This document shows positions 1-64,000 of a stretch of 64,000 nt of DNA, piece after piece. The notes beneath the pieces were generated by a model. That model was not told the origin of the DNA. It was given only the letters and a program-made list of their open reading frames with translations, and made no database searches. The first letter of the stretch is position 1. Every line of letters begins with the position of its first letter. The translations under genes were made by a program, and so were the position numbers. Where the stretch lies: contig CAJWHW010000002.1 of the NCBI GenBank assembly GCA_913040915.1, positions 22,129 through 86,128 on the forward strand, written 5' to 3'. The stretch comes from an uncultured Fidelibacterota bacterium (GTDB taxonomy: Bacteria > Fidelibacterota > Marinisomatia > Marinisomatales > UBA1611).

Positions 1-438
1 GGCATCAAATGGTTTTGTATATACATGTAAGCTTAAAGCCGGCTTTTTAAATATGTTCTCTACAGAATGAATTTCTGCGGGGCCATCCAAATATCCTGGC
101 TTTCCAACAACTTGGCCATCCATTTTTATTCTTAACGGTAATGAAGATTTAATAATGTAATTACAAAATTGTAATTTTCCTGTTTCAACCCGAGCCCAGC
201 ACTTTTCACCTTCGTGACCATGTATTGGTGCCATTTGATTAGCTCCCCAACATAAAATTAATATTTCAAAATGCTCATCTTTGTATACCAAATTCCTTGT
301 ATAAAATGAATCATGAAAAAAAGTAAATTTTTCTCGATCTTTGTCATTTAATTTATAAGTTTTCAAATAGGATGAAACTTCTGGAACAGGAAAATTCTTT
401 TCAGCAAATTTGTGTAGGTTACGGATTAAATCCTGCAT
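1..438 (-). CDS. cysteine dioxygenase type I-like cupin protein (first 146 codons; gene runs off the window start)
   Basis: Not in the ORF track because there is no stop in the window. The reverse strand from the ATG at 438 reads MQDLIRNLHKFAEKNF...FEILILCWGANQMAPIHGHEGEKCWARVETGKL...PAEIHSVEN...SLHVYTKPFDA. The cupin HxH motif and the SLHVY-x-P motif resemble the bacterial CDO family (recalled from memory, not searched). Confidence 0.55.
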   Translation of the reverse strand, partial: MQDLIRNLHKFAEKNFPVPEVSSYLKTYKLNDKDREKFTFFHDSFYTRNLVYKDEHFEILILCWGANQMAPIHGHEGEKCWARVETGKLQFCNYIIKSSLPLRIKMDGQVVGKPGYLDGPAEIHSVENIFKKPALSLHVYTKPFDA

Positions 439-612
439 TTAATTATCCCTCGGTTTAGTGCATTCATACCAATGATATAAAGATGCTTTTGCAAAAGCTA
501 ACATTCGGTTTTCATCTTTGATATTTTTGTCTTCTTTATCAAGTAATTTCTAAGTCTGTTGATTTAGTTTAGTACCCATATAATGGTGTAATTTATCAAA
601 TAATTGTTTCAA

Positions 613-1035
613 TTATTCTGCTCCGATGATTAAACAATGTTTTCGCCACGCATCTTCTTTTATTTTTCCATCTAAAAAGAATTGCCCAGAACAGTCTAGT
701 AAGGAACTAGCCACGATAGGTAATCCGTGACCACCAAAATGCATTACCAAGACAGATTGAGTAAATTGGGTTTTTGCCACATTAGCAATTTGGCTCATTA
801 CTTTGAAACTAAATAATAGAGCATTGTTTACATCCTCTGGCTTTGTATCAATCTCTATTTGAATTACCTGCTCGTACTTACTCAAATAAAATTGGTAACC
901 CATTAAATCTGGCGCTTCTAGGGATGATTGAAAATATTCCTTAATCATTATGGCTAATTGCTCATCTCCAAACTTGGGAGTGTCACTGAATACGAATGAA
1001 AAAAGTGAAGTTATCAATATCAGTTTTTTTTTCAT
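613..1035 (-). CDS. hypothetical secreted protein
   Basis: 140-aa ORF with an N-terminal signal-like MKKKLILITSLFSFVFS. It overlaps the upstream gene by 4 nt (1032-1035). I recognise no family. Confidence 0.45.
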   Translation of the reverse strand: MKKKLILITSLFSFVFSDTPKFGDEQLAIMIKEYFQSSLEAPDLMGYQFYLSKYEQVIQIEIDTKPEDVNNALLFSFKVMSQIANVAKTQFTQSVLVMHFGGHGLPIVASSLLDCSGQFFLDGKIKEDAWRKHCLIIGAE

Positions 1036-2075
1036 GACCTGAAGTATTTCTTTATTATAATTACCATCAAAAGCAGAAATAAAACTCCAACTGAAATTAA
1101 GGTTTTTCTAAACCGATCTGTAGTATAGATAATTGATTTTGCATCCATCACATAAGTATCCCTAAGAAGAGAATCTAATCCAAACTTCCATATTAAAGTA
1201 TCTTCTTTAATTTCATCTGCATTCGTATTAATAGTGTGCCCAGGGAGAATAGCTTTTATTTCGAAAGAGTCATCCTTTAAGTCTAAAGTTGATTCAAGTA
1301 TGTTTTCATGGATTTCCATAGCCTCAACCAAATTACTGGCAAATTCATGATCCATTTTGAATGGTTTCAGCAAATCAGTGAAAAACGCTGTGCGATTTTT
1401 TTGAATATTCTCAAAATCATTTATAGACTTTATTCTTGAAAATGAATTTTGCAAATGATTTACAAGTCGTTGGTTCCAGATAACTTTTTGGGGAGTTAAT
1501 GAATCACCGGCAATATCATTTAACCCTTTATGCATCAATACTGTTAGCGCTTCTGAAAGCCAATAAAGAGAATCAGGTTTCTCTGATAAAATTGCTTCAT
1601 AAAGTTTCGGATACTCTGTTTCAATATGACGACCATAAAAGATCAATGTAATGGAATATTCTATACTAAAGTATGATTTTCTTGTATTCCGATAAAAAGA
1701 GTAACCTAGGGGAATTAATTTTTCTCCATAAAATAAAATTGCAGTATCTGAACTAAGTCCTTCAGAAGTTAAAATCCAATTTTTTTGATCTTCCTCTTTT
1801 ATGACGCTTAATGATTTTTTCCATCCAAGAAAATTATGAGGATGGAGAAAGTCTTTATCGAAAATATCAGAAGAATCTCCCAAGCTTTCAAATTTAAAAT
1901 AAGTTTGCCCATCGGGGTAGAGTTGAATAAAAATTTTATTTTCGACACATGAGAATAAAACCAAGATTATTGGTAAATAAAGAATATTAAACTGGTGTGC
2001 CATAGATGGAAAGTTAGTGAAGGAAATTGTTTTTTTGGAGAGTTGCACTAAGATATACAAAATTGTTACTTTCAA
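1032..2075 (-). CDS. hypothetical membrane-anchored protein or lipoprotein
   Basis: 347-aa ORF. An internal ATG at 2003 gives MAHQFNILYLPIILVLFSC, a lipobox-like signal. The C-terminal hydrophobic helix is LISVGVLFLLLMVIII. I recognise no family. Confidence 0.45.
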   Translation of the reverse strand: MKVTILYILVQLSKKTISFTNFPSMAHQFNILYLPIILVLFSCVENKIFIQLYPDGQTYFKFESLGDSSDIFDKDFLHPHNFLGWKKSLSVIKEEDQKNWILTSEGLSSDTAILFYGEKLIPLGYSFYRNTRKSYFSIEYSITLIFYGRHIETEYPKLYEAILSEKPDSLYWLSEALTVLMHKGLNDIAGDSLTPQKVIWNQRLVNHLQNSFSRIKSINDFENIQKNRTAFFTDLLKPFKMDHEFASNLVEAMEIHENILESTLDLKDDSFEIKAILPGHTINTNADEIKEDTLIWKFGLDSLLRDTYVMDAKSIIYTTDRFRKTLISVGVLFLLLMVIIIKKYFRS

Positions 2076-2095
2076 TCATACCAAGATGAGGTTCT

Positions 2096-2941
2096 ATGGT
2101 CAAAATTCTAGCCACATACTTAATACTTATCAGCAGTCTCAGTGCTTTTGAGTCCCCAAGGTCTTCTGTAGTTCGGACTGATTATGGATTCATTGATTAT
2201 GCAAATCGGGTTATCGTTTCCCGCGGCACGGCAAATATTATAAAACGAGAGACATCTGAAGGTGATTTAAAAACCATTGAAAAAAATCTGAAATTTTCCA
2301 AAGGGGAAGCCCGGGCCAGGGCACGTGAAAATTTATTAGACTTAATCAAATTAGTAAACTTTGATAGTCGAACAGTTGGTGAAATCATGTTAGGTGATCC
2401 TTTAGTTGGCAGCCGTGTAGGAACTTTGGTGGGAAGTGCTTTTCAACAAGGAGAGATTGAGTATCTTGAACGAAATGAAGTGGCCATAGCTTTAGCAATT
2501 AAAATGTCGGGGCTGGCGGAAATTTTAATAGATGCTGATGGGTACTTGAATGAAGATATTGCCCAATCAACATATCTAATGATGCGAGCAGTTACTCCTA
2601 AAACCAATCGAGCAACTGGAATTGTAATAGATGCTAGAAATATTTATCATATTCCGGCTATGGTTCCAAAAGTATATAATGAAGATGAAAGATTAGTTTA
2701 TGGGCCACGGCATTATACTCGTTCTCGCTCCGTTAATCGAGGCCCTATGGGATATGCCCATTCCATGGAAGATGGGAACGTTAGCCGTCGTGTAGGGAAT
2801 AATCCGCTACTAGTGGAAGCAGTTGCAAATGATGATGATATAAATTTGACTGTTTCTAATTTAGATGCGGAAAGGATTAGAGATGCTGAAAAAAAATTCG
2901 GACTTCTCACAAACTGTAAGGTTCTTGTCCTCCTTAAATAA
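2096..2941 (+). CDS. hypothetical secreted protein
   Basis: 281-aa ORF with signal peptide MVKILATYLILISSLSAF. It is divergent from the 1032-2075 gene. No family recognised. Confidence 0.5.
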   Translation: MVKILATYLILISSLSAFESPRSSVVRTDYGFIDYANRVIVSRGTANIIKRETSEGDLKTIEKNLKFSKGEARARARENLLDLIKLVNFDSRTVGEIMLGDPLVGSRVGTLVGSAFQQGEIEYLERNEVAIALAIKMSGLAEILIDADGYLNEDIAQSTYLMMRAVTPKTNRATGIVIDARNIYHIPAMVPKVYNEDERLVYGPRHYTRSRSVNRGPMGYAHSMEDGNVSRRVGNNPLLVEAVANDDDINLTVSNLDAERIRDAEKKFGLLTNCKVLVLLK

Positions 2942-2999
2942 ATTTGTAATTTTGCCTGATCAGGGTTTGGATTTCAAAATATCCTTATAAAATTCAGGC

Positions 3000-4100
3000 A
3001 TGGAAAAATATAAAACGGCTGTTCTTTTATTACAAGATGGCCGTTTTTTTTCAGGAAGAACATTTGGCGATGAGGGGGAGACTATTGGGGAGGTGTGTTT
3101 TAATACAGGCATGTCCGGCTATCAGGAAATTTTGACTGATCCATCTTATTGCCGTCAAATTGTTACGATGACAACTCCCCATATTGGTAACTATGGAGTG
3201 AACCCTGAAGATATAGAATCAGATAAAATTCAAGTGGCGGGATTTGTTATCAAGGAAGAGACAGAAATTCCATCAAACTGGCGATCTACACAATCCATCG
3301 GGGAATATTTAAAGATAAACCAAATTGTAGGAATTCAGGGAGTAGACACTCGGGCAATCACTCGGCATATCCGGGATAATGGTGCCATGAATGGCATTAT
3401 TTCTACGACTGATTCTAATCTCAATAGTCTAAAAAAAAAATTAGGCAATTCTCCAGAAATGACTGGGCTGGATTTAGCAAAAGAAGTAACCATATCAAAA
3501 CCCATTAAGTGGTCATCAAAATCAAATACGAAGTACAAAGTTGCGGCCATAGATTTTGGAATAAAGACCAATATTCTACGATTATTAGAATCCTATGGTT
3601 GTGAATTAACTGTATTCCCTGCCAATATATCTGCGCAGGACATTTTGGATTTTGATCCGCATGGCGTGTTTCTATCCAATGGTCCGGGCGATCCTTCCGC
3701 TGTTAAGTATGGTATTGAAACAGTAAAATCTTTGTTAGGAATAAAGCCAATCTTTGGAATTTGTCTAGGACATCAGATCTTGGCACTGGCTCTGGGTGCA
3801 AAAACATTCAAGTTGAAATTTGGCCACCGTGGTATCAACCATCCTGTTAAGAATCTTGAAACAGGAACAGTAGAGATCACTAGTCAAAATCATGGATTTG
3901 CAGTGGACCTGGATTCATTACCTGAACAGTTAATCTCCACCCATGTTAATTTAAATGATAATACATCAGAGGGGATTCGCTGTGATGCATTGAATGCATT
4001 TTCAGTGCAGTATCATCCTGAATCCAGTCCAGGGCCACATGACAGTCGCTATCTATTTCAACAATTCATTGAAATGATGAATCGTGCCAAAAAGAACTGA
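3000..4100 (+). CDS. carA: carbamoyl-phosphate synthase small (glutaminase) subunit
   Basis: 366 aa. The N-terminus [32 protein letters not shown] and the GATase motif GICLGHQ are present. It overlaps carB by 17 nt. Confidence 0.95.
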
Positions 4101-7100
4101 TATAGAATCCATATTGATTATTGGTGCCGGTCCCATTGTAATTGGTCAAGCTTGTGAGTTTGACTATTCCGGGACCCAGGCCACACGGGCGTTGAAGGAG
4201 GAAGGGTATCGTGTAATTCTGGTAAATTCTAACCCTGCTACGATCATGACTGATCCGAATCTTGCAGATGCGACTTTCATCGAACCCATTACCCCGGAGT
4301 ATGTGGAAGCTATCATTCAAAAAGAAAAACCGGATGCTATTCTTCCAACTGTAGGTGGGCAGACTGGTCTCAATATTTCAATGGCGCTTCACAAAAAAGG
4401 AATCTTGGAAAAATACGGGGTAAAATTGATTGGAGCTCAGGTTGAAGCCATAGATAAAGCAGAAGATCGTGAACAATTTAAAAAAGCCATGGATGAGGTC
4501 GGTATTGATACGGCTCAGGGCGGATTCATCCATACATGGGATGAGGCGGAAGCTCTGCTAGATGAAATGGAATTCCCAATTATAATCCGACCTTCATTCA
4601 CCATGGGTGGAACCGGTGGTTCTGTAGCCTATAATAATGAGGAATTTCAGGATTTGATTGAAAATGGACTACATGCTAGCCCCATAACAGAAGTATTAGT
4701 TGAGGAATCCTTACTTGGATGGAAAGAATTTGAGCTTGAAGTCATTCGGGATAGTTCAGACAATGCAATCATCATTTGTTCCATAGAAAATATAGATCCC
4801 ATGGGAGTCCATACCGGTGATTCGGTCACCGTTGCTCCGGCTATGACGTTGACTGATAAGGAATACCAGCAGATGCGTAATTGGGCGATTTTATGTTTGC
4901 GAACTATTGGTGTTGAGACTGGTGGTTCTAATGTACAGTTTGCTGTTAATCCGGATAATGGACGTATGATAATAATTGAAATGAACCCAAGGGTCAGCCG
5001 TTCATCTGCCCTAGCATCCAAAGCAACAGGATTCCCAATTGCTAAAGTGGCGGCAAAACTGGCTGTGGGGTTTACCTTGGATGAACTACCCAACGATATC
5101 ACCGGTAAGACTCTTGCTGCTTTTGAGCCCACCATTGATTATATCATAATAAAAGTACCTCGATTTGATTTTGAAAAATTTCCATCAGCGTCAGGACATC
5201 TAGGTGTTCAGATGCAAAGTGTTGGAGAAGTAATGTCCATTGGGCGCACATTTAGAGAATCGATTCAAAAAGCCTATCGTTCATTGGAGGTTGGATTGGA
5301 TGGGCTCGAACCCAAACCTGTAGCCAAAGGAGATCCAGATGTGAACCGAGCTCGCTCATTAGACATGTCTACCTTACGGCATGGAACAGCTTTTCGATTG
5401 CTCAAAATCTGGCAAGCCTTTAAAGAAGGGCAATCAATAGAAGATGTTTTCAATGTAACAAAGATCGATCACTGGTTCTTGAACCAAATTTCTATGTTGA
5501 CCAATCAAATAAAAAATAAATCCCTAATTGAATTAAAAGAGAATGGATTTTCAGATATGCAAATCAGTCGAATTTTGAATAAAACTGAAAAGGAGATTCG
5601 GGCACAGCGCAAAGCTGAAAATGTTTTGCCATCTTTTAAAGTTGTTGATACCTGTGCTGCTGAATTCGTAGCCCAAACCCCCTATTGTTATTCCACCTAT
5701 GATGAAGAAAATGAGATCCAACCCTTAGATGGGAAAAAAGTCATAATTTTAGGAGGCGGACCTAATCGCATTGGACAGGGGATTGAGTTTGATTATTGCT
5801 GTGTACAGGCAGTTTTTGGATTAAAAGATCAGAGTTATAAAACCATTATGGTGAATTGTAATCCGGAAACAGTTAGTACTGATTTTGATTTAGTAGACCG
5901 ACTTTATTTTGAACCGGTGACGTATGAAGATGTACTCAATATTGTTGAGTTTGAAAAGCCAGATGGTGTATTAGTCCAGTTTGGGGGCCAAACACCTCTA
6001 AAAATTGCAAATGCTCTAGCAGATGCCGGTGTACCCGTAATTGGTACATCTCCTGAAAATATTGACCTAGCGGAAGATCGAGAAAAATTTGGGTCAATAT
6101 TAAAAAAGCTGAATATATTATGTCCTAAATATGGTACTGGCCGAACATTAGATGAAGTAGTAACAGTTGCAGAGACAATTGGATTTCCTATTTTAGCTCG
6201 CCCCAGTTATGTTTTGGGAGGCCGAGCTATGGAAATCGTTTACTCAAAGAAACAGTTAATTGATTATATATCTCGAAATGCTGATGTGACGGAAGGGCAT
6301 CCTATATTGATTGACCAATTTTTAGAGGATGCTTTTGAATTTGATGTAGATGCGCTTTGTGATGGTGAGATAGTTCACATCGGTGCTGTAATGCAGCATA
6401 TTGAAGAGGCAGGAATTCATTCTGGCGATTCTGCCTGCGTGTTGCCACCATATCGCATTACTACAGAAGCTATGGATGAAATTATCCGGATTACTCAGGA
6501 TCTGGCTCTAGAATTAAAAGTAATTGGTTTGATTAATCTTCAATTTGCGTATAAGGATGGACAAATCTTTGTTTTGGAAGTAAATCCAAGGGCTAGTCGA
6601 ACAGTTCCCTTTGTTAGTAAAACAACCGATGTTCCTTTGGCGCGGATCGCTGCCCAATTGGCAGTAGGTGCAAAACTATCCGAATTTGAATTAAAACCTT
6701 GGGATGGCAATTCCCATATAGCGGTAAAGGAAGCAGTGCTACCATTCAATAAATTTCCGGAAGAATCCATTTTTTTGAGCCCCGAAATGAAATCCACAGG
6801 AGAAGTAATGGGTATTTCCAATACATTAGGGGATGCATTTAAGCGAGCATCTATAAGTGCCGGGAATATCATACCTAACACAGGAATTGTTTTTTTATCA
6901 GTGAATGATTCCGATAAACTAGATGTCATACCCATCGCACGGGACTTAAAGGAAATTGGTTTTGATCTAGTGGCAACTTTTGGAACAGCGAAAGAACTTC
7001 GTAGAAATGGTATCCATTCAGAAACAGTCTTTAAAGTGGGTGAGGGGCGACCCAATGTTGTGGATGGTATCAAGAATGGGGAAATCAATCTTGTGATCAA

Positions 7101-7272
7101 TACACCCATGGGTGCCCAGGCCCGCTATGATGAAGAATCCATTGGTCGAGCTTGTATTCAAAAAGGGATTATGGCCATTACTACATTGTCTGGAGCAGAA
7201 GCAGCTGTAAGAGCAATTAGATCACATAATTGGCAAATAGAAGTCAATCCCCTTCAGGATTACCATACTTAA
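4084..7272 (+). CDS. carB: carbamoyl-phosphate synthase large subunit
   Basis: 1062 aa. It starts [30 protein letters not shown], has duplicated ATP-grasp halves (a second [16 protein letters not shown]) and an MGS-like C-terminus. Confidence 0.97.
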
Positions 7273-7360
7273 ACTTCTAATTGCTTATTCTAAAATAATT
7301 CAATAGAATTTTTATCAAAATCTGTTTGTTTTATAATCAGGCAAGAAGTAGTAAAACTAA

Positions 7361-8758
7361 ATGATTAAAGAAAATTCAAAAGATCAAATCCAAGAACAAG
7401 ATATTTCATCATCTGAATTGGACAATTTAATTGATGCAAATAAAGATCTCTATGATAAATTAAACCAACTTCCTGAGATTGAAGCCTTACAAGCTTTAGA
7501 TGATGATGATGAAAAACAAACAGAAAAAAAAGAAGAGCGTCAACCTGTTCTGGCTTTCATCCCCAAATTGCAATCTTTATATGCAGATAATGAACTTGTT
7601 CGATATGCTACCTGGGCCTTAATTCTTATTCTATTTTCTACATCTATGCTAACATATCTCGAATATGATATGTTCAAAGCAAGTGTGACAGACCATGTAG
7701 GTGACTCTTTTTTCTTTGGCGGTAAGGAAGCAAACTGGCTAGATACATTTTTCCATACTTTCTGGTGGGCAATTGTCACATTTACAACGGTGGGATATGG
7801 TGATGTCAGTCCTGTAACCCATATTGGGAAATTTCTAACCATTATTATAATGTTATTAAACTTTGGAATCGTTACATTGTTAGGCGGGGCAGTTGCTTCT
7901 GTTTTAGTAGCCCAACGTTTAAAAGGAGATGATACTTTGGACGAAAATAAATATGACGGCCACCTAGTTATTGCAGGATGGAATTCAACCGTACCATCAG
8001 TTCTGAAACTTATTGATGCAAATAAAGATGCTGCAGATGTGGTAATCCTAGTGAATGAAACAGATGAGGATATTATTCAAAGGACTATTACAAATTATGA
8101 ACGTCTTGATATTACTCACATCCCTGAAAATTTTACTCAAGATGCAGTACTGCGCAAAGCATTTTTAGAAAAAGCTAGTACATTCATGATTTTGCCAGAC
8201 AGTTCTGGATTGTTACCTCATGAAGAGCCAGATGAAGACAAGACAGTTCTTACATGTTTAACAGCTAAATCCATCGCTGAATCTTGTAATGTTGTTGCAC
8301 ATGTTATAAATCCTGAAAATGTTTCACATCTCCAAAGAGCGAATGCCAATGAAATAGTTATCCCAGATGAGCATGTACCTCATCTTTTGGCTAAGCATGT
8401 TACTGACCCAGGTGTTCCTCAGTTTTTCGATGATTTAATATTGAAGGAAGAAAAAGATAAAGGTCTACAGGAAGTAAGAATACCCAAGAGTTTAAATGGG
8501 CAAAGTCATAATAAAATTTCTGCTTTTTTTAAATTCAAATATAACTGGCTTTTAGTCGGTTATGCTATTCGAAAAGCTGGATTTAGTTTGGATGAACAAA
8601 TGGGGGAAAGCGGGAGTCCACTTATACGAAATATGATCAAAGAACAATTAGAAGGTGCCGGTGTTAATCTCTCAAGTGATGAACATGTAATTGTTGAAAT
8701 CAACCCTTCGGATGATTATACTATCGATGATAAACATAGTGCATTGGTTTTGAGGTAA
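7361..8758 (+). CDS. 2-TM potassium channel with cytoplasmic RCK/TrkA-N-like domain (MthK-like architecture)
   Basis: 465 aa. The selectivity filter TTVGYGD is flanked by two hydrophobic helices. A Rossmann-like HLVIAGWNSTV follows. The N-terminal ~70 aa are acidic. Confidence 0.8.
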   Translation: MIKENSKDQIQEQDISSSELDNLIDANKDLYDKLNQLPEIEALQALDDDDEKQTEKKEERQPVLAFIPKLQSLYADNELVRYATWALILILFSTSMLTYLEYDMFKASVTDHVGDSFFFGGKEANWLDTFFHTFWWAIVTFTTVGYGDVSPVTHIGKFLTIIIMLLNFGIVTLLGGAVASVLVAQRLKGDDTLDENKYDGHLVIAGWNSTVPSVLKLIDANKDAADVVILVNETDEDIIQRTITNYERLDITHIPENFTQDAVLRKAFLEKASTFMILPDSSGLLPHEEPDEDKTVLTCLTAKSIAESCNVVAHVINPENVSHLQRANANEIVIPDEHVPHLLAKHVTDPGVPQFFDDLILKEEKDKGLQEVRIPKSLNGQSHNKISAFFKFKYNWLLVGYAIRKAGFSLDEQMGESGSPLIRNMIKEQLEGAGVNLSSDEHVIVEINPSDDYTIDDKHSALVLR

Positions 8759-8761
8759 ATT

Positions 8762-9325
8762 ATGAATCCAACAGCAGAACAAATTCAAAAAATAAATCAT
8801 TTCAGTAAAGTACCTGATGAAATGTGTAAAAAAATTGCTTCAGTAGTGGAATTGCATGAATGTAAACCAAAGGACTCTTTGCTCACAGAAGGTGAAACTG
8901 GAGATACAATGATTCTTGTTTTTCAGGGTCAAGTGGAAGTCTCGAAAGATATGATGGTTAAAACTGCAAGCGGAATCGCAACATCAAGAAAACCTATTAT
9001 CCGCTTGGAGACAACTGATCCACCACCTGCATCTGATCCTATAACTGAACCAACAGTATTTGTTGTAGAAGCCCCCGCTTTTGGAATTGGTGAATTTTCA
9101 TTGGTATTAGATGATGCAATACGTACCGCACATGTTCATGCTACGACACCTGTAAAATATGGGATATTGACCCTAAATGATTTTTCTAATATTGTGAAAG
9201 ATAATCCTGAAATAGGTGGGTCTGTTTATTTTGAGGTTGCTAAATCAGCAGTACAAAACTTGGCTACGGCTAGTGCTGATATTTCAAACTTGACTCAGGC
9301 CTTCTTTTTTGCCTTGACCCGATAA
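8762..9325 (+). CDS. standalone cyclic-nucleotide-binding (CNB) domain protein
   Basis: 187 aa, starting 4 nt after the channel gene. The phosphate-binding-cassette-like FGIGEFSLVLDDAIRTA (GE...RTA) is present. A Pro-rich insertion (ETTDPPPASDPITEP) lies in the beta-roll. Confidence 0.7.
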   Translation: MNPTAEQIQKINHFSKVPDEMCKKIASVVELHECKPKDSLLTEGETGDTMILVFQGQVEVSKDMMVKTASGIATSRKPIIRLETTDPPPASDPITEPTVFVVEAPAFGIGEFSLVLDDAIRTAHVHATTPVKYGILTLNDFSNIVKDNPEIGGSVYFEVAKSAVQNLATASADISNLTQAFFFALTR

Positions 9326-9331
9326 ATAATG

Positions 9332-11644
9332 TTATTTTTGAATTTTTAGTTTTTCACCAGACTTCGGTTTCTCTATTGAAACATCCAAAGACCATGCCTT
9401 GATAGCATGCTGAATCAGAGTAACCTCATTTTCATGAATGAAATCATCTGCGTTCGCTATACCAACATAGCAATCGATTAATTTTAATAATTCTTCATTT
9501 TGAAATCTATCATCTGCATAAATGATTTCTAGCGAATCATCAAATTGCTTTTGTCTTGCCTCTTCAGTTTTTAGCGCAATGAATCTTTCTGTTGTTAGTC
9601 CAAAGTCTCTATTAAAACTTTCATTGTCTACACCATCAGAAAAGATTTTGTAACTGTCAAAGATTGCATCTTTCTCTGATTCATCTATTTCTTGATCAGC
9701 AAAGAATGAAATGCATAATAGTGAGTAAAGTATGTCATGGTCAATCTTCCAATCTATAGTAGTATCTTCATCTGTTGTCTCTCGTGCGGCAATCTTTCTT
9801 TGCAATTCTTCCATTCGTTCTTTATCGGCGTCATTCAGATAGCCATCTTGACGTTGTCTTTTCTGCATCAGCTTGTCAACTTCCAGTGACAAAAATTTCA
9901 CATCTCGCTCAAGTGCTTCAAGTCTCTGGTCCATCAGGCTAAATAATAATTCTTTGAATGGATCAATTTGATCTTTCTCAGGTGCAAAATAGATGTTAAG
10001 TGTTCCCCTATCAGTGTCTTCCCAGAATTGTGGACCAAAAATTGATAAAAGAAAACATTGTGTATTTACGTTTGCCTTAAATGTTTTTTCATCAAAATAT
10101 GCAAGATCGTCCAAATAATCTTCTGCTATGGCTGTGGCAAACTCCGATTTCTTAACAGAAAGATAAAATAAGGCTAGGCCAATTTGAATTCTCCTTGTAC
10201 CATTATTGCCACCAAGGATTCCCTTATCAACCTCATCCTTTGAATAGCCTGGGGGTTTATCAAGTTGCAAGATCATTTTTAGTAGGTCCATCTGATCTTC
10301 ATCGCTCCATCCCTTTTCATGTATTAATACTTGGCATTTTCTCAACTCGAAAGTAAGAGTATCTACAACAAAATATAGCCCAGGATTTGCTTCTGCATTC
10401 TTATAGATGTCATTTGCATAAAATTTAAATTTATCATAGCAATATTTTGCCATGTCAACTCTATCTGCCTTGATGTATTCTTGTATCATATTGGAATAAT
10501 GAAATGAGAGATTGTATAGATTCCGGGGCTCGTTATTCTTATATGCATGTTTAATTGCGAACCTAAAAAGGGTGTTAAAACGTATGTTTACATGCCCAAG
10601 GATTATATCATCGTTGTTTTTTAGACAAGTCACTCCAATGTCCACCATTTCTGCAGGAATTAGTGATGCAATATCAAATCGATCATTGGTGATCATTTTA
10701 ATGTATGAACTTCCCAGAAGTCTAAAAGTTTTTACCTCGTAAAAGGTTTTTGAATCAGACATTTCTTGGTATTGAATGTCTGTATAGGTACGAAATGTTG
10801 CATTTGACCTAATGATGTCAGTTAGGTTAAAGAATTTTTCGTTAAAGTTAGATTTATGTTTTATATATAGTTGAATCACCTCACTGATCTCACGAATGAT
10901 ATCAGTCTGGGTTTCTTTAAATTCAGTAAAGGCCAGAAGATCATCCAATTGATCTAGAGAGCCCATAATTTCTTTTTGATATTCTTCTACTACTTCTATA
11001 CTGTCATCCATTGCAGAATAAATCATTTGTTTTTCCATCTTTAGTACAAAGCCTTGAATAATCGATGAAATGGTTGATACCACATTACTTGTTTTGGAAT
11101 ACAATAGAATATAGAATATGTATGGTAATGTGAAAATAGACCCTATGAATAGATATATATATGTGTTCAATACTGAACTTGAAACACGACCGAGGGGTTC
11201 AACATAAAACATGATCAAAACTGCATGAAGTGATGCAATAATTAAAAACCAAACATATATTAGGCTTAGCCAATCTTTAACAAAAAGGTCCATCAATTTG
11301 GGTGATGATTCTGCTGCAATTGCAATTACAATGATAAGTGTTCCAAGCACCATTGCAAGTACCCCCCCCCATATTTCTGGGGCAAAGTCCAAGGCAATTG
11401 TTTCAGGATCAGACAGGTCAATGTTAAATGTGGTGTGAAAATATTCTGTTATTGATGGAAAATATATATGGAATAAAACATCTGAAACTATCATCCCTAA
11501 GAGTACAATAATAAAAGAGATGATAGTCCGATATTTGAACTGGACACTGTTGAGCCTGATAAGTGTTGAATATATTTTTTTCATTACTATATTATTTTTT
11601 CGCCTTACCCAAGTTGGATAACATATTTTTAGAATATCCATCAT
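9332..11644 (-). CDS. large integral membrane protein with coiled-coil and C-terminal TerB-like helical domain
   Basis: 770-aa ORF (alternative start at M21, MKKIYSTL). The first ~190 aa contain several hydrophobic helices. A charged coiled-coil runs around LEALERDVKFLSLEVDKLMQKRQRQ. The C-terminal ~120 aa are homologous to the neighbouring 143-aa protein, including the shared block ADDFIHENE. The overall layout reminds me of DUF2254-type membrane proteins (unverified). Confidence 0.6.
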   Translation of the reverse strand: MMDILKICYPTWVRRKNNIVMKKIYSTLIRLNSVQFKYRTIISFIIVLLGMIVSDVLFHIYFPSITEYFHTTFNIDLSDPETIALDFAPEIWGGVLAMVLGTLIIVIAIAAESSPKLMDLFVKDWLSLIYVWFLIIASLHAVLIMFYVEPLGRVSSSVLNTYIYLFIGSIFTLPYIFYILLYSKTSNVVSTISSIIQGFVLKMEKQMIYSAMDDSIEVVEEYQKEIMGSLDQLDDLLAFTEFKETQTDIIREISEVIQLYIKHKSNFNEKFFNLTDIIRSNATFRTYTDIQYQEMSDSKTFYEVKTFRLLGSSYIKMITNDRFDIASLIPAEMVDIGVTCLKNNDDIILGHVNIRFNTLFRFAIKHAYKNNEPRNLYNLSFHYSNMIQEYIKADRVDMAKYCYDKFKFYANDIYKNAEANPGLYFVVDTLTFELRKCQVLIHEKGWSDEDQMDLLKMILQLDKPPGYSKDEVDKGILGGNNGTRRIQIGLALFYLSVKKSEFATAIAEDYLDDLAYFDEKTFKANVNTQCFLLSIFGPQFWEDTDRGTLNIYFAPEKDQIDPFKELLFSLMDQRLEALERDVKFLSLEVDKLMQKRQRQDGYLNDADKERMEELQRKIAARETTDEDTTIDWKIDHDILYSLLCISFFADQEIDESEKDAIFDSYKIFSDGVDNESFNRDFGLTTERFIALKTEEARQKQFDDSLEIIYADDRFQNEELLKLIDCYVGIANADDFIHENEVTLIQHAIKAWSLDVSIEKPKSGEKLKIQK

Positions 11645-11749
11645 GGGACTCGATTCTAGGGTTAGAATAGAAAAGAAAAACTACAATGAAGATATAATTG
11701 AAACAATAATCCATCTAAAAAATAAAGACAATGTTATTTTTGAGAAATC

Positions 11750-11776
11750 TTGACCTTGCCGGCTACAAATTATAAT
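11750..11776 (+). promoter_or_regulatory. candidate sigma70-type promoter for the 11876 gene
   Basis: TTGACC (11750-11755), a 15-nt spacer, then a perfect TATAAT (11771-11776), about 100 nt upstream of the ATG. The spacer is short, and the promoter consensus of this organism is unknown. Confidence 0.3.
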
Positions 11777-11875
11777 TTTTCATGATGTCTAATCCTTCAT
11801 AAACATATGTTTGTGCTTAAAGGCTGGACACTGAATATTAACCATTACCCAAAACAAAGAATATAAGGGGATTTT

Positions 11876-12307
11876 ATGGCAAACTGGAGTCAACATCACG
11901 ATTTAGTCTATGCTTTCGTCTGTGTATCATTTTTAGCAGATGGTCAAGTCGATGAATCTGAAAAAGAAGCCATGCGTGGCAATGTCAAAGTGATGTTGCC
12001 GGATGTATCTGATGATGCATATAACGCAATGGAAGCTGAGGTCATTGATAAGTTTATTGATTTAGGTGATGAAGCATCACGTACAAATCAATATGGTGAA
12101 TCTTTAACGGCACTCAAAGGATTATTTTCATCCGATGAAGACCGTTTTAAGGTAGTTAAAAACCTGGCTTATATCGCTAGAGCCGATGATTTTATTCATG
12201 AAAATGAAATGGCAATGGTGGAACAGGCTGTAAGTGTTTTAGAGATGACTGATAAAGTTAACCTTGTTAAAACAGAATCAACACTTTTTGTCGATTACAC
12301 AGGTTAA
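11876..12307 (+). CDS. small TerB-like domain protein (paralog of the C-terminus of the 770-aa membrane protein)
   Basis: 143 aa. The segments HHDLVYAFVCVSFLADGQVDESEKEA and ARADDFIHENEMAMVEQAV align with DHDILYSLLCISFFADQEIDESEKDA and ANADDFIHENEVTLIQHAI of the 9332-11644 product. Confidence 0.65.
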   Translation: MANWSQHHDLVYAFVCVSFLADGQVDESEKEAMRGNVKVMLPDVSDDAYNAMEAEVIDKFIDLGDEASRTNQYGESLTALKGLFSSDEDRFKVVKNLAYIARADDFIHENEMAMVEQAVSVLEMTDKVNLVKTESTLFVDYTG

Positions 12308-12332
12308 ATAATATCCAACATAACTTCATGAT

Positions 12333-12364
12333 AACCCCGACTTTAAATGTCGGGGTTGTCGTTT
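12333..12364 (+). terminator. rho-independent terminator after the TerB-like gene
   Basis: 9-bp stem AACCCCGAC/GTCGGGGTT with the 7-nt loop TTTAAAT, followed by the T-rich GTCGTTT. Confidence 0.65.
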
Positions 12365-12384
12365 AGTTGAAGGAGTATTAAAAC

Positions 12385-12570
12385 ATGGATGAACAAAGAG
12401 AAAAAGGTGCATCAAGGCGCAATAGTGATCGTAGAGATAATCATAGGAGAAATGAGCACAGAAGAAAAAGAAATTCAGATGTAGATGTTGAACGAAGAAC
12501 AAAAGTCGATCAAAGAAAAGACTATCAGCGTCAATCTAACAGAAGATCTGGTCAGGAGCGGAGGCATTAA
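12385..12570 (+). CDS. 61-aa highly basic Arg-rich small protein
   Basis: A strong SD, GAAGGAG, lies 9 nt upstream of the ATG, which is unusual in this SD-poor window. The protein has 18 Arg in 61 residues, including seven RR doublets (SRRNSDRRDNHRRNEHRRKR...NRRSGQERRH). Confidence 0.5.
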   Translation: MDEQREKGASRRNSDRRDNHRRNEHRRKRNSDVDVERRTKVDQRKDYQRQSNRRSGQERRH

Positions 12571-12588
12571 TAAAAAGACAATTATTTT

Positions 12589-13017
12589 TTATATATAATT
12601 GATTAATGTTTTTAACGCCTCTAAGTATCCAGGTTTCCCTAAACCTGAAATTTGATCTATGCACTTTTCCTTTATTACTGATATTCTTCTGAATTCCTCT
12701 CTTTGATTTATGTCACTGATGTGGACTTCAACTACTGGAGTCTTTATAGAAGAAATTGCATCTCGAAGTGCATATGAATAATGTGTTAATGCACCTGGGT
12801 TAATAATTATTCCATCAAATTTGTGTACAGAATTGTGAATTTGATCAATAAGATCTCCCTCGTGGTTAGATTGGAACCAAATTATTTCATGCTCAGCTGA
12901 TTCTATTTGAGAGTCAAGCCAAGATTCAATATCATTTAATGAATCGGTTCCATAAATATCAGGTTCTCTTAACCCTAATAGATTGAGATTAGGACCATTT
13001 AAGACTAAAAACTTCAT
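12589..13017 (-). CDS. aroQ: 3-dehydroquinate dehydratase, type II
   Basis: 142 aa. MKFLVLNGPNLNLLGLREPDIYG and IINPGALTHYSYALRDA are typical of type II DHQase. Confidence 0.93.
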   Translation of the reverse strand: MKFLVLNGPNLNLLGLREPDIYGTDSLNDIESWLDSQIESAEHEIIWFQSNHEGDLIDQIHNSVHKFDGIIINPGALTHYSYALRDAISSIKTPVVEVHISDINQREEFRRISVIKEKCIDQISGLGKPGYLEALKTLINYI

Positions 13018-14084
13018 TGAATTACTCGAAGAGATTCTTTGATTAATTGCTCAGAAACTTCTTGAGACGTATTTCCTTTGCCAAGCTTATCTAAAACCAC
13101 AAAATGAAGGATTCCATTTCTAACTTTTTTATCCTTTTTAACAAAAGATAAAATCGTATTTGGGTCTAATTTTTTAACATTAGGCAGTTTAAGTTTATTA
13201 ATTGTATTAAATAAGTGAATTTCATCATCTGCGTTGAGCCGTCCGATTTTTTTGGATATCCACGCTGCACATTTCATTCCTAGAGCTACAGCTTCACCAT
13301 GTCGTATTCGTCCATATCCAGAATACGCTTCCAAAGCATGACCAATGGTGTGACCAAAATTTAATAGTTTTCTCAATCCATCTTCCCGTTCATCTTTAGA
13401 AACAATTTCAGCTTTAATCTCACAAGATCTGAATATCGCTTTTTCAAAAGGAAAATTATTTAAATCATCAAGCCAAAATGATATGTCGTTAAAGAAATTA
13501 CGATCCCATATAGCACCATATTTTATAATTTCACCCAAACCAGCGATAGTCTCTTCTTTGGGCAAAGAGTTCAATATTTTAGGATCCACCAAAACTCCTT
13601 TTGGTTGATAAATAGATCCAATAAGGTTTTTCCCTTCAGCAATATTAATTCCTGTTTTCCCTCCAATTGCAGAATCCACCATAGCCAAAAGCGTTGTGGG
13701 AATTTGATAATAATCAATACCACGCATGAAAGATGATGAAACAAACCCACCTACATCACCGACCACACCACCACCCAATGCCAATACAACTGAAGATCTG
13801 TCACATTTGTATTCAATCATCTGGTTAATTAATTTGCTGAATTCATTTAAGCTTTTAGCAGTCTCTCCTATGGGAAGTGTTAAATAATCTATATCAAAGT
13901 CAGCATTTTTCAGTTCATTCATTAGTTGAAATCCAAATAATTCCATGAGCTTATGTTGAGATATAATTATCCACTTTTGACCGTGATTATGTTCAGACAA
14001 AAGTGCAGGGGCGCTCTGAAGTAGCCCCGATTTTACCTGAATTGGGTAAGAGCGAGTGCCTAGCTTAACTTGGATATTTTTCAT
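13014..14084 (-). CDS. aroB: 3-dehydroquinate synthase
   Basis: 356 aa. It contains LGGGVVGDVGGF, the VDSAIGGKTGIN motif and the metal-site HTIGHALE. Confidence 0.93.
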   Translation of the reverse strand: MKNIQVKLGTRSYPIQVKSGLLQSAPALLSEHNHGQKWIIISQHKLMELFGFQLMNELKNADFDIDYLTLPIGETAKSLNEFSKLINQMIEYKCDRSSVVLALGGGVVGDVGGFVSSSFMRGIDYYQIPTTLLAMVDSAIGGKTGINIAEGKNLIGSIYQPKGVLVDPKILNSLPKEETIAGLGEIIKYGAIWDRNFFNDISFWLDDLNNFPFEKAIFRSCEIKAEIVSKDEREDGLRKLLNFGHTIGHALEAYSGYGRIRHGEAVALGMKCAAWISKKIGRLNADDEIHLFNTINKLKLPNVKKLDPNTILSFVKKDKKVRNGILHFVVLDKLGKGNTSQEVSEQLIKESLRVIQ

Positions 14085-14578
14085 GATTTTAGATTAATTA
14101 AAATTTCATTTGTGATTATTTCAGGAGTTTTTCCATCAGTTTCTATAGTTATATCTGCCGTAGATGAATAATGATCTTTTCGTTTTGACCACAATTCACT
14201 AAGTGAATCTTCTGGGGAATTTTGAGCCAATAGAGGCCTTTTATTTGAATACTTTAATCTATTTGTTAATTCTCTAATGGAAGCTGTTAATAAGATAGTA
14301 GTACCATTTCTTCTAATCAGGTTACGGTTTTCTTCTTTCAGTATAATTCCACCACCACAAGATATAACTGAATCTGAAACTTTTTTAAGATGTTCTGTTT
14401 CTATTTTTCTGAAAATATTTTCTCCATCTATCCTAAATATATCAGAAATAGTCCTTTTTGTACTTTTTTCAATCTCTTCATCTAGGTCAATAAATGGCTT
14501 TTTCACCTTATTTGCTAACAAGATACCTATGGTTGATTTACCTGTACCCATCATTCCAATTATGAAAATGTTCATCAA
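14081..14578 (-). CDS. aroK: shikimate kinase
   Basis: 165 aa with the P-loop IIGMMGTGKSTIG. It has 4-nt overlaps on both sides. Confidence 0.9.
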   Translation of the reverse strand: MMNIFIIGMMGTGKSTIGILLANKVKKPFIDLDEEIEKSTKRTISDIFRIDGENIFRKIETEHLKKVSDSVISCGGGIILKEENRNLIRRNGTTILLTASIRELTNRLKYSNKRPLLAQNSPEDSLSELWSKRKDHYSSTADITIETDGKTPEIITNEILINLKS

Positions 14579-15735
14579 TATTTTGCAGTAGCATTTAAAT
14601 GAGCTTTGAGTTGCTCCATGGAATCGCCTCCAAACTTTTCCAATAATGCATCAACAAGTACAAAACATAACATACTTTCTGCAATGATTGAAGCTGCAGG
14701 TACAGCACATGAATCTGTTCTCTCTTTATGTGCGTTTTTCTTTTCTTTAGTATTAATATCAATAGATCGTAATGGTTTGATAAGAGTTGGGATTGGTTTC
14801 ATTGCAATTTTTAGAACTATAGGCTGGGCATTACTCATCCCACCTTCAATTCCGCCCGCATTATTTGAGTATCGGGTAAATTTTTTCCCATCATAACCAA
14901 TTTCATCATGAACTTCACTACCAAATATTTTTGCGCCTACAAAACCACTGCCAATTTCTATTGCTTTAAATGCATTCACACTCATCATCATTGCTGATAA
15001 GCGCGTTTGTAGTTTTCTATCCCATTGAGTATGTGCACCAAGTCCATAGGGAACCCCTGTTGCAATCACTTCAAAAATCCCTCCTACTGAATCACCTCTT
15101 TCTTTGGCACTTTTGATTTTGTTTATCATTTTTATTTCAGCATCATTATCTAGACAGCGAACATCCGATTCATCTGCTTTTTCACTCAATTGATTTGGTG
15201 TAAGATTCTTGGGCAAAGGATGATCATCCCTTATATCATGAATCTCGATCACTCGGCTTCCAACTTCTATATCCACATCTTCCAATAATTTTCGACAAAT
15301 GGACCCAAGTGCTACACGCATGGCGGTTTCTCGTGCACTGGAACGTTCCAAAACATTACGAATATCATCGAATCCATATTTTTGAACGCCAGCCAGATCT
15401 GCATGCCCGGGTCGTGGGAGAGTTACTTTCCGAATATCACCTTCTACTGGATTTATGGACATTTTCTTAGTCCAGTTTTTCCAATCCTTATTTTTAATAA
15501 TAAGTCCGACAGGTGCACCTATAGTTTTACCATGGCGAATACCAGACCAAATTTCAGCATAATCACTTTCAATTTTCATTCTTCCTCCACGGCCATATCC
15601 CATTTGGCGTCGCTGAAGATGTCTACCTATATATTTTTCAGAAATTTCTAATCCTGCAGGTATGCCATCTAAGATACCTAGCAAACCTTTTCCATGAGAT
15701 TCCCCAGCTGTTAAAAATTTAATTTGTCTTAACAT
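14575..15735 (-). CDS. aroC: chorismate synthase
   Basis: 386 aa. It contains FLTAGESHGKGL, RPGHADL and GGIEGGMSNAQPIV. Confidence 0.95.
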   Translation of the reverse strand: MLRQIKFLTAGESHGKGLLGILDGIPAGLEISEKYIGRHLQRRQMGYGRGGRMKIESDYAEIWSGIRHGKTIGAPVGLIIKNKDWKNWTKKMSINPVEGDIRKVTLPRPGHADLAGVQKYGFDDIRNVLERSSARETAMRVALGSICRKLLEDVDIEVGSRVIEIHDIRDDHPLPKNLTPNQLSEKADESDVRCLDNDAEIKMINKIKSAKERGDSVGGIFEVIATGVPYGLGAHTQWDRKLQTRLSAMMMSVNAFKAIEIGSGFVGAKIFGSEVHDEIGYDGKKFTRYSNNAGGIEGGMSNAQPIVLKIAMKPIPTLIKPLRSIDINTKEKKNAHKERTDSCAVPAASIIAESMLCFVLVDALLEKFGGDSMEQLKAHLNATAKY

Positions 15736-16535
15736 AATTTTAATTTTAATACCTTTTTAATTTTTCCTAAGTCAACTTGTTTAGAAATATTTTGTTTAAA
15801 CCATATATCACAAGATGCCAAACCCTGGGCAATGAACATATCTAAACCAATTACGGTTTTAACTTTAACCTCAATACCTTTTTTAAGCCATTTTGTTTGA
15901 AGAGGGTTGTAAATAGTTTCAACCAGTATATTTTTTTTGCAAAAATTAACACTCGGAATTGATTTAATATCTGGCCACATACCAATTGGAGTGCAGTTTA
16001 TGATTATTTGGTAATGATGCGGCTTGTTTAATTGTTGAACTTGTGTTGTATGTATAGTAGATATTTTTTTTATCCATTTGACAAGGTTCTTTGCTCTTTC
16101 AATAGTACGGTTAACAATTGTTATTGATTTTACTTTTTCCATAATCAGGGCATAAGCTACTGCCCGTGCTGCACCCCCAGCACCAAGGAGCACACAATTT
16201 TGTTCATTTAAATCAATACCATTGATTTCCATGGCTCTGGAAAATCCAATCCAATCAGTATTATAGCCCGTAGAGTTATCTACGCAATTGACAGCACCAA
16301 TGATTTGGGCGGCATCATCCAATCTATCCAAGAAAGGAATAATGGATTCCTTGTGTGGCAGGGTGACATTGAAACCATTTAATTGGTTTGAATTTATAAA
16401 TAAGTCCATTGAATTATCTTCTACCTGAATTTTTTCATATTCAGCTTTAATATTTAATTGTTTATATATTTCGTGATGTAACGTTGTACTCAAACTATGA
16501 GCGATAGGGTCACCAATAACTGCAAATCGTTTCAT
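15729..16535 (-). CDS. aroE: shikimate 5-dehydrogenase
   Basis: 268 aa. It contains VIGDPIAHSLS, FNVTLPHKE and LLGAGGAARAV. Confidence 0.92.
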   Translation of the reverse strand: MKRFAVIGDPIAHSLSTTLHHEIYKQLNIKAEYEKIQVEDNSMDLFINSNQLNGFNVTLPHKESIIPFLDRLDDAAQIIGAVNCVDNSTGYNTDWIGFSRAMEINGIDLNEQNCVLLGAGGAARAVAYALIMEKVKSITIVNRTIERAKNLVKWIKKISTIHTTQVQQLNKPHHYQIIINCTPIGMWPDIKSIPSVNFCKKNILVETIYNPLQTKWLKKGIEVKVKTVIGLDMFIAQGLASCDIWFKQNISKQVDLGKIKKVLKLKLC

Positions 16536-17779
16536 CGACGCAACCTTGCTAATCCATCATAGAACTCTGGATAAGAAATAGAAGCACAGTCCGGATAGTC
16601 TAAAAGCAATTCACCATCACTAATAATTCCTGCAACAGTAAAGGCCATTGCTATCCTGTGATCCCGAAATGTTTCAATTTTTGCACCCTTTAATTGTGTT
16701 GGTCCATGAATAATAAACCCATCTTTAAATTCTTCGATTCTACCACCCATATTTTTCAAATTGCTACAGATGGCATGAATTCTATCACACTCTTTTACAC
16801 GGAGTTCTTCTGCGCCTCTGACCACAGTTTTTCCAATTGCCTGGGTAGCCAAAATTGCAAGTATAGGTAATTCATCAATTATCCCAGGTACATCTTTTTT
16901 GGAAATTGATGTGCCCCTTAACTGTTGATAAACTACCCGTATATTACCTATTGGTTCTCCTGAATTGGTCCATTGTTTGATGCAGGTTATCCTAGCACCC
17001 ATTTTTTGGAGTATACTATAAAAACCAATTCGAGTGGGATTCCTTAAAATACTATTCAGAGTCAAATCCGAGTTTGGAACCATTGCTGCAGCTGCAGCAA
17101 AAAATGCAGCTGTGGATGGATCACCTGGGACCGTAAGTTGTATAGGAGCTAGGGGACGATTAGTTTTGGAAATAATTGTCTTTAGTTTATTAGTTAAGAT
17201 GTTAGCGCCCATACTCTTTAGCATTCGTTCAGTATGATCCCTAGAAAGAATCGGTTCAGTTATTGATGTTTCATTTTTTGAGCCTAAGCCTGCCAGAAGT
17301 ACAGCTGATTTTACTTGGGCACTTGCTATTGGTGAATTATAATGAATATTATTCAGATTACTCTTGTAAATGGTTATAGGCAATTTCCCATGATTACTTT
17401 TTGATTCCAATCCCATTTGTGATAATGGATCTAAAATACGATCCATAGGACGTGAAGAGAGAGAATCATCTCCAATTAAAGTTGCATTAATGCCCTTCAT
17501 GTGTAAAAGTCCTAAAAGCAATCGTGCTGTAGTTCCCGAATTTCCACAGTCTAATGGTTTTGTTGGGTCTAAAAATTTTCCCCCAATCACGATCAAAACA
17601 TCTCCATTATTTTCAAATTGAATACCACAGCTTTTTAGACAGGATATAGTAGTTTGTAAATCGGCACCAGTGGATAAATTAGAAATCCGAGACTCTCCAT
17701 CAGAAATAGCTGCAAACATAAGAGCGCGATGAGAGATTGACTTATCTCCCGGCAATGAGATTTTACCCTGAATGGCCAT
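16532..17779 (-). CDS. aroA: 3-phosphoshikimate 1-carboxyvinyltransferase (EPSP synthase)
   Basis: 415 aa. It contains LPGDKSISHRALMFAA, GNSGTTARLL and the DHRIAMAF motif. Confidence 0.95.
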   Translation of the reverse strand: MAIQGKISLPGDKSISHRALMFAAISDGESRISNLSTGADLQTTISCLKSCGIQFENNGDVLIVIGGKFLDPTKPLDCGNSGTTARLLLGLLHMKGINATLIGDDSLSSRPMDRILDPLSQMGLESKSNHGKLPITIYKSNLNNIHYNSPIASAQVKSAVLLAGLGSKNETSITEPILSRDHTERMLKSMGANILTNKLKTIISKTNRPLAPIQLTVPGDPSTAAFFAAAAAMVPNSDLTLNSILRNPTRIGFYSILQKMGARITCIKQWTNSGEPIGNIRVVYQQLRGTSISKKDVPGIIDELPILAILATQAIGKTVVRGAEELRVKECDRIHAICSNLKNMGGRIEEFKDGFIIHGPTQLKGAKIETFRDHRIAMAFTVAGIISDGELLLDYPDCASISYPEFYDGLARLRR

Positions 17780-19112
17780 TAGACTTTAATTCATCTGCAA
17801 TCAAAAAAGCTAATTCTATAGCCTGATTTGCATTAAGGCGTGGATCACAGTGAGTATGGTAACGGTTTGATAAATCAGATTCAGATATATCATCTAATCC
17901 GCCAGTACATTCTGTCACATTTTGTCCAGTCATTTCTAAATGAATACCTCCTAAATGTGAATCATTATTTTTGTGTATTTTAATATTTTGTTTTACTTCT
18001 TCTAAAATATGATCAAATGGTCGTGTTTTAATTCCACCAGAACTCTTAATTGTATTACCATGCATTGGGTCGCAGGACCAAATAACAGTTCTGCCTTCAG
18101 ACTGTACTTTTTCGACTAGCTTGGGTAAGTAGAATTCAACTTTTTTATGACCAAACCTTGTAATTAATGTAATCCTACCAGCCTGATCATTGGGATTAAG
18201 AATATCGAGAAGCTTAATTAATTCGTCAGCATCTAAAGAAGGACCACACTTAATGCCAATTGGATTATTGATTCCTCGGCAAAATTCTATATGAGCACTT
18301 TCTTCAAATCGCGTCCGATCTCCGATCCAGACAAAATGGGCTGATGTGTTATAAATATCACCAGATGTTGAATCGATTCGAGTCATTGCCTCTTCATATG
18401 GAAGTAATAATGCTTCGTGACTTGTATAATAATGCACTTGCCGGAGTTGAGGTGTATTGCTAGAATTAATTCCTAGTGCATCCATAAAGTTCAAGCTTTC
18501 TTGAATCTGATGAGCTAAATGTCGGTACCTTTCACCCTGCGGACCGCTTTTCACAAAACCCATATTCCAGGAGTTAACATGGCGAAGATCAGCGTAGCCT
18601 CCATCGGCAAAAGCTCGTAGTAAGTTTAAAGTAGATGCGGCTTGAGAATAGGCCTTTAGCATTCGGTCTGGGTCTGGTTGTCGTTTATTTGCTTCAAAAT
18701 GGATATCATTAATTATATCACCAGTGTAGCTTGGGAGTTCTATCCCATTTTTAGTTTCAGTAGGACTTGAACGAGGTTTGGCAAATTGTCCTGCCATTCT
18801 GCCAACTTTAACGACAGGGAGATTGGCTCCAGATGTTAGGATTACTGCCATCTGTAAAATGACCCTAAATGTATCCCGAATATTGTCAGCATTAAATTCT
18901 GTAAAACTTTCTGCGCAATCTCCACCTTGTAAGAGAAAGCCATTGCCTTCTGCCACTTCTGCCAGTGATCGCTTTAAAGAACGAACTTCACCCGCAAAAA
19001 CTAAAGGCGGAAATCCTTTCAATATATTTTCAACTTCACTTAAATGATCTTGATTTGAATAATTTGGAATATGTTTTGCTGTAAAATTCCGCCAACTATC
19101 AGGTTGCCACAT
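17763..19112 (-). CDS. aroG: 3-deoxy-7-phosphoheptulonate (DAHP) synthase, class II (plant-like type)
   Basis: 449 aa. The N-terminus W-PDSWR...HIPNY, then GRMAGQFAKPRS and a C-terminal HLGGIHLEMTG, are characteristic of class II DAHPS. Confidence 0.9.
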   Translation of the reverse strand: MWQPDSWRNFTAKHIPNYSNQDHLSEVENILKGFPPLVFAGEVRSLKRSLAEVAEGNGFLLQGGDCAESFTEFNADNIRDTFRVILQMAVILTSGANLPVVKVGRMAGQFAKPRSSPTETKNGIELPSYTGDIINDIHFEANKRQPDPDRMLKAYSQAASTLNLLRAFADGGYADLRHVNSWNMGFVKSGPQGERYRHLAHQIQESLNFMDALGINSSNTPQLRQVHYYTSHEALLLPYEEAMTRIDSTSGDIYNTSAHFVWIGDRTRFEESAHIEFCRGINNPIGIKCGPSLDADELIKLLDILNPNDQAGRITLITRFGHKKVEFYLPKLVEKVQSEGRTVIWSCDPMHGNTIKSSGGIKTRPFDHILEEVKQNIKIHKNNDSHLGGIHLEMTGQNVTECTGGLDDISESDLSNRYHTHCDPRLNANQAIELAFLIADELKSNGHSG

Positions 19113-19836
19113 TTTTTAATTTCTCCATACGATTATCTAAAGATTCCATTGCCAGTTTGACATTTTTTATCATGTCTTTTGTATAGGGGTTATAAAGTTG
19201 CAGATCTGTATATAATTCCCACGTATCGTTACAGGTTTGATCTACTAAGTCCAGTAGGTCGCGAAACCCTTGAGTGTCAATAACAGTTTTACTGATACCA
19301 TATTCCTTTAGCATTCTACCAAGAAAATGTGTTACTCCCTGAGTTTTAGCGGCCAGTTTATCATGTTGATCTGGAGACATTTCCATAACTTGGATTCCTT
19401 GATCAGTGAAAAATTGTTTCCAGAAAGAAAATTGGTTATGGTGATCTCGAGTATTGTCCATCATCATTTTTAGGCGATTATTCGAAAAATATGAATCGGG
19501 TCCAAACATGGGGTGGGTAGCAATGATACTTACCTGTTCCGGAAGTATCTTTTTCATGACTTCAGTAGGATATTTTTTCACTGAACATACATCAATTACT
19601 AAGGCTTGTTCAGAAAGCTTTGAAGCAATATTCTGGATCACGGATTCAAAGTGCCTTATCGGAACTGCAATGAAAATTACCTCTTCCTTTAAAACAGTGG
19701 TTAAGTCAGCAATTTCCACTCCGGTGAATGTATGAGGAGGGGTCAGGTCGTATGTTTTAATAGCGAACCCTTTTTGTAAAATATTGGCTAGAACTTTTCC
19801 AAATCTGCCAAAACCTATTAATCCTACACTTTTCAT
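19099..19836 (-). CDS. tyrA: prephenate/arogenate dehydrogenase
   Basis: 245 aa. It has the Rossmann motif VGLIGFGRFGKVLA and the HPMFGP motif. No C-terminal ACT domain is present. Confidence 0.85.
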   Translation of the reverse strand: MKSVGLIGFGRFGKVLANILQKGFAIKTYDLTPPHTFTGVEIADLTTVLKEEVIFIAVPIRHFESVIQNIASKLSEQALVIDVCSVKKYPTEVMKKILPEQVSIIATHPMFGPDSYFSNNRLKMMMDNTRDHHNQFSFWKQFFTDQGIQVMEMSPDQHDKLAAKTQGVTHFLGRMLKEYGISKTVIDTQGFRDLLDLVDQTCNDTWELYTDLQLYNPYTKDMIKNVKLAMESLDNRMEKLKNVAT

Positions 19837-20406
19837 TTATTCTCCAAGGTGTTTAACCCCAAGAAATAAGGTCAAATTATGCTTTAGGTCATGAATACTT
19901 TCTTGGAGGATCTCAAGTCCATAAAGGTCTGCGCAAGCTTTATTGGCAATAACACCTGCAGTTGGTGGTAGTTTTCCTTCTGATAACCTTCTTGCTGCTT
20001 CTGCTGTATCATCTTCCTCGATAAGTGGACGTGTCCAAAAATGTTCACTCAGGTAATCTTTACACTGCCGCAGAGCTTGTTGGTGAGAATGGATTTCAGT
20101 CACATCTCCAATATTAGTACCGGTTAATCCTAAAAGATTTTGATTAACAGTGATGTGAAACATTTCTACAATTTCACAGCGATATTTTGCTAAAGCTTCT
20201 ACACTTTCGATCACGACTCCGCCTTGGGCATTTTCCATAGCAAAAACACCATACTCTGTAACACCATTTTCAACACCATGCAGCACAGATTTTGATGAAA
20301 TTTGATAAATAACTTTTGCATCTAAAATTCCGTGGTTTTTTGCAAATTCAGATGCAGCTTCTTCTGAAAAACTTCCTTTTCCGCCTTGTATACCAATAGT
20401 ACTCAT
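19837..20406 (-). CDS. pheA: prephenate dehydratase, catalytic domain only (no ACT domain)
   Basis: 189 aa. It starts IGIQGGKGSFSEEAA and ends 7 residues after an NLTLF (NxTRF-like) motif. tyrA starts at the next base. Confidence 0.85.
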   Translation of the reverse strand: MSTIGIQGGKGSFSEEAASEFAKNHGILDAKVIYQISSKSVLHGVENGVTEYGVFAMENAQGGVVIESVEALAKYRCEIVEMFHITVNQNLLGLTGTNIGDVTEIHSHQQALRQCKDYLSEHFWTRPLIEEDDTAEAARRLSEGKLPPTAGVIANKACADLYGLEILQESIHDLKHNLTLFLGVKHLGE

Positions 20407-21173
20407 AAAATTCCTTTCAGTTCTTTAATAAATTGGTTTGTTTTTGTAATAGGATCATCACAGTTATCCATATTATTAATAATTGCTGATCCTACAACTG
20501 CACCATCCGAATAATTATTAAACCAAACAACATCATCTTTATTACTAATACCAAACCCTACTATAAATGGAGTCGTACTATTTTCACGAACTCTTGTTAA
20601 ATAATTTTTTAAAGCATCCCTTGATATAAGATTATCTCCAGTAATACCTAATATGCTTACTGCATAAATGAGATCTCCTGCTAATATTGAAATGTTTTTA
20701 ATTCGTTCATTAGTTGTATTTGGTGCTACCAACAAGATAGGGGAGATGCCTTTTTCTTTGGCTAACTCACAAAATGACTCGGCCTCATCTAATGGTAAAT
20801 CAGGAAGAATCAAACCATCCACACCTGAAGCAACACAACGATCTAGAAAAATCTCGTGCCCCATTTTTAAGATCGGATTATAATATCCCATCAGGGCTAA
20901 AGGGATGGAAACTTTATTACGTATCTGCGTTGCTTGCTCAAAAATCAAATTTAATGTTATACCATTATCTAAGGCCTGCTGGCTAGATGCTTGAATTATA
21001 GGTCCATCTGCTTGTGGGTCAGAAAATGGAATTCCAATCTCAATCATATCTGCCCCTGCATCAGTGGCAGCACAGACTAACTCTACAGTACTGTCTAAAT
21101 TTGGATATCCTGCTGTTATGAAAGGAATGAGTTTTTTTCGAGGTTCTTTAAATAAAGCTTGAATACCGTTCAT
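20403..21173 (-). CDS. trpA: tryptophan synthase alpha chain
   Basis: 256 aa. It contains [31 protein letters not shown] and GFGIS. Confidence 0.95.
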
Positions 21174-22375
21174 AGTTTTTCTCCTAAGGTTTCAGCAACG
21201 GTATTAACGTCTTTATCACCACGACCAGAAAGGCAGACCAAGACATCTTCATTTGGTTTAATTCCATTATTTGATTGACGTAAATAAGCTATAGCATGAG
21301 CAGTCTCAAGTGCTGGTAGTATACCTTCTTTTTTTGATAACCATTGAAATGCGTCTAATGCTTCCTGGTCTGTGGCAGAGCGGTATTCTATTCTACCTAC
21401 TTCGTTTAAATAACTATGTTCTGGGCCGATGCCAGGATAATCTAGGCCAGCGGAAATGGAATGGGGTAGAATAACCTGCCCATCATTATTTTGAAGTAAA
21501 GTAGAAGCAGCGCCATGCAATACTCCAAATTCTCCTTTATTCATAGTGGCAGCATGTTCTCCAGATTCAAGCCCTTTACCAGCTGCTTCAACTCCAATAA
21601 TCTTTACATCATCTTTCAGAAATGAATAAAATAATCCCATTGCATTTGATCCGCCTCCCACACAGGCAACTAAACGATCTGGTAAAATTTTATCAGATTG
21701 TTGAGAAAATTGTTTTTTTGTCTCCTTCCCAATTATTGATTGAAAGTCTCTTACAAGCATTGGATAAGGATGGGGGCCAACGGTTGAGCCAATTAAATAA
21801 TAGGTGGATTCAACATTAGTTACCCAATCACGGATAGCTTCATTGGTGGCATCCTTTAAAGTCATGCTACCTGAAGACACTGGTCTGACTTCAGCATTAA
21901 GTAATTTCATCCGAAATACATTTAATTTTTGTCTTCGTATGTCTTCTTCGCCCATATAAATAATACATTCTAACCCAAATCGTGCAGCAACCGTAGCGGT
22001 GGCAACGCCATGCTGCCCAGCACCAGTTTCAGCAATAATTCGTTTTTTCCCCATTTGCTTAGCCAATAAGATCTGCCCCAAAGCATTGTTGATTTTATGA
22101 GCTCCGGTATGATTTAGATCTTCTCTCTTTAGCCATATATTAAATTCCAATTCTTTTGAAATACGTTCTGCGAAGTAGAGAGCTGTCTCACGTCCTGAAT
22201 AATGATTAAGTAAATTATTTAACTCATCTTGAAAAAAGCGATCATTTGTTGCCCTAAGATATTGTTTCTCTAATTCTTCTAGAGCTGGAATAAGTGTCTC
22301 GGGTACATACTTTCCACCAAACTTATCAAAATGTCCTCGTTCATCTGGAAGGTTATAATTATCAAATTTTCTCAT
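21170..22375 (-). CDS. trpB: tryptophan synthase beta chain
   Basis: It contains [15 protein letters not shown] and [12 protein letters not shown] prefer the ATG at 22375 ([14 protein letters not shown]). The ORF-track start at 22411 would overlap trpF by 29 nt. Confidence 0.93.
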
Positions 22376-22382
22376 TTTTTTA

Positions 22383-23030
22383 TCATGATTTAAGTAAACC
22401 AGAGAATACATTAAAATTTGTGACAGTATCTCTGATATTTTTAAAAAATAATTTAATTTTTAGGTGATCTTTTATGCCTGGTGATTTTTCTAAACCACTA
22501 TTTAAGTCAATGGCATCAGGTTTCATTAATTTAATTGCCTTCAAAACATTTTCTGAATTAAGTCCGCCAGAAAGGATAATCGGTTTATCTGTTGGATTTA
22601 TAAAAAGTGACCAGTCAAAAGTTTCTCCTGTGCCTCCATATTTATCCTTTGAAAAAGTATCAAATAAAAATGCATCTACATTATAATCATTCATAATTGA
22701 AAAGCTACCTGAATTTCTAATATGAAGTGCTTTTATTACAGGTAATTGAAACTGTTCACAGAATTCCGGTGATTCATCTCCGTGTAATTGAATTATGTTC
22801 AAGGGCACATTTTGGACTGCTTCTAAAATGAATGGCATAGACTGATCAACAAAAACCCCCAGTTTTATTGTTTTATCAGGTAAATGATCTGAAATAAATT
22901 TTGCTTTTTTGATAGTGATAGCACGGGGACTCTTATCATAAAAAATAAATCCAATTGCTGCTGCACCAAATTCTAATGCGCATTGAGCATCTGCAATATT
23001 TGTAATCCCACATACCTTTGTTGCCATCAT
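22383..23030 (-). CDS. trpF: phosphoribosylanthranilate isomerase
   Basis: 215 aa. It contains [19 protein letters not shown] and IQLHGDE. Confidence 0.9.
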
Positions 23031-23788
23031 ACTAATTCTCCCACTAAATCGTCTAAAGCTTTGCCAGGATTTCCAGTTTTCATGAGTGAAGTTCCAACTA
23101 AAACCGCATCATACCCTAAATCATAAACATATTTAAGATCATCGGGAGACTTTATTCCGCTTTCTGCTACTTTTAGAGAAGATCTTGGTAAATAATTTAC
23201 TATCTTTGAAAAATAGGATATATCAGTATTCATTGTTTTTAAATCTCGACAGTTAACACCCACAATTTCTGGTTTAATCTCTCCAATAATTTTTGCATTT
23301 TCATCACTGTGGAATTCTACCAATACATCTAGATTCATTTTATTCCCAATAGCTATTAATTCAGCAATTTTCCTATCATCTAAAGCTTCTGCAATAAGTA
23401 AAAAAGCATCCGCTTTGGCGAAACCTGATTGAATTATTTGACATGGATCAATAATAAAATCCTTACGAAGAATAGGAATAGATACTTCATTCTTTATTGA
23501 TTCTAAAACGTCAATATGTCCGCCGAAAAACTGTTGATCTGTTAATACTGAAATTGCTGAAGCACCTGCTGACTCATAATCCTTAGCAATCTGAATTGGG
23601 TCAGCATTTGGCAGGATTAAGCCTTCACTGGGAGATTTCATTTTAATTTCAGCTATAATCGATAACCTTTGATTTGTAAGAGCATCTTTCAGGCTTAATG
23701 TATGAAATGGTTCAACCCCATTAGCAAAAGGCGGCATGTGCTCTATCTCTTTCTGCTTGATATCTAAAATTTGTTCAAGGATATTCAT
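23027..23788 (-). CDS. trpC: indole-3-glycerol phosphate synthase
   Basis: 253 aa. It contains IIAEIKMKSPS, AISVLTDQQFFGG and LRKDFIIDPCQI. Confidence 0.93.
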   Translation of the reverse strand: MNILEQILDIKQKEIEHMPPFANGVEPFHTLSLKDALTNQRLSIIAEIKMKSPSEGLILPNADPIQIAKDYESAGASAISVLTDQQFFGGHIDVLESIKNEVSIPILRKDFIIDPCQIIQSGFAKADAFLLIAEALDDRKIAELIAIGNKMNLDVLVEFHSDENAKIIGEIKPEIVGVNCRDLKTMNTDISYFSKIVNYLPRSSLKVAESGIKSPDDLKYVYDLGYDAVLVGTSLMKTGNPGKALDDLVGELV

Positions 23789-24780
23789 TTTGTCATTTGT
23801 GATAACACATTTAGTGCCGCACCTGAATCAATAGACTCAGATGCTTTTAATAATCCTTCTTTTAGGGTTTTTGCCTTATTACCTACAACGATCCCAGCAG
23901 CTGCATTAATTAAAACAATATCACGTTTGGGCCCCATTTCACCATTTAAAATGTTTTTAATAATCTTCGCATTTTCTTTTGGGTTGTAACCCATCAGATC
24001 ATCTAAAGAAGCTTGATTTAAACCTAGCTTTCTAGAATCAAATTCGATTGTTGAAACATGCCCACCATTTTGCATTTGGCTGATTTTTGTGGTAGTTGTT
24101 GTAGAGATTTCATCTAAACCATCACGGCCGTGAAAAACCATTACATCTGTAGAACCTAATGCTTTTAATACGTTTGTTTGAACCTCAGTCAAATCAGGAT
24201 GAAAGATGCCCATAGCTTGAGCTTTAACATTTGCAGGATTACACAGGGGACCAAGAATGTTGAAAACTGTTCGTGTGGCTAAAGCAGTTCTTGCTCCAAT
24301 AGCATGTTTCATAGCTGGGTGGTATGCCGGTGCGAACATAAAACCCAATCTATAATTTTCTATATCCTCTAAAAATTTATCTACAGATTTGTCAATAATA
24401 ATTCCTAATTCTTGAAGAACATCGGCCGATCCTGATTTAGATGTCATGGAACGGTTCCCATGTTTTGCAACACGCACACCTGTCCCAGCTACAACAAATG
24501 TTGCTGCAGTGGAGATATTGAATGTACCCGATGCATCACCGCCAGTACCACACATATCAATGGCTGGTGTACTTAGTGGAACTGTAACCATTTTTTCTCT
24601 CATGGCCTTTGCAAAGCCTGTGATTTCATCCACTGTTTCACCTTTAGCCCGAAGCGCTACTAAAAATCCAGAAATTTGTGCATCATTATATTCCCCTGAC
24701 ATAATGGATAGCATTACTCTAAAAGCTTCATCTTTAGAAAGATTTTGTTTATCTAATAATTGTTCTAATATTTGTTTCAT
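23785..24780 (-). CDS. trpD: anthranilate phosphoribosyltransferase
   Basis: 331 aa. It contains DMCGTGGDASGTFNIST, KHGNRSMTSKSGSADVL and NILGPLCNP. Confidence 0.95.
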   Translation of the reverse strand: MKQILEQLLDKQNLSKDEAFRVMLSIMSGEYNDAQISGFLVALRAKGETVDEITGFAKAMREKMVTVPLSTPAIDMCGTGGDASGTFNISTAATFVVAGTGVRVAKHGNRSMTSKSGSADVLQELGIIIDKSVDKFLEDIENYRLGFMFAPAYHPAMKHAIGARTALATRTVFNILGPLCNPANVKAQAMGIFHPDLTEVQTNVLKALGSTDVMVFHGRDGLDEISTTTTTKISQMQNGGHVSTIEFDSRKLGLNQASLDDLMGYNPKENAKIIKNILNGEMGPKRDIVLINAAAGIVVGNKAKTLKEGLLKASESIDSGAALNVLSQMTK

Positions 24781-24834
24781 TGTAAGCTCAAAGACTCTAG
24801 TTATAACTGTAGTTATATTTTTGTTTTAACAAGA

Positions 24835-25404
24835 TCAACATTTTATTGTTAAGAAGTTTTTTATTATTTGTAAACCATTCTCAGTTGCTATGGATTCAGG
24901 ATGAAATTGTAATCCATAGACTGGATCATTTTTGTGTTCTATGGCCATAATTAGGCCATTGTTTAATTCTGCTGTTATTATTAATTCTTTAGGGAGTAAT
25001 TTTTTGTCAGCTACTAATGAATGATAGCGAGTGGCCATAAAAGATCCTGAAAATCCTTTGAATAGAGCAGATCCATTATGTTGAATCTTTGCAGTCTTAC
25101 CATGAACAATCTCCGATGAATGAACTACTGTGCCACCATAAGCAATTGTAATTGCTTGATGGCCAAGACAGACTCCAAGTATAGGAATTTCTTTCCCATA
25201 TTTTTTAATAATATTTACAGAATGACCCGCATTTTCAGGCCTCCCGGGTCCAGGAGAGATGACAATATGAGTTGGATCCCAATGAACAATATCATCCAAT
25301 TCGAATTGATTATTTCGTATCACTTTCACATCTGGATTAAGAACACCGATGTATTGTACCAGATTAAATGTGAAAGAGTCGTAATTATCAATAACTAAGA
25401 TCAT
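24835..25404 (-). CDS. trpG: anthranilate synthase component II (glutamine amidotransferase)
   Basis: 189 aa. It contains MILVIDNYDSFTFNLVQY, GVCLGHQ and LQFHPES. Confidence 0.93.
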   Translation of the reverse strand: MILVIDNYDSFTFNLVQYIGVLNPDVKVIRNNQFELDDIVHWDPTHIVISPGPGRPENAGHSVNIIKKYGKEIPILGVCLGHQAITIAYGGTVVHSSEIVHGKTAKIQHNGSALFKGFSGSFMATRYHSLVADKKLLPKELIITAELNNGLIMAIEHKNDPVYGLQFHPESIATENGLQIIKNFLTIKC

Positions 25405-26885
25405 GCTGCTAATCCATCCTCTGCGAAGTCAATTGCTGACATGATAGCCTTGGCCTTACTTACCGTTTCCTCAAATTCTTTGGTGGGGTCTGAATCATAG
25501 ACAATGCCTGCACCGGACTGAAAATGGACGGATCCATTTTTCATAATCATAGTCCTTATAGCTATACAAGTATTTACATTGCCGGTAAAATCAAAAAACC
25601 CGACAGCACCTGAATAAATATTTCGTCGTTCAGGTTCTAGATCTTTGATTATTTCCATAGCTCGAATTTTGGGAGCACCTGTAACCGTACCAGCAGGGAA
25701 ACCACTCATAAGCGCATCAAATGGATCTTTATGTTCGGCAAGCTTTCCTTTTACATCAGAAACAATATGCATAACGTGGGAATAATTTTCGATTACCATA
25801 TTCTCGGGAATGGTAATTGACCCAAATTCTGAGACACGGCCCACGTCATTTCTGCCCAGATCTAAAAGCATAAGGTGTTCTGCTCTTTCCTTTTCATCAT
25901 TTAATAGTTCGTGCGCTAATTTTTTATCTTCATCAACTGAGTCCCCACGTTTACGCGTGCCTGCAATAGGGCGGATTTCCACATTGCCATCTTCTACTTT
26001 TACTAAGAGTTCAGGTGATGCACCAATAATATCAAAATCATTAATCTTTAAATGGAACATATATGGTGATGGATTAATGTTTCTCAAAGCTCGGTAAAGG
26101 GTTGTAGCCTCTACATCGGTGGCCCTTTCGAACCGCTGACTGAGAACCAGTTGAAAAATATCACCGTTGACAATATACTCTTTAGCTTTAGCCACTGCTT
26201 TCTCAAATTTATTTTGATCAAAATTTGAAATTACTTTACTTTTTTTTACTTGTATTGGCGTCTGATAATCCACATTAGTATGTAGTGATTCGCCAATTAT
26301 ATCTATCTTTGAATGTGCTTTATTAAATTGGAATTCCAAATCTGCTGAATCATCAATATTAACATTTGAGATTACTAATGCAGACCCTTTTAAGTGATCG
26401 AAAGCAATTATGTTTTCAAATAACATAAAGACTGAATCAGGTATATTTAATGCTGAATCTGTGTGAATTGGAATATCTTCGAACCAGGTGATAGTCTCAT
26501 AGCCAAGGTAACCAACTAGTCCACCGGTAAAAGATGGAATCCCGGGAAACTTCATCATTTTATATTGAGATTGAATATCGCGAAGTAAATCTAAAAATGG
26601 TGTTTCCACTTTATTTTTGTTACCATTTTTATAGATAATTGTTTGTCCATTTTTGTGTGTCAATATTTGTTTTGGATTAATTCCTACATAAGAATATCTG
26701 GTATATTGATTCCCTTTTTCTACAGATTCTAGTATGAAAGCATATTTAGCCTTTTGAGATAAATGTATCCATGCTGCCACGGGCGTAAGAAGATCTGCCA
26801 GGATACGTTTATATACAGGTATAGTTCGGTTCCCTTGGGAAACCAAATCTTGAAATTCTTTGTAGGTCAGTTGAGTTTTATCCAT
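25401..26885 (-). CDS. trpE: anthranilate synthase component I
   Basis: It contains LADLLTPVAAW, PSPYMF and GAVGFFDF-GN. I prefer the ATG at 26885 (MDKTQL). The ORF-track TTG at 26894 lies inside the terminator T-tract. Confidence 0.95.
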   Translation of the reverse strand: MDKTQLTYKEFQDLVSQGNRTIPVYKRILADLLTPVAAWIHLSQKAKYAFILESVEKGNQYTRYSYVGINPKQILTHKNGQTIIYKNGNKNKVETPFLDLLRDIQSQYKMMKFPGIPSFTGGLVGYLGYETITWFEDIPIHTDSALNIPDSVFMLFENIIAFDHLKGSALVISNVNIDDSADLEFQFNKAHSKIDIIGESLHTNVDYQTPIQVKKSKVISNFDQNKFEKAVAKAKEYIVNGDIFQLVLSQRFERATDVEATTLYRALRNINPSPYMFHLKINDFDIIGASPELLVKVEDGNVEIRPIAGTRKRGDSVDEDKKLAHELLNDEKERAEHLMLLDLGRNDVGRVSEFGSITIPENMVIENYSHVMHIVSDVKGKLAEHKDPFDALMSGFPAGTVTGAPKIRAMEIIKDLEPERRNIYSGAVGFFDFTGNVNTCIAIRTMIMKNGSVHFQSGAGIVYDSDPTKEFEETVSKAKAIMSAIDFAEDGLAA

Positions 26886-26892
26886 TTTGCGC

Positions 26893-26921
26893 AAAAAAAA
26901 ACCCCGATCATTGCCGGGGTT
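26893..26921 (-). terminator. intrinsic terminator of the aromatic (trp-type) attenuator, 7 nt upstream of the trpE ATG
   Basis: The minus-strand RNA reads AACCCCGG-CAAUGA-UCGGGG followed by U9 (plus-strand A-run 26893-26901). The stem has five G-C pairs and one G-U pair, and the two flanking A residues can pair with the first two U residues. Confidence 0.8.
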
Positions 26922-26955
26922 AAAGTGCAGTCAATATATACAGGTATCCCTGGGA

Positions 26956-27024
26956 CTACGTAACCCCTTTAAGGCTAAAAAACCAATACCAGTTGTAATA
27001 ATTTTCTATGTTTTTGTAATTCAT
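26956..27024 (-). CDS. aromatic-codon leader peptide (22 aa) of the trpE...aroQ operon
   Basis: The minus strand reads ATG AAT TAC AAA AAC ATA GAA AAT TAT TAC AAC TGG TAT TGG TTT TTT AGC CTT AAA GGG GTT ACG TAG, which is MNYKNIENYYNWYWFFSLKGVT. Seven of eight consecutive codons are Tyr, Trp or Phe. Its last codons carry GGGGUUA (26967-26961), which is complementary to the 5' terminator arm UAACCCC (26922-26916). Confidence 0.7.
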   Translation of the reverse strand: MNYKNIENYYNWYWFFSLKGVT

Positions 27025-27064
27025 AGCATCAAATATTAAGGAAAAGTGAGAACTGTATCCAACA

Positions 27065-27337
27065 TTATTTATTTTTTTGAAATTTTTTTGAAATTTTATA
27101 AACAGGATCAAAAATTGAAGCAATATCTTCTTTATTTAGCTTTCCATCCAATTTATTGGCAAGATGCTCTATAATTTCTTTTTCTCGATTTGGATCATGG
27201 ATTTTAATATTATTGGATGCTTTGATTTCACCAATCTGTTTTGAAATAGAAAAACGCTTTAAAAGAAAATCTAATATTTGATTATCTAAATAATCAATTT
27301 TGTCTCGCAGTGAATCAATTTTCTCTTTTGGGTTCAT
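27065..27337 (-). CDS. chorismate mutase, monofunctional AroQ class
   Basis: 90 aa, all-helical. LRDKIDYLDNQILDFLLKRFSISKQIGEIK is typical of an AroQ chorismate mutase. Confidence 0.85.
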   Translation of the reverse strand: MNPKEKIDSLRDKIDYLDNQILDFLLKRFSISKQIGEIKASNNIKIHDPNREKEIIEHLANKLDGKLNKEDIASIFDPVYKISKKFQKNK

Positions 27338-27394
27338 GAATTAAACTACACAAATCATAAATTGGTTAGAAAGTGAAATAATCAAAATATTTAA

Positions 27395-28537
27395 TTAAGT
27401 TTGTTCCAATGCCTGTTTGAGGTCAGCAATAATATCTTTGTGGTTTTCTATCCCCACGGAAATTCGCACTAAACCATCTGTGAGGCCTCGGGCATCTCGT
27501 TCTTTTTTCGGGACATCCGCATGGGTCATGGTAGCAGGGTGAGTGATCATGGTTTCCACAGAACCCAAACTTTCTGCTAACTTTGCCAATTGAACAGAAT
27601 TCATCACAATTTTTGCTGCGGGGATGCCGCCAATTAATTCAAAAGAAATCATACCACTATATCCGGACATTTGTTTTTTGGCAATAGCGTGGCAAGGATG
27701 AGAAGGGAGTCCAGGATATGCTACCCGGAATACTTTAGGATGAGCCTCTAAATATTCCGCTACTGCTTGGGCATTTGAAAAATGCTTTTTCATTCGTATA
27801 TCCAATGTTTTAACACCGAGAATGGTGAGCCAGCAATCAAAGGGCCCGGGAACGGCGCCAATGGTTTTTTGGATGAATTTCAGTTTTTCAAACAAGTCTT
27901 CCCTATTGGTAATTACTACGCCCCCAATCAATTGGTTATGGCCGCTTAAATATTTGGTAGTACTGTGCATCACCAAATCTGCACCGAATTCCATTGGTCG
28001 GAGGAAAACAGGTGTAGCAAAGGTAGAATCCACTCCAAATAAGATATTATGTTTTTTAGCAATTTCACCAACAGCTTCAAGATCTGTGATCTTTAATAAT
28101 GGGTTTGTGGGTGTTTCTATCCAAATTAATTTTGTTTTGGGTTGAATTGCATTTTCAACATTTGTAGGAATGGAAGAATCTACATACGTGAAATGTAAAT
28201 CATAATTCACTAAGATCTGGTTAAAATACCGGGACACGCCACCGTAAACATCATCGGAACAAATGATATGGTCGCCTGCTTTCAACAATTTTAAAACACC
28301 ATCCACAGCGGACATACCACTAGCAAAGGCAATTCCAAATTGTCCTCCATCAAGCTCGGCTAAAATTTCTTCCATAACCTGTCTTGTGGGGTTGGATGAA
28401 CGGGTATAGTCAAATCCTTTATCTTGGCCAACTTCTTCCAAAACGTAAGTGGCTGTTTGGTAGACAGGCGGTAGGATAGACCCAGTAGTAGGATCAGGTT
28501 CTGTACCTGCCTGGACAACTTTTGTATCAAATTTCAT
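27395..28537 (-). CDS. Cys/Met-metabolism PLP enzyme (cystathionine gamma-synthase, beta-lyase or gamma-lyase family)
   Basis: 380 aa. It contains TKVVQAG..PDPTTGSILPPVYQTATY and the lysine motif HSTTKYLSGH. The exact reaction cannot be assigned from sequence alone. Confidence 0.85.
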   Translation of the reverse strand: MKFDTKVVQAGTEPDPTTGSILPPVYQTATYVLEEVGQDKGFDYTRSSNPTRQVMEEILAELDGGQFGIAFASGMSAVDGVLKLLKAGDHIICSDDVYGGVSRYFNQILVNYDLHFTYVDSSIPTNVENAIQPKTKLIWIETPTNPLLKITDLEAVGEIAKKHNILFGVDSTFATPVFLRPMEFGADLVMHSTTKYLSGHNQLIGGVVITNREDLFEKLKFIQKTIGAVPGPFDCWLTILGVKTLDIRMKKHFSNAQAVAEYLEAHPKVFRVAYPGLPSHPCHAIAKKQMSGYSGMISFELIGGIPAAKIVMNSVQLAKLAESLGSVETMITHPATMTHADVPKKERDARGLTDGLVRISVGIENHKDIIADLKQALEQT

Positions 28538-28560
28538 AAAAGATCCTGTGTTCTAATTCA

Positions 28561-29853
28561 TTATTTTGCCAGTAAATATTCCTTTAGGTCAGAAAATTTT
28601 TTGGACATTTTTATGGATTTTTTTTCTTTTTTTATAGTAATCTGCAATGAATCTGGCAGGGATGTTTTAAATCCAGTAATGGGTTCAATCACATCTGCAA
28701 ATTTCCCCGGGTGGGCTGTGGATAAAACAACTCCCGTTGATATTGAATTTGTTTTCTCTCTATATTTTTTTAATCCCAAGACACCAACTGAAGTGTGTGG
28801 ATCAATCAAATAGCCAAATTCATCTTGAATACTTTTAATAGATTCTTTTGTCTCTTCATCAGGGAAGCTCCAACTGGCAATATCCATTTTTACTTGCCTT
28901 ATATTATCGTGAAATAAGTCTATTATTCGATCCAAATTACTGGGCACACCAACATCCATTGCATTAGATATTGTTTGTACAGCATCTTGATGTTGAATTA
29001 TTCCACTGCTTAAAAAGTGTGGGAAAGTATCATTTGCATTTGTGGAAGCTATAAATTTCTCAACTGGAACTCCCATACGGTTTGCGAAAAGCCCCCCGGT
29101 TAAATTCCCAAAGTTTCCACTAGGAATGCTAAATATTATTGGCTTGTATTTACTGCAGTGTTTCCAAGCCCAGGCATAATAAACCGATTGAGGCAATAGT
29201 CTAGCTATATTAATTGAATTAGCAGAACTTAATGATAAACTACTACGCAAATCGATATCTTGAAAAGAAGCTTTAACTAATCGTTGGCAATCATCAAAGG
29301 AGCCATCTATTTCTAAAGCAGTAATATTGCCACCCAAAGTTGTAATTTGTTTTTCCTGAATGGCACTTACTCGATTGGAAGGATAAAGAATAATAACATC
29401 AATGCCATCTACATTAAAAAAACCGTTTGCAACGGCACTTCCAGTATCACCAGATGTAGCTACTAATATCTTTAACCTATCACCATTATTTTCAAGAAAA
29501 TAAGACATCGTTTGAGCCATAAACCGTGCAGCAAAATCCTTGAAGGCGAGTGTCGGCCCGTGAAATAACTCCAATATAGAATCGGTTTTATTTAATTCTT
29601 TAATTTGCATGGGAAAATTAAATGCCAATTCACAAATATCAGTTAATTGAGCATGTGTTAAATCACCTTCTGTGAATGGATAAATCATACCAACAGCTAA
29701 TTCGGGGTAACTAAAATCAGATTTAAAAAAGTCTATCCCTAATTGAGGAATAGTTGCAGGCATATAAAGTCCACCATCCGGCGCTAATCCATGGAACAAT
29801 GCTTCCTTGAATCCGACTGAAATAGCCTTATTATTTGTACTGTAAAAGCGCAA
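28561..29853 (-). CDS. thrC: threonine synthase
   Basis: 430 aa. It contains GLAPDGGLYMP, HGPTLAFKDFA and ATSGDTGSA. Confidence 0.93.
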   Translation of the reverse strand: MRFYSTNNKAISVGFKEALFHGLAPDGGLYMPATIPQLGIDFFKSDFSYPELAVGMIYPFTEGDLTHAQLTDICELAFNFPMQIKELNKTDSILELFHGPTLAFKDFAARFMAQTMSYFLENNGDRLKILVATSGDTGSAVANGFFNVDGIDVIILYPSNRVSAIQEKQITTLGGNITALEIDGSFDDCQRLVKASFQDIDLRSSLSLSSANSINIARLLPQSVYYAWAWKHCSKYKPIIFSIPSGNFGNLTGGLFANRMGVPVEKFIASTNANDTFPHFLSSGIIQHQDAVQTISNAMDVGVPSNLDRIIDLFHDNIRQVKMDIASWSFPDEETKESIKSIQDEFGYLIDPHTSVGVLGLKKYREKTNSISTGVVLSTAHPGKFADVIEPITGFKTSLPDSLQITIKKEKKSIKMSKKFSDLKEYLLAK

Positions 29854-29856
29854 GTA

Positions 29857-30792
29857 TCAGTCCAAAATTTCCGGTGGTTTTGTATGAATTGGTGTACTAT
29901 AAGCAGTACTTTCAAGTCCAGCGTTTTTAAATGTATTCACCATTATTAGTCCTATTTTCTCCGCAGTCTCTATTGAATCTGATAAAGCGAAAATAGCAGG
30001 CCCAGAGCCAGAAATACCGCAGCCGATTGCCCCGGCATCTATTGCGGATTGTCGAACAGATTTGTAACCGGGTATAAGTTCTGCTCGAACAGGTTCAGCA
30101 AAAAGATCCACCATTGAACGGCTCAAAAGATCAAAATCAGATTTATGAAGGCCTAAAGTAAAACCTGCCAAGTTTCCGGCCTGCTCAACTGCAGATTTTA
30201 AAGAAACTCGTTTAGGTAGCATACGCCGTGCGTCAAGAGTATTCACGCTAAAATCAGGTAATACTGCTGTACTGAATAAATTTTTTGGAACTGGTAAATT
30301 CAGAACATCTAAAGGTTCATAACTGCGAATCAGGATGATTCCGCCGAAAAGAGCAGGTGCAATATTATCTGCATGTAATCCACCCGATGCAACTGCTTCT
30401 CCTGCCATACCATGAGCTAACAATTCACTATTTTTGAATGGATTATTCAATAATTCATTTAAACCCACAACAGCTGCAGCTGCACTGGCAGAACTAGAAC
30501 CCAACCCGCTTCCTGGTGGAATACCTTTTTCAATATGAACCTTAAATCCTTGATTACTACCCAAAGTATCAAGAAAAGATAATATAGCTTTACCTGCAGT
30601 ATTATTTTCAGGATTAACAGGGATTGATTCATATTTTATACCCGAAATTGAAATTTCTATTACCGATTTTTCATGTTTTTTAATTGTAACAATATCTCCC
30701 GGTTTTGTAATGGCGTAACCAATACAATCAAAACCGCAAGATACGTTAGCGACTGAAGCCGTTGCTTGGACTCGAATTGAATTATTGAACAT
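29857..30792 (-). CDS. thrB: homoserine kinase
   Basis: It contains the GHMP kinase motif PPGSGLGSSSASAAA. I prefer the ATG at 30792 (MFNNSIRVQATASVANVSCGFD). The ORF-track start at 30876 would run about 95 nt into asd. Confidence 0.9.
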   Translation of the reverse strand: MFNNSIRVQATASVANVSCGFDCIGYAITKPGDIVTIKKHEKSVIEISISGIKYESIPVNPENNTAGKAILSFLDTLGSNQGFKVHIEKGIPPGSGLGSSSASAAAAVVGLNELLNNPFKNSELLAHGMAGEAVASGGLHADNIAPALFGGIILIRSYEPLDVLNLPVPKNLFSTAVLPDFSVNTLDARRMLPKRVSLKSAVEQAGNLAGFTLGLHKSDFDLLSRSMVDLFAEPVRAELIPGYKSVRQSAIDAGAIGCGISGSGPAIFALSDSIETAEKIGLIMVNTFKNAGLESTAYSTPIHTKPPEILD

Positions 30793-31888
30793 GGATATAT
30801 CCTTTTTGAACAAGTAGTTCTGCCATAAGAATGGCACCACCAGCGGCACCTCGAACTGTATTGTGCGACAATCCAATAAATCGAATATTAAAAAACATAT
30901 CCTCTGTTATTCGCCCAACTGTTACAGTCATGCCATTTCCCAAATCTCGATCTAATTTAGGTTGGGGACGATCTATTTCATCCAAAACAATAATAGGAAT
31001 TTTTGGGGCTGATGGGAAATGCATAGCTTGTGGTTCTCCTATAAATGAAGATAAAATTAATTTGAACTCATCTATAGTAGGGGCAATATCAACAAATCCA
31101 ATATGTACTACAGCAGTATGTCCATCTATTACTGGTACACGTGTACATACTGCATTTATAGCTAATCCCTTGAATTGCTCAATACCGCTTTCCGTTACTT
31201 CACCAAATATTTTTAATGGTTCTTTTTCTGTCTTTTCTTCTTCTCCACCAATATAGGGTACAACATTATCTTTTAAATCTGGATTGGTTAATGCTTTATA
31301 GCCAGCACCTGACAATGCTTGAAGGGTGGTCACTTGTACGCGATCCACCGGAAACCCTGCTTGTTTTAATGCTTCTAAAACAATAATATATGATTGAATT
31401 GAACAATTAGGTTTAACTGCTACAAAACCAGAGTTTGGTAAATTTCGAATCATCTGTTGGATAGGAATCACCTCTGCATGATGAGGATTTATTTCAGGAA
31501 TGATCATAGGTACATCACGGGTTTGACGATTAGCAGAACTAGTGGAAATAACAGCGTATCCTTTTTTTGCATACCCAAATTCAAAATCACGTGTATCCTG
31601 TTTTTTTTGTAAGTCTAACGCAGAAAATACACAGACTACATCCTCAGGTATTGATTCAAAATCATTCACATCCCGAACAATCAAGTTAGCAATTGAATCA
31701 GGAATCTGTGTATCTATAGCCCATTTCTCACTAGTTGCTTCCCTGTAAGTTTTTCCGGAAGAATGCTTGGATGCAGCAACGTCTATAACGTCAAACCATG
31801 GGTGGTTTTCCAATAATTTTAAGAAGTTTTGACCGACCATTCCAGTAGCACCTAAAACACTTACTTTAATATTTTTTTTTAGTAACAT
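30782..31888 (-). CDS. asd: aspartate-semialdehyde dehydrogenase
   Basis: 368 aa. It contains VLGATGMVGQ and the active-site region KPNCSIQ. It overlaps the thrA stop by 10 nt. Confidence 0.9.
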   Translation of the reverse strand: MLLKKNIKVSVLGATGMVGQNFLKLLENHPWFDVIDVAASKHSSGKTYREATSEKWAIDTQIPDSIANLIVRDVNDFESIPEDVVCVFSALDLQKKQDTRDFEFGYAKKGYAVISTSSANRQTRDVPMIIPEINPHHAEVIPIQQMIRNLPNSGFVAVKPNCSIQSYIIVLEALKQAGFPVDRVQVTTLQALSGAGYKALTNPDLKDNVVPYIGGEEEKTEKEPLKIFGEVTESGIEQFKGLAINAVCTRVPVIDGHTAVVHIGFVDIAPTIDEFKLILSSFIGEPQAMHFPSAPKIPIIVLDEIDRPQPKLDRDLGNGMTVTVGRITEDMFFNIRFIGLSHNTVRGAAGGAILMAELLVQKGYIHVQ

Positions 31889-34263
31889 TTTAAAATATCT
31901 CCTAATACACCAGCAGCAGTGACTTCAGCTCCGGCACCATGTCCTTTTATAACCATGGGGGTATCTTTATATCTTTTAGTCGTAAACATAATAAAGTTTT
32001 CACGTCCATTTTGATGATAAAAAGGGTTTTTAATTCCCACTGCTTTCAATTTCACTGTTACATTTTGCCCATCCCAGGTGGCAATATATCGTAACGCCTT
32101 ATCCTCTCTAGAAGCTGAAATATACATGTTTAAAAATTGGTCATCATATTTGGATAATTGCTCTAAAAACTCATCAATGGAAAATGCCGGATCCATATTT
32201 TCTGGAATTAAGCTTTGAATAGATACATCATCAAACTCTAATTGTGCACCAGTCTCTCGGGCCAAAATGAGAATTTTTCTTCCCACATCCACACCATTCA
32301 AGTCATCTCTTGGGTCTGGTTCTGTGTACCCGTTTTCCTGTGCATATTTTACCAACTTACTAAATGCAATTGAACCATCAAATCGACTGAATAAATAGCT
32401 TAGCGTCCCAGACATAATTCCTTCAATTTTTTCAACTGTATCACCTGTTGCCAATAAAGTTTGTAATGTTTCAACAATAGGGAGACCTGCGCCAACATTT
32501 GTTTCATATTTAAATTGAGAACCGGCAGCATTTGAATTTTCACGAATTAAATCATAATAATTCTGATTCATGGAATTGGCCAGTTTGCTAGCAGATACAA
32601 CAGAAATTCCTTTTTTTAAAATGTTTGCTATTTTTTTTGCGATTATAGGTGATGATGTTACATCCACAAATACGGGGTTAAGAGACTGAGCTGCATAAGA
32701 AATAAATGATTCTAAATCGACTGTATCACCACTTGCTAATTCTTCTACATAATTTTGGGAATCTAATCCATTTGGATTAATAATCATTTTTTGACTATTT
32801 ATTATACCGCATATATTTATGGAATTATTATCCTGAATTAACTTTATTAAATCTGAGCCAACCAACCCAACCCCAGCAATAAATACATTTATAATAGCAT
32901 TGTTTGAAAAAATATATTGATGCAAAGATCGAATGGCTGATTTGACTTCATCATTTTTAATAATAAAGGATATATTTCTTTCCGAAGATCCTTGAGCAAT
33001 AGCAACCACATTCACATTTTTTTCTCCAAGAACGGAAAATAGTTTCCCGGAAATTCCAGGTGTATGGCGCATCCCCTCGCCTACAACAGCAATGAGAGAA
33101 AGATCATTTTCAATATTAATAGTATCTATAAAATGGTTTTTCAGTTCAAACAAAAATTCTTTCTTCAAAAGTGATTCAGCTAGATCAACTTCTTTAGGTT
33201 GGATAGCAAAACAAATGGAATGCTCGCTAAACACTTGAGATACAAGAATAATATTTATTTTCTTTTTGGCTAGTGCATCAAATACACGTCCAATAACTCC
33301 AAAACGTCCCACCATACCGGCTCCTTGGAATCGGATTAAGGAAACATTATACAAAGATGAGATACCCACGGCAAAATGGTCATCCCTTGCACGGTCCTGT
33401 GTAATAGCCGTTCCTGGATTATCCGGTTCAAATGTATTTTTAATACGGATCGGAATAGATTTATATAAAGCAGGAATCATAGTGGGTGGGAAAATAACTT
33501 TTGCCCCGGCATGAGCCAATTCCATGGCTTCTTCATAAGTAATATGAGAAATGGTTTTTGCATCAAAAACCACATTGGGATCGGCAGACAAAATACCGTT
33601 TACATCAGTCCAGATTTCTATTTCATTTACATCTAAAGCAGCGCCAAAAATGGATGCGGTATAGTCTGAACCGCTCCTTCCAAAAGTTGTTGTTTCTCCT
33701 AATTCAGTGGCACCAATGAATCCAGTAATTATCCTTGTTTTTGATTCATCTTTCCATTCATTACGAATATTATTGTAAGATTTTTGATAATGAACAAATG
33801 CATTTCCGAAATGATCATCTGTTAAAATAACCTTTCGCGCATCCAAATATGTTGCATTTATTCCTTTTTCGATACATACTTCCGTAATAATTATTGCAGA
33901 TAATTGCTCACCAATACTTAGTGCTGCATCTTTTAATTGCAGTGTACATTTTTTCTTTTTGGCAATTGTACTTAATATAAGACATAATTCATTTTCTATT
34001 TCTTGGATAGTATTAAACAATAGTTCTTTTTCAAGATGAAGATCATGAATAGTTTTCCGATGCCTATCAAAAAACAATTGTAAATCATTATTATAATCAG
34101 CGTCCCGTTCTGCACATGAGATTAATTGAATGAGTTGATCCGTAATGCCACCAAACGCAGATACAACTACACCACATGGATGTTCAGATGAAATAAGCTG
34201 CACCACTTGCTCAATTCGTTGGGACGTTTTTACGGATGATCCGCCAAATTTGAGAATTTTCAT
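31879..34263 (-). CDS. thrA: bifunctional aspartokinase / homoserine dehydrogenase
   Basis: 794 aa. The N-terminus MKILKFGGSSV is an amino-acid kinase. Central ACT-like repeats are followed by a C-terminal homoserine dehydrogenase (GAGLPIVETL, TEPDPRDDLNG-DV). Confidence 0.93.
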   Translation of the reverse strand: MKILKFGGSSVKTSQRIEQVVQLISSEHPCGVVVSAFGGITDQLIQLISCAERDADYNNDLQLFFDRHRKTIHDLHLEKELLFNTIQEIENELCLILSTIAKKKKCTLQLKDAALSIGEQLSAIIITEVCIEKGINATYLDARKVILTDDHFGNAFVHYQKSYNNIRNEWKDESKTRIITGFIGATELGETTTFGRSGSDYTASIFGAALDVNEIEIWTDVNGILSADPNVVFDAKTISHITYEEAMELAHAGAKVIFPPTMIPALYKSIPIRIKNTFEPDNPGTAITQDRARDDHFAVGISSLYNVSLIRFQGAGMVGRFGVIGRVFDALAKKKINIILVSQVFSEHSICFAIQPKEVDLAESLLKKEFLFELKNHFIDTINIENDLSLIAVVGEGMRHTPGISGKLFSVLGEKNVNVVAIAQGSSERNISFIIKNDEVKSAIRSLHQYIFSNNAIINVFIAGVGLVGSDLIKLIQDNNSINICGIINSQKMIINPNGLDSQNYVEELASGDTVDLESFISYAAQSLNPVFVDVTSSPIIAKKIANILKKGISVVSASKLANSMNQNYYDLIRENSNAAGSQFKYETNVGAGLPIVETLQTLLATGDTVEKIEGIMSGTLSYLFSRFDGSIAFSKLVKYAQENGYTEPDPRDDLNGVDVGRKILILARETGAQLEFDDVSIQSLIPENMDPAFSIDEFLEQLSKYDDQFLNMYISASREDKALRYIATWDGQNVTVKLKAVGIKNPFYHQNGRENFIMFTTKRYKDTPMVIKGHGAGAEVTAAGVLGDILKCY

Positions 34264-34337
34264 TTTAATACTAATTAAATAGGTTTATCGTTAGTCGAAA
34301 TATTACGGTTAATAAAAGTTTTACATGCTAAAAAGTG

Positions 34338-34517
34338 CTAATTGGAAATCAAAATATTACCAAATTCCTTTAATGAGAATAGGTTCACAGCATGATCCGC
34401 ATTGTTGAATATATATGATGTTGAAGAAAAAATTCGGACTGCTCTAGCGTTTGTGCCTGCCATCGGTTCCTGCCTGGTATGGAACTGTAATTTATCAAAA
34501 TGATTATTATTGCACAT
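34338..34517 (-). CDS. possible 59-aa small ORF between the SAM riboswitch and thrA (uncertain)
   Basis: It falls below the ORF-track size cut-off. The minus strand reads AAGGAAAAATATCT-ATG TGC AAT AAT AAT..., which is MCNNNHFDKLQFHTRQEPMAGTNARAVRIFSSTSYIFNNADHAVNLFSLKEFGNILISN. It has an SD-like AAGGA 9 nt upstream. No homology recognised. Confidence 0.2.
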   Translation of the reverse strand: MCNNNHFDKLQFHTRQEPMAGTNARAVRIFSSTSYIFNNADHAVNLFSLKEFGNILISN

Positions 34518-34657
34518 AGATATTTTTCCTTATTTTGTGTTATTTATTGGTTTGTTACTAATATTTATGAATTAGTTATTCATAATAAATACAAAACGTA
34601 ATTGATAGCTTGTTGGGATAATATGTTAGAGGGCAAGAGACATTACAGCAGTATCTG

Positions 34658-34770
34658 TCTTATCAGTCTTCTAAAAAACTCGAAGCAGGAATTAGCACCT
34701 TGAACCGCATTGTACGGAGATGGTTGCTAAGGTATCTTAGGGCCTGATCCCTCCACCTTTCTGGATAAAA
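34658..34770 (-). promoter_or_regulatory. SAM-I (S-box) riboswitch
   Basis: The minus strand reads UUUUAUCCAGAAAGGUGGAGGGAUCAGGCCCUAAGAUACCUUAGCAACCAUCUCCGUACAAUGCGGUUCAAGGUGCUAAUUCCUGCUUCGAGUUUUUUAGAAGACUGAUAAGA. It matches the S-box core elements AUC-AGA-GG-GGAGGGA--GGCCC--GA--CC--GCAACC...AAGGUGCUAAUUCC-GC...GAUAAG. The P1 halves UUAUC(C)AG and CUGAUAA pair with each other. Confidence 0.85.
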
Positions 34771-34964
34771 TCCGGTACTGATCTGTCAAAAAGCATAAAA
34801 AACTTCTTTTAAATGTTAAATATGAAAATAAAATAATGCAAGATAACATTAATATATTTAACTATACTCCATCATTTTCTATAATTTTTTTATAAATAAA
34901 AGGAATATGATTTATATTTGAATGTTGCCCTTTATAAGAATTTGTTATAAACTTTTAGCCAATT

Positions 34965-35048
34965 ATGAACATACGACGACGCCATAACCATCATCTTAAC
35001 ACTTTGATTAATAACAATAATAATATGAGTGGGGGCGAAGCTTTGTAA
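34965..35048 (+). CDS. Asn-codon leader peptide (27 aa) upstream of asnB
   Basis: The sequence ATG AAC ATA CGA CGA CGC CAT AAC CAT CAT CTT AAC ACT TTG ATT AAT AAC AAT AAT AAT ATG AGT GGG GGC GAA GCT TTG TAA encodes MNIRRRHNHHLNTLINNNNNMSGGEAL. It has 8 Asn, five of them consecutive (35010-35024). Confidence 0.6.
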   Translation: MNIRRRHNHHLNTLINNNNNMSGGEAL

Positions 35049-35073
35049 CCATAAGGTTAAGCTTTAATAAAAA

Positions 35074-35108
35074 CCTCCAGGGATTTTAATTCATGGGGGT
35101 TTTTTTTT
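35074..35108 (+). terminator. intrinsic terminator of the candidate asnB attenuator
   Basis: CCTCCA (35074-35079) pairs with TGGGGG (35094-35099) in a 6-bp stem with one G-U pair and a 14-nt loop. It is followed directly by T9 (35100-35108), 23 nt before the asnB ATG. Confidence 0.7.
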
Positions 35109-35131
35109 ATATCAAATAAAAGGAAAAAATT

Positions 35132-36721
35132 ATGTGTGGCATATTTTTATATAAAGGTAGAAAACAAGATTGGAATTCATTGGAACCTGATATTAAACGG
35201 ATTGGTTATCGCGGCCCAGATAATACACACCATGAAATGATTGGCAATGATATATTATTAGCTTTCCATCGATTAGCTATCATGGGCACAAGTGAAATGG
35301 GCGATCAACCGATGAAACATCCCAATGATGCTTCGCTCACTCTGATCTGTAATGGTGAAATTTATAATTATAAAAATTTAGCTAAAAAATATAGCTTTAA
35401 TTTGAAGACAGGCTCTGATTGTGAAATTATTTTATTCATGTTTAAACAATTTGGTATTCAAAGAACTGTAAAGGAATTAGATGGCGTTTTCATGTTCGTA
35501 TTATATGAAGCAAATACTGGTCTACTTTTTGCTGGCCGGGATCCCATGGGTGTTCGTCCGGGGTTTATCGGTCGAAATGGAGATGAGATTATGATTGCAT
35601 CAGAAGCAAAATCCATGGTGAATCATTCTTCAAGTATTATTCCATTTCCCCCAGGGCATTGGTGGTGTTCGAACCTTTCAGATATATTCAATCCTTATTT
35701 TCTTTATAATAAAATCAAAATTCAAGAAAACACCGAAGAAGATATTTGTAATAAAATCCAGTTATTATTAACAGCTGCAGTTAAGAAACGGCTTATGACA
35801 GAACGTGATATTGGGTGTTTATTATCTGGTGGTTTGGATTCGAGTTTAATTTGTGCTCTTGTGAATAAGTATTATGAAGGACCAAAACTAAATACATTTT
35901 CTATTGGACTTGTAGGGAGCATTGACCTTGAATATGCACAAGATGTGTCCTCTCATTTGAAATCAAAACACCACCAGATAGAAGTATCTCAAAATGAGTT
36001 TTTAGATGCAATTGAAACTGTGATTTATAATATTGAATCTTATGATACTACTACAGTCAGAGCCAGTGTAGGCAATTACCTCGTTTCAAAATATATTTCA
36101 GATAATTCTGATTGCAAGGTGATTTTTAACGGTGATGGCAGTGATGAGGTATGTTGTGGATATGTATATTTAAGGAATGCACCATCACCAGTTGATTTGC
36201 AAAAAGAAAATGAAAGGCTGGTTGAAGAGATTCATTATTTTGATGTGCTGCGCTCAGACCGCAGTATTAGTTCTAATGGTTTGGAAGCACGGACGCCTTT
36301 TTTGGATAAAACATTTGTGAAGTATTATTTATCAATTCCTGCGGAATTAAAGTTATTTGATGGGGCACAAAGATTAGAAAAATATTTATTAAGAAAAGCT
36401 TTTGATGATCAGGGACTTTTACCAGATAAAGTTTTATGGCGTCGGAAATGTGCTTTTTCAGATGGTGTAAGTTCGCAGAATAATTCCTGGCATCATATTA
36501 TCCAATCATTTGTAGACCAAAAAATTAGTGATGAAGAATTTCAGCGAGAAAGCACTAAGATCACACATTGCACTCCTCAATTAAAAGAGAGTTATTACTA
36601 TCGTAAAGTATTCAATAGCTTCTTTGAGAATCATGAGAATTTAATTCCTCATTTCTGGATGCCTAAGTGGTCCAATACGATAGACCCTTCAGCTAGAGAA
36701 TTAAGTGGGTACAAAGAATAA
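35132..36721 (+). CDS. asnB: asparagine synthetase (glutamine-hydrolysing)
   Basis: 529 aa. The N-terminal nucleophile MCGI is present, with the PP-loop LLSGGLDSS. An SD, AAAGGA, lies 7 nt upstream. Confidence 0.93.
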   Translation: MCGIFLYKGRKQDWNSLEPDIKRIGYRGPDNTHHEMIGNDILLAFHRLAIMGTSEMGDQPMKHPNDASLTLICNGEIYNYKNLAKKYSFNLKTGSDCEIILFMFKQFGIQRTVKELDGVFMFVLYEANTGLLFAGRDPMGVRPGFIGRNGDEIMIASEAKSMVNHSSSIIPFPPGHWWCSNLSDIFNPYFLYNKIKIQENTEEDICNKIQLLLTAAVKKRLMTERDIGCLLSGGLDSSLICALVNKYYEGPKLNTFSIGLVGSIDLEYAQDVSSHLKSKHHQIEVSQNEFLDAIETVIYNIESYDTTTVRASVGNYLVSKYISDNSDCKVIFNGDGSDEVCCGYVYLRNAPSPVDLQKENERLVEEIHYFDVLRSDRSISSNGLEARTPFLDKTFVKYYLSIPAELKLFDGAQRLEKYLLRKAFDDQGLLPDKVLWRRKCAFSDGVSSQNNSWHHIIQSFVDQKISDEEFQRESTKITHCTPQLKESYYYRKVFNSFFENHENLIPHFWMPKWSNTIDPSARELSGYKE

Positions 36722-36816
36722 ATTATTTAATTATATTAATAATAAAATAAAATATATTTATTATTTGTTAAATTAAATTAAATGAATAATATTATAGACA
36801 GGAAATAATTAAAATA

Positions 36817-36984
36817 ATGTACGATACTGCAATAAATAAAATTAGCATTACGGGGATGAAGCCAATTGGGCTTTGTGACCGCGAAATTCTATGCCAAATG
36901 GTTACTATATTGCAATCCATTATTCGGTACCTAAGTATATCAATTTTGGTACTTATTATTACCTTCGCCGTTTTGATCGCCTAG
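36817..36984 (+). CDS. Ile/Leu/Val-rich short ORF upstream of ilvB (candidate ilv leader peptide or small membrane peptide)
   Basis: 55 codons, below the ORF-track cut-off: MYDTAINKISITGMKPIGLCDREILCQMVTILQSIIRYLSISILVLIITFAVLIA. From the internal ATG at 36898 it gives a 28-aa peptide with 16 Ile/Leu/Val residues, including ISILVLII. No downstream intrinsic terminator was found. Confidence 0.3.
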   Translation: MYDTAINKISITGMKPIGLCDREILCQMVTILQSIIRYLSISILVLIITFAVLIA

Positions 36985-37217
36985 TTAAAACAAATACATT
37001 CAGGTGATTCAAACGGTGAAAAAACTCTCCCCGATTAATTAGTCCATCCCTGAAGTATCTAATCTGGCAATTCGAACTGGTAAAATAGTTTGCGTAGTAT
37101 TTATTGTTGCGTTGAAAAAGGGACTTGATGAGTTTAGATCAAATAAAGTAGGATTTGAACATGCGTCCCACAGAAGCCCTTTGCGGGCTGCGAGCACAGT
37201 ATTAAAGTAGTGGAGAC

Positions 37218-38945
37218 ATGAAAATGGAAAAACGAACTCTAACAGGAGCAGAAATTATTTGGGAATGTGTGACTAAAGAAGATGTGGGTGTGGTTTTTGG
37301 ATATCCAGGAGGTGCAATCCTACCGGCATATGATGCTTTGAATAATTATCGGGATAAAATTCACCATGTGTTAGTGCGCCATGAACAGGGCGCGACACAT
37401 ATGGCTGATGGGTATGCACGTGCTAGTGGAAATGTGGGGGTAGCTATAGCGACATCAGGACCAGGAGCAACCAATATGGTCACAGGTTTGGCTACTGCAA
37501 AATTAGATTCTGTCCCCATTGTATGTATTACAGGTCAAGTTCCCCGGACTGCCATTGGATCAGATGCGTTTCAAGAAGTAGATATTTATGGTACAGTTTT
37601 TCCGGTGACAAAACATAGTTATTTAGTTATGGATATAAAAGACTTGGCCCCAACTATTAAGGAAGCATTTGCAGTGGCACGTTCCGGTAGGCCTGGTCCG
37701 GTTCTGATTGATATCCCTAAAGATATCCAAACTGAAACAATAGAATTTATTTATCCCAGTGAGCCTGTGAGATTGCCGGGAAATAATAAACTACAAATCT
37801 CCACTGAAAAACAAATTAACGATGCAATCAACTTAATAAATAATGCAAAAAAACCAGTTATTCTTGCAGGACATGGTATTCTTCTATCTGGCGCTTCTCG
37901 AGAAGTGATAAAATTGGCAGAAACTGCATCAATTCCCATTGGCTGGACTTTATTGGGTTCAGGAAGTGTCCCTGCCAGCCACCCACTGAATATGGGTATG
38001 ATGGGCATGCATGGCGAATTTGCAGTGAATAATGCGATCCAAGATGCGGATCTATTAATTGCCTGTGGAATGCGTTTTGATGATCGTGTTACAGGTAATG
38101 TAAAAACCTATTCACCCAATTCAAAAAAAATTCACATTGAAATTGATCCATCAGAAATCAATAAGAATGTCCCTGCCGATGTAGGTATTGCCGGAGATCT
38201 ACGAACTATTTTACTTCAACTTCTTCCGTTGGTAAAACAACGGAAAAATGAAGACTGGCTTAAAATAATTTCTTCTTGGCAATCTGAATCTATGGAAAGA
38301 GATATCATCAATGTCCAAACAGATACCCTCTACGGGGCCCAAGTGATTCGTGATATCTGGAAAGAGACCAGGGGTGATGCGCTTATTGTAACAGATGTAG
38401 GCCAGCACCAAATGCTTGAAGCACAGTATTATGCTCATGAAGAGCCCAACACATTATTAACCTCTGGTGGTTTGGGGACGATGGGTTTCAGTTTACCGGC
38501 GGCAATAGGTGCTAGTTTCACAAATAGAAATAAAGATATTTGGGTTATTGTCGGAGATGGTAGTATCCAGATGACAATTACTGAATTGGCTACTGCAGTA
38601 CAAGAGAATGCTAATATAAAAATTGCCATAATTAATAATGGTTACTTGGGCATGGTTCGTCAGTGGCAGCAGCTATTTTATGATGCCCGTTATGCTGAAA
38701 CACCCATTAGTAGCCCCGATTATTTAAAGATTTCAGAGGCGTATGGTCTGCCAGGCCATAGGGTACAAACCCGTGCTGAGATTCCTAATGTAATTAATAT
38801 GGCAAAAAAAAATGAAGGCCCCGTCCTTATAGAGTTTGTAGTGGAGCAACATGATATGGTTTATCCTATGGTGCCAGCTGGCGCTGATTTGAATGCTATG
38901 ATCAACAGGCCGAAAAATAAGCAATTTCAAGAAATAGAAGAATAA
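37218..38945 (+). CDS. ilvB: acetolactate synthase (acetohydroxyacid synthase) large subunit
   Basis: 575 aa. It contains GAEIIWECV..VFGYPGGAILPAYDAL and the ThDP motif GDGSIQMTITELAT. An ATG at 37224 is an alternative start with better spacing from GGAG. Confidence 0.95.
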   Translation: MKMEKRTLTGAEIIWECVTKEDVGVVFGYPGGAILPAYDALNNYRDKIHHVLVRHEQGATHMADGYARASGNVGVAIATSGPGATNMVTGLATAKLDSVPIVCITGQVPRTAIGSDAFQEVDIYGTVFPVTKHSYLVMDIKDLAPTIKEAFAVARSGRPGPVLIDIPKDIQTETIEFIYPSEPVRLPGNNKLQISTEKQINDAINLINNAKKPVILAGHGILLSGASREVIKLAETASIPIGWTLLGSGSVPASHPLNMGMMGMHGEFAVNNAIQDADLLIACGMRFDDRVTGNVKTYSPNSKKIHIEIDPSEINKNVPADVGIAGDLRTILLQLLPLVKQRKNEDWLKIISSWQSESMERDIINVQTDTLYGAQVIRDIWKETRGDALIVTDVGQHQMLEAQYYAHEEPNTLLTSGGLGTMGFSLPAAIGASFTNRNKDIWVIVGDGSIQMTITELATAVQENANIKIAIINNGYLGMVRQWQQLFYDARYAETPISSPDYLKISEAYGLPGHRVQTRAEIPNVINMAKKNEGPVLIEFVVEQHDMVYPMVPAGADLNAMINRPKNKQFQEIEE

Positions 38946-38960
38946 AGGAATTAATAAGTA

Positions 38961-39512
38961 ATGAAGCAAACCTTAATCGTATTTGTTCAGGATGAGCCTG
39001 GCGTATTAAATAGGATCTCCAGTCATATCCGACGGCGAAACTTTAATATTGAAAGTCTGGTGGCAGGCCGGACCGAAAAGAAAGGTATTACCAGAATGAC
39101 CGTTGTGTTAAATGAACCTGACCAAACCAAACAACGGATTGTAGTCAATAGTTTAAAACAACTTATTGATGTATATGATGTAATTGATGCGACCAAAATT
39201 GAAAGCCATATACGAGAATATGCATTGGTTAAAGTTGCCATAAAGAAAAATGATTTGGCAGATGTGGAAAAAGTAGTTAAAAGTATTCATGGTAATATTA
39301 TTGAAAGTAGTGATGATGCTACCATCTTTGAATTGACGGGTTATGAAGAAGAAGTAGAATTAGCAATTTCGCAACTTGAGCGATATAACGTATTAGAAAT
39401 TGTTCGTTCAGGGAAAGTAGCCATGGCTTCCGGTAATTACGCGGAAAATCAGCCTGAGTTAAACAAGACAGAACCAAATTGGTCAACCCGTAGAATTCTG
39501 GAATCCTTTTAA
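38961..39512 (+). CDS. ilvN: acetolactate synthase small (regulatory) subunit
   Basis: 183 aa with the ACT domain LIVFVQDEPGVLNRISSHIRRRNFNIESL. Confidence 0.92.
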   Translation: MKQTLIVFVQDEPGVLNRISSHIRRRNFNIESLVAGRTEKKGITRMTVVLNEPDQTKQRIVVNSLKQLIDVYDVIDATKIESHIREYALVKVAIKKNDLADVEKVVKSIHGNIIESSDDATIFELTGYEEEVELAISQLERYNVLEIVRSGKVAMASGNYAENQPELNKTEPNWSTRRILESF

Positions 39513-39544
39513 CAAAAGCTTTGAATTAAATCTTTGGAGACAAA

Positions 39545-40588
39545 ATGAAAGAATTAAATATTAATGGATATTCTGAAACCATTATTGAACGGTCAGATTT
39601 TCCACAAGAAAAATGTAAAGCTATATTAAAAGATGAAGTTACAGCCATCCTTGGATATGGCCCACAAGGTTATGGTCAAGGAATGAATATGCGTGATCAG
39701 GGGTATAATGTCATCTTGGGGCTACGCCGCGGACTTAGTTGGGATAAGGCTTTAAGTGATGGATGGCTGGAAGGTGAAAATCTTTTTGAAATTTCTGATG
39801 CCGCAAAGCGAGGGACTATAATTCAATTTCTACTTTCTGATGCTGGACAAATTCAAGCATGGCCTACAGTTAAAGAGCACTTGAACGAAGGTGATGCTCT
39901 TTATTTTTCACACGGTTTCGGTGTTGTCTTTAATGATCACACTAATATTGTTACACCAGATAATATAGATGTAATGCTCGTAGCTCCCAAAGGTAGCGGT
40001 TTAACAGTGCGAACGCATTTTAAATCGGGACGCGGAATTAATGCTTCATTTGCAATCCATCAGGATTTTACAGGTAAGGCTAGAGACCGTTGTATTGCAA
40101 CAGCATTTGCAATAGGCTCAGGGCATTTATTCGAAACGACTTTTGAAAAGGAAGTCCATAGTGATTTGACTGGTGAAAGATGTGTATTAATGGGACTTCT
40201 TCAAGGAGCCTTTTTAGCACAATATGAAGTCTTACGTGAAAATGGACATTCTCCATCTGAGGCTTATAATGAAACGATCGAAGAAGCATTACAAAGTCTT
40301 TATCCGCTGGTAGCAGAAAATGGTATGGATTGGATGTATGCAAATTGCTCTACAACAGCTCAGCGTGGAGCTTTGGATTGGGCACCCAAATTCAGAGATA
40401 CCTTAAAACCAGTTATTGAAGAATGTTATCAAAAAGTATTGAGCGGCGAAGAAGCCAAACGTGCAATTGAATCCAACTCAAAATTAGATTACAGGGAGAC
40501 ACTGGAAAAAGAATTAGCTGCAATTAATGATCAGGAAATGTGGGTTGCTGGAAAGGAATTACGGCAATTGCGCCCAGAGAATCTCTAA
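39545..40588 (+). CDS. ilvC: ketol-acid reductoisomerase
   Basis: 347 aa. It contains ILGYGPQGYGQGMNMRDQG and the class I KARI core. Confidence 0.93.
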   Translation: MKELNINGYSETIIERSDFPQEKCKAILKDEVTAILGYGPQGYGQGMNMRDQGYNVILGLRRGLSWDKALSDGWLEGENLFEISDAAKRGTIIQFLLSDAGQIQAWPTVKEHLNEGDALYFSHGFGVVFNDHTNIVTPDNIDVMLVAPKGSGLTVRTHFKSGRGINASFAIHQDFTGKARDRCIATAFAIGSGHLFETTFEKEVHSDLTGERCVLMGLLQGAFLAQYEVLRENGHSPSEAYNETIEEALQSLYPLVAENGMDWMYANCSTTAQRGALDWAPKFRDTLKPVIEECYQKVLSGEEAKRAIESNSKLDYRETLEKELAAINDQEMWVAGKELRQLRPENL

Positions 40589-40595
40589 TCATATT

Positions 40596-41714
40596 ATGAA
40601 ATCATTAAAATTAACAATTCTTCCAGGTGATGGTATAGGCCCAGAAGTAATGGATGCCGCCCTGGGTATCTTGGATGTTATAGGTGCTCACTATAACCTG
40701 AATTTTGAATTTCAGTCAGAATTAATGGGCGGGGCATCAATTGATCGATGTGGCGAGCCTATTACTGTAGATGTTTTGGAAAAATGCAAGGCATCTGATG
40801 CTGTACTTTTAGGTGCTGTGGGAGGACTTAAGTGGGATGACTTACCTCCAGAAAAAAAACCTGAAAAAGGGTTGTTACGCCTTAGGGAAGAGTTAGGATT
40901 GTTTTGCAATCTTCGCCCTGCGAAGATTTATACCCCATTGGCAGATGCATCAACACTTAAAAGGGATGTAATTGTAGGCTCGGATATAATGGTGGTCCGT
41001 GAATTAACAAGTGGAATTTATTTTGGTGAGCCTAGGGGCCTTAATCGAGATGAAGGTTATAATACACTTTATTATAAAAGAAATGAGGTAGAGAGGATTG
41101 CCAAATCAGCCTTTAAGCTAGCGCAAAAACGTAATGGCCATGTTACATCAGTAGATAAGTCCAATGTATTAGATAGTTCGCAGTTTTGGCGGAATATTGT
41201 TCATGAAGTTCATAAGGATTTTAAAGATGTTCCTTTAACAGACATGCTTGTTGATAATGCTGCTATGCAATTAGTACGTGATCCTAAGCAGTTTGATGTC
41301 GTAGTCACTCAAAATTTATTCGGGGATATATTAAGTGATATTACCGCTATACTTACCGGCAGTTTAGGTATGCTTCCATCGGCCAGTATTGGTGATACCC
41401 ATGCCTTATATGAGCCTGTCCATGGGACAGCACCAGATATTGCCGGACAAAATAAAGCTAATCCGATTGCCATGATTAGTTCCGTAGCCATGATGTTGGA
41501 AATCACTCTAAATCTGCCTCAGGCAGCATTGGAGTTAAATCAAGCGATTGAATCCGTATTAAATGAAGGATATAGGACTTTGGATATTGCATCTGAAGGT
41601 TCGATCATTATTTCAACAACTGATATGAGGGATCAAATAATCCAAACCTTTGAAAAAAATGTAGTTCAAGTTACTAATATGTCTTCTCAAGAATTTGTAA
41701 AGGAAAAAAGATGA
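40596..41714 (+). CDS. leuB: 3-isopropylmalate dehydrogenase
   Basis: It contains MKSLKLTILPGDGIGPEV, VRELTSGIYFG and NLFGDILSD. The ORF-track start at 40527 overlaps the ilvC end and is rejected. Confidence 0.94.
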   Translation: MKSLKLTILPGDGIGPEVMDAALGILDVIGAHYNLNFEFQSELMGGASIDRCGEPITVDVLEKCKASDAVLLGAVGGLKWDDLPPEKKPEKGLLRLREELGLFCNLRPAKIYTPLADASTLKRDVIVGSDIMVVRELTSGIYFGEPRGLNRDEGYNTLYYKRNEVERIAKSAFKLAQKRNGHVTSVDKSNVLDSSQFWRNIVHEVHKDFKDVPLTDMLVDNAAMQLVRDPKQFDVVVTQNLFGDILSDITAILTGSLGMLPSASIGDTHALYEPVHGTAPDIAGQNKANPIAMISSVAMMLEITLNLPQAALELNQAIESVLNEGYRTLDIASEGSIIISTTDMRDQIIQTFEKNVVQVTNMSSQEFVKEKR

Positions 41715-43288
41715 GTGAAAAAATTATAGTATTTGATACAACATTGCGGGATGGTGAACAAGCGCCAGGTGCATCCCTCAACGTATATGAAAAGTTGGAA
41801 ATTGCAAAACAAATGGAGCGACTTAATGTGGATGTTATTGAAGCAGGATTCCCAGTCTCATCGCAAGCACAGTTTGAAGCTGTCCAGCGGATTGCTGATT
41901 CTGTTGATGCAACCATCGCTGGTTTAGCTCGGACAATTGAAGCTGATATAGATGCTTGTAGGAAGGCGTTGCAAGGTGCTGATCTCTCTCGTATTCATAC
42001 ATTTATTGGCACATCTGATATCCATCTACAGGGAAAATTTGGAGCAGCTCGTTATGGGAAATCACTAAAAGAGAAAAGAAAGACCATAATGAAAATGGCT
42101 CATAATGCGGTTCGATATGCAAAAACATTTACAGATGATGTCGAATTTTCTCCTGAAGATGCAGGAAGAACAGATATTGGCTATTTATCAGAAGTGATAG
42201 AAACTGTTATTTCTGCCGGAGCGACCACTGTGAATATCCCTGACACAACCGGCTACACTATGCCGGAAGAATTCGGTGCCAAGATTGCAGAAATAAAAAG
42301 TAGAGTGAGTAATATTAATAAAGCTGTGATAAGCGTCCATTGCCACAATGACCTTGGGCTTGCAGTAGCAAATTCATTAAGTGCCATATCTAATGGTGCG
42401 CGGCAAGTAGAATGCACTATTAATGGCATAGGTGAACGAGCAGGAAATGCCAGTATGGAAGAAATTGTGATGGCACTTAATGTTCGTTCCAATTTTTGGG
42501 ATTTTCATACAAATATCAACACCGAAGAAATATATAATACCAGCCGTATGGTTTCTGGGTTTACAGGAATGTTGGTTCAGCCTAATAAAGCTATCGTAGG
42601 AGAAAATGCATTTGCTCATGAATCGGGGATACACCAGGATGGTATGTTAAAGAATAGGCATACCTATGAGATTATGACCCCAGAATCGGTAGGCATTGTT
42701 AAAAATAAAATTATTTTGGGACGTCACTCAGGCCGCCATGGACTTTCAGCACGTATGGAAGCACTTGGTTATGAGATATCAGATGAAAACATGGATAATC
42801 TTTATGAGAGATTTTTAGAGTTGGCTGATAAAAAGAAAGAAATTTATGATGAAGATCTCCGGGTACTTATGGGAGATAAAGCTGAAAGTGATAATGGATT
42901 TTATCATCTTGATTATCTCCATGTTAACCTAGGGACTACAACGATTGCTACTGCTACAGTCAGGATTAAATCTAAAAACAAAATCTGTGAAGAATCAGCA
43001 ACAGGTGATGGCCCTGTAGATGCTTGTTTTCGTGCGATCAGCCGAGCGATTAATTTCCAAGAGCAGGTAAAACTGGAGCATTACCAGGTACGCTCTATTA
43101 CAGCTGGGAAAGGTGCTCTTGGTGAAGTTACCACTCGTCTAAATATCCTTGGCACCGCATATACAGGAAAGGGAGTATCCACAGACACGATCCGTGCCAG
43201 TGCAAAATCTTACCTGCATGCTCTAAATCATTTTGAGTCCATGAAAGATATGGATAATCTTTTTGAAAAAATTACTGAAACTATCTAA
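41711..43288 (+). CDS. leuA: 2-isopropylmalate synthase
   Basis: 525 aa. It contains [13 protein letters not shown] and [14 protein letters not shown], with a C-terminal LeuA dimerisation/regulatory domain. Confidence 0.93.
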
Positions 43289-43290
43289 TT

Positions 43291-44682
43291 ATGGCTGGTA
43301 GTACCTTATATGATAAACTTTGGGATATCCATACAGTACGTAACAATGAAGATGGAACAAGTCTTCTTTATATTGATCGCCAGCTAATCCATGAAGTAAC
43401 ATCACCACAAGCCTTTGAAGGATTAAAGCTAACTGGTCGTAATCTTTGGCGATCTACTGCTAATGTGGCTGTTCCAGACCACAATATTCCTACCCAAAAC
43501 AGGGATGAAGGAATTACTGATCCTGTATCCAAGTTGCAGGTAGATACTTTGGATAAAAATTGTGATACATTCAATATTATGGAATTTAAAATGTCAAATC
43601 CAAACCAAGGGATAGTACATGTTATAGGACCTGAACAAGGATTAACATTACCTGGGATGACTATTGTTTGTGGGGATTCCCATACATCTACCCATGGTGC
43701 CCTTGGTGCTCTAGCTTTTGGGATTGGTACATCAGAAGTGGAGCATGTGTTAGCTACTCAATGTCTTATCCAGAAAAAATCAAAAAATATGCTGGTTAAA
43801 GTAGATGGACAATTGCAATCAGGTGTAACAGCAAAAGATTTGATTCTAGCTATTATTGGGAATATTGGCACATCAGGCGGGACAGGACATACCATTGAAT
43901 TTTCCGGTGAGACAATCCGTTCTTTATCAATGGAAGGACGCATGACAATATGCAACATGGCAATTGAAGCGGGTGCACGTGCTGGATTGATAGCTGTCGA
44001 TGAAAAAACTCTTAATTATGTGGAAGGGAAACCTTACGCCCCAAAAGGGAATATGTGGTTAAAGGCAGTTAATTATTGGCAGACTCTTCAAAGTGACTCA
44101 GATGCTATTTTTGATAAAATAGTAGAAATGGATGCTAATAAAATCAAGCCCATGGTTACTTGGGGCACATCTCCAGAAATGGTAACAGATGTGGATGGGG
44201 TCATTCCTGTTTCTGCGAGGGGCTCGATGCCACAGGCCTTGTCTTATATGGGTCTTAAGGAAGGTACAGCCATAAAAGATATCACATTGGATAAAGTTTT
44301 TATTGGTTCCTGCACAAATTCACGAATTGAAGATCTTCGTGAAGCAGCTAGGATTGTAATTGGTAAAAAAGTAGCGAACTCAATAAAATTAGCTATGGTT
44401 GTCCCCGGTTCGGGACCAGTCAAATATCAAGCAGAGAAGGAGGGGTTAGACAAGATATTTTTAGATGCAGGATTTGAATGGCGTGAGCCAGGCTGTTCTA
44501 TGTGTTTGGCTATGAATTCTGACCGTTTAAATCCGGGTGAGCGTTGTGCATCAACATCTAACCGAAACTTTGAAGGGCGTCAGGGGAGAGGTGGTCGGAC
44601 CCATTTAGTAAGTCCAGCCATGGCAGCTGCAGCTGCTATAAATGGTCACTTTGTCAATGTAGCTAGAGATTGGAATAAATAA
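43291..44682 (+). CDS. leuC: 3-isopropylmalate dehydratase large subunit
   Basis: 463 aa. It contains [17 protein letters not shown] and the aconitase Cys ligands ([15 protein letters not shown]). Confidence 0.95.
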
Positions 44683-44683
44683 A

Positions 44684-45328
44684 ATGGAAAAATTTCAAAC
44701 TTTTACTGGAATAGTTGCTCCTCTAGATCGTGCTAATATTGATACGGATGCCATTATTCCAAAACAATTTTTAAAATCTATTAAACGAACTGGCTTTGGT
44801 CCAAACCTATTTGATGAATGGCGATATTTAGATACTGGCGAACCGGGCCAAGATTGTAGTAACCGGCCACTGAATAAGGATTTTGTTCTAAATAAAAAAC
44901 GATTTATAGATGCTTCAATTTTATTAACAGGTGAAAATTTTGGATGTGGATCCAGTCGAGAACATGCACCCTGGGCCTTGTTGGATTATGGTATTAAAAC
45001 AGTTATTGCAGAAAGTTTTGCAGATATTTTTTACAATAACTGTTTTAAAAATGGAATCCTTCCTATTACCTTGGGGAAAAATCTCATCCAGAGTCTTTTT
45101 AAAAAAACTGAAGCCGAAAAAGGGTTTTTTCTAATAGTAGATCTAGAAAAGCAGTTATTAACAGATCCCAAAGGTGAATCTTTAGGCTTTCAATTAGAAG
45201 CTTTCAGAAAGAGCATACTATTGAAAGGGCTTGATGAGATTGGATCAACGCTAACTTATAAGGAAGAGATACAAAAATTTGAATTACACCATAAAAAAGG
45301 GCAGCCGTGGCTGTTTACAAACAGATGA
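44684..45328 (+). CDS. leuD: 3-isopropylmalate dehydratase small subunit
   Basis: 214 aa. It contains [18 protein letters not shown] and [17 protein letters not shown]. Confidence 0.94.
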
Positions 45329-46944
45329 ATAAAAAATTAAAAAAAATCGAATTATTTGATACGACACTCAGAGATGGGACTCAAGGAGAAGGAGTTAATC
45401 TTTCCGTGGATGATAAATTACGGATTGCTGCTAAGCTAGATGAATTTGGCATTAATATTATTGAGGGTGGCTGGCCTGGGAGTAACCCAAAGGATCAGGA
45501 ATTTTTTCAGCGTTCAAGCGAATTAAATTTGCAACAAGCACAAATATGTGCTTTTGGTTCAACAGCACGTTGGCCAGATAAAATTGAATCTGATCCTAAT
45601 CTAAATGCACTGTTAGATGCTGAAACACCAGTGATTACACTTTTTGGAAAAACTTGGGAGCTTCATTCTGAAAAAGGCCTGGGATTAAATGAATATGAGA
45701 ATGCCCAGCTTATTGAAAAATCAATCTCTTTTTTAGTAAAAGAGGGAAAACGAGTCATTTTTGATGCTGAGCACTTTTTTGATGGATATAAGGCTTCTCC
45801 ATCATTTGCATTATCGATGTTAGAAGCAGCACAAAGAGGTGGAGCAGATACTCTAGTATTATGTGATACAAATGGCGGCTCCTTACCAGGGTTTATTAAA
45901 AATGCTACCGATAAAGTAGCTAGGAAATATAATACTCGTGTTGGAATTCATGTTCATAATGATGGAGGTCTCGCTACAGCAAATACATTAGCTGCTGTTG
46001 AGGCAGGAGTCACGCATGTCCAGGGGACGATTAATGGTGTTGGTGAACGATGTGGGAATGCGAATCTGGGTATAATCATACCTAATCTAATTTTGAAAAT
46101 GGATTATGAGACTCAATCAAAAATCAATTTAGAAAATTTGACACATTTAACCCATTTTGTGTATGGCAGCATGAATCGTCATCCCGATGATCAAGCCCCT
46201 TATGTTGGAAAATCAGCCTTCGCACACAAGGGGGGTATTCATGTTAGTGCGGTAATGAAAGATAGTAGAATGTATGAACATATTGACCCTAAGGTTATTG
46301 GAAACCACCAAAGGGTACTCATATCAGACCTAGCTGGACAAAGTAATATTCGATTCAAGGCAGATGAACTTAATGTGGCATTAAATGGAGATAATAAATT
46401 AACAAAGGATATAGTCCTTCATATTAAATCCTTGGAACACGAAGGTTACCAATTTGAAGGAGCTGAGGCTTCTTTCGAACTTATGCTTCTTGAAAGAAAG
46501 GGTGCTTTTACACCGTTTTTTGATGTAATGAGTTCCAGAGTTAATGTGAACTATGATCATTCTGGACATAATAAAGCAGATGCCATGTTGAAAGTTGTTG
46601 TAGATGGTGAAGTTGAGCAAACAGCTGCAGATGGTGTAGGCCCAGTTGATGCTTTAAATAATGCATTAAAAAAAGCATTAATTCGATTTTATCCTCAATT
46701 GAATGAATTAAAACTTACTGATTATAAAGTTCGTGTATTAAATGAAGAGGACGGCACTAGTGCCAAAGTTCGTGTCTTGATTGAAAGTTCGGATGGCATA
46801 GCTAGTTGGACAACCATTGGTGTTTCAGAAAATATTATTGAAGCCACATGGCAGGCACTGAGGGATAGTTTTAATTATCGTTTATTAAAGACAGAAGTAA
46901 ATCAGAAAATAAATATAAATAAAAAAGAAAAAACACATGCCTAA
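45325..46944 (+). CDS. cimA: citramalate synthase-type LeuA homolog (probable (R)-citramalate synthase)
   Basis: The start ATGA overlaps the leuD stop. [23 protein letters not shown] and [16 protein letters not shown] are typical of the CimA/LeuA-related subfamily as I remember it. A LeuA-dimer-like C-terminus is present. Confidence 0.75.
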
Positions 46945-47017
46945 TCATTGGGAAAAATATGGCTTAATGGTGAAACACTCCATATAACTACCAGGTTTTA
47001 ATTTTTAATTATTAAAA

Positions 47018-50000
47018 ATGTATAAGGAAAAGAAAATTTATTCTTTATATAACCCACAGGTCTTTCACGATGCCTGTGGTATTGGATTCATTGTAACAAG
47101 ATCTGGAAAACCAGAGAAAAGAATACTTCCTTTAGCTATAAAATCATTAAAACGACTATCTCACCGTGGAGCAAAGTCTTATGATCGGAAATCTGGTGAT
47201 GGTTCAGGTATCCTTATAGACTTACCGAAAACATTTTTTAGAACTGTTCTTCGTAATGAGTTTAATAAGTCTATTCCCGGAAGAGAAATTTTAGCAGTAG
47301 CTATGGTTTTCACAACTGCATATGAGCGGAAGTGGCTTGAAAAACTATTTGCAATACAATTAAAGGAATCGGGATTTCGCTTACATGCAGTCAGGTGTGT
47401 TCCTACAGAAAATAAATCTTTAGGTGAGCTTGCCTTTAAAACTAAACCTATAATATTACAGTTCATTGTTTCTGGAAAAAAAATCAGGAAAAAGAATTTT
47501 GAGACTAGTTTGTATCTTCTAAGAAAAATAATTGAGAAAAAGATATTAAATGAAAGAAAAAAATCATACATCTGTTCTTTTTCATCAAAAATAATTGTGT
47601 ATAAGGGGCTGATGGCATCAGCACAGCTCGATCAGTTTTACCTTGATCTTCGCGATAAGGATTTTGTTGTAAAAATGGTTTTATTTCACGAACGCTTTTC
47701 TACTAATACAGGATCTGCTTGGGCCATGGCCCAGCCGTTTCAAATGGTTGCTCACAATGGTGAATTCAATACCATAAAAGGAAACAGGTTATGGATGAAA
47801 GCTCGTGAAAAAGAAATTTCATCAAAATTTTGGGGATCAGATTTAGATAACTTAAAACCAATAATAGAACCTACCGGAAGCGATTCAAAAAGTTTTGATA
47901 ATGTATTGGAGTTTCTAGTAAGAAGTGGGCGGAATATTTTTGATAGTATTATGATTATGATTCCGGATACATATTCTCAAAAAAAGAAATACTACAGTAA
48001 CAGAAATATGAATAGAAAAATGCGTGATTATTTTGTATATCATGAAAACTTTATAGAACCATGGGATGGCCCTGCTGCAGTTGTTTACACCGATGGTGAC
48101 TTTATAGGTGCTAAAATGGATCGTAATGGTTTACGTCCTCTAAGATATACTATTACAAAGGATAATCTTGTCATAATGGCATCAGAAGCGGGTATTCTTG
48201 AAGTGGATGATGATAACCTAATTCTTCACCACCATATGAAATCGGAAGAAATATTTGGCGTATCTCTATCTGATGGCGCAATTATAAAAAATAAAGAATT
48301 GAAAATTAGGGAGGCATCAAAAAAACCCTATGGTCAGCTCTTAAAAAATAATTTGCACGTTTTAAATAGACAAAACACTTCCGATGAATTTGGAATATTT
48401 GGAATACCTCCAGATGGGTTTGATCAGCGTTTAAGAGTTGCGCTTGGATGGTCAAAGGAAGATCTCACTAAATTTTTAATTCCAATGGCTACAAATAGAA
48501 GAGAACCATTGGGATCAATGGGGGATGATACTCCTTTGGCTGCAATTTCACAAATTGACCGCAGGTTTTATGATTATTTTAAACAGTGGTTTGCACAGGT
48601 TACAAATCCACCAATTGATTCGATAAGAGAACGATCTGTCATGAGCTTATATAAATACCTCGGTAGTGAGGATAATTTATTAAATACTCGACCGACATTT
48701 AATGGAGCTATAAGAATAACGAGCCCAGTATTATCACCAAATGAAATTTTAAAACTCCATGGCTATAAAGATTGGTTTATGCATAAAAAATTTATTTGTC
48801 ACTATAAAAAATCTGCGAACCTAGGTTTAAAACTGCAACGAATTAATTATAATTCTGCAAAATCTGTAGAAAATGGGGCAAAGATTATTTTTTTAAGTGA
48901 TGAGGGATTAAAATGTGGCGCCTTGCCTATACCAATGCCCCTGGTTGTTTCATCCGTACATAATTATTTAGTTAAGAAAAAGTTAAGAAGTAATGTTTCA
49001 ATTATTTGCATTGCGGGTGATGTTGTTGAAGACCATCACATTGCAGTTTTAATAGCTTTAGGCGCTAGCGCGGTATATCCCTATATGGCTTATGAACTAA
49101 TCAGAGAATATTTTAATGATGATGATTGGGCTGAAAAAATGAGTAACTATCGTTATGCACTTGAAAAAGGGTTACTCAAGATTATGTCCAAAATGGGAAT
49201 ATCTACTATAAGTAGCTATCATGGTAGTATGTTGCTACATTCTATAGGACTGGGTCCAAAAATTTCCAAATCTCATTTCCCTACTATTCCAAGCTATTTA
49301 GGTGGGGTTGAGATTGAAAATATTCATAATTCTTTATTGAAACGTCATGAGATTGCTTTTGATGTAAAAAAGAATGGAATGGTAGAAAAAGGATTATACA
49401 GGTATAGAAAAAAGGGCGAGGCTCATGGGTTTAGCCCTGTAAATTTTAAAAAAATACAATCTGTATCCGAAAATAATAAGGTTACCAAATCCTCTGCTGA
49501 AATTGATATTGTTTATATTAGAGATTTTTTCAAGATAGTAAGTAAAAGAATTTCTATTAATATTGATATGGTAGAGTCATCAGAATCAATTCTTAAGCGA
49601 ATTGGGTCAGGTGGAATCTCCTTTGGAGCAATTTCTGAAAAATCTCATCGGGAACTTGCTAGAGGCTTTACTTTAGTTGGCGCAAGAAGTAATACAGGAG
49701 AAGGAGGTGAGTTGGAAGACCGTTACAGTGTATCTAATCCTGATAAAAATGTGAATTCTTATGTAAAACAGATTGCGAGTGGAAGATTTGGAGTCAATGT
49801 TGAGTACCTTACGGCAGCACGCGAAATACAAATAAAAATGGCACAGGGTGCGAAACCAGGTGAAGGAGGGCAACTTCCTGGGTTCAAAGTTTCAAATCTA
49901 ATTGCTTCAGCCAGATCATCAACACCTGGCATGCCATTAATTAGTCCACCACCTCACCATGATATATATAGTATTGAAGACATCAAACAATTAATTTATG

Positions 50001-51511
50001 ATTTAAAAGTAGTAAACCCGCGTGCAAAAGTATCTGTAAAGCTAGTGGCTCAACCAGGTATTGGTACAATTGCATCTGGAGTTGTAAAGGCAGGCGCCGA
50101 TATTATTTTGATTTCTGGTGCAGATGGAGGGACAGGAGCAAGTCCATTAGGTTCTTTAAAACATGCAGGTTTCCCTTGGGAATATGGGTTAGCAGAATCT
50201 CACCAGGTTCTTCATGCAAATGGGCTTCGTGACAGAGTTATACTTAGGGTAGATGGTGGAATTAAATGGGCAAGAGACATTATCATTGCGGCTATTCTTG
50301 GTGCGGAGGAATACGATTTTGGTACTGCTGCTTTAGTTTCTTTAGGGTGCATTATGGCTAGACAATGTCATTTAAATACTTGTCCTGCAGGCATTGCTAC
50401 AAATGATGAAAAATATATGAAAAAATTTAAGGGCAAAGCTGAGAATATTAGTTATTATTTAGAAAATATTACCCAGGAAATAAGATTAGAATTATCTGAA
50501 ATGGGGTATATGCATTTGCAGTCGATTATAGGGCGTACAGATTTATTAAGTATCAATAGAAAGTATAATGGATATATGAAAAGTCGCGGACTCAATTTTG
50601 ATATCCTGTTAAATAAAGGTGCAAAAAATGGATTGCCATTACAATCTGATATGAAAGTACAATATACCGATGTAAGGCAGAAAAAAACCATTGATGAAGA
50701 AATTATCAATGAAATACGATCGGAAATGTTAACTCATGGTCATGCTGTTATTTATAAAAATATAAAAAACACTGATAGAGCAATTGGTGCGCGTATATCA
50801 GGTGAAATTTCTTTTCTTTATGGAAGAAATAATTTTAAAGGGAGTATTCAGTGCCGTTTATTTGGTACAGCCGGACAAAGTTTTGGCGCATTTTTAAGTA
50901 AAGGCATAGAATTACGTTTAAAAGGGATTGCCAATGATTATGTCGGCAAAGGCATGTCATCAGGTTTGATTACTATTCGTATGCCCGAAAAAATTCGTAG
51001 ACAGGATAAAGACCATACCGTTATTGGAAATGTGGCCCTCTATGGAGCGACGGGAGGTCAAATATTTGTTGCAGGTAGAGGAGGTGAAAGATTTGCCGTT
51101 AGGAATAGCGGCGCATCTGGTGTTATTGAAGGGATAGGTAACCATGGATGTGAATACATGACACAGGGAACAATCATTATTCTTGGGCAAATAGGGAAAA
51201 ATTTCGGCGCAGGCATGACAGGCGGTGTTGCTTATGTTTATTCCAAGAAAAAAAAGCTAGAAAACTATATAAATAAAGATTTTATTAATGAAGTTAATTT
51301 GGATAAAAAGGATCAAAGCTTGGTTTTAAGGCTACTAAGGAACCACAATTTTCACACTGATTCATCTATAGGTAAAAAGATTATAAATAACTGGGATAAT
51401 GAAATAATATTTTTTAAGAAATTAATACCAACTGCCATGGATATTGTGGATTTGGACAATATTTATAATTTACATGTGGCGGATCGAATCAATGTGGTTT
51501 TAAATGAGTAG
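47018..51511 (+). CDS. gltB: glutamate synthase large subunit
   Basis: 1497 aa. It has the N-terminal amidotransferase with HDACGIGF, an FMN/Fe-S central domain and a C-terminal GXGXG beta-helix domain. No gltD is adjacent in this window. Confidence 0.95.
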   Translation: MYKEKKIYSLYNPQVFHDACGIGFIVTRSGKPEKRILPLAIKSLKRLSHRGAKSYDRKSGDGSGILIDLPKTFFRTVLRNEFNKSIPGREILAVAMVFTTAYERKWLEKLFAIQLKESGFRLHAVRCVPTENKSLGELAFKTKPIILQFIVSGKKIRKKNFETSLYLLRKIIEKKILNERKKSYICSFSSKIIVYKGLMASAQLDQFYLDLRDKDFVVKMVLFHERFSTNTGSAWAMAQPFQMVAHNGEFNTIKGNRLWMKAREKEISSKFWGSDLDNLKPIIEPTGSDSKSFDNVLEFLVRSGRNIFDSIMIMIPDTYSQKKKYYSNRNMNRKMRDYFVYHENFIEPWDGPAAVVYTDGDFIGAKMDRNGLRPLRYTITKDNLVIMASEAGILEVDDDNLILHHHMKSEEIFGVSLSDGAIIKNKELKIREASKKPYGQLLKNNLHVLNRQNTSDEFGIFGIPPDGFDQRLRVALGWSKEDLTKFLIPMATNRREPLGSMGDDTPLAAISQIDRRFYDYFKQWFAQVTNPPIDSIRERSVMSLYKYLGSEDNLLNTRPTFNGAIRITSPVLSPNEILKLHGYKDWFMHKKFICHYKKSANLGLKLQRINYNSAKSVENGAKIIFLSDEGLKCGALPIPMPLVVSSVHNYLVKKKLRSNVSIICIAGDVVEDHHIAVLIALGASAVYPYMAYELIREYFNDDDWAEKMSNYRYALEKGLLKIMSKMGISTISSYHGSMLLHSIGLGPKISKSHFPTIPSYLGGVEIENIHNSLLKRHEIAFDVKKNGMVEKGLYRYRKKGEAHGFSPVNFKKIQSVSENNKVTKSSAEIDIVYIRDFFKIVSKRISINIDMVESSESILKRIGSGGISFGAISEKSHRELARGFTLVGARSNTGEGGELEDRYSVSNPDKNVNSYVKQIASGRFGVNVEYLTAAREIQIKMAQGAKPGEGGQLPGFKVSNLIASARSSTPGMPLISPPPHHDIYSIEDIKQLIYDLKVVNPRAKVSVKLVAQPGIGTIASGVVKAGADIILISGADGGTGASPLGSLKHAGFPWEYGLAESHQVLHANGLRDRVILRVDGGIKWARDIIIAAILGAEEYDFGTAALVSLGCIMARQCHLNTCPAGIATNDEKYMKKFKGKAENISYYLENITQEIRLELSEMGYMHLQSIIGRTDLLSINRKYNGYMKSRGLNFDILLNKGAKNGLPLQSDMKVQYTDVRQKKTIDEEIINEIRSEMLTHGHAVIYKNIKNTDRAIGARISGEISFLYGRNNFKGSIQCRLFGTAGQSFGAFLSKGIELRLKGIANDYVGKGMSSGLITIRMPEKIRRQDKDHTVIGNVALYGATGGQIFVAGRGGERFAVRNSGASGVIEGIGNHGCEYMTQGTIIILGQIGKNFGAGMTGGVAYVYSKKKKLENYINKDFINEVNLDKKDQSLVLRLLRNHNFHTDSSIGKKIINNWDNEIIFFKKLIPTAMDIVDLDNIYNLHVADRINVVLNE

Positions 51512-51757
51512 TTATTTAAGGATCAATAATGCCATTATTTCATATATTTATAATATATAGTTAAAATACATTATATATTAATTATTATAAAGTTATTAAT
51601 TATATAATAATAATATATTTATACATATTACTTTATAATTTTATAATATTCTTGATTATTATTCTTATTAAAATTAATATTATATGTTAATATCATTAAT
51701 ATAATAATATTATAATGATATTATATAAATATATTTAATATTATAAGGGATGAGGCT
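51512..51757. other. extreme AT tract (roughly 94% A+T by my hand count over 51541-51740) upstream of the porin-amtB-glnK cluster
   Basis: About 200 bp consist almost solely of ATA/TAT/TTA words with many short palindromes such as TAATATTA. It is the probable promoter/regulator-binding region. No specific site is identifiable. Confidence 0.5.
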
Positions 51758-52393
51758 ATGTCAAAAAAAATAATCTTACACTTCTTAGTAATTATTTCAG
51801 GGTTCACAACTATTTATGGAGAATGGGGAGTTTCATGTGATATATATAGTCGATATGTGTGGAGAGGTACTGATTTTGGAAATAGCCCATCGATTCAGCC
51901 CGGTATTTCATATACTACAGGTCCCTTAACTTTGGGTGCGTGGAGTGCATGGCAATATAGCGGAAGTGGAAATGAGAATGACTTATATGTGACTTACACA
52001 ATCGGCGATTATTCATTAACCTTTACAGATTATTATTTCCCAGGACCCTCTTCTAGTGGTGATTTCACCGTATTTGCACCAGATACAGGAGCTCACAATA
52101 TAGAAATATCTCTTGGCGGTTCCTTTAGTGGGGTAGGGTTAACAGCAGCAATGTTTATTATTGAGCCAGGTTTTTATGGTGCATTCGAAGATGAAAAAGC
52201 TCCAATGTCAAAATACATTAATCTTTCTTATGGCTCTTTCATGATTGGTTTAGGAAATGGAGGCTATACATCTGATGGTGGGTTTACGGCGATTGAATTA
52301 GGGGTATCCGCGAGCAATGATAAATTTAAATGCTCATGGATTTTAAATCCTGATTCTGGTTTGGCCTTTCTTATTATCGGTATGAGTCTATAA
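51758..52393 (+). CDS. small outer-membrane beta-barrel protein, TorF/Gcw_chp-like putative porin
   Basis: 211 aa with a signal peptide. It has alternating aromatic/Gly beta-strand patterns and SRYVWRGTDFG near the N-terminus. Its position just upstream of amtB-glnK matches where such porins occur in other bacteria (from memory). Confidence 0.55.
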   Translation: MSKKIILHFLVIISGFTTIYGEWGVSCDIYSRYVWRGTDFGNSPSIQPGISYTTGPLTLGAWSAWQYSGSGNENDLYVTYTIGDYSLTFTDYYFPGPSSSGDFTVFAPDTGAHNIEISLGGSFSGVGLTAAMFIIEPGFYGAFEDEKAPMSKYINLSYGSFMIGLGNGGYTSDGGFTAIELGVSASNDKFKCSWILNPDSGLAFLIIGMSL

Positions 52394-52414
52394 AATAATA
52401 TAGGAATCAAAAAA

Positions 52415-53719
52415 ATGAAAAAAATTAGAATTTTATTTATTTGTTTATTTTGCACGAATTTTTCATTATTACTTGCTAATAGTGATCCAACAACTTCAGA
52501 TGCCATATTTACTGTTAATAATACCTGGATGCTCGTTGCAACAATTTTAGTATTTATAATGCATTTAGGATTTGCAAGTTTAGAGGCAGGACTTACTCGA
52601 TCAAAAAATACAGTAAACATTCTTTTTAAAAATGTTTCTATCATTGCCATTGGTATTTTGAGTTATGCTATTTGTGGATTTAACTTAATGTATCCAGGTG
52701 ATTTCAATAGCTACTTTGGATTTGCCGGTTTTGGTATAAATAATCCAGTAGGTTCGGCAGGGTTGATTGATTATGCTGGTGGAGCTTATACTTATTTCAC
52801 AGATTTTATATTTCAAGCTATGTTCGCTGCAACAGCTGCAACTATTGTTTCTGGAGCTGTGGCAGAAAGAATAAAGCTATCATCATTCCTGATATTCTCA
52901 GCTGTATATGTAGCAATAATATATCCCATAGCAGGTTCTTGGAAGTGGGGTGGAGGCTGGTTAGATCAACTTGGTTTTTATGATTTTGCAGGATCTACTT
53001 TGGTACATGGTGTTGGAGGTTGGGCTGCACTTGTAGGCGCAATTATACTAGGACCTAGAATTGGTAAATATGGGAAAAATGGAAAAATGAAACCAATTTT
53101 AGGCCATAATATGCCACTTGCAACTATTGGTGTTTTTCTTTTATGGTTTGGTTGGTATGGATTTAATGGAGGGTCAGTACTTTCTGCAGATCCTGGTGCT
53201 GTATCTTTAGTGTTTGTTACTACCACTTTAGCAGCAGCAGCGGGTGTGATTGGAGCAATGGCTACGTCTTGGTTTATAAGTCAAAAACCAGATTTATCAA
53301 TGATATTAAATGGTTCATTATCTGGGTTGGTTGGTATCACAGCTGGTGCAGACGTTATCAGTCCAATGAACTCTGTATTAGTTGGTTTTATTTCGGGTAT
53401 CATTGTGGTTTTATTTGTAATACAATTAGATAAATTAAAAATTGATGATCCTGTTGGCGCTATATCTGTCCACCTTGTTTGCGGTATCTGGGGAACTCTT
53501 GCTGTCGGTATTTTTAGTCCCCTACACAGTTTATATGTTCAAGCGTTGGGTATTTTAGCATATGGATTTATCAGTCTTATTGGTTCAATTCTGATCTTTT
53601 TAGCATTGAAACATACCATTGGCCTAAGAGTCTCAGAAGATGAAGAAATTATAGGACTTGATATTGGAGAACATGATATGGAGTCATATGCTGGCTTTGA
53701 AATTTTCACTGTAGAATAG
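52415..53719 (+). CDS. amtB: ammonium transporter
   Basis: 434 aa, polytopic. It contains DFAGSTLVHGVGGWAAL and twin-His region motifs (HLVCGIWGTL). Confidence 0.93.
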   Translation: MKKIRILFICLFCTNFSLLLANSDPTTSDAIFTVNNTWMLVATILVFIMHLGFASLEAGLTRSKNTVNILFKNVSIIAIGILSYAICGFNLMYPGDFNSYFGFAGFGINNPVGSAGLIDYAGGAYTYFTDFIFQAMFAATAATIVSGAVAERIKLSSFLIFSAVYVAIIYPIAGSWKWGGGWLDQLGFYDFAGSTLVHGVGGWAALVGAIILGPRIGKYGKNGKMKPILGHNMPLATIGVFLLWFGWYGFNGGSVLSADPGAVSLVFVTTTLAAAAGVIGAMATSWFISQKPDLSMILNGSLSGLVGITAGADVISPMNSVLVGFISGIIVVLFVIQLDKLKIDDPVGAISVHLVCGIWGTLAVGIFSPLHSLYVQALGILAYGFISLIGSILIFLALKHTIGLRVSEDEEIIGLDIGEHDMESYAGFEIFTVE

Positions 53720-53731
53720 GAGAATTTATTA

Positions 53732-54076
53732 ATGAAACTAATTATTGCAATTATTCAGCCGGAAGAATTACCGGCAATTAAAGAAGAACTTCTCAAAAGG
53801 AAAATTTACAAGTTTACCATTTCCAATGTTAGAGGTCAGGGAAAAGAAATTCCGGTAAAGGAGGTCTATCGAGGCATATCTCATGAAATTAGTCTATTAA
53901 AAAAAGTTAGGCTTGAGATTGCAGTCAATGATGATTTTGTAGAAGCTGCTATAGAAGCTATTACTACAGTAGCCAAAAAGGATAAGGATAAAGGCCGAGG
54001 TAAGATATTTATTCTTGCTATTGAAGAGTGTATCCGTATACGAACTGGTGAAAAAGGTAAGGAAGCAATTGGGTGA
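53732..54076 (+). CDS. glnK: nitrogen regulatory protein P-II
   Basis: 114 aa. MKLIIAIIQPEEL and a T-loop with VYRG are present. It lies immediately downstream of amtB. Confidence 0.9.
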   Translation: MKLIIAIIQPEELPAIKEELLKRKIYKFTISNVRGQGKEIPVKEVYRGISHEISLLKKVRLEIAVNDDFVEAAIEAITTVAKKDKDKGRGKIFILAIEECIRIRTGEKGKEAIG

Positions 54077-54360
54077 AAATTAATTATGGATAATCTATAT
54101 TATTTTTCGTAAACCAGAGTTGGCAAGTAAATCTCATCAAAAATTTATTTCTTCACCCAGAGATTTGTCAATTTACTAATCAGATTTGATCGCGGTTCCC
54201 AAACTTTAATAATATTTAATATAAATTGTGATTTAATTCTTGTAAATAAACACTGGTAACTATATTAAATTACTAAATATATATTATTATATTGAACAAA
54301 TACTTAATATTACTATATAATTAACAATATTATTTTAATAATTTAAATAAAGAATAGAAA

Positions 54361-55380
54361 ATTAATATTCCTATAAATATAGCACTTTTTGGATTTGGTC
54401 GTATTGGAAGAAATCTATTCCGATTAGCAAGTAAAGATCCCCGTTTTAACATAGTTGCTATTAGCGAACACAGTCATGTGGAAGCATTGCACTACCTGTT
54501 GGTTCGTGATTCCGTGCATGGCGCACTAGATGATAATGATATCCAGTTAGATGGAGACTCCTTCATTGTTCATGGGAAAAAAATACGTATTCTGCCAGGG
54601 AAAAAACCAGGAGAAGTTCCTTGGATTACGTTGGGCGTGGATGTCGTTGTTGATGCTACAGGTAAATATTTAAAACGTGATGAATTAAATAAACACATTA
54701 AAGCCGGAGCAAAACGTGTTATTGTTTCCCGTATGCCCGAAGATGAAATTGATCGAATTATTATTCATGGTGTAAATGAGGATACCATATCAAAATCAGA
54801 TAAAATTATTTCTGCTACATCCTCTACAACCCAGGTATTAGCTCTTATGTTGAAAATTCTCAATCAGCACTATTCTGTAAAGCGAGCAATGATGACTACC
54901 GTACATGCGTTTACATCGGATCAGCCTTTGGTGGACGCAATAGGACTGGATTTACGTAGATGCCGATCAGCAGTTAAAAATATTATTCCCAATACTACTT
55001 CTGCTCCGGAGATAGTTGAGAAATTGATGCCAGAATTCACTGGGAAAATTGATGGAATAGCATTCAATGTTCCAGTTCCAAATGGATCTTGTGTTGACTT
55101 GACTACAGAACTGGAATTGATGCCTACTGTAGATGAAATAAACCAGACATTGAAAGAAGAATCAGAAAATACATATAAAGGTATTATGGGCTACACAGAT
55201 GATCCTATTGTTTCCTGCGATGTAATTGGCCGTGATGAGACTATGGTTTTTGATGCTCAGGCTACCATGATTAACTCAAAATCCTTATTGAAAACAATTT
55301 GCTGGTATGATAATGGTTGGGGATTCTCAAAAAGAATTTTGGATACGATCGAACTTTATGCCAAGGAAAATATTCGCTAA
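54361..55380 (+). CDS. GAPDH-family paralog with catalytic Cys replaced by Ser and no canonical start codon (pseudoenzyme or decaying gene)
   Basis: The frame is open from 54358, after a TAG at 54355. It encodes INIPINIALFGFGRIGRNLF (Rossmann), but the first ATG/GTG/TTG is the GTG at 54478 used by the ORF track. The active-site region reads SATSSTTQVLA, versus SNASCTTNCLA in the downstream paralog. Other GAPDH motifs are intact (TVHAFTSDQ, WYDNGWGFS). Confidence 0.6.
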   Translation: MNIPINIALFGFGRIGRNLFRLASKDPRFNIVAISEHSHVEALHYLLVRDSVHGALDDNDIQLDGDSFIVHGKKIRILPGKKPGEVPWITLGVDVVVDATGKYLKRDELNKHIKAGAKRVIVSRMPEDEIDRIIIHGVNEDTISKSDKIISATSSTTQVLALMLKILNQHYSVKRAMMTTVHAFTSDQPLVDAIGLDLRRCRSAVKNIIPNTTSAPEIVEKLMPEFTGKIDGIAFNVPVPNGSCVDLTTELELMPTVDEINQTLKEESENTYKGIMGYTDDPIVSCDVIGRDETMVFDAQATMINSKSLLKTICWYDNGWGFSKRILDTIELYAKENIR

Positions 55381-56381
55381 TGAAAATTGCAATAAATGGA
55401 TTTGGAAGAATTGGAAGGTCTGTATTCAGAGTTCTTAATAATAATAAAGAAATTGAAATCGTAGCCATCAACGATATTTTCGATAAAGGTTCCCTCGTAT
55501 ATTTACTGAAATATGATACCGTCATGGGTCGGTTCCCTGGAGATGTCTCCTTAAATGGGGATCTGTTGATTACAGCTAATCAAAGGGTAAAATTATTGGC
55601 AGAACGAATTCCTAGGCAATTACCCTGGCATGAATTAGGAGTAGATATTGTTATAGAATCTACAGGAATATTCCGGCAAAGATCCCAATTGGAGGATCAC
55701 ATTTCTGCTGGAGCAAAAAGGGTAATTTTAACTGTTCCTGCGAAAGATGAAATTGATTATACTGTTGTATTGGGTGTAAATGATAATGGTTTAACAAAAA
55801 ATCATCGTATCGTATCCAATGCCAGTTGCACTACAAATTGTTTAGCACCTATGGCGAAAGTACTCCATGAAGCATTTGGAATTGAGTTAGGTATAATCAA
55901 TACGATTCATGCATATACCAATGACCAGCGTTTGGCTGATGTTCCTCATTCAGACTGGAGAAGGAGTCGTGCTGCGGCTGAAAATGTAATTCCTACAACA
56001 ACGGGTGCTGCACGTGCTGTGGGTAAAGTATTACCGGAGCTTAATGGTAAACTAGATGGAATAGCTATGCGAGTACCGGTTCCAGATGGCTCGGTCGTAG
56101 ATTTCAATGTACGTTTACAACATGAAGTCACAGTTGAAACAATTAATGATGCTGTACGATCGGCTGCAGATGATGGTCCCATTTCAAAAGTATTACAATA
56201 TTCTAATTTACCAGTTGTATCAACAGACATTATTGGGAATAAGTATTCTTCCATTTTTGATGCACCATTTACAAGGGTAATTAAGGGAAATTTTGTAAAA
56301 ACACTGAATTGGTATGATAATGAATGGGGATATGCCAGCAGAGTAGTGGATCTTATAGGATTGCTAGGAAAATTGATCTAA
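55380..56381 (+). CDS. gap: glyceraldehyde-3-phosphate dehydrogenase (type I)
   Basis: It contains MKIAINGFGRIGR, SNASCTTNCLAP, TIHAYTNDQ and WYDNEWGYS. The start overlaps the upstream stop (TAATG). The ORF-track start at 55317 is rejected. Confidence 0.93.
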   Translation: MKIAINGFGRIGRSVFRVLNNNKEIEIVAINDIFDKGSLVYLLKYDTVMGRFPGDVSLNGDLLITANQRVKLLAERIPRQLPWHELGVDIVIESTGIFRQRSQLEDHISAGAKRVILTVPAKDEIDYTVVLGVNDNGLTKNHRIVSNASCTTNCLAPMAKVLHEAFGIELGIINTIHAYTNDQRLADVPHSDWRRSRAAAENVIPTTTGAARAVGKVLPELNGKLDGIAMRVPVPDGSVVDFNVRLQHEVTVETINDAVRSAADDGPISKVLQYSNLPVVSTDIIGNKYSSIFDAPFTRVIKGNFVKTLNWYDNEWGYASRVVDLIGLLGKLI

Positions 56382-56623
56382 TTCAAGCAAACAGCAATAT
56401 AGCTTACTGGCATTTTTTAGCATTGTAGGTATATGTTTTTAACAAATAAATTTATTGCCTGCTCGTTCTATGGTTTTGTATCAGACCATATTTATTAAGG
56501 CTAGAATTCTCCTATATCATTATCAACAATTACAGTCAATTCTGTGGTATAGTTTTTTCATCAATCTTTTAAAATGACTTGTTCAAATACTTATAATACT
56601 GGAATAATAATTATATAACTAAG

Positions 56624-59392
56624 ATGTTAGTAAAGGATAAATTATTTACTTTTGCACAGCAATGCGGTATATCGGATCAAATGCAATCTAGATCAGTATT
56701 GATATTTGAATTACTGGAAACAGTTTTTTATAGGTTAGATAACTCTAAAGAACTTGAATTTAAGACTATATTAAATTCTCTTCTATCTATAGGAGATCAT
56801 ACTTCTTTGAATAATTCCATATTATCAACTCTGGAAACATGGTCAAATGAAGATCTATATCAAGTATTGAAATTTATGGGAACCTACTTTCACTTACTTA
56901 ACCAAGCAGAGCTAAGTGAAATTATATCAATAAATAGAAATCGATCAAATAATGCTACATTCGATATTCCCAAAGCTGATTCTATTTTTGCTAGCATTAA
57001 AATGTTAAAACAGAAAAACATAAATTTTGATGAAGCAATGTCAATTCTTAAAAGTATTAAGATACACCCTACATTTACAGCCCATCCTACGGAATCTAGA
57101 AGGCAATCCTCCATAGATAAACAAAAATATATTATTAAAAAGATTAATCAAATTTTATTTGATCCAATTGGCGAAAAAGAAAAAGAAAACCTTATGAATG
57201 AGGTAAAGCGACTATGTACATTGCTTATGATGACAGATGATATCCGTTCGCACAGAATATCCATAAGAGATGAAATAAATAATACAATAAATAATACCTT
57301 AGATGCGCTTTGGAATGCGGTACCCAGACTTTCACATGATATTGCATCAGCATTTGAAATCTATTATAACAAAAAAATCACTATTCCTAATTTCATTAGA
57401 TTCCATAATTGGGTAGGGGGGGATAGAGACGGCAATCCTGAAGTAACTCATGATATTACTGAATATGCAATCCAAACTCAAAAAATACATATAGCGGGGA
57501 AATATATCGATGCGTTGAATATGCTATACGATGACCTAAGCATAACAGTAAAAGACCAAACAAAGCTTATAAAGTTACAGAATTCTATTGAAGCTGATAT
57601 AATCAATTTGGATATAGATGAAAAAATTCAAAAACAGCTCAAACTAGAACCATTCCGACTAAAGATATTGTGTCTGAAACAAAAATTAGAGCGTCATAAA
57701 GAAAAATTAACCATCCATTACAAAAACCCAGATTATATATCTAAAGAATTCATATCTGAACTGAAGATTATCCAATCATCTCTCAAATTATTATCAACTA
57801 AAAATAAAATTGATATTGGACCTATCAGCGATTTAATAATTCAAGCAGAAATATTTGGTTTTAACATGATGAGCTTGGATATACGTGAACATTCAGATGT
57901 ACACGAAGAAGTGATCCATGAAATATTAAAAAAAATAAATTGTAAAGTGAATTATAAAGCTTTGGATGAATCCAATAAAAATGAAATTTTGATTGAAAGT
58001 ATCAAATTTCAACAGGAGTTGAACCAAACATTTATAAATAACTTATCTGAAAAATCCAAAGAGACTCTCCATACTTTTCTAGTTATCAAAAATGAGTTAT
58101 TGATTGACCCAGATTCAATATCATCATATATCGTAAGTATGACTCATGCAAAAAGTGATATTCTTGAAGTGCTTTTTTTAGCCAAACTTACAGGGGTTCT
58201 GCATTATCAAGATGGTAAAATGAACTGTGGACTCCATATTGTGCCCCTATATGAAACTATTAATGATCTTAAATCAGCACCTAAGCAATTTGCTGAGTTA
58301 TTAGATGATAACATTTATAAAAACTATATACAAAGTCAGGGTTTATTTCAAGAAATTATGCTCGGTTATTCAGATAGCAACAAGGATGGAGGTATGGGTA
58401 CTGCCCAATATTCTCTGTACAAATGTCAAGAAAGACTGGCTAAAATTTGTAAAGAAAATTGTATTGATTATAGATTATTCCATGGACGTGGCGGATCAAT
58501 AAGTAGAGGTGGAGGAAAATCAAATAAAGCAATAATTAGTTTACCTCCTAATTGTCATAATGGGAAAATACGGATGACAGAACAAGGTGAAGTGATTTCT
58601 TATCGGTATGGATCTTCTCGAATTGCAAAAAGGCATCTAGAACAAATTATCCATGCCCAAATGATTGGATTGGTTGGTATTATAAATGATGAAATAGAAT
58701 TTGAAAATCCGCTCAACTTAGACATTTCAATTAGAGCCTATGATTCCTATAAGAAAAATATAATGAATCAACAGTGTTGGAATTATTTTGTAAATGCAAC
58801 TCCCATTAATCATATTAGTAATTTACCAATTGCTTCAAGACCTGCAGCAAGAAAAACTTTTTCAGATGAATCAACAGGGTTTTATGATTTAAGGGCAATC
58901 CCCTGGGTATTTTCTTGGACACAGTTAAGATATAATCTTACCGGTTGGTTTGGTTTAGGAACAGCATTATCCCATTTGATTGAAAAATCGTCAAAATTAA
59001 ATGAATTAAAAACGTTATATAAAAAATCAAAATTTTTAAAACAACTTATGGATAATATGTCTTTTGAAATGGCTCGTTCCAGATTACACATATCAGAATT
59101 ATATTCGAAGACTAAAAGTGAAAAAGCATTCCATGCTATTTTAATGAGTGAATATAAACTTTGTTTGAATGCCTATAAGGATATAAGCGACTATGAAAAT
59201 TTACTAGATAGAAATCCTGTTATTTCAAATTCTATTGCATTCCGAAATCCGTTTACTGATCTATTAAACATCATTCAAGTTATCCTGTTAAGACGTCAAA
59301 TGGAAAATAAAGATCTTACAGATCATGATTTGGACAAATCAATTTTTATGTCAATCAATGCAATTGCAGCAGCAATGCAAACCACAGGTTAA
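56624..59392 (+). CDS. ppc: phosphoenolpyruvate carboxylase
   Basis: 922 aa. It contains FTAHPTE, GYSDSNKDGG and FHGRGGSISRGGG, and ends in the C-terminal QTTG. Confidence 0.95.
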   Translation: MLVKDKLFTFAQQCGISDQMQSRSVLIFELLETVFYRLDNSKELEFKTILNSLLSIGDHTSLNNSILSTLETWSNEDLYQVLKFMGTYFHLLNQAELSEIISINRNRSNNATFDIPKADSIFASIKMLKQKNINFDEAMSILKSIKIHPTFTAHPTESRRQSSIDKQKYIIKKINQILFDPIGEKEKENLMNEVKRLCTLLMMTDDIRSHRISIRDEINNTINNTLDALWNAVPRLSHDIASAFEIYYNKKITIPNFIRFHNWVGGDRDGNPEVTHDITEYAIQTQKIHIAGKYIDALNMLYDDLSITVKDQTKLIKLQNSIEADIINLDIDEKIQKQLKLEPFRLKILCLKQKLERHKEKLTIHYKNPDYISKEFISELKIIQSSLKLLSTKNKIDIGPISDLIIQAEIFGFNMMSLDIREHSDVHEEVIHEILKKINCKVNYKALDESNKNEILIESIKFQQELNQTFINNLSEKSKETLHTFLVIKNELLIDPDSISSYIVSMTHAKSDILEVLFLAKLTGVLHYQDGKMNCGLHIVPLYETINDLKSAPKQFAELLDDNIYKNYIQSQGLFQEIMLGYSDSNKDGGMGTAQYSLYKCQERLAKICKENCIDYRLFHGRGGSISRGGGKSNKAIISLPPNCHNGKIRMTEQGEVISYRYGSSRIAKRHLEQIIHAQMIGLVGIINDEIEFENPLNLDISIRAYDSYKKNIMNQQCWNYFVNATPINHISNLPIASRPAARKTFSDESTGFYDLRAIPWVFSWTQLRYNLTGWFGLGTALSHLIEKSSKLNELKTLYKKSKFLKQLMDNMSFEMARSRLHISELYSKTKSEKAFHAILMSEYKLCLNAYKDISDYENLLDRNPVISNSIAFRNPFTDLLNIIQVILLRRQMENKDLTDHDLDKSIFMSINAIAAAMQTTG

Positions 59393-59530
59393 TTCATTAA
59401 AATTATATATTGTCATTAGAGATAATTATAAAACATAAAAAAAGTCTGTATAGAGTTGATATATACATCCCTTGCTGTAAATCTTTTAGGGAAGTCTTTG
59501 GTTCAATAAATTGCTAATTTATCTTTTAAT

Positions 59531-59558
59531 AAAAAAGGCGTTAAATAACGCCTTTTTT
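59531..59558. terminator. bidirectional rho-independent terminator between convergent ppc and glnII
   Basis: AAAAAA-GGCGTT-AAAT-AACGCC-TTTTTT. The 6-bp stem has an A-tract on one side and a T-tract on the other, so it can serve both strands. Confidence 0.8.
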
Positions 59559-59574
59559 ATTTTTTGAGATTAAT

Positions 59575-60585
59575 CTAACTACATGTGGTTTCAATTAATG
59601 CAGCACATACTTTATAGGGATCCATATTTGCAGAAGGTCTGCGATCTTCAAGATATCCATAACCATCATTAGCAGTACCCATAGGAATACGAATAGATGC
59701 TCCACGGTCACTTACACCATATCTAAATTCTTTGATAGAGCAAGTTTCATGTAATCCTGTGAGCCGTTCTTCATTATGAGCTCCATAAATAGCTATGTGT
59801 TGATCATGCTTTTTACCTAATGCATCACAGGCGGCTTCAATTACCTTTAAACCTCCTTCTGTTCGCATGGACTTAGTACTGAAATTGGTATGTGCACCGG
59901 CACCATTCCAATCTCCTTTAACCGGCTTGGGGTGTAATGTAGCGCTCACTCCATAATCTTCAGCAATCCGGTACAATAGCCAGCGGGATAGCCACAACTG
60001 ATCTGCAACATCAAGTGGTCCTAAAGGTCCTACTTGATATTCCCACTGCCCCGGCATGACTTCTGCATTGATTCCAGAAATTTCTAACCCAGCATCAATA
60101 CATAACTCTAAGTGATCCTCAACAATATCACGGCCATATACTTCATCTGCGCCAACTCCACAGTAAAAAGGGCCCTGTGGTGCAGGGTAACCACCTTCAG
60201 GCCAACCAAGAGGTACACGTCCCTGGAAAAAGGTATATTCCTGTTCTATACCAAACCAAGGCTCATGCTCAGCATATTTTTCAGTTACAACTCGTAAATG
60301 AGCTCGCGTATTTGATTCATGAATAGAACCATCTGCATTCATAACTTCACACATGACCAATAGATTCTCTCCTCCACGAATTGGATCCTGTATAAAGTAG
60401 ACTGGTTTCAGCATACAGTCACTATCTTCTCCTGCAGCCTGCATGGTGCTTGATCCATCAAAACCCCAGTCTGGCAAATCAGAAAGAGAATTTACTTTCC
60501 CAGAAATTATTTTAGTTTTGGATCTGAGTTTCTGGGTTGGTTCATGCCCATCCATCCATATATATTCAACTTTTACTTTACTCAA
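59575..60585 (-). CDS. glnII: glutamine synthetase, type II (GSII, eukaryote-like)
   Basis: 336 aa. The N-terminus is SKVKVEYIWMDGHEPTQKLRSKTK. It uses a TTG start with AAGGAG 8 nt upstream, and lies 33 nt downstream of the Lrp-family gene. Confidence 0.9.
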   Translation of the reverse strand: MSKVKVEYIWMDGHEPTQKLRSKTKIISGKVNSLSDLPDWGFDGSSTMQAAGEDSDCMLKPVYFIQDPIRGGENLLVMCEVMNADGSIHESNTRAHLRVVTEKYAEHEPWFGIEQEYTFFQGRVPLGWPEGGYPAPQGPFYCGVGADEVYGRDIVEDHLELCIDAGLEISGINAEVMPGQWEYQVGPLGPLDVADQLWLSRWLLYRIAEDYGVSATLHPKPVKGDWNGAGAHTNFSTKSMRTEGGLKVIEAACDALGKKHDQHIAIYGAHNEERLTGLHETCSIKEFRYGVSDRGASIRIPMGTANDGYGYLEDRRPSANMDPYKVCAALIETTCS

Positions 60586-60618
60586 TTTTGTTTCTCCTTA
60601 TTTATACTATGGTGTTGA

Positions 60619-61086
60619 TTAATTAAAAACGGGAATATTCTGTATCAATTTATATGATGATAGAATTAACTGTGTTTCTGTACGTATGACTCCGGGCCAA
60701 CTTTGAATATTACGTAATAGTTCTTCAAGGCTATGGGAATTCCGAGTTACCACTAAAAGACTATGAGATCCATTCCCTGTTGTACTGAAGCACTGAATTA
60801 CTTCTGGTGTTTTTTCGACAGATTGTATGAATTTTTTGTAATGAATTGACGATTCAGATATAACAGTAATAAGGGCGGATACATCCAAATTTAGCTTTTT
60901 AGGATCCAAAACAGCATGGATACCCTGAATAATACCTGAATCCTGCAATTTTTTTATTCGTTCTGTAACAGTGGGAATTGAAATATTTAATTTATCTGCT
61001 ATATGACTTGCAGCAATACGACCATCTTCCTGCAGTAATTCTAAAATTTTCCGATCTATATTATCTATTTTCATTAAGTAATTCAA
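60619..61086 (-). CDS. Lrp/AsnC family transcriptional regulator
   Basis: 155 aa (TTG start in the ORF track; alternative ATG at 61074). It has the HTH ILELLQEDGRIAASHIADKLNISIPTVTERIKKL and a C-terminal RAM/AsnC_trans_reg domain. Confidence 0.88.
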   Translation of the reverse strand: MNYLMKIDNIDRKILELLQEDGRIAASHIADKLNISIPTVTERIKKLQDSGIIQGIHAVLDPKKLNLDVSALITVISESSIHYKKFIQSVEKTPEVIQCFSTTGNGSHSLLVVTRNSHSLEELLRNIQSWPGVIRTETQLILSSYKLIQNIPVFN

Positions 61087-61132
61087 TTTGCCCCTTCTTA
61101 ATATTATTAATATTTAGTATAAAACAATAATA

Positions 61133-61165
61133 AATATTTATTTAATATTTATTTAATATTTATTA
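61133..61165. repeat. three tandem 11-bp repeats (AATATTTATTT x2 plus AATATTTATTA) in the Lrp-gene intergenic region
   Basis: Read directly at 61133-61143, 61144-61154 and 61155-61165. The spacing is one helical turn, and the repeats lie 47-79 nt upstream of the 60619-61086 gene. Confidence 0.7.
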
Positions 61166-61291
61166 TTATTAATGTATAAACGCAATTATATTGATAATAT
61201 TTATTATAAATCTTACCAATAAATGAAAACTAGATTATTTAATTTTTTTAATACAAAAGTGTTTAAATCAAATAAGTATTTAAAATAATAA

Positions 61292-61747
61292 TTATGATTT
61301 TATAGGCAATTTTTGTCGGATGTTATATTTTGATAATATGACTTGGGTTTCTGTACGTGTAACATTTGGCCAACTCTGTATATTTCGTAATAATTCTTCA
61401 AGTGTTTTTGAGTTTTCCGTTGCCACCCATAGCATTAGTGATCCTAACCCGGTAGTACTGAAACATTGAATTATTTCGGGGGTCTTTTTGGCGTTTTCAA
61501 TAACTTTTTTATAGTTTGTTGATGATGATGAAATTACCGTTATCATAGCTGTCACATCCAGCCCTACTGATCTAGGATCAATTACTGCCTGAAAGGCTTG
61601 AATAACAGATCCTTCCTGCAGTTTGCGTATTCTTTCTGTGATTGTAGGGACAGTTAAATTTAATTCTTTAGCAATTTCGCTAGCTGTTTTTCGACCATCT
61701 TCCTGTAAGCTTATCAGAATCTGACGATCAATACGATCAATTTTCAT
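61292..61747 (-). CDS. Lrp/AsnC family transcriptional regulator (tandem paralog)
   Basis: 151 aa. MKIDRIDRQILISLQEDGRKTASEIAKELNLTVPTITERIRKL is present. It shares EELLRNIQSWP and QCFSTTG with the neighbouring paralog. Confidence 0.88.
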   Translation of the reverse strand: MKIDRIDRQILISLQEDGRKTASEIAKELNLTVPTITERIRKLQEGSVIQAFQAVIDPRSVGLDVTAMITVISSSSTNYKKVIENAKKTPEIIQCFSTTGLGSLMLWVATENSKTLEELLRNIQSWPNVTRTETQVILSKYNIRQKLPIKS

Positions 61748-62108
61748 TTATAATTAATATTATTATTACACTAACTAGTTTAATCTGGATTATTAAATGA
61801 ATCAAGTTAATAAGGTTTGCATAGAATATTAATAAAAATTTTATTTAGCAAAAAGTTATTCATCTATATAACCTGTTTATAATGAAACCTATTATTACAA
61901 CATAATTGAGTTGAAAAAAGATTGTTAAAATATAATAAATACCATACTCAGTCCTAAAATCTATTTTTGATAAGGGAGAAAAATCAAATTTTATTTCGGC
62001 ATTAAAGAAAATAGTATTTGAATTTTTTATGTAATTCTGCTGTATTCTAATAATAAACCCTCTCATATATATTTATTAATTTCTTTATCAATATTTACGT
62101 TAGCAATA

Positions 62109-63401
62109 ATGAGTACTCCAACGAAACGTATCGCATTCCATACTTTGGGATGTAAACTGAATTTTTCTGAAACTGCAACTATTTCCAGAGATTTTACTCG
62201 CCATGGATTTGAGCAGGTTGACTATAGAGATCAAGCTGATGTATATGTTCTGAATACTTGCTCTGTTACTGAAAATGCAGATAAGGAAGCCCGAAAACTC
62301 ATTCGTCAGGCAAAGCGACGAAATCCTAATTCATCTATTGCTGTCATTGGTTGCTATGCCCAACTCAATCCCAATGAGATAGCTAATATCGATGGAGTAG
62401 ATCTTATCTTGGGAGCTGAAGAAAAGTTTAATTTAATTAAATATTTAGATCAATTTGAATTCAATGATAGTGCTACGATTATTCAATCGAATATTGATTA
62501 TGTCCATAAATTTAAACCATCTTATTCTTCTGGTGAACGGACGCGTGCTTTTCTTAAAGTGCAGGATGGCTGTGATTACACCTGTTCTTTTTGTACTATA
62601 CCTTTGGCCCGGGGTAAGAGCCGCAGTGGTACTATAGAAAAGACAATGGAGATGGCGAATCAAGTTGCAGCCACCAAAACCAAAGAGATCGTACTAACTG
62701 GTGTGAATATCGGCGATTTTGGTAAAGGAACAGATGAGACATTTTTTGATCTCATTCAACAATTAGATGATTTAAAGGGCATTGATAGAATACGCCTTTC
62801 TTCTATTGAACCTAATTTACTGACAGATGATATCATTGAGTTTTGTGCAGGTTCAAAGAAGTTTATGCATCATTTCCATATTCCGCTCCAATCTGGATCA
62901 AATAAAATTTTGAGTACCATGCGTCGACGCTATAAATCAGAATTATATAAAAATAGAGTTGAAAAAATCAAACAAATGATTCCAGATGCGTGCATTGGCG
63001 TAGATGTGATCGTTGGCTTTCCAGGTGAAACAAATGATGATTTTCTAGACACGTATAATTTTTTAAATGAATTGGATATTGCTTATCTCCATGTATTCAC
63101 TTACTCAGAACGCCTTAATACCGATGCTATGAAAATACGTAAAAGTGTACCCAAAGAAATACGGGTGCAAAGAAGTAAAATGTTGCACATATTATCTGAT
63201 AAAAAACAACGGTATTTTAATAATCAATTTATAGATACAACACGTCTAGTTTTGTTTGAGAATAGTAAGAATGGAGAACTTTATGGCTACACTGATAATT
63301 ATATTCAAGTCCGGATAAATGGTGACATTAAGTTAATTAACTCTATTCTTCCAGTAAAGTTATTATCAAATCATGGCAACATGGTTGATGGAAATATATA
63401 A
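62109..63401 (+). CDS. mtaB: tRNA methylthiotransferase, MtaB-like radical SAM enzyme
   Basis: 430 aa. It has the N-terminal UPF0004 Cys triad (HTLGCKLN, NTCSV, GCY), the radical SAM CxxxCxxC (CDYTCSFC) and a TRAM-like C-terminus. Confidence 0.85.
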   Translation: MSTPTKRIAFHTLGCKLNFSETATISRDFTRHGFEQVDYRDQADVYVLNTCSVTENADKEARKLIRQAKRRNPNSSIAVIGCYAQLNPNEIANIDGVDLILGAEEKFNLIKYLDQFEFNDSATIIQSNIDYVHKFKPSYSSGERTRAFLKVQDGCDYTCSFCTIPLARGKSRSGTIEKTMEMANQVAATKTKEIVLTGVNIGDFGKGTDETFFDLIQQLDDLKGIDRIRLSSIEPNLLTDDIIEFCAGSKKFMHHFHIPLQSGSNKILSTMRRRYKSELYKNRVEKIKQMIPDACIGVDVIVGFPGETNDDFLDTYNFLNELDIAYLHVFTYSERLNTDAMKIRKSVPKEIRVQRSKMLHILSDKKQRYFNNQFIDTTRLVLFENSKNGELYGYTDNYIQVRINGDIKLINSILPVKLLSNHGNMVDGNI

Positions 63402-63443
63402 TATCTTTTTTCATTTTATTATAAGTTTGTATTTAAATAAATA

Positions 63444-64000
63444 ATGATACGATTAGAAAGTCTTTCTAAATCTTATCCGGAAGGTAATTTATTCTCAAAT
63501 GTAAATATTTTTATAAAAAAAGGCATGCGGACAGGTCTTGTGGGCCCAAACGGATCAGGTAAGACTACTTTACTTCGATTAATGCTTGAAAAAGAATCCC
63601 CTGACTCTGGAATTGTTCAAAAAGATAAATCTATTACTATCGGTTATCTGGCACAGGATATTGTAACTGGAACAAATCTCTCTATTTTGGAAGAAGTCTT
63701 AAGAGCTTTCCCTGAAATGCAGGAGATTGAAGTAAAAATGCTGACATTATCTAATGCACTAACAAATGATCCTGACAATATAGAATTAGTAAATCAACTT
63801 GGGGAAACCCAGAATCGATTTGAAGCTTTAGGTGGTTGGAAAATTGAAGAAAGAGCAAAAAAAATTCTAAGTGGTTTAGGATTCTCAGATAACAAATTCA
63901 ATGAACCCATGGATGTTTTTTCCGGTGGATGGCGGATGCGTGTAGCTTTAGCATCCATTCTATTAAAAGAACCGGACATTTTATTTTTGGATGAGCCGAC
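63444..64000 (+). CDS. ABC-F family ATPase (N-terminal part; gene runs off the window end)
   Basis: Not in the ORF track. The ATG at 63444 gives MIRLESLSKSYPEGNLFSNVNIFIKKGMRTGLVGPNGSGKTTLLRL...FSGGWRMRVALASILLKEPDILFLDEP. Walker A and the signature/Walker B are present with ABC-F-type spacing. Confidence 0.85.
   Translation, partial: MIRLESLSKSYPEGNLFSNVNIFIKKGMRTGLVGPNGSGKTTLLRLMLEKESPDSGIVQKDKSITIGYLAQDIVTGTNLSILEEVLRAFPEMQEIEVKMLTLSNALTNDPDNIELVNQLGETQNRFEALGGWKIEERAKKILSGLGFSDNKFNEPMDVFSGGWRMRVALASILLKEPDILFLDEP

Follow-up and report, generated by a model that had tools for sequence, protein, structure and literature searches.

RESULTS

The operon and its leader region

The window, i.e. 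the whole stretch of 64,000 nt that was analysed, belongs to the genome of an uncultured marine bacterium of the Marinimicrobia (SAR406) with a GC content of 36%. Its minus strand carries a 16-gene operon for the aromatic amino acids (Table 1), in which start and stop codons overlap or abut, the sole exception being one 54-nt gap. An earlier note on this DNA had placed trp, pheA, tyrA, DAHP synthase and shikimate genes downstream of the element studied here, and NCBIfam and Pfam confirmed these assignments; pheA encodes a prephenate dehydratase made of the PDT domain only, without an ACT domain, and tyrA a prephenate dehydrogenase. Gene order is the same in relatives, as far as their contigs extend. 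No stable structure was found in the trpG-trpD gap or elsewhere in the operon. In 77 of 85 related loci the leader is preceded by a chorismate mutase gene, and the genes before that one vary.

Between the chorismate mutase gene and trpE lies a small ORF of 22 sense codons, whose reading in the earlier note was borne out by direct inspection of the minus strand. It is left without annotation by gene callers, and public gene calls often place the trpE start so far 5' that the element is swallowed. No other attenuator-like leader, i.e. a terminator preceded by a small ORF of biased composition, was found in the window.

Table 1. Features of the aromatic operon and its leader region (window coordinates, listed 5' to 3' on the minus strand)
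Feature	Position	Strand	Basis
Chorismate mutase gene (CM_2, 90 aa), directly upstream of the leader, outside control by the putative attenuator	27337..27065	-	NCBIfam/Pfam
Candidate -35 box TTGGAT, just past the chorismate mutase stop codon (27067-27065)	27062..27057	-	conservation; putative function
Candidate -10 box TAATAT, 8 nt upstream of the leader ATG	27038..27033	-	conservation; putative function
Leader ORF, 22 sense codons + TAG (ATG 27024-27022, TAG 26958-26956), peptide MNYKNIENYYNWYWFFSLKGVT*	27024..26956	-	direct reading
Regulatory codon block YYNWYWFF, codons 9-16	27000..26977	-	direct reading + conservation in relatives
Segment A, CAACUGGUAUUGGU, Trp-Tyr-Trp codons, 5' strand of candidate anti-antiterminator ('1:2') helix	26995..26982	-	RNAalifold
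Segment B, GGGGUUA, codons 20-22, 5' strand of antiterminator outer stem	26967..26961	-	complementarity + conservation
Middle stem, GUAGUC 26959-26954 (includes stop codon UAG) : GACUGC 26932-26927	26959..26927	-	covariation
Inner stem, CAGG 26952-26949 : CCUG 26944-26941, enclosed by the middle stem		-	90% paired
Segment A', ACCUGUAUAUAUUG, 3' partner of segment A, overlaps antiterminator inner stem	26945..26932	-	RNAalifold + pairing
Segment B', UAACCCC, 3' strand of outer stem, common to terminator 5' arm	26922..26916	-	complementarity + conservation
Intrinsic terminator: AACCCCGG 26921-26914, loop CAAUGA, UCGGGGUU 26907-26900, U9 26901-26893	26921..26893	-	top-ranked site + conservation
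Operon of 16 genes: trpE, G, D, C, F, B, A; pheA; tyrA; class II DAHP synthase; aroA, aroE, aroC, aroK, aroB, aroQ	26885..12589	-	NCBIfam, Pfam, ORF coordinates

Conservation of the leader ORF and of its aromatic codons

The match lists of TrpE protein searches started from the window, L021 and P0136 were filled by one compact clade, with a TrpE identity of at least 71%. The leader ORF was found in 24 genome loci (TrpE 74-81% identical), and 59 metagenome leaders were retrieved with a pattern that leaves codons 1-19 free, all 59 of them being aromatic-rich; pattern matches that lacked a terminator were due to chance, except for a few true leaders broken at contig ends. When the ORF was sought upstream of trpE in relatives, as the earlier note had proposed, frame and stop codon were found to be kept in 85/85 loci, which encode 51 distinct peptides. 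The length is nearly always 22 codons (19-21 in a few), and there are synonymous changes that leave the residue intact (TAT/TAC, AGC/AGT, AAT/AAC, TTT/TTC). Among the non-aromatic residues, N5 is Asn in 39/45 ORFs (through the AAT/AAC synonyms), T6 is kept in 38/45, and G20-V21 is near-invariant. The leader ORF has no Shine-Dalgarno (SD) motif; since an SD-like motif precedes only 15 of the 39 long ORFs of the window, its absence is no argument against translation.

The block YYNWYWFF had been singled out in the earlier note for its aromatic codons, and the count holds: seven of the eight codons are aromatic (2 Trp, 3 Tyr, 2 Phe). When all six frames of the window were scanned, such a density was encountered in just 3 of 79,385 stop-free 8-codon windows; the other two are overlapping poly-Phe stretches in an antisense frame, so that the leader alone mixes Trp, Tyr and Phe. 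The aromatic density of the leader is above chance expectation. Among 45 distinct 22-codon ORFs, the residue is aromatic in 44 at codon 9, 38 at codon 10, 45 at codon 12, 44 at codon 13, 45 at codon 14, 43 at codon 15 and 44 at codon 16, and in at most 5 at any other codon. The block in relatives comprises 2 Trp, 2-4 Tyr and 1-3 Phe codons. W12 and W14 are its most invariant codons (TGG in 44/45), exchanges between Tyr and Phe are preferred over other single-base changes, and the block persists in L029, a lineage of higher GC content. The codons TTT and TAT are AT-rich and as such favoured at 36% GC. A cluster of codons for the end products, a trait of the attenuator class, is present, the operon comprising the Trp, Phe and Tyr branches plus the shikimate pathway.

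Upstream of the ORF the best-conserved block is the candidate -10 box, which reads TAATAT in 52/64 and TAATTT in 11/64 distinct relatives, is situated exactly 8 nt before codon 1 in 58/64 and is kept in L029. A TTGnnn hexamer is found 17-18 nt upstream of it in 46/64, and the T and G positions of this candidate -35 box are invariant in alignment A1. These patterns suggest a promoter; with a -10 box only 8 nt from the ATG, the leader mRNA would then be leaderless or nearly so.

Terminator, antiterminator and a candidate third helix

The intrinsic terminator with U9 that the earlier note had described 7 nt ahead of trpE is indeed there: an 8-bp GC-rich hairpin is followed by U9, GCGCAAA and the trpE ATG at 26885. 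It ranks first among the terminator-like sites between 12000 and 31000, its hairpin has an energy of -11.6 kcal/mol (-12 to -14 in relatives), and it is present in all 85 loci. Across relatives 92.9% of its cells are paired, a figure which, like that for helix A:A' below, derives from the smaller alignments, the enlarged-set alignment having partly mis-registered the terminator and part 1 of A:A'. The U-run lies 7-8 nt from the trpE ATG in most loci (the spacers of L029 and L030 are longer), and the spacing between the leader stop codon and the terminator is conserved.

The claim that GGGGUUA, within the last sense codons, pairs with UAACCCC in the 5' arm of the terminator also stood: complementarity is exact here, 91-94% of the cells are paired in relatives (alignments of 21 and 65 sequences), and the pairing proves to be the outer tier of a longer antiterminator with a middle and an inner stem. 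The antiterminator is 93.8% paired as against 30-45% in slid controls. Its middle stem, with 98.5% pairing, shows compensatory changes between GC and AU: one pair is GC in 36 sequences, AU in 23 and GU in 3, and the next is UG in 36 and UA in 28. Since they have bases in common, antiterminator and terminator are mutually exclusive.

A further candidate helix, A:A', would join the Trp-Tyr-Trp codons to the region downstream of the stop codon. It is paired in 93.5% of cells, against 17-55% in slid controls, and its duplex energy is -12 to -17 kcal/mol in most relatives; it is strong in L030, for example, weak here (-5.7 kcal/mol) and absent in L021. L029 has lost the inner stem of the antiterminator and kept helix A:A'. 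Codons 9, 10, 15 and 16 lie outside this helix, yet are aromatic in 38-44 of the 45 ORFs. A local hairpin, UAGCCUU:GGGGUUA (AGCC:GGUU), was considered as a classical 1:2 element and rejected, being 63% paired and without covariation.

Folding under a ribosome mask

The earlier note had reasoned that a ribosome at the leader stop codon, and not one at the Trp, Tyr or Phe codons, would mask the antiterminator strand. Nascent transcripts were therefore folded under a mask, with an assumed footprint from nt -15 to +12 of the P site. With the A site at codons 9-16, 5-8 bases of the terminator 5' arm pair with the 3' end of the ORF; at codon 17 there is one paired base fewer, and from codon 18 onwards, where the ribosome masks segment B in this model, only 0-2 remain. 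All 24 distinct sequences switch between codons 16-17 and 18 in the model, in agreement with the proposed masking, and the last aromatic codon is thus at the switching boundary.

Folding of the region 26880-27064, also proposed in the earlier note, gave a mixed outcome: alternative structures did appear in truncated nascent transcripts, which alone discriminate between ribosome positions, whereas equilibrium folding was uninformative, the terminator being part of the minimum free energy (MFE) structure of the full-length leader at every ribosome position. Antitermination consequently rests on an assumed kinetic window. The MFE of the whole region is not unusual with respect to shuffled sequences (z = -0.58). 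When untranslated, the nascent transcript of the window leader is predicted to default to the antiterminator, unlike the classical design.

Leaders of loci that have lost trp genes

The trp genes are deleted from the operon in 15 loci, which amount to 9 junction classes; the set includes five loci in which trpE is reduced to a stub joined to what is left of trpA or pheA. Leader Trp codons are missing from 4 of the 9 classes, with both gone in 2 of the 9, and the other 5 have retained both, whereas among 42 distinct leaders with an intact trpE a Trp codon is lost in one and both are lost in none. The association is significant (Fisher P = 0.002, or 0.007 with a conservative grouping), with the reservation that the test ignores kinship and that the events are few and related. 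All trp-deleted leaders retain the ORF, 5-6 Tyr plus Phe codons, the terminator and the antiterminator, so that where both Trp codons are gone an attenuator with Tyr and Phe codons only would appear to be maintained. The substitutions hit positions that helix A:A' leaves unpaired, and its duplex energy stays at about -12 kcal/mol.

If a leader matches the content of its operon, Trp codons should disappear once the trp genes are gone, and the comparison supports this idea. It also suggests that individual codon classes of the leader are under separate selection. No lineage lacking pheA alone or tyrA alone was found among the related loci, so that the Tyr and Phe inputs are inseparable by comparison.

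Search for known RNA families

In the region 26850-27120, the Rfam model Trp_leader (RF00513) scored 20.7 bits (E = 0.053), a mostly terminator-driven match below the gathering threshold of 41 bits, and it gave none in 10 relatives. The Bacteroid-trp (RF01692), Phe_leader (RF01859) and T-box (RF00230) models were absent among the 20 matches at E ≤ 10, and none of the three reached its gathering score in the window or in the 10 relatives.

DISCUSSION

A probable ribosome-mediated attenuator for the whole pathway

The anatomy of the element, its conservation and covariation, its geometry under the footprint model and the co-variation of its Trp codons with the trp genes are what the analysis showed; to these the following scheme adds a promoter with a near-leaderless start, a kinetic competition and a response to each single amino acid. 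Transcription would probably start a few nucleotides before the leader ATG, from the conserved candidate promoter TTG-N17/18-TAATAT, read-through from the chorismate mutase gene being an alternative source of transcripts. A ribosome would translate the 22 codons as RNA polymerase advances. With Trp-, Tyr- and Phe-tRNAs all charged, it should reach codons 18-23 and the stop, and thereby cover GGGGUUA and GUAGUC; AACCCCGG and UCGGGGUU would then fold, followed by U9, and the transcript would end 7 nt before trpE. If any one of the charged tRNAs is scarce, the ribosome would stall within codons 9-16 and leave GGGGUUA free to form the three-tier antiterminator (CAGG:CCUG inside, GUAGUC:GACUGC in the middle, GGGGUUA:UAACCCC outside); the 5' arm of the terminator would be captured before its 3' arm is made, and the polymerase would proceed into trpE and on to aroQ. 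Without a stalled ribosome, helix A:A' could act as a classical 1:2 anti-antiterminator in most relatives, and weakly here.

We regard it as highly likely that the element is an attenuator and very likely that Trp is one of its inputs. That it is a leader-peptide attenuator governing the whole aromatic operon, opened by a shortage of any of the three amino acids, seems probable: conservation, covariation, folding under the mask and the loss of Trp codons in trp-deleted loci all support the single attenuator with several aromatic inputs that the earlier note had put forward. It is likely that Tyr, Phe or both are inputs, and there is about an even chance that each of these two is sensed separately.

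Another possibility is that only the two Trp codons sense, the Tyr and Phe codons being passengers of an AT-rich codon bias or of RNA structure. W12 and W14 are after all the most invariant codons, TAT and TTT are AT-rich in an AT-rich genome, and the block lies partly inside helix A:A'. In addition, the aroR leader of Corynebacterium glutamicum (Phe-Tyr-Phe, upstream of aroF; Neshat et al. 2014) responds to Phe limitation and not to Tyr availability, as summarised in PMC11802643, so that the presence of a codon is no proof of sensing. However, leaders that have lost both Trp codons keep the ORF, their Tyr and Phe codons and the switch in front of pheA-tyrA-aro, the block codons outside A:A' are still aromatic with exchanges between Tyr and Phe favoured, the block is kept at the higher GC content of L029, and its density is rare within the same genome. 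We therefore hold a Trp-only attenuator to be rather unlikely. Less probable still is that the nascent peptide itself is the sensor, through arrest by a free ligand as in TnaC, or that peptide or terminated RNA serves some separate function. The conserved N5, T6 and G20-V21 would fit such a role, and trp leaders with a dual function are reported from Sinorhizobium (rnTrpL/peTrpL, PMC7968998). But G20-V21 is accounted for by segment B of the RNA switch, and the A-rich codons at the N-terminus agree with a 5' end that is free of structure; arrest by a ligand would have the wrong sign, turning biosynthesis on when the amino acid is abundant, and the loss of Trp codons after trp deletion is most simply explained by sensing at the codon level.

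Two further readings dispense with the ORF. A protein or a ligand might bind to the conserved hairpins that follow the stop codon and precede the terminator, the terminator then belonging to a riboswitch, a T-box or a TRAP-like switch; no Rfam family, T-box included, was detected at threshold in the window and 10 relatives, arrays of (G/U)AG triplets are absent, and a non-coding aptamer would not be expected to show an ORF of constant length whose variation preserves the frame and whose conservation is specific to codons, which makes this reading very improbable. The least credible reading, to which we give almost no weight, is that of a plain terminator of the chorismate mutase gene or of a thr/met operon, with a fortuitous small ORF and a separate promoter for trpE. 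In its favour, no terminator was found between metB, the chorismate mutase gene and the leader, so that the hairpin is the first one that those transcripts meet. Yet in most loci the trpE ATG follows the U-run after only 7-8 nt, which leaves no room for a promoter, the conserved promoter-like boxes precede the leader instead of following the terminator, and 85 loci have kept the ORF, its aromatic block and the complementary strand, with covariation. The alternative that the earlier note had itself raised, a terminator of the chorismate mutase gene with a trpE promoter behind it, is thus untenable.

Comparison with known leaders

The attenuator proposed here resembles E. coli trpL (RF00513). 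Both have a short ORF with Trp codons and an intrinsic terminator right before trpE, a stalled ribosome frees (or, here, would free) a mutually exclusive antiterminator, and of the two structures the terminator has the higher stability, which makes the choice a kinetic one. Unlike trpL, the SAR406 leader also has Tyr and Phe codons and precedes 16 genes that include phe, tyr and shikimate genes; its final three sense codons supply the 5' strand of the antiterminator, which also takes in the stop codon; here it has only a weak 1:2 helix, and the mRNA is probably near-leaderless, without an SD motif. The E. coli pheL (RF01859) and pheST leaders likewise combine an ORF with Phe codons, a terminator and a target in the Phe pathway, but they carry Phe codons only (plus one Tyr codon in pheM), and no more than two genes are under their control.

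The enterobacterial ilvGMEDA leader (Leu, Val and Ile) and thr leader (Thr and Ile) each combine codons for more than one product of a branched pathway, and a shortage of any of these amino acids derepresses. The SAR406 leader is similar in this respect; it differs in serving the aromatic instead of the branched-chain and aspartate families, and in dropping its Trp input, as it appears, when the corresponding genes leave. In the aromatic supraoperon of B. subtilis, which contains trpEDCFBA, TRAP binds free Trp and senses Trp only. There too trp genes belong to a larger aromatic operon with a terminator/antiterminator switch before trpE, whereas the sensor here would be the translating ribosome, with codons for three amino acids. 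The C. glutamicum aroR leader, as summarised in PMC11802643, also has mixed aromatic codons ahead of a DAHP synthase operon, but it lacks Trp codons, the trp genes there are under their own trpL, and it belongs to another phylum; the likeness claimed is a functional analogy only. It was the only mixed aromatic attenuator found in the literature searched. The Bacteroid-trp motif, reported from Bacteroidetes only (Weinberg et al. 2010, PMC2864571), likewise precedes trp genes as a cis-regulatory element and occurs in the same superphylum, the FCB group; unlike it, the leader region gave no match to that model even at E ≤ 10.

No earlier description of a Marinimicrobia attenuator, of a leader peptide of an aromatic supraoperon or of a Trp/Tyr/Phe leader was found in a search that covered few subscription papers. 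To our knowledge, the leader-peptide attenuators studied so far come nearly all from Proteobacteria and Actinobacteria, and those for the aromatic family respond to a single amino acid. One leader with Trp, Tyr and Phe codons in front of a complete 16-gene aromatic pathway, absent from Rfam, is thus most likely a new variation on the textbook trp attenuator.

Significance for SAR406

The repeated deletion of trp genes, followed by loss of Trp codons, provides a rare evolutionary readout, and the separate selection on codon classes that it suggests makes the multi-input idea testable. More tentatively, the leader may be viewed as an OR gate with three inputs, which evolution adds or drops according to the content of the operon, as the main or only regulator of the pathway, and as a source of RNA or peptide acting in trans; we put the whole of this extended picture forward as a possibility that is less likely than not. 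In this picture, streamlined SAR406 bacteria, whose PheA has no ACT domain, may regulate aromatic synthesis mainly or solely through the leader, and the terminated leader RNA of about 130 nt, which would be made in abundance, and the conserved 22-residue peptide could have trans-acting roles, by analogy with rnTrpL/peTrpL of Sinorhizobium. Several SAR406 lineages without trp genes at this locus may be Trp auxotrophs. SAR406 ranks among the dark ocean's most abundant uncultured groups of bacteria, and read-through at the leader in metatranscriptomes could indicate aromatic amino-acid limitation in situ.

Leader, terminator and candidate promoter

The earlier note read the site as an attenuator with a mixed W/Y/F leader before an operon for all three aromatic amino acids, and independent comparative evidence supports this: the element is most likely ribosome-mediated, with a leader that carries codons for three aromatic amino acids and gates an aromatic supraoperon. 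The ORF with its aromatic block, the exact GGGGUUA:UAACCCC complementarity and the terminator close to trpE that this note had described were all read directly on the minus strand (26700-27400 examined), and the downstream genes that it had named were recovered with NCBIfam and Pfam models (see the table below).

Features of the aromatic leader and supraoperon (window positions)
Feature	Position	Strand	Remark
Chorismate mutase	27337-27065	-	upstream of leader; NCBIfam, Pfam
Candidate -35 box	27062-27057	-	TTGnnn hexamer
Candidate -10 box	27038-27033	-	conserved TAATAT block
Leader ORF	ATG 27024 to TAG 26958-26956	-	encodes MNYKNIENYYNWYWFFSLKGVT
Regulatory codons 9-16	27000-26977	-	YYNWYWFF
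Helix A:A'	A 26995-26982; A' 26945-26932	-	A, Trp-Tyr-Trp codons; A', antiterminator interior; RNAalifold
GGGGUUA	26967-26961	-	within last sense codons; exact complement of UAACCCC (26922-26916)
Antiterminator tiers		-	outer GGGGUUA:UAACCCC; middle GUAGUC:GACUGC (stop codon within 5' strand); inner CAGG:CCUG
Terminator hairpin	26921-26900	-	AACCCCGG, loop CAAUGA, UCGGGGUU; UAACCCC forms part of 5' arm
U-run	26901-26893	-	nine U, entered from hairpin; trpE ATG (26885) seven nt later
trpE, trpG, trpD, trpC, trpF, trpB, trpA	downstream of leader; operon 26885-12589	-	NCBIfam, Pfam
Prephenate dehydratase (pheA)	19837-20406	-	after trpA; NCBIfam, Pfam
Prephenate dehydrogenase (tyrA)	19099-19836	-	after pheA; NCBIfam, Pfam
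Class II DAHP synthase, aroA, aroE, aroC, aroK, aroB, aroQ	to 12589	-	NCBIfam, Pfam

A composition effect does not explain the aromatic density of the leader, since only three of the 79,385 stop-free 8-codon windows in the six frames of the 64-kb window reach 7/8 aromatic codons, the leader block being the sole W, Y and F mixture among them. Its hairpin ranks first among the terminator-like sites found by a pattern scan of 12000-31000, and a scan of the window for a terminator plus a biased ORF gave no second attenuator-like leader. That the ORF lacks a Shine-Dalgarno motif is no objection to its translation, because just 15 of the 39 long ORFs of the window have such a motif. Public gene calls never include the leader ORF, and they often place the trpE start too far upstream, so that the model takes in the terminator together with some of the leader (TrpE models of 503-520 aa, e.g. 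P0018 and P0121; loci L028 at 10001-11563 and L141-L143 at 822-1000); models extended across the attenuator measure 512-520 aa.

Upstream of the ORF, conservation is highest in a block that reads TAATAT (52 of 64 sequences) or TAATTT (11 of 64). In 58/64 its distance to codon 1 is exactly 8 nt, and in 46/64 a TTGnnn hexamer is found 17-18 nt farther upstream. Such boxes suggest that the leader has a promoter of its own and that its mRNA is leaderless or nearly so.

Conservation in SAR406

A TrpE scan limited to one genome per species gave 24 loci at 74-81% identity, and all taxon-named matches were Candidatus Marinimicrobia or Neomarinimicrobiota (SAR406). Comparison of the trpE upstream regions, which the earlier note had proposed as a check, revealed the small ORF at the same place in 24/24 genome loci, with 22 codons, a TAG stop and aromatic codons at 9-16; the U-run ends 62-64 nt past the stop codon (57 nt in the divergent L021). 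A typical relative encodes MNNMNTKNYYSWYWFFSREGVL; in L021/L028, the most divergent genome, the peptide is another one, MIHQLIEKIWGFYFYFSYGGLL, but still a W, Y and F mixture. Metagenome contigs were scanned with a pattern anchored solely 3' of codon 19 (GGGGTTNNNTAGTC...GACT...CCCC), codon content thus not being selected. An aromatic-rich leader was present in 59/59 matches followed by a terminator U-run; terminator-less matches were due to chance, except for a few true leaders ending at contig ends.

The combined set, all from one compact clade, holds 85 leaders (65 distinct DNA sequences, 51 distinct peptides). Among 45 distinct 22-codon ORFs, an aromatic residue is found at codon 9 in 44, at codon 10 in 38, at codons 12 and 14 in all 45, at codons 13 and 16 in 44 and at codon 15 in 43, and at each remaining codon in at most 5. 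Synonymous pairs are frequent (TAT/TAC, TTT/TTC, AGC/AGT, AAT/AAC) and the favoured replacements are Tyr-Phe exchanges; together with the codon-specific aromatics, this bears the mark of an ORF that is translated and under selection for the identity of its codons.

A short spacer between terminator and ATG is frequent without being universal: in L029 (3620-3660) and L030 (9954-10000), trpE starts about 41-47 nt past the U-run instead of 7 nt. In L001, where the U-run lies ∼83 nt from trpE, the spacer holds a stub resembling the trpE 5' end (ATGGATCAATTAGCC..., ending in TAA), then extra sequence before the real ATG, as if a short piece had been duplicated or inserted. L029, of a much higher-GC lineage, retains the promoter boxes, a W-Y-W-Y-F block and the helices.

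Helices and geometry of the switch

The GGGGUUA:UAACCCC pairing turned out to be the outer tier of a longer, three-tier antiterminator helix. In a 21-sequence alignment, 93.8% of the cells of all tiers are paired, vs 30-45% with slid partners; the terminator is 92.9% paired, and one middle-stem pair switches between GC (11 sequences) and AU (8). In the 65-sequence set this pair is GC in 36, AU in 23 and GU in 3, its neighbour UG in 36 and UA in 28, and the middle and outer stems are 98.5% and 93.8% paired, respectively. RNAalifold, run unguided, also proposed the long-range helix A:A', 93.5% paired vs 17-55% in slid controls, with some synonymous changes compensated. For the A:A' duplex, most relatives give energies of -12 to -17 kcal/mol, against only -5.7 in the window and about zero in L021; L029 retains A:A' and has lost the inner antiterminator stem. 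A small local AGCC:GGUU hairpin found no support in the alignment.

The leader region as a whole is no more stable than shuffles, and equilibrium folding places the terminator in the MFE structure for every ribosome position. The E. coli trp attenuator is similar: there, too, the terminator is the more stable of the two structures, and kinetics decides between them. We therefore folded the nascent transcript, i.e. RNA up to the terminator loop, with a ribosome mask that reaches 15 nt to the 5' side and 12 nt to the 3' side of the first P-site nucleotide. With the A site at codons 9-16, 5-8 bases of the terminator 5' arm pair with the ORF 3' end; at codon 17 one base fewer is paired, and from codon 18 through the stop codon only 0-2 are, in 24/24 distinct sequences. 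This bears out the proposal that a ribosome at the leader end, and not one stalled at W/Y/F codons, masks the antiterminator strand, and it makes the last aromatic codon the final stall position still permitting the antiterminator, which the ribosome-free nascent transcript likewise forms. Before UAACCCC exists, A:A' is about iso-energetic with the middle hairpin (median difference 0.6 kcal/mol); afterwards it loses by ∼9 kcal/mol and would thus be a kinetic brake at most. The choice between terminator and antiterminator would be a kinetic one, and in the window the switch would essentially amount to a ribosome reaching the ORF end and thereby triggering termination.

Operon context

Genes of the operon have overlapping or abutting start and stop codons, except for one unstructured 54-nt gap, and the order trpEGDCFBA-pheA-tyrA-DAHPS-aroA-aroE-aroC-aroK-aroB-aroQ is constant wherever contigs are long enough, the trp genes being absent from 15 loci. 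PheA is only 189 aa long, a PDT catalytic domain without the ACT regulatory domain, and TyrA is likewise short (245 aa). PheA may not be subject to allosteric feedback by Phe, and the attenuator would then matter more.

Chorismate mutase directly precedes the leader in 77/85 loci; the gene before it differs (metB in the window, a peptidase in L028, a divergently transcribed regulator in L030). No terminator was found between chorismate mutase and the leader, so that transcripts reading through from upstream would pass this attenuator as well. Farther upstream, a SAM riboswitch (34657-34771, minus strand, 73.8 bits) lies ahead of a minus-strand run (27395-34263) with a bifunctional aspartokinase/homoserine dehydrogenase with ACT domains (31879-34263), aspartate-semialdehyde dehydrogenase (30782-31888), thrB, thrC and a cystathionine gamma-synthase-like gene. 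This thr/met operon under SAM control would continue, with no terminator in between, into chorismate mutase and the aromatic leader. The 64-kb window has no tRNA or tmRNA genes.

Relation to known attenuators

In mode of action the element resembles the classical trp attenuator and the multivalent attenuators of ilvGMEDA and thr. It could be assigned to none of the curated RNA families: the window scored 20.7 bits against the Trp_leader threshold of 41, and Bacteroid-trp, Phe_leader and T-box had no match in the window or 10 relatives. On the plus strand opposite the leader start (27014-27081), a match to FopS, a Bacteroidetes sRNA family, scored 22.1 bits where the threshold is 56 (E=0.26) and is most likely due to chance.

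The regulatory codons of the window (26977-27000), UGG, UAU/UAC and UUU, all start with U. tRNAs for such codons are the class carrying i6A37-type (MiaA) modification, whose status trp and phe attenuators elsewhere report; by analogy, this leader would report it as well.

The nearest functional precedent for mixed aromatic codons is the aroR leader (Phe-Tyr-Phe) upstream of aroF in C. glutamicum, which responds to Phe and not to Tyr (PMC11802643); the presence of a codon is thus no proof of sensing. Full-text literature searches found no paper on Marinimicrobia attenuators or on a Trp/Tyr/Phe leader, the main subscription-journal comparative papers lying outside their coverage. Leader-peptide attenuation as such is already known; what is new is an unannotated, Rfam-absent element of a globally abundant uncultured phylum.

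Loss of trp genes and of leader Trp codons

In 15 loci the whole trpEGDCFBA block is missing and the leader and terminator precede pheA. There are nine junction classes, several of which recur in independent metagenomes and are thus not assembly artefacts.

Junction classes of trp-deleted loci
Class	Loci	Junction	Leader Trp codons
a	L027/L063/L133	trpE stub, trpA remnant	2
b	L082	trpE stub, trpA remnant	2
c	L069	trpE stub (aa 1-89), internal pheA fragment	2
d	L072/L105	trpE 5' stub, trpA remnant	1 (TGG to GGG)
e	L091	clean	2
f	L114	clean	2
g	L088	no remnant	1 (TGG to TTG)
h	L034/L037/L104	no remnant	0 (TTG, CGG)
i	L036/L130	no remnant	0 (20-codon M[KN]YDNILYYFSGFFSHEGVL)

Where trpE is intact or cut only by the contig end, 41 of the 42 distinct leaders carry two or more Trp codons, a single leader (L021 type) carries one, and none is without any. 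Trp-codon loss in 4/9 trp-deleted classes vs 1/42 gives a Fisher p=0.002, for few events and without tree correction; likewise uncorrected, p is 0.007 when possibly related deletions are merged (3/7), and 0.03 for loss of both Trp codons (2/9 vs 0/42). In every trp-deleted leader 5-6 Tyr+Phe codons remain, as do ORF, terminator and antiterminator, and the Trp-codon substitutions fall at bases unpaired in A:A', the energy of which is still near -12 kcal/mol. Of the 65 leaders, L069 alone lacks the conserved -10 box; given this and its trpE-pheA fusion, the whole operon may be decaying in this lineage.

In our reading, once the trp genes are gone from the operon, selection on the leader Trp codons would be relaxed and these would decay over time, while a Tyr/Phe-only leader would continue to regulate pheA-tyrA-aro; the recognisable gene remnants in classes a-c fit recent deletions. 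Unless they carry trp genes at another genomic site, the trp-deleted SAR406 lineages may be auxotrophic for Trp. An unusual bonus of the system is that gene loss would thus have ‘edited’ the inputs of an attenuator.

Follow-up and report, generated by a model that had tools for sequence, protein, structure and literature searches.

Gene content and RNA elements of the island

The window, that is the whole 64 kb stretch of DNA analysed here, comes from the genome of a marine bacterium of the Marinimicrobia (SAR406, Candidatus Neomarinimicrobiota) and holds an island of amino-acid biosynthesis operons. The original prediction was that each pathway block carries its own cis-acting sensor at the RNA level. 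The gene assignments given there for the four blocks hold, and the blocks are as follows.

12589 to 26885, minus strand: aromatic supraoperon (trpE, G, D, C, F, B, A, pheA, tyrA, DAHP synthase, aroA, aroE, aroC, aroK, aroB, aroQ)
27065 to 34263, minus strand: thrA, asd, thrB, thrC, a Cys/Met PLP enzyme (cystathionine gamma-synthase-like) and chorismate mutase
35132 to 36721, plus strand: asnB, glutamine-hydrolysing asparagine synthase
37218 to 46944, plus strand: ilvB, ilvN, ilvC, leuB, leuA, leuC, leuD, cimA

All four RNA-level elements were found where they had been predicted to lie, namely an aromatic leader, a SAM-I aptamer, an Asn leader and an ILV-rich ORF, and they are real and conserved, not products of chance in AT-rich DNA. 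The layout of the window recurs in at least seven independently assembled contigs with 99.9% identity. Two Lrp/AsnC proteins are indeed the only recognisable amino-acid regulators among the window ORFs of at least 100 aa, six of which have no family match. We consider it probable that ribosome-sensing leader ORFs, together with one SAM-I riboswitch, control the operons of the island, and this judgement is meant for the whole explanation given below, with the two-state attenuators, the ILV leader and three deletions taken jointly.

Aromatic leader upstream of trpE

The features of the first leader are listed here in the order in which the text refers to them.

26956 to 27024, minus strand: aromatic (Trp/Tyr/Phe) leader ORF, MNYKNIENYYNWYWFFSLKGVT and stop
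27034 to 27062, minus strand: promoter-like element, -35 TTGGAT (27062-27057), 17-nt spacer, -10 TTAATA (27039-27034)
26961 to 26967, minus strand: element A, GGGGUUA within the final codons, 5′ side of the antiterminator, pairing with UAACCCC at 26916-26922
26927 to 26959, minus strand: element B, hairpin from the stop codon onward, nested in the antiterminator
26893 to 26922, minus strand: intrinsic terminator, stem 26921-26900, U9 at 26901-26893, with element C as 5′ arm

The core Y(Y/F)xWYWFF..(E/K)GV(S/T/L) followed by the stop codon is kept in most relatives, and locus L075 has a divergent aromatic-rich variant. The promoter-like element ends 9 nt before the ATG of the leader and its hexamers are kept in 10 relatives with a variable spacer, so that a promoter role is suggested for it. 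The A:C helix is formed when the truncated leader transcript is folded, and it shows a compensatory change, as GGGGUUA:UAACCCC in the window stands against GGGGUUU:AAACCCC in relatives. Element B is present in all relatives, and from the end of the terminator to the trpE ATG (26885) there are 7 nt. With the same design recurring in nine unique relatives (about 10 unique aromatic leaders), the aromatic leader is predicted to be a compact ribosome-dependent transcription attenuator.

The hairpin and U9 before trpE might instead serve mainly as the terminator of the preceding thrA to chorismate mutase operon and not as a regulated attenuator; the hairpin is on the same strand, 143 nt 3′ of the point where the chorismate mutase ORF stops, and is the only terminator found after that operon. 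We regard this as improbable, because the hairpin is separated from the chorismate mutase gene by a conserved promoter-like element and an ORF with aromatic codons, and the tail of that ORF is complementary to the 5′ arm of the terminator, including the compensatory change. The roles of operon end and attenuator are in any case not mutually exclusive.

Asn leader upstream of asnB

The second leader was predicted as an Asn-codon leader; a conserved leader with Asn codons does precede asnB, but it is a hybrid, whose promoter and first 10 codons come from a His leader.

34965 to 35048, plus strand: hybrid Asn leader ORF, ending in NNNNNMSGGEAL, with five consecutive Asn codons at 35010-35024
34965 to 34994, plus strand: His-leader-derived part, MNIRRRHNHH, with the his promoter region 5′ of it
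34995 to 35048, plus strand: Asn-leader-derived part, LNTLINNNNNMSGGEAL and stop, with the Asn run at 35010-35024
35030 to 35035, plus strand: element A, UGGGGG in codons 22-24, pairing with CCUCCA at 35074-35079
35038 to 35064, plus strand: element B, stop-codon hairpin AAGCU/UAACC...GGUUA/AGCUU
35074 to 35108, plus strand: intrinsic terminator, CCUCCAGGGA...UCAUGGGGG plus U9, stem 35074-35099

The His-derived part aligns to the His leaders of loci L101 (MNIRRHHNHHYPF...) and L036 (MNMRRRHNHHHHPF...). The his operon between the His and Asn leaders has been lost, which left an in-frame His::Asn hybrid leader under the his promoter.

The terminator ends 23 nt before the asnB ATG (35132), and its region scores 103 bits with covariance model R1. 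A terminator-like hairpin within 110 nt 5′ of asnB was found in 47 of 73 related loci, 44 of these 47 having also a run of at least three Asn codons; among relatives the runs are 3 to 13 codons long. The tails of the leader peptides are of several unrelated types (MSGGEAL, PKGVKAL, GMGYLV, GVGAPV, MNGVIAF), and the arms of element B vary in sequence by clade with their complementarity kept. For each of the 31 intact unique Asn leaders the complete sequence folds into the terminator, and truncation before D gives A:C+B; the native A segments stabilise the A:C+B fold by about 3.5-11 kcal/mol beyond random genomic replacements. In the alignment the helices are 89-99% paired, against 22-70% with a slid register. 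Set against composition-preserving shuffles the test of A:C pairing is weak, as 71% of the shuffles pair as well. Within the main Asn clade the A:C helix and the terminator hardly vary in their G:C core, and covariation support therefore comes mainly from between-clade comparisons. On these comparative data the Asn leader is predicted to have the same compact attenuator design as the aromatic leader.

The ORF-plus-hairpin combinations might also be chance products of AT-rich DNA. Strict hairpin+U7 sites number three in the window against a mean of 1.85 in Markov simulation, which is not above chance, and one of them falls within the coding sequence of carA. The other two, both non-coding, each follow an ORF rich in cognate codons and immediately precede biosynthetic genes. 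They are kept in dozens of related loci, among which the codon runs differ in length and the arms change in a complementary way. It is thus this recurrence in relatives, and not the counts, that places the leaders above chance, and since the related loci are not near-identical copies (asnB identity 65-83%) the comparative data contradict a chance origin, which we hold to be extremely unlikely.

Shared design and proposed mechanism

The claim that the two clear attenuators share one compact architecture is borne out. Both leaders place the 5′ side of the antiterminator in the final codons and the terminator next to the gene start, and the helix between the final-codon G-run and the C-run in the 5′ arm of the terminator encloses the stop-codon hairpin. 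Comparison with relatives, which had been put forward as a check, shows that the design is lineage-typical: the aromatic, Asn and ILV leaders recur there, along with a His leader before hisG. Weak hits to the His and aromatic leaders are also obtained with a covariance model made from the Asn leaders.

We propose that the aromatic and Asn leaders act as two-state transcription attenuators. RNA polymerase would transcribe a short ORF with a run of cognate codons (YYNWYWFF for the aromatic operon, NNNNN for asnB), whose last-codon G-run (A) is the complement of the C-run forming the 5′ arm (C) of the intrinsic terminator (C:D plus U9), with hairpin B, spanning the stop codon, between A and C. 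A ribosome stalled at hungry codons would leave A and B free, so that the extended A:C+B antiterminator may form before D is made and transcription may continue into the operon. A ribosome that reaches the stop codon would cover A and the 5′ side of B, C would then pair with D, and termination would follow 7-23 nt before the start codon. A separate 1:2 "protector" helix is absent, and a leader that is not translated is therefore expected to allow read-through by default. The alternative folds are shown by the sequences, and the codon dependence of read-through is inferred.

SAM-I riboswitch and the metY stub

A SAM-I riboswitch had been assigned to the thrA block.

34657 to 34771, minus strand: SAM-I riboswitch aptamer
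34338 to 34517, minus strand: stub of metY (O-acetylhomoserine sulfhydrylase), 59-codon ORF, first 55 codons metY-homologous

The aptamer matches Rfam RF00162 with 73.8 bits against a gathering threshold of 44.4 over the full model and is genuine. It does lie 5′ of thrA, at a distance of 394 nt with the decayed metY stub between, but it is inherited from a SAM-to-metY unit, and control of thrA can only be inferred, because just 55 metY-homologous codons are left and no riboswitch is present in the closest thrA relatives (L001, L003, L037, L040). Four relatives (L101, L074, L083, L063) have the same aptamer before an intact metY, the window aptamer being 88% identical to that of L101. Most of metY has been lost in the window genome, giving the order riboswitch, decaying 59-codon stub and thrA operon.

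It is quite conceivable, though we lean somewhat against it, that the riboswitch is an orphaned relic of metY control and that the thrA operon runs from its own proximal promoter with no response to SAM. The stub has lost conserved metY residues (HAGQ to HTRQ, VPIF to VRIF), a codon comparison with L101 gives 10 nonsynonymous and 8 synonymous differences for it (95 and 148 for asnB), and the aptamer is barely more conserved than its flanks (88% against 84-86%). In the riboswitch-less relatives thrA and the Asn leader are just 155 nt apart, and these relatives share with the window the last approximately 55 nt just 5′ of thrA, for which reason thrA may have its own promoter there. No terminator was seen in the expression platform; the 3′ strand of P1 pairs with a downstream UCUUAUCC-like segment, and the platform looks more like a helix sequestering the metY start region than a terminator. 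Against the relic stand the fully intact aptamer, its orientation, co-directional with thrA and with no terminator between, and the Met-pathway PLP enzyme at the end of the operon. Independent lineages, moreover, keep the aptamer directly before thrA (L049), before a truncated, homoserine-dehydrogenase-only thrA (L077 clade) or before metY-metA-thrA (L074, L083), and this recurring link to the homoserine branch suggests retention for function.

ILV-rich ORF and ilvD remnant

The fourth element, predicted as a sensor of the ilv block, comprises the following features.

36817 to 36984, plus strand: ILV-rich leader ORF, 55 codons, ending in SISILVLIITFAVLIA and stop
36964 to 37020, plus strand: conserved stop-codon hairpin, its 5′ arm formed by the last codons and stop of the ORF
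37133 to 37210, plus strand: ilvD remnant, start ATG changed to TTT, about 25 N-terminal codons and then a stop

The ORF is kept 5′ of ilvD in 20 related loci (48-55 codons), and RNAalifold gives 16 pairs for the hairpin, 6 of them with compensatory changes. The conserved ORF and covarying hairpin agree with the predicted sensor, but in relatives the ORF precedes ilvD, a 556-aa gene where the window has the remnant, and no terminator was found after it in any clade. Loss of ilvD has brought the leader in front of ilvB. The ORF is probably a conserved leader of the same logic, with the ILV run next to a stop-codon hairpin and an output other than an intrinsic terminator.

A small hydrophobic membrane peptide, or translation coupling into ilvD alone without amino-acid sensing, is the less likely reading of this ORF. 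It would account for an ORF long for a leader, with a C-terminus resembling a transmembrane helix and no terminator or clear antiterminator behind it; long-range pairing was looked for by inspection and was inconsistent between clades. But the ORF always lies directly 5′ of the ilv operon in divergent clades, whose N-terminal halves are unrelated while the ILV run and the stop-codon RNA hairpin are kept with compensatory changes, and its composition resembles that of the E. coli ilvGMEDA and ilvBN leaders.

The deletions of the his operon, metY and ilvD were not part of the original prediction. They have fused or orphaned several of the sensors in the window genome.

Comparison with known systems

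Leader-peptide attenuators outside Proteobacteria and Actinobacteria are known from Bacilli, where His leader peptides 5′ of hisS/hisZ were found by a premature-terminator search (Naville & Gautheret 2010, PMC2965389); the phylum, genes and sequences of the window are all different, and that paper reports no Asn leader. Neither Rfam nor the searched literature yielded an Asn-codon leader for asnB.

The SAM-I element is a full-model, above-threshold match to the S-box family, and in relatives it precedes metY (with or without metA), a classic S-box target. The window differs from classic cases in that the regulated gene is cut to a stub with thrA-asd-thrB-thrC next to it, and the P1 3′ strand pairs downstream where a terminator-type platform would be expected.

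Like ilvL (ilvGMEDA) and ivbL (ilvBN) of E. coli, the ILV leader has an Ile/Leu/Val-rich ORF directly 5′ of a branched-chain operon and an RNA structure starting at the ORF end, but the ORF is of 48-55 codons and no U-tract follows the hairpin.

The enterobacterial trp, his, pheA and thr attenuators likewise combine a short ORF carrying a run of regulatory codons with an intrinsic terminator close 5′ of the first structural gene and a mutually exclusive antiterminator set by ribosome position. The window leaders stay below the Rfam gathering thresholds for these families (Trp_leader RF00513, 20.7 bits against 41; His_leader RF00514, 24.4 against 49). Their design differs in being two-state, without the 1:2 protector helix, in forming the antiterminator as a long-range G-run:C-run helix around the stop-codon hairpin, in mixing Trp, Tyr and Phe codons before a 16-gene trp/phe/tyr/aro supraoperon, in the Asn specificity and asnB target, and in its host phylum, Marinimicrobia.

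Gene content of the island

Proteins from metagenome-assembled contigs of Candidatus Neomarinimicrobiota (Marinimicrobia, SAR406) share 88-91% identity with the thrA protein of the window, and the gene order of the window matches that of such contigs. The gene calls of the original prediction were borne out by NCBIfam and Pfam scans and are arranged as follows.

Minus strand, aromatic supraoperon: trpE-G-D-C-F-B-A, pheA, tyrA, class II DAHP synthase, aroA, aroE, aroC, aroK, aroB, aroQ
Minus strand, upstream of the aromatic genes: thrA, archaeal-type asd, thrB, thrC, cystathionine-gamma-synthase-like PLP enzyme, small chorismate mutase
Plus strand: asnB, then ilvB-N-C, leuB-A-C-D, cimA

Two Lrp/AsnC proteins at 60.6-61.7 kb are the only recognisable amino-acid regulators among the window ORFs of at least 100 aa, in line, within this scope, with the claim that the window has no other dedicated amino-acid repressor. 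Four RNA-level sensors had also been predicted, each heading one pathway block, and all four were found at the places claimed.

27024..26956, minus strand: aromatic leader ORF of trpE, peptide MNYKNIENYYNWYWFFSLKGVT
34657-34771, minus strand: SAM-I aptamer (Rfam RF00162) on the thrA side
34965-35048, plus strand: asparagine (Asn) leader ORF of asnB, peptide MNIRRRHNHHLNTLINNNNNMSGGEAL, with the codon run NNNNN
36817-36984, plus strand: ORF rich in isoleucine, leucine and valine (ILV) before the ilv genes, peptide ending ...SISILVLIITFAVLIA

The aromatic, Asn and ILV leaders each consist of an ORF enriched in codons of the end product and placed directly upstream of the operon, an arrangement kept in relatives. 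In the aromatic and Asn leaders the ORF is separated from the first gene by an intrinsic terminator, which the ILV leader does not have.

Some features of the genes themselves were recorded. The aspartate-semialdehyde dehydrogenase at 30782-31888 (minus strand) belongs to the archaeal/eukaryotic-type family (asd_EA, PRK08664) and not to the common bacterial type. Two ORFs of the glyceraldehyde-3-phosphate dehydrogenase family lie in tandem and overlap, at 54478-55380 and 55317-56381 (plus strand); in the first, most of the NAD-binding domain is missing, and this ORF may be a duplicated or decaying copy. Four related metagenome loci (L005 2148-3309, L049 15414-16557, L066 and L112) carry a tandem pair of ilvN-like small-subunit genes after ilvB, and the window has one.

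Architecture of the aromatic and Asn attenuators

The two clear attenuators are composed of the same four elements, namely a G-run in the tail of the leader ORF (A), a hairpin at the stop codon (B), a C-run forming the 5' arm of the terminator (C) and the 3' arm with its U-tract (D).

26967-26961, minus strand: aromatic element A, GGGGUUA, in the last codons
Before the trpE ATG (26885), minus strand: aromatic terminator, 8-bp G+C-rich hairpin with U9, ending 7 nt before the ATG
35030-35035, plus strand: Asn element A, UGGGGG, with its pairing partner CCUCCA at 35074-35079
Before asnB, plus strand: Asn terminator, hairpin with U9, ending 23 nt before the gene

The complete transcripts fold into B plus the C:D terminator. 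When the transcripts were cut before D, folding gave an A:C helix enclosing B in 8 of 9 unique aromatic leaders and in all 31 intact unique Asn leaders. Computation thus predicts for both an antiterminator that excludes the terminator and whose formation would depend on the position of the ribosome. With the ribosome held up at the first hungry codons, A would stay free, the antiterminator would form and RNA polymerase would read through; a ribosome at the stop codon would cover A and the 5' side of B, C:D would form and transcription would terminate. Such a switch is predicted to respond to how much of the amino acid, or of its charged tRNA, is available. The 1:2 pause/protector helix of the E. 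coli trp type, which causes termination on untranslated leaders, was not found in the main clades, and in some Asn clades the codon run is followed by an additional small hairpin. An untranslated leader should read through because there is no separate protector helix, and we read the design as a two-state variant.

The number of terminators is by itself no proof. A strict scan of the 64-kb window for a strong hairpin followed by at least seven U gave three sites against a mean of 1.85 in Markov simulations, and one of the three lies within the carA frame. This site, a strong terminator-like hairpin with U8 at 3014-3051 (plus strand), is probably coincidental; with it discounted, the two attenuators are the only strong non-coding intrinsic terminators in the 64 kb. 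It is conservation, and not counts, that establishes the elements as real.

The aromatic leader, the codon run of which is YYNWYWFF in the window, was seen in about 10 relatives, most of them with the core Y(Y/F)xWYWFF..EGV(S/L); the leader of locus L075 is a divergent aromatic-rich variant. Its A:C helix is GGGGUUA:UAACCCC in the window versus GGGGUUU:AAACCCC in relatives, a compensatory double change. A conserved -35 element TTGG(T/A)T, a 17-nt spacer and a -10 element TTAAT(A/T) stand 9 nt upstream of the leader ATG, a sequence arrangement which suggests that the leader is transcribed from its own promoter as an almost leaderless mRNA. A general sigma-70 promoter scan performed no better than on shuffled sequences, and only this conserved element was retained.

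The Asn leader was followed in 73 related metagenome asnB loci. A terminator-like hairpin lies at most 110 nt upstream of asnB in 47 of them, 44 of which also have a run of at least three Asn codons; three further loci have interrupted Asn runs, and run length varies from 3 to 13 codons across the relatives. The peptide tails are of several unrelated types (MSGGEAL, PKGVKAL, GMGYLV, GVGAPV, MNGVIAF), with the RNA elements kept in all. The helices of the Asn alignment show 89-99% pairing, versus 22-70% with the register slid. Compensatory changes fall mostly in hairpin B and the inner terminator stem, and the G:C core is nearly invariant. The arms of hairpin B are wholly different between clades yet complementary (AAGCUU/AAGCUU, CUCGUC/GACGAG, CUGUGU/ACACAG, CCCGU/ACGGG). 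Replacing the native A segment by random genomic sequence weakened the pre-terminator fold by about 3.5-11 kcal/mol; 33% of such random segments pair, and much more weakly. Composition-preserving shuffling of the ORF tail was discarded as an uninformative control, 71% of the shuffles still pairing because the tail is G-rich. In the related asnB leader of locus L064 (189-270) the 3' arm of the terminator is damaged, with CUUGG in place of CUUGGGGG, and constitutive read-through is expected there.

Deletions and the hybrid leader of asnB

Related loci such as L101 and L036 give the order of the island in relatives. On one side metY (O-acetylhomoserine sulfhydrylase) follows the SAM-I element; on the other a His leader is followed by hisG...hisI (about 7 kb), in some cases proC, the Asn leader, asnB, the ILV leader, ilvD and ilvB. 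Against this order the window has three deletions: the his operon, which occupies the 7 kb between the His and Asn leaders in relatives, is absent; metY is reduced to a stub; and ilvD is cut down to about 25 N-terminal codons with its start codon now TTT. Nowhere else in the window is there a copy of his, of ilvD or of a full-length metY. The same layout, at 99.9% identity, is present in at least seven independently assembled contigs from different samples, and misassembly as the source of the odd junctions was rejected on this ground.

The first deletion has produced a hybrid leader. The promoter and first 10 codons (MNIRRRHNHH) of the window Asn leader are those of the His leader, and the reading frame runs on from the His part into the Asn leader at ...LNTLINNNNN. 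In relatives the His leader (MNIRRHHNHHYPF... or MNMRRRHNHHHHPF...) has its own terminator and precedes hisG; the His-leader counterparts of window 34965-35048 are L101 2402-2473 and L036 1434-1507. At L036 8862-8948 the His-leader promoter region and first codons (MNIRRCHIKK, then a stop codon) occur a second time, fused to the start of proC, which suggests that this promoter and leader-start module was duplicated and reused.

The original prediction was of one dedicated cis-RNA sensor for each pathway block, with a compact design shared by the attenuators. The elements are indeed present and conserved, all four of them, and the island does have one such sensor per pathway, but in this genome three of the four have been re-wired by the deletions, so that the prediction is supported in part. 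The compact design proved typical of the lineage, recurring in the Asn and aromatic leaders of relatives.

A covariance model trained on the Asn leaders recovered every asnB leader at 28-112 bits with a clean split from background. Its matches to the His and aromatic leaders are weak (20-25 bits), which fits shared architecture rather than close homology. No Asn-specific leader or asnB attenuator was found in Rfam or in the literature that could be searched. We tentatively put forward, as a reading rather less probable than its negation, that the asnB leader is a previously undescribed attenuator class and that in Marinimicrobia the His, Asn and aromatic leaders are one modular cassette family, the specificity of which is re-programmed by exchange of the codon-run segment, with the His-Asn fusion as a living example. 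In such a cassette the promoter would adjoin the start codon, and the codon run would be followed by a G-run, a hairpin at the stop codon and a terminator with a C-run. If this holds, asnB would answer both histidine and asparagine limitation.

ILV-rich ORF, a probable leader

The ILV-rich ORF is likely a regulatory leader. Ten of its last 15 codons specify ILV residues, and in 20 loci where such an ORF lies upstream of ilvD the ILV-rich C-terminus is conserved while the N-terminal halves are unrelated. RNAalifold gave a 16-pair hairpin with compensatory changes in 6 of the 16 pairs, the 5' arm being the last codons and the stop codon of the ORF; inspection showed a second, small hairpin after it, as well as C-rich sequence.

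No U-tract terminator follows the ORF in any clade. The output could possibly be Rho, translational control or something else. The C>G skew past the leader is unremarkable, and a Rho-dependent output was set aside as speculative for this leader and for the SAM-I platform, the skew of the downstream 60-mers reaching only the 94th-96th percentile of the window. Long-range pairing between the ORF end and the ilvD-proximal region was also set aside; inspection showed a perfect 8-mer in the L036 clade, with no consistent counterpart in the window or the L064 clade.

The ILV peptide of the window is closer to that of the L064 clade (L064/L065/L112; ...IIQYLNILILVLIITNAVLVA) than to that of the closest thrA relatives (L001/L003; ...IDLLILVIIGLAVQIA). 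This pattern hints at mosaic ancestry along the island.

SAM-I riboswitch upstream of thrA

The SAM-I aptamer scored 73.8 bits against a gathering threshold of 44.4 over model positions 1-108, and is the one family found by Rfam at gathering level in the 64 kb. In relatives it is followed by intact metY (and metA). In the window it is followed by the 59-codon metY stub, in which 55 codons are homologous, and thrA begins 75 nt after the stub. Conserved residues of the stub have been replaced (HAGQ to HTRQ, VPIF to VRIF), and its nonsynonymous-to-synonymous ratio of codon differences is relaxed. The link between riboswitch and thrA is inherited rather than designed.

We lean slightly towards the view that the riboswitch, for which SAM binding is predicted, still modulates the thrA operon. 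In favour of this, the aptamer is intact, has the direction of thrA and is separated from it by no terminator, and independent lineages have the same aptamer before metY-metA-thrA (L074, L083), immediately ahead of thrA (L049) or ahead of a thrA that is truncated at the N-terminus and has only the homoserine dehydrogenase part (L077 clade). Against it, the expression platform has no terminator: no hairpin with a U-tract occurs in the 140 nt that lead up to the metY start, and there is instead an alternative helix, in which the 3' strand of P1 pairs with a downstream segment, with a possible action on the metY start region. Also against it, a riboswitch is missing from the closest thrA relatives, and the roughly 55 nt upstream of thrA which they share with the window could hold a promoter.

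In the L077 clade, one clade of Marinimicrobia (L077 1094-1470, L069/L073/L075/L076), the aptamer stands directly before a thrA without the aspartokinase part, of which the end of the ACT region and homoserine dehydrogenase are left, and asd is absent from the operon. Thr-rich short ORFs were noted at most 300 nt upstream of thrA (at 10001) in six loci of Flavobacteriia and Balneola (L013, L016, L018, L021, L028, L032), for example ...TTITHTTPLG, MTTTTATTTP and ...TTSTTTTTPFGV, each ending at a stop codon; the thrA of the window has none. Control by leader peptides may be widespread in the FCB group.

Significance and comparison with known systems

These data offer a testable regulatory logic for aromatic, asparagine, histidine and branched-chain synthesis in the abundant uncultured Marinimicrobia (SAR406), where regulation is essentially unknown, and asparagine would join the amino acids sensed by leader-peptide attenuation. 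The island also illustrates how cis-regulators survive genome reduction, the hybrid leader being still in frame and the intact riboswitch now standing on another operon. The his, ilvD and metY deletions at this locus flag possible auxotrophies in a population met repeatedly in several ocean samples. Standard annotation pipelines would overlook or mis-annotate such short leaders.

The new items are the Asn leader, the hybrid leader and a phylum without earlier description of such control. No T-box was matched at gathering level in the window, nor at an E-value of 5 or below in 26700-37400. In principle the aromatic and Asn leaders are leader-peptide attenuators like those of enterobacterial trp, his and phe. 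They do not belong to the curated Rfam leader families, as the Trp_leader (RF00513) reached 20.7 bits versus a gathering threshold of 41 (E-value 2.1) and the His_leader (RF00514) gave a sub-threshold match of 24.4 bits versus 49 (E-value 1.7). The Marinimicrobia leaders further differ from the enterobacterial ones in their two-state design with a nested stop-codon hairpin, and those of the window in a mixed Trp/Tyr/Phe leader which serves a 16-gene supraoperon and in the asparagine specificity of the asnB leader.

Follow-up and report, generated by a model that had tools for sequence, protein, structure and literature searches.

A SAM-I riboswitch ahead of the threonine operon of a Marinimicrobia lineage as the probable remainder of a metY-metA deletion

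The stretch of DNA analyzed here (64,000 nucleotides, hereafter the window) stems from a lineage of the Marinimicrobia (SAR406). Its minus strand carries an operon at 27395..34263 that, based on Pfam, NCBIfam and the gene calls in an independent assembly (L036), comprises thrA (34263-31879; AK, ACT and HSDH domains), asd (31888-30782), thrB (30792-29857), thrC (29853-28561) and a PLP enzyme of the CGS/CBL/CGL (Cys/Met) family (28537-27395). The Pfam assignments thus agree with the gene order of the first-pass annotation, which had ended the operon with a cystathionine-family enzyme. ThrA reaches the NCBIfam cutoff for a bifunctional AK/HSD I (909 bits vs 726), and no equivalog cutoff is reached by the PLP enzyme. 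No second metY, metA, aspartokinase, proC or his gene was found elsewhere in the 64-kb window. An endosymbiont origin, guessed from AT-richness and the amino-acid biosynthesis genes, was rejected, the relatives being free-living marine Neomarinimicrobiota MAGs.

Upstream of thrA, between this operon and a divergent asnB, lies a SAM-I (S-box) aptamer at 34657..34771 on the minus strand. The RF00162 match spans 34771-34657, within 1 nt of the S-box core previously placed at 34770-34658, and scores 73.8 bits, well above the gathering threshold of 44.4 (cmscan; E 3.5e-16, full model, 1-108 of 108). It is the sole Rfam match within the 64 kb. Helices P1, P2, P3 and P4 are all present in the alignment and form the four-way junction with its conserved core, while deviations from canonical pairing occur only in distal P3 and at single positions of P4 and P1. 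In a set of 10 relatives, pairing in P1 reaches 98.6%. The aptamers of relatives fronting intact operons score 73.8-89.6 bits, and within its subgroup the window copy has the lowest score (73.8 vs 76.7-89.6), with mismatches in distal P3 and P4. It is nevertheless 90% identical to the aptamer of L051, and lies in sense orientation 5' of a metY start and stub, as homologous aptamers precede metY, metY-metA or metB-like genes. We thus regard it as almost certainly a real SAM-I riboswitch, with SAM binding predicted from its sequence. The same architecture is found in independent ENA and TARA assemblies (L036, L037) with no more than 3-5 differences from the window over 8.4 kb, so the junction described below is no assembly artefact.

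The start of thrA is located 393 nt past the aptamer, close to the distance of about 395 nt given earlier, and the gap includes the 59-codon ORF already recognized at 34338..34517 on the minus strand. The ORF follows an AU-rich, metY-type leader (34518..34614) that includes an AAGGA ribosome binding site (34531-34527), and its first codon lines up with the native start of MetY in relatives. Over 34505-34353 the encoded peptide is homologous to the N-terminus of O-acetylhomoserine sulfhydrylase, both in a phmmer search against PDB (2ctz_A, residues 2-52, E 5.6e-11) and in a tblastn comparison aligned from the native start codon (MetY of L040, residues 5-55, 71% identity, E 4.6e-17); Pfam yields no match on the 59-aa piece. 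MetY homology stops after GNI (residue 55), the stop codon follows 4 codons further, and between this point and thrA none of the frames contains any more MetY homology. Only the first ~55 residues are therefore left, and the PLP-binding fold of the full-length protein (~430 aa) is absent. Moreover, 4 of the ~23 positions that are at least 95% conserved in 22 intact MetY N-termini have been replaced (T to K, A to T, G to R and P to R). With high confidence, the ORF is a metY remnant with its native ribosome binding site. It is the leftover of the original target of the riboswitch and no new gene, and with only the 5' end of metY left in it, the long gap to thrA is most likely a deletion scar.

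It had been suggested that the riboswitch controls only this small ORF or a short transcript, in which case the 59-aa product or a trans-acting RNA would be the functional output. Riboswitch-controlled uORFs are indeed known (PMC12810186), the good ribosome binding site has been retained, and the frame is open over all 56 homologous codons, with an estimated chance of ~2% if it were fully randomized at the same base composition. A recent deletion would leave an open frame anyway, however, and the peptide is a MetY N-terminus minus conserved residues. It is lineage-specific: among 5.8 billion proteins it forms a single 90% cluster on 5 contigs, and the other two matches are the 5' parts of disrupted metY genes, one broken by a frameshift (P0002, L038) and one by an in-frame stop (P0003, L040). 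In addition, the stub has the highest SNP density of the locus, with 2 SNPs in 180 nt vs 1 in the 2385 nt of thrA across three assemblies, and one of them is non-synonymous (A26T). Control of the small ORF alone is accordingly very unlikely.

The aptamer is embedded in a larger conserved unit of 382 nt (34614..34995, minus strand), delineated by blastn and consisting of an AT-rich upstream region, a promoter, a 5' leader, the aptamer, a post-P1 segment and a C-rich tail. This module, or head, is 84% identical to L059 (-247..+146) and L051 over 365-395 nt. Its end lies at +145/152, ~45 nt past P1, irrespective of the gene that follows, and on the left it begins at 34995, where the segment missing from L003 and L001 also begins. 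The promoter and 5' leader are 86-88% identical to L051 and L059, compared to 90.6% for thrA coding DNA, and the module is thus about as conserved as thrA itself at the DNA level. The AU-rich leader beyond +150, in contrast, shows no conservation with L059 and L051, its ~60% identity being about the level of unrelated AT-rich DNA. The putative promoter (34792..34819) combines TTAACA (34819-34814) with TATGCT (34797-34792) across a 16-nt spacer and matches the consensus at 9/12 positions. Since the total number of promoter-like sites in the region equals that expected by chance, its significance rests on conservation: TTAACA/TAYGCT is retained in L059, L051 and L063.

Near the predicted transcript start, RNAalifold pairs a 5' strand at 34776..34787 (GACAG, 34787-34783; CAGUA, 34780-34776) with a 3' strand in the post-P1 segment at 34639..34653 (UACUG/UGCUG, 34653-34646; UGUC, 34642-34639). 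This helix, P0, has 90.6% of its cells paired on 10 leaders, vs at most 56% with slid partners. The four core P0b pairs are intact in 10/10 sequences, 2 pairs show double changes, and the helix is present in the MFE of the 'closed' state. As judged from these comparisons, P0 is a conserved, register-specific outer helix with compensatory changes that is predicted to join the 5' end of the transcript to the post-P1 segment; its duplex z-scores are modest (only -1.1 for the window) and the compared sequences are related to each other. The 3' strand overlaps an alternative local hairpin, AGACA...UGUCU, and in view of RNAalifold, MFE and pair counts a ligand-dependent choice between P0/P1 and this hairpin is plausible. 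The head ends with a C-rich, G-poor tail (34615..34639; CUCUUGCCCUCUAACAUAUUAUCCC), apparent from base counts and motif conservation. The first 60 nt past P1 contain 17 C vs 6 G, the C/G ratio is 1.9 over 100 nt and stays at least 1.5 as far as the ribosome binding site of the stub, against a strand background of 1.08, and the motif family CCCUGA..AUNAUCC is kept across the subgroup. The tail is a candidate Rho-loading tract.

The first-pass annotation had seen neither a terminator nor an anti-SD helix after the aptamer, and our scans come to the same result. No intrinsic-terminator-like site is present in 34150-35200 (consensus scan), and SD-sequestering complementarity in the window does not exceed shuffled controls (z = +1.5). 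Anti-SD boxes picked by eye, CUCCUUUC in L038 and CAUUCUUUUUCC in L084, did not generalize (tract-RBS duplex z -1.8 to +1.6) and were discarded. Accessibility of the ribosome binding site does not change between 'closed' and 'open' states (partition function), and the global fold of 34250-34790 is no more stable than shuffles (z +0.84). Intact Marinimicrobia relatives likewise have no recognizable terminator/antiterminator or SD-sequestering platform. The SAM-I riboswitches of the whole clade thus lack canonical expression platforms and have the outer helix and C-rich tail in common. Given that the module ends at the same point whatever gene follows, and that both a terminator and complementarity to the ribosome binding site are missing, its output is most likely transcriptional and RBS-independent. 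Of the options raised previously, Rho or long-range action and internal promoters are still reasonable, in contrast to control of the small ORF alone. We tentatively suggest a Rho-type mechanism, a possibility to which we give less than even weight: SAM would lock P1 and the outer helix P0, the C-rich, G-poor tail would stay exposed once these are locked, and Rho would terminate somewhere in the AU-rich leader or in the stub. A Rho switch would need the tail to pair specifically with the G-rich 5' half of the aptamer; this pairing does not rise above composition-matched shuffles (mean z +0.5), which speaks against our explanation.

Control of thrA by a SAM-responsive switch had been called physiologically odd, a judgment that does not hold for this clade. 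Many relatives have the aptamer ahead of metY-metA-thrA-asd-thrB-thrC, or ahead of a different sulfur cassette with thrA behind it. The same clade-specific aptamer is positioned before metY-metA-thrA-asd(-thrC) in L038, L045, L046, L047, L065, L075, L083, L085 and L092. In L064 and L091 the aptamer is followed by a metB-like gene and then thrA, and in L051 and L060 (ThrA 89% identical) by a CysM/CysO-MoeZ cassette and then thrA. In the case of L084 (ThrA 80%), it stands directly before thrA, adjoining asnB, with no methionine gene between them; in L071, from an unrelated lineage, it precedes an aspartokinase-type gene. From these riboswitch-headed thr operons it follows that SAM control of aspartokinase/homoserine dehydrogenase is normal in the clade. 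A second independent case of target loss is provided by L051, L060, L069 and L096, where the first (metB-like) gene has been deleted and a decayed stub is retained together with the riboswitch. Sister lineages L003 and L001 (ThrA 88-91%), as well as L005 and L006, are without a riboswitch before thrA. Together these loci form a comparative series in which L096/L051 have a full interval with cassette, L084 has the riboswitch directly before thrA, the window has the riboswitch and the metY stub, and L003/L001 have nothing between asnB and thrA.

We propose that the window carries the leader of an ancestral Marinimicrobia 'methionine-then-threonine' operon, which would have consisted of a SAM-I riboswitch, metY, metA, thrA, asd, thrB, thrC and the PLP enzyme. 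The window lineage would then have lost ~2 kb by deletion, comprising metA and all of metY beyond about codon 55, and would have kept the promoter, the riboswitch module in full, the native ribosome binding site of metY, the 59-codon stub with its stop codon at the junction, and the pre-thrA spacer; in L003 and L001 the riboswitch would have been lost as well. Both edges of the deletion can be traced. On the left, homology to L051 and L059 ends at +145. On the right, the conserved thrA-proximal spacer of ~72 nt (34264..34336, minus strand), which possibly is an internal promoter or leader, is 85% identical (63/74) to the pre-thrA spacer of L051 and L060, where CysO-MoeZ sits upstream; the final ~20 nt agree with the metA-thrA spacer of L038, and L003 and L001 retain only its last 28 nt. 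Homology of the 154-nt spacer of L003/L001 to the window insert, which would have pointed to a stepwise deletion, was rejected, since even the best local alignment does not stand out from shuffles (45/300). The direction of events, an in-situ loss from a metY(-metA)-thrA operon, is probable, and we are somewhat less confident of the fuller reading, in which the intact module probably still gives SAM-repressible transcription into the thr operon.

The opposite direction would require that the ancestor resembled L003, with asnB next to thrA, and that the riboswitch module and metY 5' end were acquired by recombination with an L059-, L051- or L095-like relative. Absence of the element from L003 and L001, the closest lineages by ThrA, and from L005 and L006 would fit such a gain, as would the left edge of the module at 34995, which cuts into the asnB leader ORF, and the different cassettes fronted by the module, which suggest mobility by recombination. 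Yet the right flank (34336-34264) corresponds to the module found after SAM-controlled cassettes in L051 and L060 and differs from the L003 spacer, and deletion accounts for a truncated gene better than the import of a fragment without use would. Furthermore, the linkage of riboswitch and thrA spans ThrA identities of 46-89%, including loci next to asnB in L084 and L096, so that it is more parsimonious to assume an element that was present ancestrally and lost repeatedly. We consider the gain improbable.

Whether the riboswitch still acts after an in-situ loss is a separate matter. Riboswitch and stub could be a non-functional relic of the metY-metA deletion that affects no gene, with thrA transcribed from the proximal 72-nt module; we regard this as a minority possibility, and similarly doubtful is its corollary that the riboswitch will eventually be deleted, as in L003 and L001. 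The four lineages without a riboswitch before thrA indicate that the switch is dispensable, such that the window copy could await deletion, and its aptamer score, the lowest of the subgroup, and the relaxed constraint on the stub point in the same direction. The thrA-proximal module is conserved and could be an independent thrA promoter. A promoter scan found no minus-strand site between aptamer and thrA; its total site count equals chance and the scan is uninformative. The stub lineage is also narrow, hence the deletion is recent and retention need not imply selection; conservation relative to L051 and L059 covers the time before the deletion and is no proof of selection after it. Against a relic, promoter, P0, aptamer and tail all retain the features of the family, including the intact core P0b pairs, and the ~230 nt of promoter and aptamer contain 0 SNPs vs 2 in the 180-nt stub, a comparison of low statistical power. 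L084 retains the same riboswitch directly before thrA, with no methionine gene between them, and L051 retained its riboswitch after loss of the first gene. There is no terminator between the riboswitch promoter and thrA, so transcripts from this promoter should reach thrA unless stopped. On balance, we favor the deleted-operon leader with an intact module, and find the arguments for and against continued regulation of read-through into thrA about evenly poised.

The locus is best seen as the probable scar of a gene loss within a system of known type and represents no new kind of regulator. Similar to the SAM-I/S-box riboswitches of Bacillus and Clostridium methionine genes, it has a full four-helix aptamer in sense orientation 5' of metY. 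It differs from the classical S-box by the missing intrinsic terminator and anti-SD helix, a trait shared with its intact Marinimicrobia relatives, by the conserved outer helix P0 and C-rich tail, and by the deletion of its cognate gene down to a 59-codon stub. In C. difficile, SAM-I riboswitches precede hom1 (homoserine dehydrogenase) and metY-metA (PMC11477304), and SAM-I control of both functions is thus an established regulon design. However, hom1, metY and metA form separate units there, whereas in Marinimicrobia a single riboswitch heads one string of genes, with metY-metA or a different sulfur cassette joined to the bifunctional thrA-asd-thrB-thrC, and in the window the methionine genes are gone. 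A combination of ORF translation and Rho-dependent termination is described for the E. coli thiM, ribB and lysC riboswitches (PMC5499598, PMC10946432) and for the M. tuberculosis pe20 Mbox, a riboswitch with a small uORF (PMC12810186). The window resembles these in having an aptamer without intrinsic terminator, a short ORF followed by the operon, a C-rich leader and a plausible polarity mechanism. Rho dependence and a translational platform have been demonstrated in thiM, ribB, lysC and pe20; the window is likened to them from sequence alone, has no detectable RBS-sequestering pairing and has a gene remnant as its short ORF instead of a conserved uORF. Within the library searched, no direct precedent was found for Marinimicrobia riboswitches, asnB Asn-codon attenuators or stranded riboswitches.

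The E. coli thr operon is regulated by the thrL attenuator, a leader peptide that senses Thr and Ile and acts by premature termination. Here too an upstream leader precedes an operon of the thrA-thrB-thrC type, yet the sensor is a SAM aptamer and the putative leader-peptide attenuator is found on the divergent asnB instead.

The apparent paradox of a SAM switch without a platform, far from a threonine operon, can be explained as a dated snapshot of genome streamlining, in which a regulator persists after the loss of its target gene and comes to drive whichever genes lie next downstream. The series of loci provides a natural experiment on the rewiring and loss of a riboswitch regulon in abundant uncultured ocean bacteria. 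Speculatively, the SAM-I head may be a self-contained, RBS-independent Rho-type module that gates a homoserine-branch super-operon (an exchangeable sulfur/methionine cassette plus thrA-asd-thrB-thrC) and that was exapted after cassette loss, in the window and L084, to become the main SAM-dependent control on aspartokinase/homoserine dehydrogenase and threonine synthesis. With the clade-wide P0 and C-rich tail there is a specific candidate on which Rho-type SAM-I regulation could be tested outside model organisms. The loss of metY and metA in the window and the metY nonsense allele in another lineage also bear on methionine and reduced-sulfur dependence in SAR406.

On the asnB side of the spacer, a candidate Asn-codon leader-peptide attenuator is conserved upstream of the divergent asnB. 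A permissive Rfam scan of the spacer added a single match, a sub-threshold His_leader on this same side.

The window carries a bona fide SAM-I riboswitch that is bereft of its target genes. The S-box aptamer called on the minus strand by the first-pass annotation matches RF00162, the sole Rfam family in the 64 kb, at 34771-34657 and lies well over the threshold of the covariance model (cmscan, 73.8 bits against a gathering score of 44.4, E 3.5e-16, whole model covered). Every particular of that observation (aptamer, ORF with Shine-Dalgarno sequence, gene string) is borne out, the aptamer by cmscan and the gene string by Pfam and NCBIfam. The next long gene, thrA (34263-31879, minus strand), has aspartokinase, ACT and homoserine dehydrogenase domains, and is followed on the same strand by asd, thrB, thrC and the gene of a Cys/Met PLP enzyme of 380 aa, which misses every equivalog cutoff. 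Directly downstream of the latter are a 90-aa chorismate mutase type II ORF (27065-27337, minus strand) and trpE (25401-26894, minus strand). Upstream of the riboswitch lie asnB and an ilvB-like gene in divergent orientation, and genes for amino-acid biosynthesis (asnB, ilvB-like, thr, trp) are densely clustered in the window. The junction is no assembly artefact, since independent ENA and TARA assemblies (L036, L037) carry it as well, with only 3-5 differing positions over 8.4 kb.

Between aptamer and thrA lies a 59-codon ORF (34517-34338, minus strand) preceded by AAGGA at 34531-34527. Both are real as annotated earlier, yet the ORF is not a separate small gene: residues 2-52 of its product match the Thermus O-acetylhomoserine sulfhydrylase 2ctz_A (E 5.6e-11), and other MetY-type structures are matched as well. 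Aligned with 22 intact MetY N-termini, the homology begins at the native start codon and ends past the GNI motif, four codons before the stop, and no continuation was found in other frames. Consequently, judged by homology, the ORF and its Shine-Dalgarno sequence are the 5' stub of metY, the original target gene of the riboswitch. Of the about 23 positions with 95% or higher conservation among the intact proteins, four are changed in the stub (T to K, A to T, G to R, P to R). The window holds no second metY and no metA.

The closest ThrA relatives are Candidatus Neomarinimicrobiota (Marinimicrobia, SAR406) MAGs, with identities of 91, 88, 71, 66 and 60% for the metagenomic loci L003, L001, L005, L006 and L038, respectively, against ~43% for Bacteroidota. 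The first four share the divergent asnB / thrA-asd-thrB-thrC organization with the window, but lack a SAM riboswitch; L003 has 154 unrelated nt where the window has 707 (34995-34289). A search with the stub gave two further short MetY pieces, leading to L038 (SulP divergent, then SAM-I, metY, metA, thrA, asd, thrB) and to L040-L042 of the same lineage, in which the metY Tyr56 codon has become an in-frame TAA. The stop, which inactivates metY independently in a Marinimicrobia lineage other than that of the window, falls on the conserved Tyr56 of GNIYTRIMNPT (L040 1095-1097) and is found in four short-read contigs from different samples (L040, L041, L042, L039), of which L039, a scaffold with N gaps, is wholly divergent right after the TAA. 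L046 and L038 have Tyr at this codon; the L038 metY is interrupted by a frameshift of its own, which may be a long-read error.

Metagenomes were scanned once with a 20-nt string common to the window and L038 aptamers, and the 54 loci returned were classified by tblastn. SAM-I is followed by metY-metA-thrA-asd(-thrC) in L045, L046, L047, L065, L075, L083, L085 and L092, by a 417-aa metB-like gene and then thrA-asd in L064 and L091, and by a RimK-like/unknown/CysM/JAMM/CysO-MoeZ cassette and then thrA (89% identical to that of the window) in L051 and L060; L096, of the same cassette group, has asnB, proC and the his operon further upstream. In L084 (1.5-Mb contig, ThrA 80%), asnB and a split proC precede a riboswitch that leads directly into thrA, ~155 nt away. 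Beyond this clade, SAM-I comes with a classical terminator in L068 and L081 and is followed there by metY, metX and an AK-HSD gene; in L071 an aspartokinase-type gene directly follows SAM-I. Likewise, in C. difficile SAM-I stands ahead of the homoserine dehydrogenase gene hom1 and of metY-metA (PMC11477304). To judge from this gene order, a SAM switch ahead of aspartokinase/homoserine dehydrogenase is a recurrent design, and the physiological oddity initially seen in such control of the thr pathway thus disappears. The SAM-I-controlled cassette between riboswitch and thrA (L051 3991-8498; also L059, L060, L096) encodes a RimK-like ATP-grasp ligase, a 172-aa protein with no family match, a CysM-like cysteine synthase, a JAMM/desampylase-like protease and a SAMP/MoaD-fused MoeZ-type E1 with rhodanese domain, and resembles a pathway that makes cysteine or homocysteine by way of a sulfur carrier protein.

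Both the odd spacing and the small ORF are the scar of a deletion. L059 and L051 share 84% identity with the window over 34995-34614 (-236 to +145, counted from the search string), and the left edge of this homology, 34995, is the exact point where that with L003 ends. Past +150 the leaders are unrelated (~60% identity), and homology returns at 34336-34264, where 63 of 74 positions are identical to the pre-thrA spacer of L051 and L060, despite the different upstream gene there; the stop codon of the stub (34340-34338) falls at this junction. Modeled on L038-type or L095-type operons, about 2 kb would have been lost, i.e. metY past codon ~56 and metA. A second, independent case is provided by L051, L060, L069 and L096, in which homology to L059 spans -60..+152 and resumes at the RimK-like gene (99%), but ~1.17 kb containing the 417-aa metB-like gene is missing, with the riboswitch intact. 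What is left is a decayed stub, MTKINQNNHKASP and a stop, then a frameshifted FWKEST..VHG remnant (L051 about 3700-3990, leader +150..+436; same in the other three).

Across lineages the asnB-thrA interval ranges stepwise from about 15 kb to 318 bp: proC, his operon, riboswitch head, metB-like stub and sulfur cassette (L096/L051); proC, split in two ORFs, and head (L084); proC (L005/L006); head and metY stub (window); nothing recognisable (L003/L001). Neither proC nor his genes occur elsewhere in the window. Deletions and exchanges of cassettes seem to be concentrated at this locus, with the asnB leader as its limit on one side and thrA on the other. Loss rather than gain of the riboswitch-metY piece is favoured as the probable history, since riboswitch-thrA linkage spans ThrA identities of 46-89%, also next to asnB in L084 and L096, and since both flanks of the window's insert match riboswitch-bearing relatives. 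The retention of a SAM-I riboswitch after target-gene loss has a bearing on riboswitch evolution, and the loss of metY/metA bears on sulfur and methionine dependence in SAR406.

A canonical expression platform is absent from the window and intact relatives alike. As noted in the first pass, there is no terminator hairpin or helix sequestering the Shine-Dalgarno sequence: a consensus scan of 34150-35200 gave no terminator-like site, complementarity of the post-aptamer tract to the first gene's RBS did not exceed shuffled controls in window or intact relatives, and RBS accessibility in partition-function folding did not change with state. The conserved head (34614-34995, minus strand) comprises a promoter-like element (TTAACA-16-TAYGCT), a 5' leader (GACAG..CAGYA) predicted by RNAalifold to pair with 10-30 nt after P1 into an outer helix, P0, and a C-rich, G-poor tail (17 C versus 6 G in the 60 nt after P1) ending in an AUNAUCC box. 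P0 belongs to the MFE structure of almost every 'closed' model and recurs in three leader groups (duplex z-scores -0.1 to -3.2). Its pairing amounts to 90.6% in ten window-type leaders and to no more than 56% with partners slid; none of the ten disrupts any of its four core pairs, and double changes occur in L095 (C:G to U:A), L064 and L043 (A:U to U:A). Only 17 of 500 shuffles reach its covariation score, yet the sequences compared are related, so that pairing and covariation support the predicted helix moderately. Pairing of the tail with the aptamer's G-rich half is no better than in composition-matched shuffles. Since the 3' limit of the conserved unit does not vary with the following gene, with start codons 120-330 nt further on, the regulatory decision would be made inside the head, at the level of transcription. 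As there is no intrinsic terminator, we infer Rho-dependent termination as the leading candidate for its output, which is documented in terminator-less riboswitches, including one gating a small uORF (PMC5499598; PMC12810186).

Continued SAM-responsive repression of the thr operon by the riboswitch appears about as likely as not. The window aptamer scores lowest of its immediate subgroup (76.7-89.6 for the others), yet L075 has the same score (73.8) in front of an intact operon. Between window and L051, promoter and 5' leader are 86% identical, the aptamer 90% and thrA coding DNA 90.6%, compared to ~60% for unconstrained leader. Among the three window-lineage assemblies, differences number two in the 180-nt stub (one non-synonymous), one in the 2385-nt thrA and none in promoter/aptamer, all small counts. 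This pattern indicates a module probably constrained over the window-L051 divergence, which takes the time before and after the deletion together, and a stub with relaxed constraint. The chief alternative is that the riboswitch is a silent, inert relic and that thrA is transcribed from the conserved proximal module, a 72-nt spacer (34264-34336, minus strand). This spacer is 85% conserved between lineages with different upstream genes and may supply thrA with an internal promoter or leader; a consensus promoter was not detected in it, and L003 and L001 retain just its last 28 nt.

On the other side of the insert, the block upstream of asnB (ATG 35132) is more conserved than flanking genes and coding DNA in seven Marinimicrobia lineages. 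It contains a putative transcription attenuator (34965-35110, plus strand), built like the classical ribosome-mediated ones and predicted to sense Asn-tRNA charging, for which no precedent at asnB was found in the searchable literature; Rfam returns only a sub-threshold His_leader (24.4 bits versus 49). The leader peptides carry a run of 4-5 Asn codons, e.g. MIQFNTLFNNNNNMSGGEAL and a stop in L003. 3' of the leader ORF, a predicted antiterminator helix (GGGGG...CCCCC) and a predicted terminator helix (CCCCCAAGG...CUUGGGGG plus U9) are both 94-97% paired and nearly invariant, with no covariation. In the window, the terminator CCUCCAGGG...CAUGGGGG plus U9 is mutually exclusive with GGGGG/CCCCC, and the leader ORF (34965-35048; 27 aa, MNIRRRHNHHLNTLINNNNNMSGGEAL and a stop) has five consecutive Asn codons. 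At the insert boundary, 34995, the original 5' end of this ORF has been replaced, with an in-frame ATG remaining.

Follow-up and report, generated by a model that had tools for sequence, protein, structure and literature searches.

An intergenic region in the genome of an uncultured member of the Marinimicrobia (SAR406) raises the question of whether the transcription of asnB, a gene for asparagine synthetase, is controlled by the translation of asparagine codons. An original prediction, read from the letters of the window (the whole 64-kb stretch of DNA that was analysed), had proposed an asparagine-sensing attenuator of the trp/his type in front of this gene. The comparative analysis described below supports that reading, and a probability of about 0.8 could be given to the proposal that the element is a ribosome-mediated (leader-peptide) transcription attenuator, which would couple asnB transcription to charged tRNA-Asn.

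The asnB gene and its leader ORF

The gene that would be regulated, asnB (35132-36721, forward strand), encodes a glutamine-hydrolysing asparagine synthetase of 529 aa, as indicated by a match to the NCBIfam model TIGR01536 (354.8 bits, cut-off 267.1); the score against PRK09431, asparagine synthase B, is 496.8 bits (cut-off 499). The protein begins with Met-Cys, and the Cys nucleophile is kept. A Shine-Dalgarno-like AAGGA (35120-35124, forward strand), read from the sequence, lies 7 nt before the ATG, and relatives keep AAAGGA ahead of asnB. The neighbours of asnB in the window are thrA, asd and ilvBNC.

A leader ORF of 27 codons plus stop, MNIRRRHNHHLNTLINNNNNMSGGEAL, is located 83 nt 5' of asnB on the same strand (34965-35048, with ATG at 34965 and TAA at 35046-35048), inside a divergent intergenic region. 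Asn accounts for 8 of its 27 residues (4 AAT and 4 AAC); five of these codons form the putative regulatory run AAT AAC AAT AAT AAT (35010-35024), and the other three stand singly at 34968, 34986 and 34998. Both the ORF and the run had been predicted at these positions, and direct reading confirmed them to the base. This is the only AAY run of at least four triplets in the 64 kb when both strands and every frame are considered, and the 24 large proteins of the window contain Asn runs of two at most. The 5' half of the ORF, to approximately 34990, is confined to this genome, and homology with relatives extends from approximately 34995 on; an in-frame ATG has been retained in the window although the 5' half was replaced. 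The identical leader is present in two independent assemblies, which rules out an assembly artefact.

No Shine-Dalgarno sequence could be found in front of the leader ORFs of the window and its relatives. A possible extended -10 promoter element, TGtTATAAA (34943-34951, forward strand), was read from the sequence 13 nt 5' of the leader ATG; if it does act as a promoter, which can be suggested only weakly, the 5' UTR would be about 6 nt long and have no Shine-Dalgarno sequence. Promoter-like hexamers also occur 5-10 nt 5' of the leader ATG in relatives, such as the pair TTGGTA-17-TAAAAT in L001 and TATAAT 6 nt before the ATG in L143. Overall, the leader ORFs start 5-13 nt after -10-like hexamers. 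Such promoter-like matches were not commoner in the window, L001 and L016 than in shuffled sequence when examined with a promoter scanner. Thus, the close -10-like hexamers and the missing Shine-Dalgarno sequence hint, faintly, that translation of the leader ORFs may start on mRNA that is leaderless or nearly so.

RNA segments between the Asn run and asnB

All of the RNA segments lie on the forward strand. The hexamer UGGGGG (35030-35035), which would serve as the 5' strand of an antiterminator ('segment 2'), begins 5 nt past the last Asn codon, and 10 nt separate its end from the leader stop codon. Hairpin B (35037-35065) extends across the stop codon (35046-35048) and would be enclosed by the antiterminator helix; its energy is -9.5 kcal/mol, with a z score of -3.5 against dinucleotide shuffles. 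The intrinsic terminator (35070-35108, -14.3 kcal/mol), with the 5' arm AAAACCUCCA, consists of the 5'-arm core CCTCCA ('segment 3', 35074-35079), an inner stem-loop (35080-35093), the 3' arm UGGGGG ('segment 4', 35094-35099) and a tract of nine U (T9 in the DNA, 35100-35108), the last of which ends 23 nt before the asnB ATG. The C-rich 5' arm is complementary both to the G-run of the ORF and to its own 3' arm. On inspection, the positions originally given for the two arms, the T9 tract and the second TGGGGG copy within the ORF all proved exact, and the hairpin expected across the leader stop was recovered.

By a strict criterion (hairpin plus T6), the window holds three intrinsic terminators including this one, which cannot belong to the upstream gene because the element sits in a divergent intergenic region. 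A simple terminator scan of the window did not call it, owing to its imperfect stem and long loop; the same scanner does recognise its orthologues in L001 and L016. Among the leader terminators compared, that of the window is the weakest because a C in its arm has changed to U. In addition, a segment 1, i.e., a potential anti-antiterminator strand, was no better than chance in the window (z 0.09).

Occurrence and geometry among relatives

The proposal could have failed if relatives had no conserved Asn-run ORF and terminator; both are conserved, and the element was found upstream of asnB at 21 of the 27 asnB loci in GTDB genomes. A pattern search of metagenomes, run without reference to asnB, identified 20 true leaders among the 80 matches listed, the remaining 60 being low-complexity or eukaryote-like noise, and asnB lies 22-29 nt 3' of the T-tract in 18 of 19 metagenome leaders. 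The element occurs almost exclusively ahead of asnB. The gene upstream of it differs among loci (thrA, ppdK and others), and asnB stays linked.

Across the Marinimicrobia that share the element, AsnB identity is 62-83%, and the ORF, Asn run, G-run, stop-codon hairpin and terminator are kept with fixed geometry in these divergent organisms. All orthologous leader ORFs start with ATG and comprise 19-38 codons, with 6-11 nt between the last Asn codon and the G-run and 8-11 nt between the G-run and the stop codon. The distance from the T-tract to the asnB ATG is 16-29 nt in every leader except that of L010, which bears an insert. The element is also present in more distant relatives (L138, L139, L142 and the GC-rich L143), and the complete layout, with all four classical segments, is found in the 57% GC genome of L143.

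Several related asnB genes do not have the element (L006, L018, L019, L021, L022 and L027, and further L032, L140, L144, L145, L147 and L148). A decayed copy of the leader was observed in L006. Two loci from the metagenome search, L043 and L053, were considered as a possible leader variant and rejected, having neither a terminator nor asnB.

Selection on Asn codons and on RNA

Within the Asn zone of 34 leaders, 197 of 217 codons (91%) are AAT or AAC, with T or C alone at every third position, and AAA occurs once; the AAC share among the Asn codons of this zone is 24%. The Asn runs are 3 to 9 codons long and differ by entire codons. The 34 distinct leaders have no internal stop in the Asn frame; the two other frames contain 77 and 201. 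The expected stop rate is 0.084 per codon, and an open ATG frame is present in about eight lineages whose upstream sequences are unrelated.

The peptides themselves show little common ground: their N-termini are unrelated from lineage to lineage, with the motif MELQNILWRK conserved inside the window's family, and translation of the G-run uses different frames in the two families (GGG-GGC and GTG-GGG-G), so that the C-terminal 'motif' is conserved as RNA. The leader core is 77-96% identical, compared with 48-64% at asnB third-codon positions. Taken together, the unrelated N-terminal peptides and the different reading frames of the G-run show that it is the Asn codons and the RNA, rather than the peptide or AT-richness, on which selection acts.

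Folding and covariation

Because a joint MAFFT alignment (A2) put the helices out of register, the families were analysed separately and the sequences one by one. The window's own family (A4) offered almost no variation for the covariation test, which was uninformative there since the sequences are 90% identical.

Orthologous terminators have energies of -14 to -26 kcal/mol, with a GC-rich stem and 6-9 U in every leader, and their alignments show 91-98% of cells paired and 4-5 covarying pairs. For the terminated conformer, double changes were found in 12 pairs, a count equalled by one of 500 shuffles, and its covariation score was matched by none of the 500; slid controls were only 38-52% paired. 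Hairpin B has equivalents of unrelated sequence in other lineages, with negative z scores in 11 of 12, and compensatory changes in relatives.

The antiterminator, formed by the G-run and the terminator 5' arm, appeared in all 22 of the leader folds from which the 3' arm was withheld, with energies of -15.5 to -25 kcal/mol in these truncated folds. Moreover, the G-segment of each ORF fits its own terminator arm better than the arms of other lineages (-264.3 vs -246.8 +/- 6.4; 97 of 20,000 permutations). In the alignments, 84-91% of antiterminator cells are paired, and double changes occur in 1-2 pairs, by which shuffle controls are not clearly exceeded; classical covariation is weak here because the helix is nearly invariant G:C. 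Thus, the pairing once proposed between the TGGGGG of the ORF and CCTCCA finds support in its conservation, in the folds and in the own-arm permutation, with weak strict covariation, and the compensatory changes anticipated in relatives could be found for the terminator and hairpin B but amounted to those 1-2 pairs for the antiterminator.

Pairing between segments 1 and 2 was significant in L143 (z -4.0), L001 (-2.7), L014 (-2.6) and L011 (-2.1). Over 20 lineages the mean z was -0.87, with 74.6% of cells paired (alignment A6).

Proposed mechanism

The conserved layout, geometry and folds across the Marinimicrobia argue for attenuation of the trp/his type, as was first suggested. When Asn-tRNA is plentiful, the ribosome would reach the leader stop codon, where its footprint would mask the G-run and melt hairpin B. 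With the G-run masked, the terminator arms would pair, and RNA polymerase would halt at the U-tract, 23 nt short of asnB. If Asn-tRNA runs short, the leading ribosome would stall with a single Asn codon in its A site, either one of the initial two or three in the run or one that precedes it, and its front edge would not reach the G-run. The free G-run would then pair with the terminator 5' arm, enclosing hairpin B, so that no terminator forms and asnB is transcribed.

Some lineages have, 5' of the Asn run, a C-rich segment 1 that could sequester the G-run, as in the four-segment design. Since segment 1 is not above chance in the window, the version found there may have three segments, with the terminating ribosome alone masking the antiterminator strand. 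If the leader were not translated, the antiterminator would be expected by default, and tight coupling of transcription and translation would then be needed.

Relation to known systems

The trp, his, phe, leu, thr and ilv attenuators of E. coli and Salmonella resemble the present element in having a short ORF with tandem cognate codons, an intrinsic terminator just before the gene, an alternative helix that takes the terminator 5' arm, and a stop codon positioned to let a terminating ribosome block this helix. The L143 leader shares all four segments of the classical trp-type attenuators. The window element differs from them in its Asn codons, its asnB target and an ORF that has no Shine-Dalgarno sequence; with a segment 1 (anti-antiterminator) not above chance, it may be a three-segment form whose default differs from the trp paradigm. 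The hosts also differ, being Marinimicrobia here and Proteobacteria for the classical attenuators.

The classical families are represented in Rfam by Trp_leader (RF00513), His_leader (RF00514), Phe_leader (RF01859), Thr_leader (RF00506) and Leu_leader (RF00512). No Rfam match at gathering level was obtained in the asnB upstream region, the best near-misses being His_leader (24.4 bits, gathering score 49), Phe_leader (20.7, 55) and Thr_leader (13, 55). The weak His_leader match is probably due to CAT-AAC-CAT-CAT and to hairpins of a general kind in the 5' half, a stretch which is specific to the window and not shared with relatives.

Asn-specific T-box riboswitches of Firmicutes (T-box, RF00230) also sense tRNA-Asn charging and control a terminator/antiterminator switch upstream of Asn-related genes, and they do so without translation, by direct binding of the tRNA to a specifier codon and a conserved T-box sequence. 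The signal and output would be the same as those of the asnB element, which instead comprises about 145 nt with an ORF. The T-box covariance model gave nothing at E <= 10 in 34772-35140, and readings of the element as a T-box or another known riboswitch were rejected on this result and on the lack of a gathering-level Rfam match.

No Asn leader could be found in Rfam 15 or in the open-access literature covered, in keeping with the earlier suggestion that an Asn-codon attenuator may be undescribed. The element would thus represent a new specificity in a textbook class. A near parallel is provided by a preprint on mycobacteria (bioRxiv 10.1101/834739), in which polycysteine leaderless short ORFs are presented as Cys-responsive attenuators. 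Both systems have runs of codons for one amino acid ahead of cognate biosynthetic genes, possibly on leaderless mRNA in either case, and they differ in amino acid and phylum and in the canonical intrinsic terminator of the asnB leader.

Alternative explanations

It is conceivable, though unlikely, that stalling at Asn codons is sensed as proposed and that the output is a different one, such as Rho access, mRNA stability or initiation of asnB translation, with the hairpin and U-tract in a secondary role. The A-rich Shine-Dalgarno region that follows the U-tract could pair with it, and a candidate ILV leader in the next spacer was found to have no canonical terminator, so the lineage may use other outputs too. 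However, every leader has a GC-rich stem with 6-9 U, and this structure covaries; moreover, the terminator 5' arm is the same segment that is complementary to the ORF G-run, an arrangement which defines the logic of termination and antitermination.

Little weight could likewise be given to the idea that the AAT run does not function as codons but belongs to an internal promoter of the sigma-70 type (TTAACA-17-AATAAT) or to the binding site of a regulator that recognises RNA or DNA. The downstream hairpins would then act as an attenuator controlled by a protein or ligand, within a 5' UTR that is not translated and starts near the G-run. The scanner calls TTAACA-17-AATAAT at 34996-35024, the same pair at the corresponding position of L001, and TTGACG-17-AATAAT in L016; homology between the window and its relatives starts just 5' of TTAACA, and the leader ORFs have no Shine-Dalgarno sequence. 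Such matches, however, are no commoner than in shuffles, any (AAT)n run looks like a -10 box, and the -35-like hexamer varies like coding sequence (FNTL, LNIC, LKAF). This idea also leaves unexplained the triplet periodicity, the whole-codon run lengths (3 to 9), and the open frames that about eight lineages have, 19-38 codons long and ending in a stop 8-11 nt past the G-run.

It is very improbable that the ORF is a separate small-protein gene that ends at a terminator of its own and encodes an Asn-rich peptide with its own role, with asnB transcribed separately and no attenuation. An ORF followed by a terminator fits any small gene, and MELQNILWRK is conserved N-terminally in the window's family; but the peptide outside the Asn run is unrelated between families and was replaced in the window, and the C-terminal conservation lies at the RNA level, with the G-run in different frames. 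Furthermore, the element is tied to asnB in varied contexts, the G-segment tracks the terminator arm, and the gap of 16-29 nt between T-tract and ATG (L010 excepted) leaves no room for an asnB promoter.

Lasso cyclases are asparagine-synthetase homologues with adjoining short precursor genes, and a weak match to the NCBIfam lasso-cyclase model was obtained. Nevertheless, a reading of the ORF as a lasso peptide or other RiPP precursor and of the AsnB homologue as its macrolactam cyclase is effectively refuted, given the cyclase score (NF033535, 136 bits vs a cut-off of 525, compared with 355 and 497 bits at full length for the AsnB models), the N-terminal Cys nucleophile kept in AsnB, neighbours that are thrA and ilvB or ilvD with no leader peptidase or RRE gene adjacent, the terminator between 'precursor' and 'cyclase', and a peptide that has no conserved core.

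Implications of the proposed Asn-sensing attenuator

If the leader-peptide attenuator is real, asparagine would join the short list of amino acids sensed in this way, and attenuation, together with the transcription-translation coupling that it requires, would extend to the Marinimicrobia (SAR406), an abundant uncultured marine phylum. Some AsnB homologues are reported to amidate peptidoglycan instead (PMC8554201); the leader would give functional evidence that the AsnB homologue of the window supplies asparagine for translation. The compact element of about 145 nt is a candidate Asn biosensor, and its two predicted transcript forms, if sought in metatranscriptomes already available, could indicate Asn limitation in place. 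In addition, the two sequence families, the GC-rich four-segment form, the decayed L006 copy and the window's leader, in which the 5' half was replaced, may serve as a small natural series for attenuator evolution.

A Trp-codon leader in the same window

A broader, speculative possibility is that the Marinimicrobia use one modular layout, composed of a short ORF that may be leaderless, a G-run close to the stop codon, a hairpin across that stop and a terminator whose 5' arm is C-rich. In this layout the codons of the run would set the specificity (within this one window, Asn for asnB; Trp, Tyr and Phe for trpE; perhaps Ile, Leu and Val for ilv), and the marine Asn form would have lost segment 1 to become a three-segment, default-ON device in which asnB is turned off only by a ribosome that arrives at the stop in time. 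If this were true, ocean metatranscriptomes could serve as a gauge: the proportion of terminated relative to read-through transcripts would reflect the charging of tRNA-Asn in place, in an uncultured, abundant deep-ocean lineage.

The counterpart before trpE is a putative Trp-codon leader with a 22-codon ORF, MNYKNIENYYNWYWFFSLKGVT, on the reverse strand (27024-26892), directly 5' of trpEGDCFBA. Its layout is like that of the Asn leader, with Trp, Tyr and Phe as the regulatory codons, a leader specificity that is already established. A GGGG run occurs 5 nt before the ORF stop and is followed by a hairpin past the stop, and the terminator 5' arm UAACCCC complements the GGGGUUA of the ORF. The minimum-energy fold of this leader has a clear segment 1:2 hairpin, in which AGCCUU pairs with GGGGUU.

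Anatomy of the asnB leader

The window carries, upstream of asnB (ATG at 35132, plus strand, like all features of this leader), a short ORF that runs from an ATG at 34965 to a TAA at 35046-48 (product MNIRRRHNHHLNTLINNNNNMSGGEAL) and contains eight Asn codons (four AAT and four AAC), with an unbroken block of five at 35010-35024. The ORF includes a TGGGGG hexamer (the G-run, 35030-35035), and a hairpin (hairpin B, 35037-35065) spans its stop codon, followed by CCTCCA (35074-79) and a second TGGGGG (35094-99) as the 5' and 3' arms of a terminator, a T9 tract (35100-08) and AAGGA (35120-24) before asnB. The original prediction had proposed an Asn-codon attenuator at this site; the sequence features that it named all read as described, and its hairpin across the stop codon was confirmed. 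The product of the downstream gene is an asparagine synthetase of the glutamine-hydrolysing type, complete in length (354.8 bits with TIGR01536, whose cut-off is 267.1, and 496.8 with PRK09431, whose cut-off is 499). The leader's Asn run is the sole run of at least four AAY triplets in the 64 kb (both strands, all frames), and Asn runs reach two residues at most in the 24 large window proteins compared. Its terminator is among the three intrinsic terminators of the window by a strict hairpin-plus-T6 criterion. The identical leader is present in two independent assemblies, with 3-4 SNPs across 4.6 kb.

The leader lies in a divergent intergenic spacer, the other side of which is occupied on the minus strand by a SAM-I riboswitch (34657-34771, 73.8 bits) preceding thrA, which encodes a bifunctional aspartokinase/homoserine dehydrogenase, and asd; therefore, no upstream gene can end at the leader terminator. 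Among the numbered relative loci compared with the window, the riboswitch also occurs in L008 (2486-2601) and is absent from L001 and L002, where a gap of just 127 nt separates thrA from the Asn leader. Relative to L001 and L004, leader homology begins at about 34990, and the replacement that produced the differing segment of approximately 570 nt also took in the 5' half of the window's leader ORF, which nevertheless keeps an in-frame ATG.

Conservation across asnB loci

With each species represented by a single genome, the search yielded 34 asnB loci, the closer of which are all from MAGs of Marinimicrobia (also called SAR406, Neomarinimicrobiota or Fidelibacterota; AsnB identity 65-83%). The Asn-run ORF and terminator proved to be conserved upstream of asnB in these relatives, with the same arrangement as in the window in 21 of the 27 loci that have upstream sequence. 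The shared layout comprises an ATG-initiated ORF of 22-35 codons with an Asn-codon run, a G4-5 run 6-11 nt past the last Asn codon, a stop codon 8-11 nt further on with a hairpin over it, and a terminator of -14 to -26 kcal/mol, whose T-tract is 16-29 nt from asnB except in L010.

A metagenome scan for four Asn codons followed by G5 and AACCCCC, a pattern blind to asnB, identified 20 true leaders among the 80 loci listed; 19 of these are complete, and in 18 asnB lies 22-29 nt beyond the T-tract. The remaining complete one, L112, is a contig of 1.5x coverage that diverges directly past the terminator (downstream of 1265), with no asnB seen, and may be a chimera. Further sampling of more distant AsnB homologues (60-66% identity) detected the element in L138 (a MAG-type record, for which "Caldithrix abyssi" is only the label given by its source), L139, L142 and L143/L146 (57% GC), and it is absent in L140, L144, L145, L147 and L148. 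The element is widespread, not universal.

Selection on the leader ORF

The leaders fall into two sequence families. Family 1, which includes the window, has ORFs ending in ...NNNNN(M/L/I)SGGEAL, with GGG-GGC as the reading frame of the G-run; in family 2, the end is ...NNN(A/T/V)NN.G(V/A)G..V and the frame is GTG-GGG-G. Since the two families read the G-run in different frames, it is conserved as RNA and not as peptide. The N-terminal halves are unrelated between lineages, and Asn-run lengths differ by whole codons. Across 34 distinct leaders, AAT or AAC accounts for 197 of the 217 codons in the Asn zones, with an AAC share of 24% versus 18% in the window's genes, and there is a single AAA, a codon that outnumbers AAT in those genes. 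The two non-Asn frames of these leaders contain 77 and 201 stops versus about 88 expected from base composition, so that only the Asn frame is open, its zero stops being in part due to construction. Even so, at 0.084 stops per codon, ATG-initiated frames that stay open for 19-38 codons would not be expected in about eight lineages whose N-termini are unrelated. Between genomes, the leader core is 77-96% identical, compared with 48-64% at asnB third-codon positions.

RNA structures

The terminator helix is 91-98% paired in the alignments, with four to five covarying pairs, and a standard terminator scanner detects the terminators of L001 and L016. In one of the alignments (A6), the terminated conformer overall is 86.4% paired with double changes in 12 pairs; its pair count was reached by 1 of 500 shuffles and its covariation score by none of 500, whereas slid controls dropped to 38-52% paired. 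Hairpin B is found in every lineage with unrelated sequences (z -3.5 to +0.3 versus dinucleotide shuffles, negative in 11 of 12), and compensatory changes occur in family 2 and once in family 1 (L080). Another hairpin, A, is confined to family 2, where it abuts the G-run (89-94% paired, three covarying pairs).

The alternative helix of the original prediction, in which the leader TGGGGG pairs with CCTCCA, is predicted to form in all 22 leaders folded with the terminator 3' arm withheld. This antiterminator, which encloses hairpin B, is the minimum-energy fold in each case, and its energies (-15.5 to -25 kcal/mol) are comparable with those of the terminators. It is 84-91% paired yet nearly invariant, with double changes in just one or two pairs, and did not clearly exceed shuffle controls. 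In a permutation test, the ORF G-segments paired better with their own terminator arms than with those of other lineages (summed -264.3 versus -246.8 +/- 6.4 kcal/mol; 97 of 20,000 permutations as good). Lineage-specific matches include GUGGGGG:CCCCCAC, GCGGGGG:CCCUCGC, GAGGUGGGG:CCCC..CACCUC, GGGGCU:AGCCCC and, in L143, GUUGGGCG:CGCCCGAC. In about 29 of the 34 folds, the G-run pairs with a C-rich patch on its 5' side (segment 1), a pairing that exceeds shuffles in some lineages only (z -4.0 in L143, -2.7 in L001, -2.6 in L014 and -2.1 in L011); in the window, no excess was found (z 0.09).

Proposed mechanism and alternative reading

The observed anatomy, conservation, codon-level selection and alternative pairings with their co-variation argue for the attenuator interpretation originally put forward. 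The asnB leader is probably (roughly 0.8) a ribosome-mediated transcription attenuator sensing tRNA-Asn charging, with weak covariation in the antiterminator; the ORF would be translated, termination would be coupled to its translation, and the system would respond to Asn. By established footprints, a ribosome covers about 12-15 nt upstream of the first P-site base and about 15 nt on the other side of it. When the A site holds the stop codon, the G-run would end 5-8 nt upstream of the P site, hence inside the ribosome, and hairpin B would be melted, which would allow the terminator to form. When it holds Asn codon 1, 2 or 3 of the run, the front of the ribosome would lie at about 35022-35028, and UGGGGG (35030-35) would remain free to capture CCUCCA, preventing the terminator. 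A stall on either of the two final Asn codons would leave the G-run covered; however, a starved lead ribosome should halt at the first hungry codon.

The main rival reading takes as its basis a promoter-like match inside the leader ORF, TTAACA-17-AATAAT (plus strand of the window, 34996-35024; L001, 2862-2890), whose -10 box falls in the Asn run. However, (AAT)n runs always resemble a -10 box, and such matches occur at no higher rate than in shuffles. The leader ORFs have no Shine-Dalgarno sequence, asnB having AAGGA, and -10-like elements lie 5-13 nt ahead of the leader ATG: TAAAAT at 5 nt in family 1, TAGGTT at 10 nt in part of family 2, TATAAT at 6 nt in L143 and TGtTATAAA at 13 nt in the window. 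Leaderless or near-leaderless translation of these ORFs is possible, although the promoter calls do not exceed chance.

Comparison with known leaders

The Asn element appears to be similar in working principle to the trp, his, phe, leu, thr and ilv attenuators, and belongs by sequence to no Rfam family. The Rfam search of the leader region yielded no gathering-level match (best sub-threshold scores: His_leader 24.4, Phe_leader 20.7 and Thr_leader 13 bits), by which a T-box or other known riboswitch was rejected; a lasso-peptide system comprising the leader ORF and asnB was rejected by protein-family search. No Asn-codon leader for asparagine synthetase was found in a full-text search of open-access literature. 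The earlier suggestion that the element is undescribed therefore stands provisionally, and its Asn specificity, asnB target and Marinimicrobia host are provisionally new for this textbook class. This specificity, in an uncultured phylum, is clean, well conserved and amenable to testing, although it is conceptually unsurprising.

On the minus strand of the window, trpEGDCFBA is preceded by a Trp-type attenuator with a 22-codon leader ORF (27024..26956; product MNYKNIENYYNWYWFFSLKGVT). The stop of this ORF comes 5 nt after a GGGG run (26967-64) and is followed by a hairpin and by a terminator (ACCCCGG...CGGGG-T(n), 26920-26892) that ends 6 nt ahead of the trpE ATG at 26885. The terminator 5' arm is complementary to GGGGUUA in the ORF, and the best leader-type Rfam near-miss is Trp_leader (20.7 bits; gathering score 41). 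This leader, whose type of specificity is already established, thus has the same layout as the Asn element and serves as an internal control. It directly follows a stand-alone AroQ-type chorismate mutase gene (90 aa, 27065-27337, minus strand), which has a cystathionine gamma-synthase-like gene (27395-28537) on its side away from the trp operon.

The ilv operon is headed by a conserved ORF of 48-55 codons with an Ile/Leu/Val-rich end (36817-36984, plus strand, ahead of ilvB in the window; 4695-4841, ahead of ilvD-ilvB in L001), for which no canonical T-tract terminator was found and whose 3' end is overlapped by a long hairpin. Homologues occur in L002, L004, L005 and L007 (ends: ...SISILVLIITFAVLIA in the window, ...LLILVIIGLAVQIA in relatives), and the ORF is a candidate branched-chain leader peptide.

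Variants and loci without the leader

In L010 (2470-2663), an inverted-repeat insert stretches the terminator-asnB gap to about 194 nt. An apparent decayed leader remnant without G-run or terminator is found in L006 (approximately 2740-3000; AsnB identity 73%). Four asnB loci without the Asn leader (L018, L019, L021 and L022) share an AT-rich motif (...TATACGCAAATAAATAATATTTTAAAG...) about 110-150 nt upstream of asnB, which may be a different regulatory site for this gene; a similar stretch occurs in L144. The Asn attenuator before asnB in the 57%-GC genome of L143 (1318-1500; identical in L146, 2818-3000; GCA_054026015.1 and GCA_054027315.1) has the complete four-segment design: segment 2 (UGGGCGGAG), the G-run of the leader ORF MFSAHVLPVNNANENVRVQAVGRSVCYLL, is complementary both to segment 1 (CUCUGCCCA), with which it pairs, and to the terminator 5' arm CGCCCGAC.
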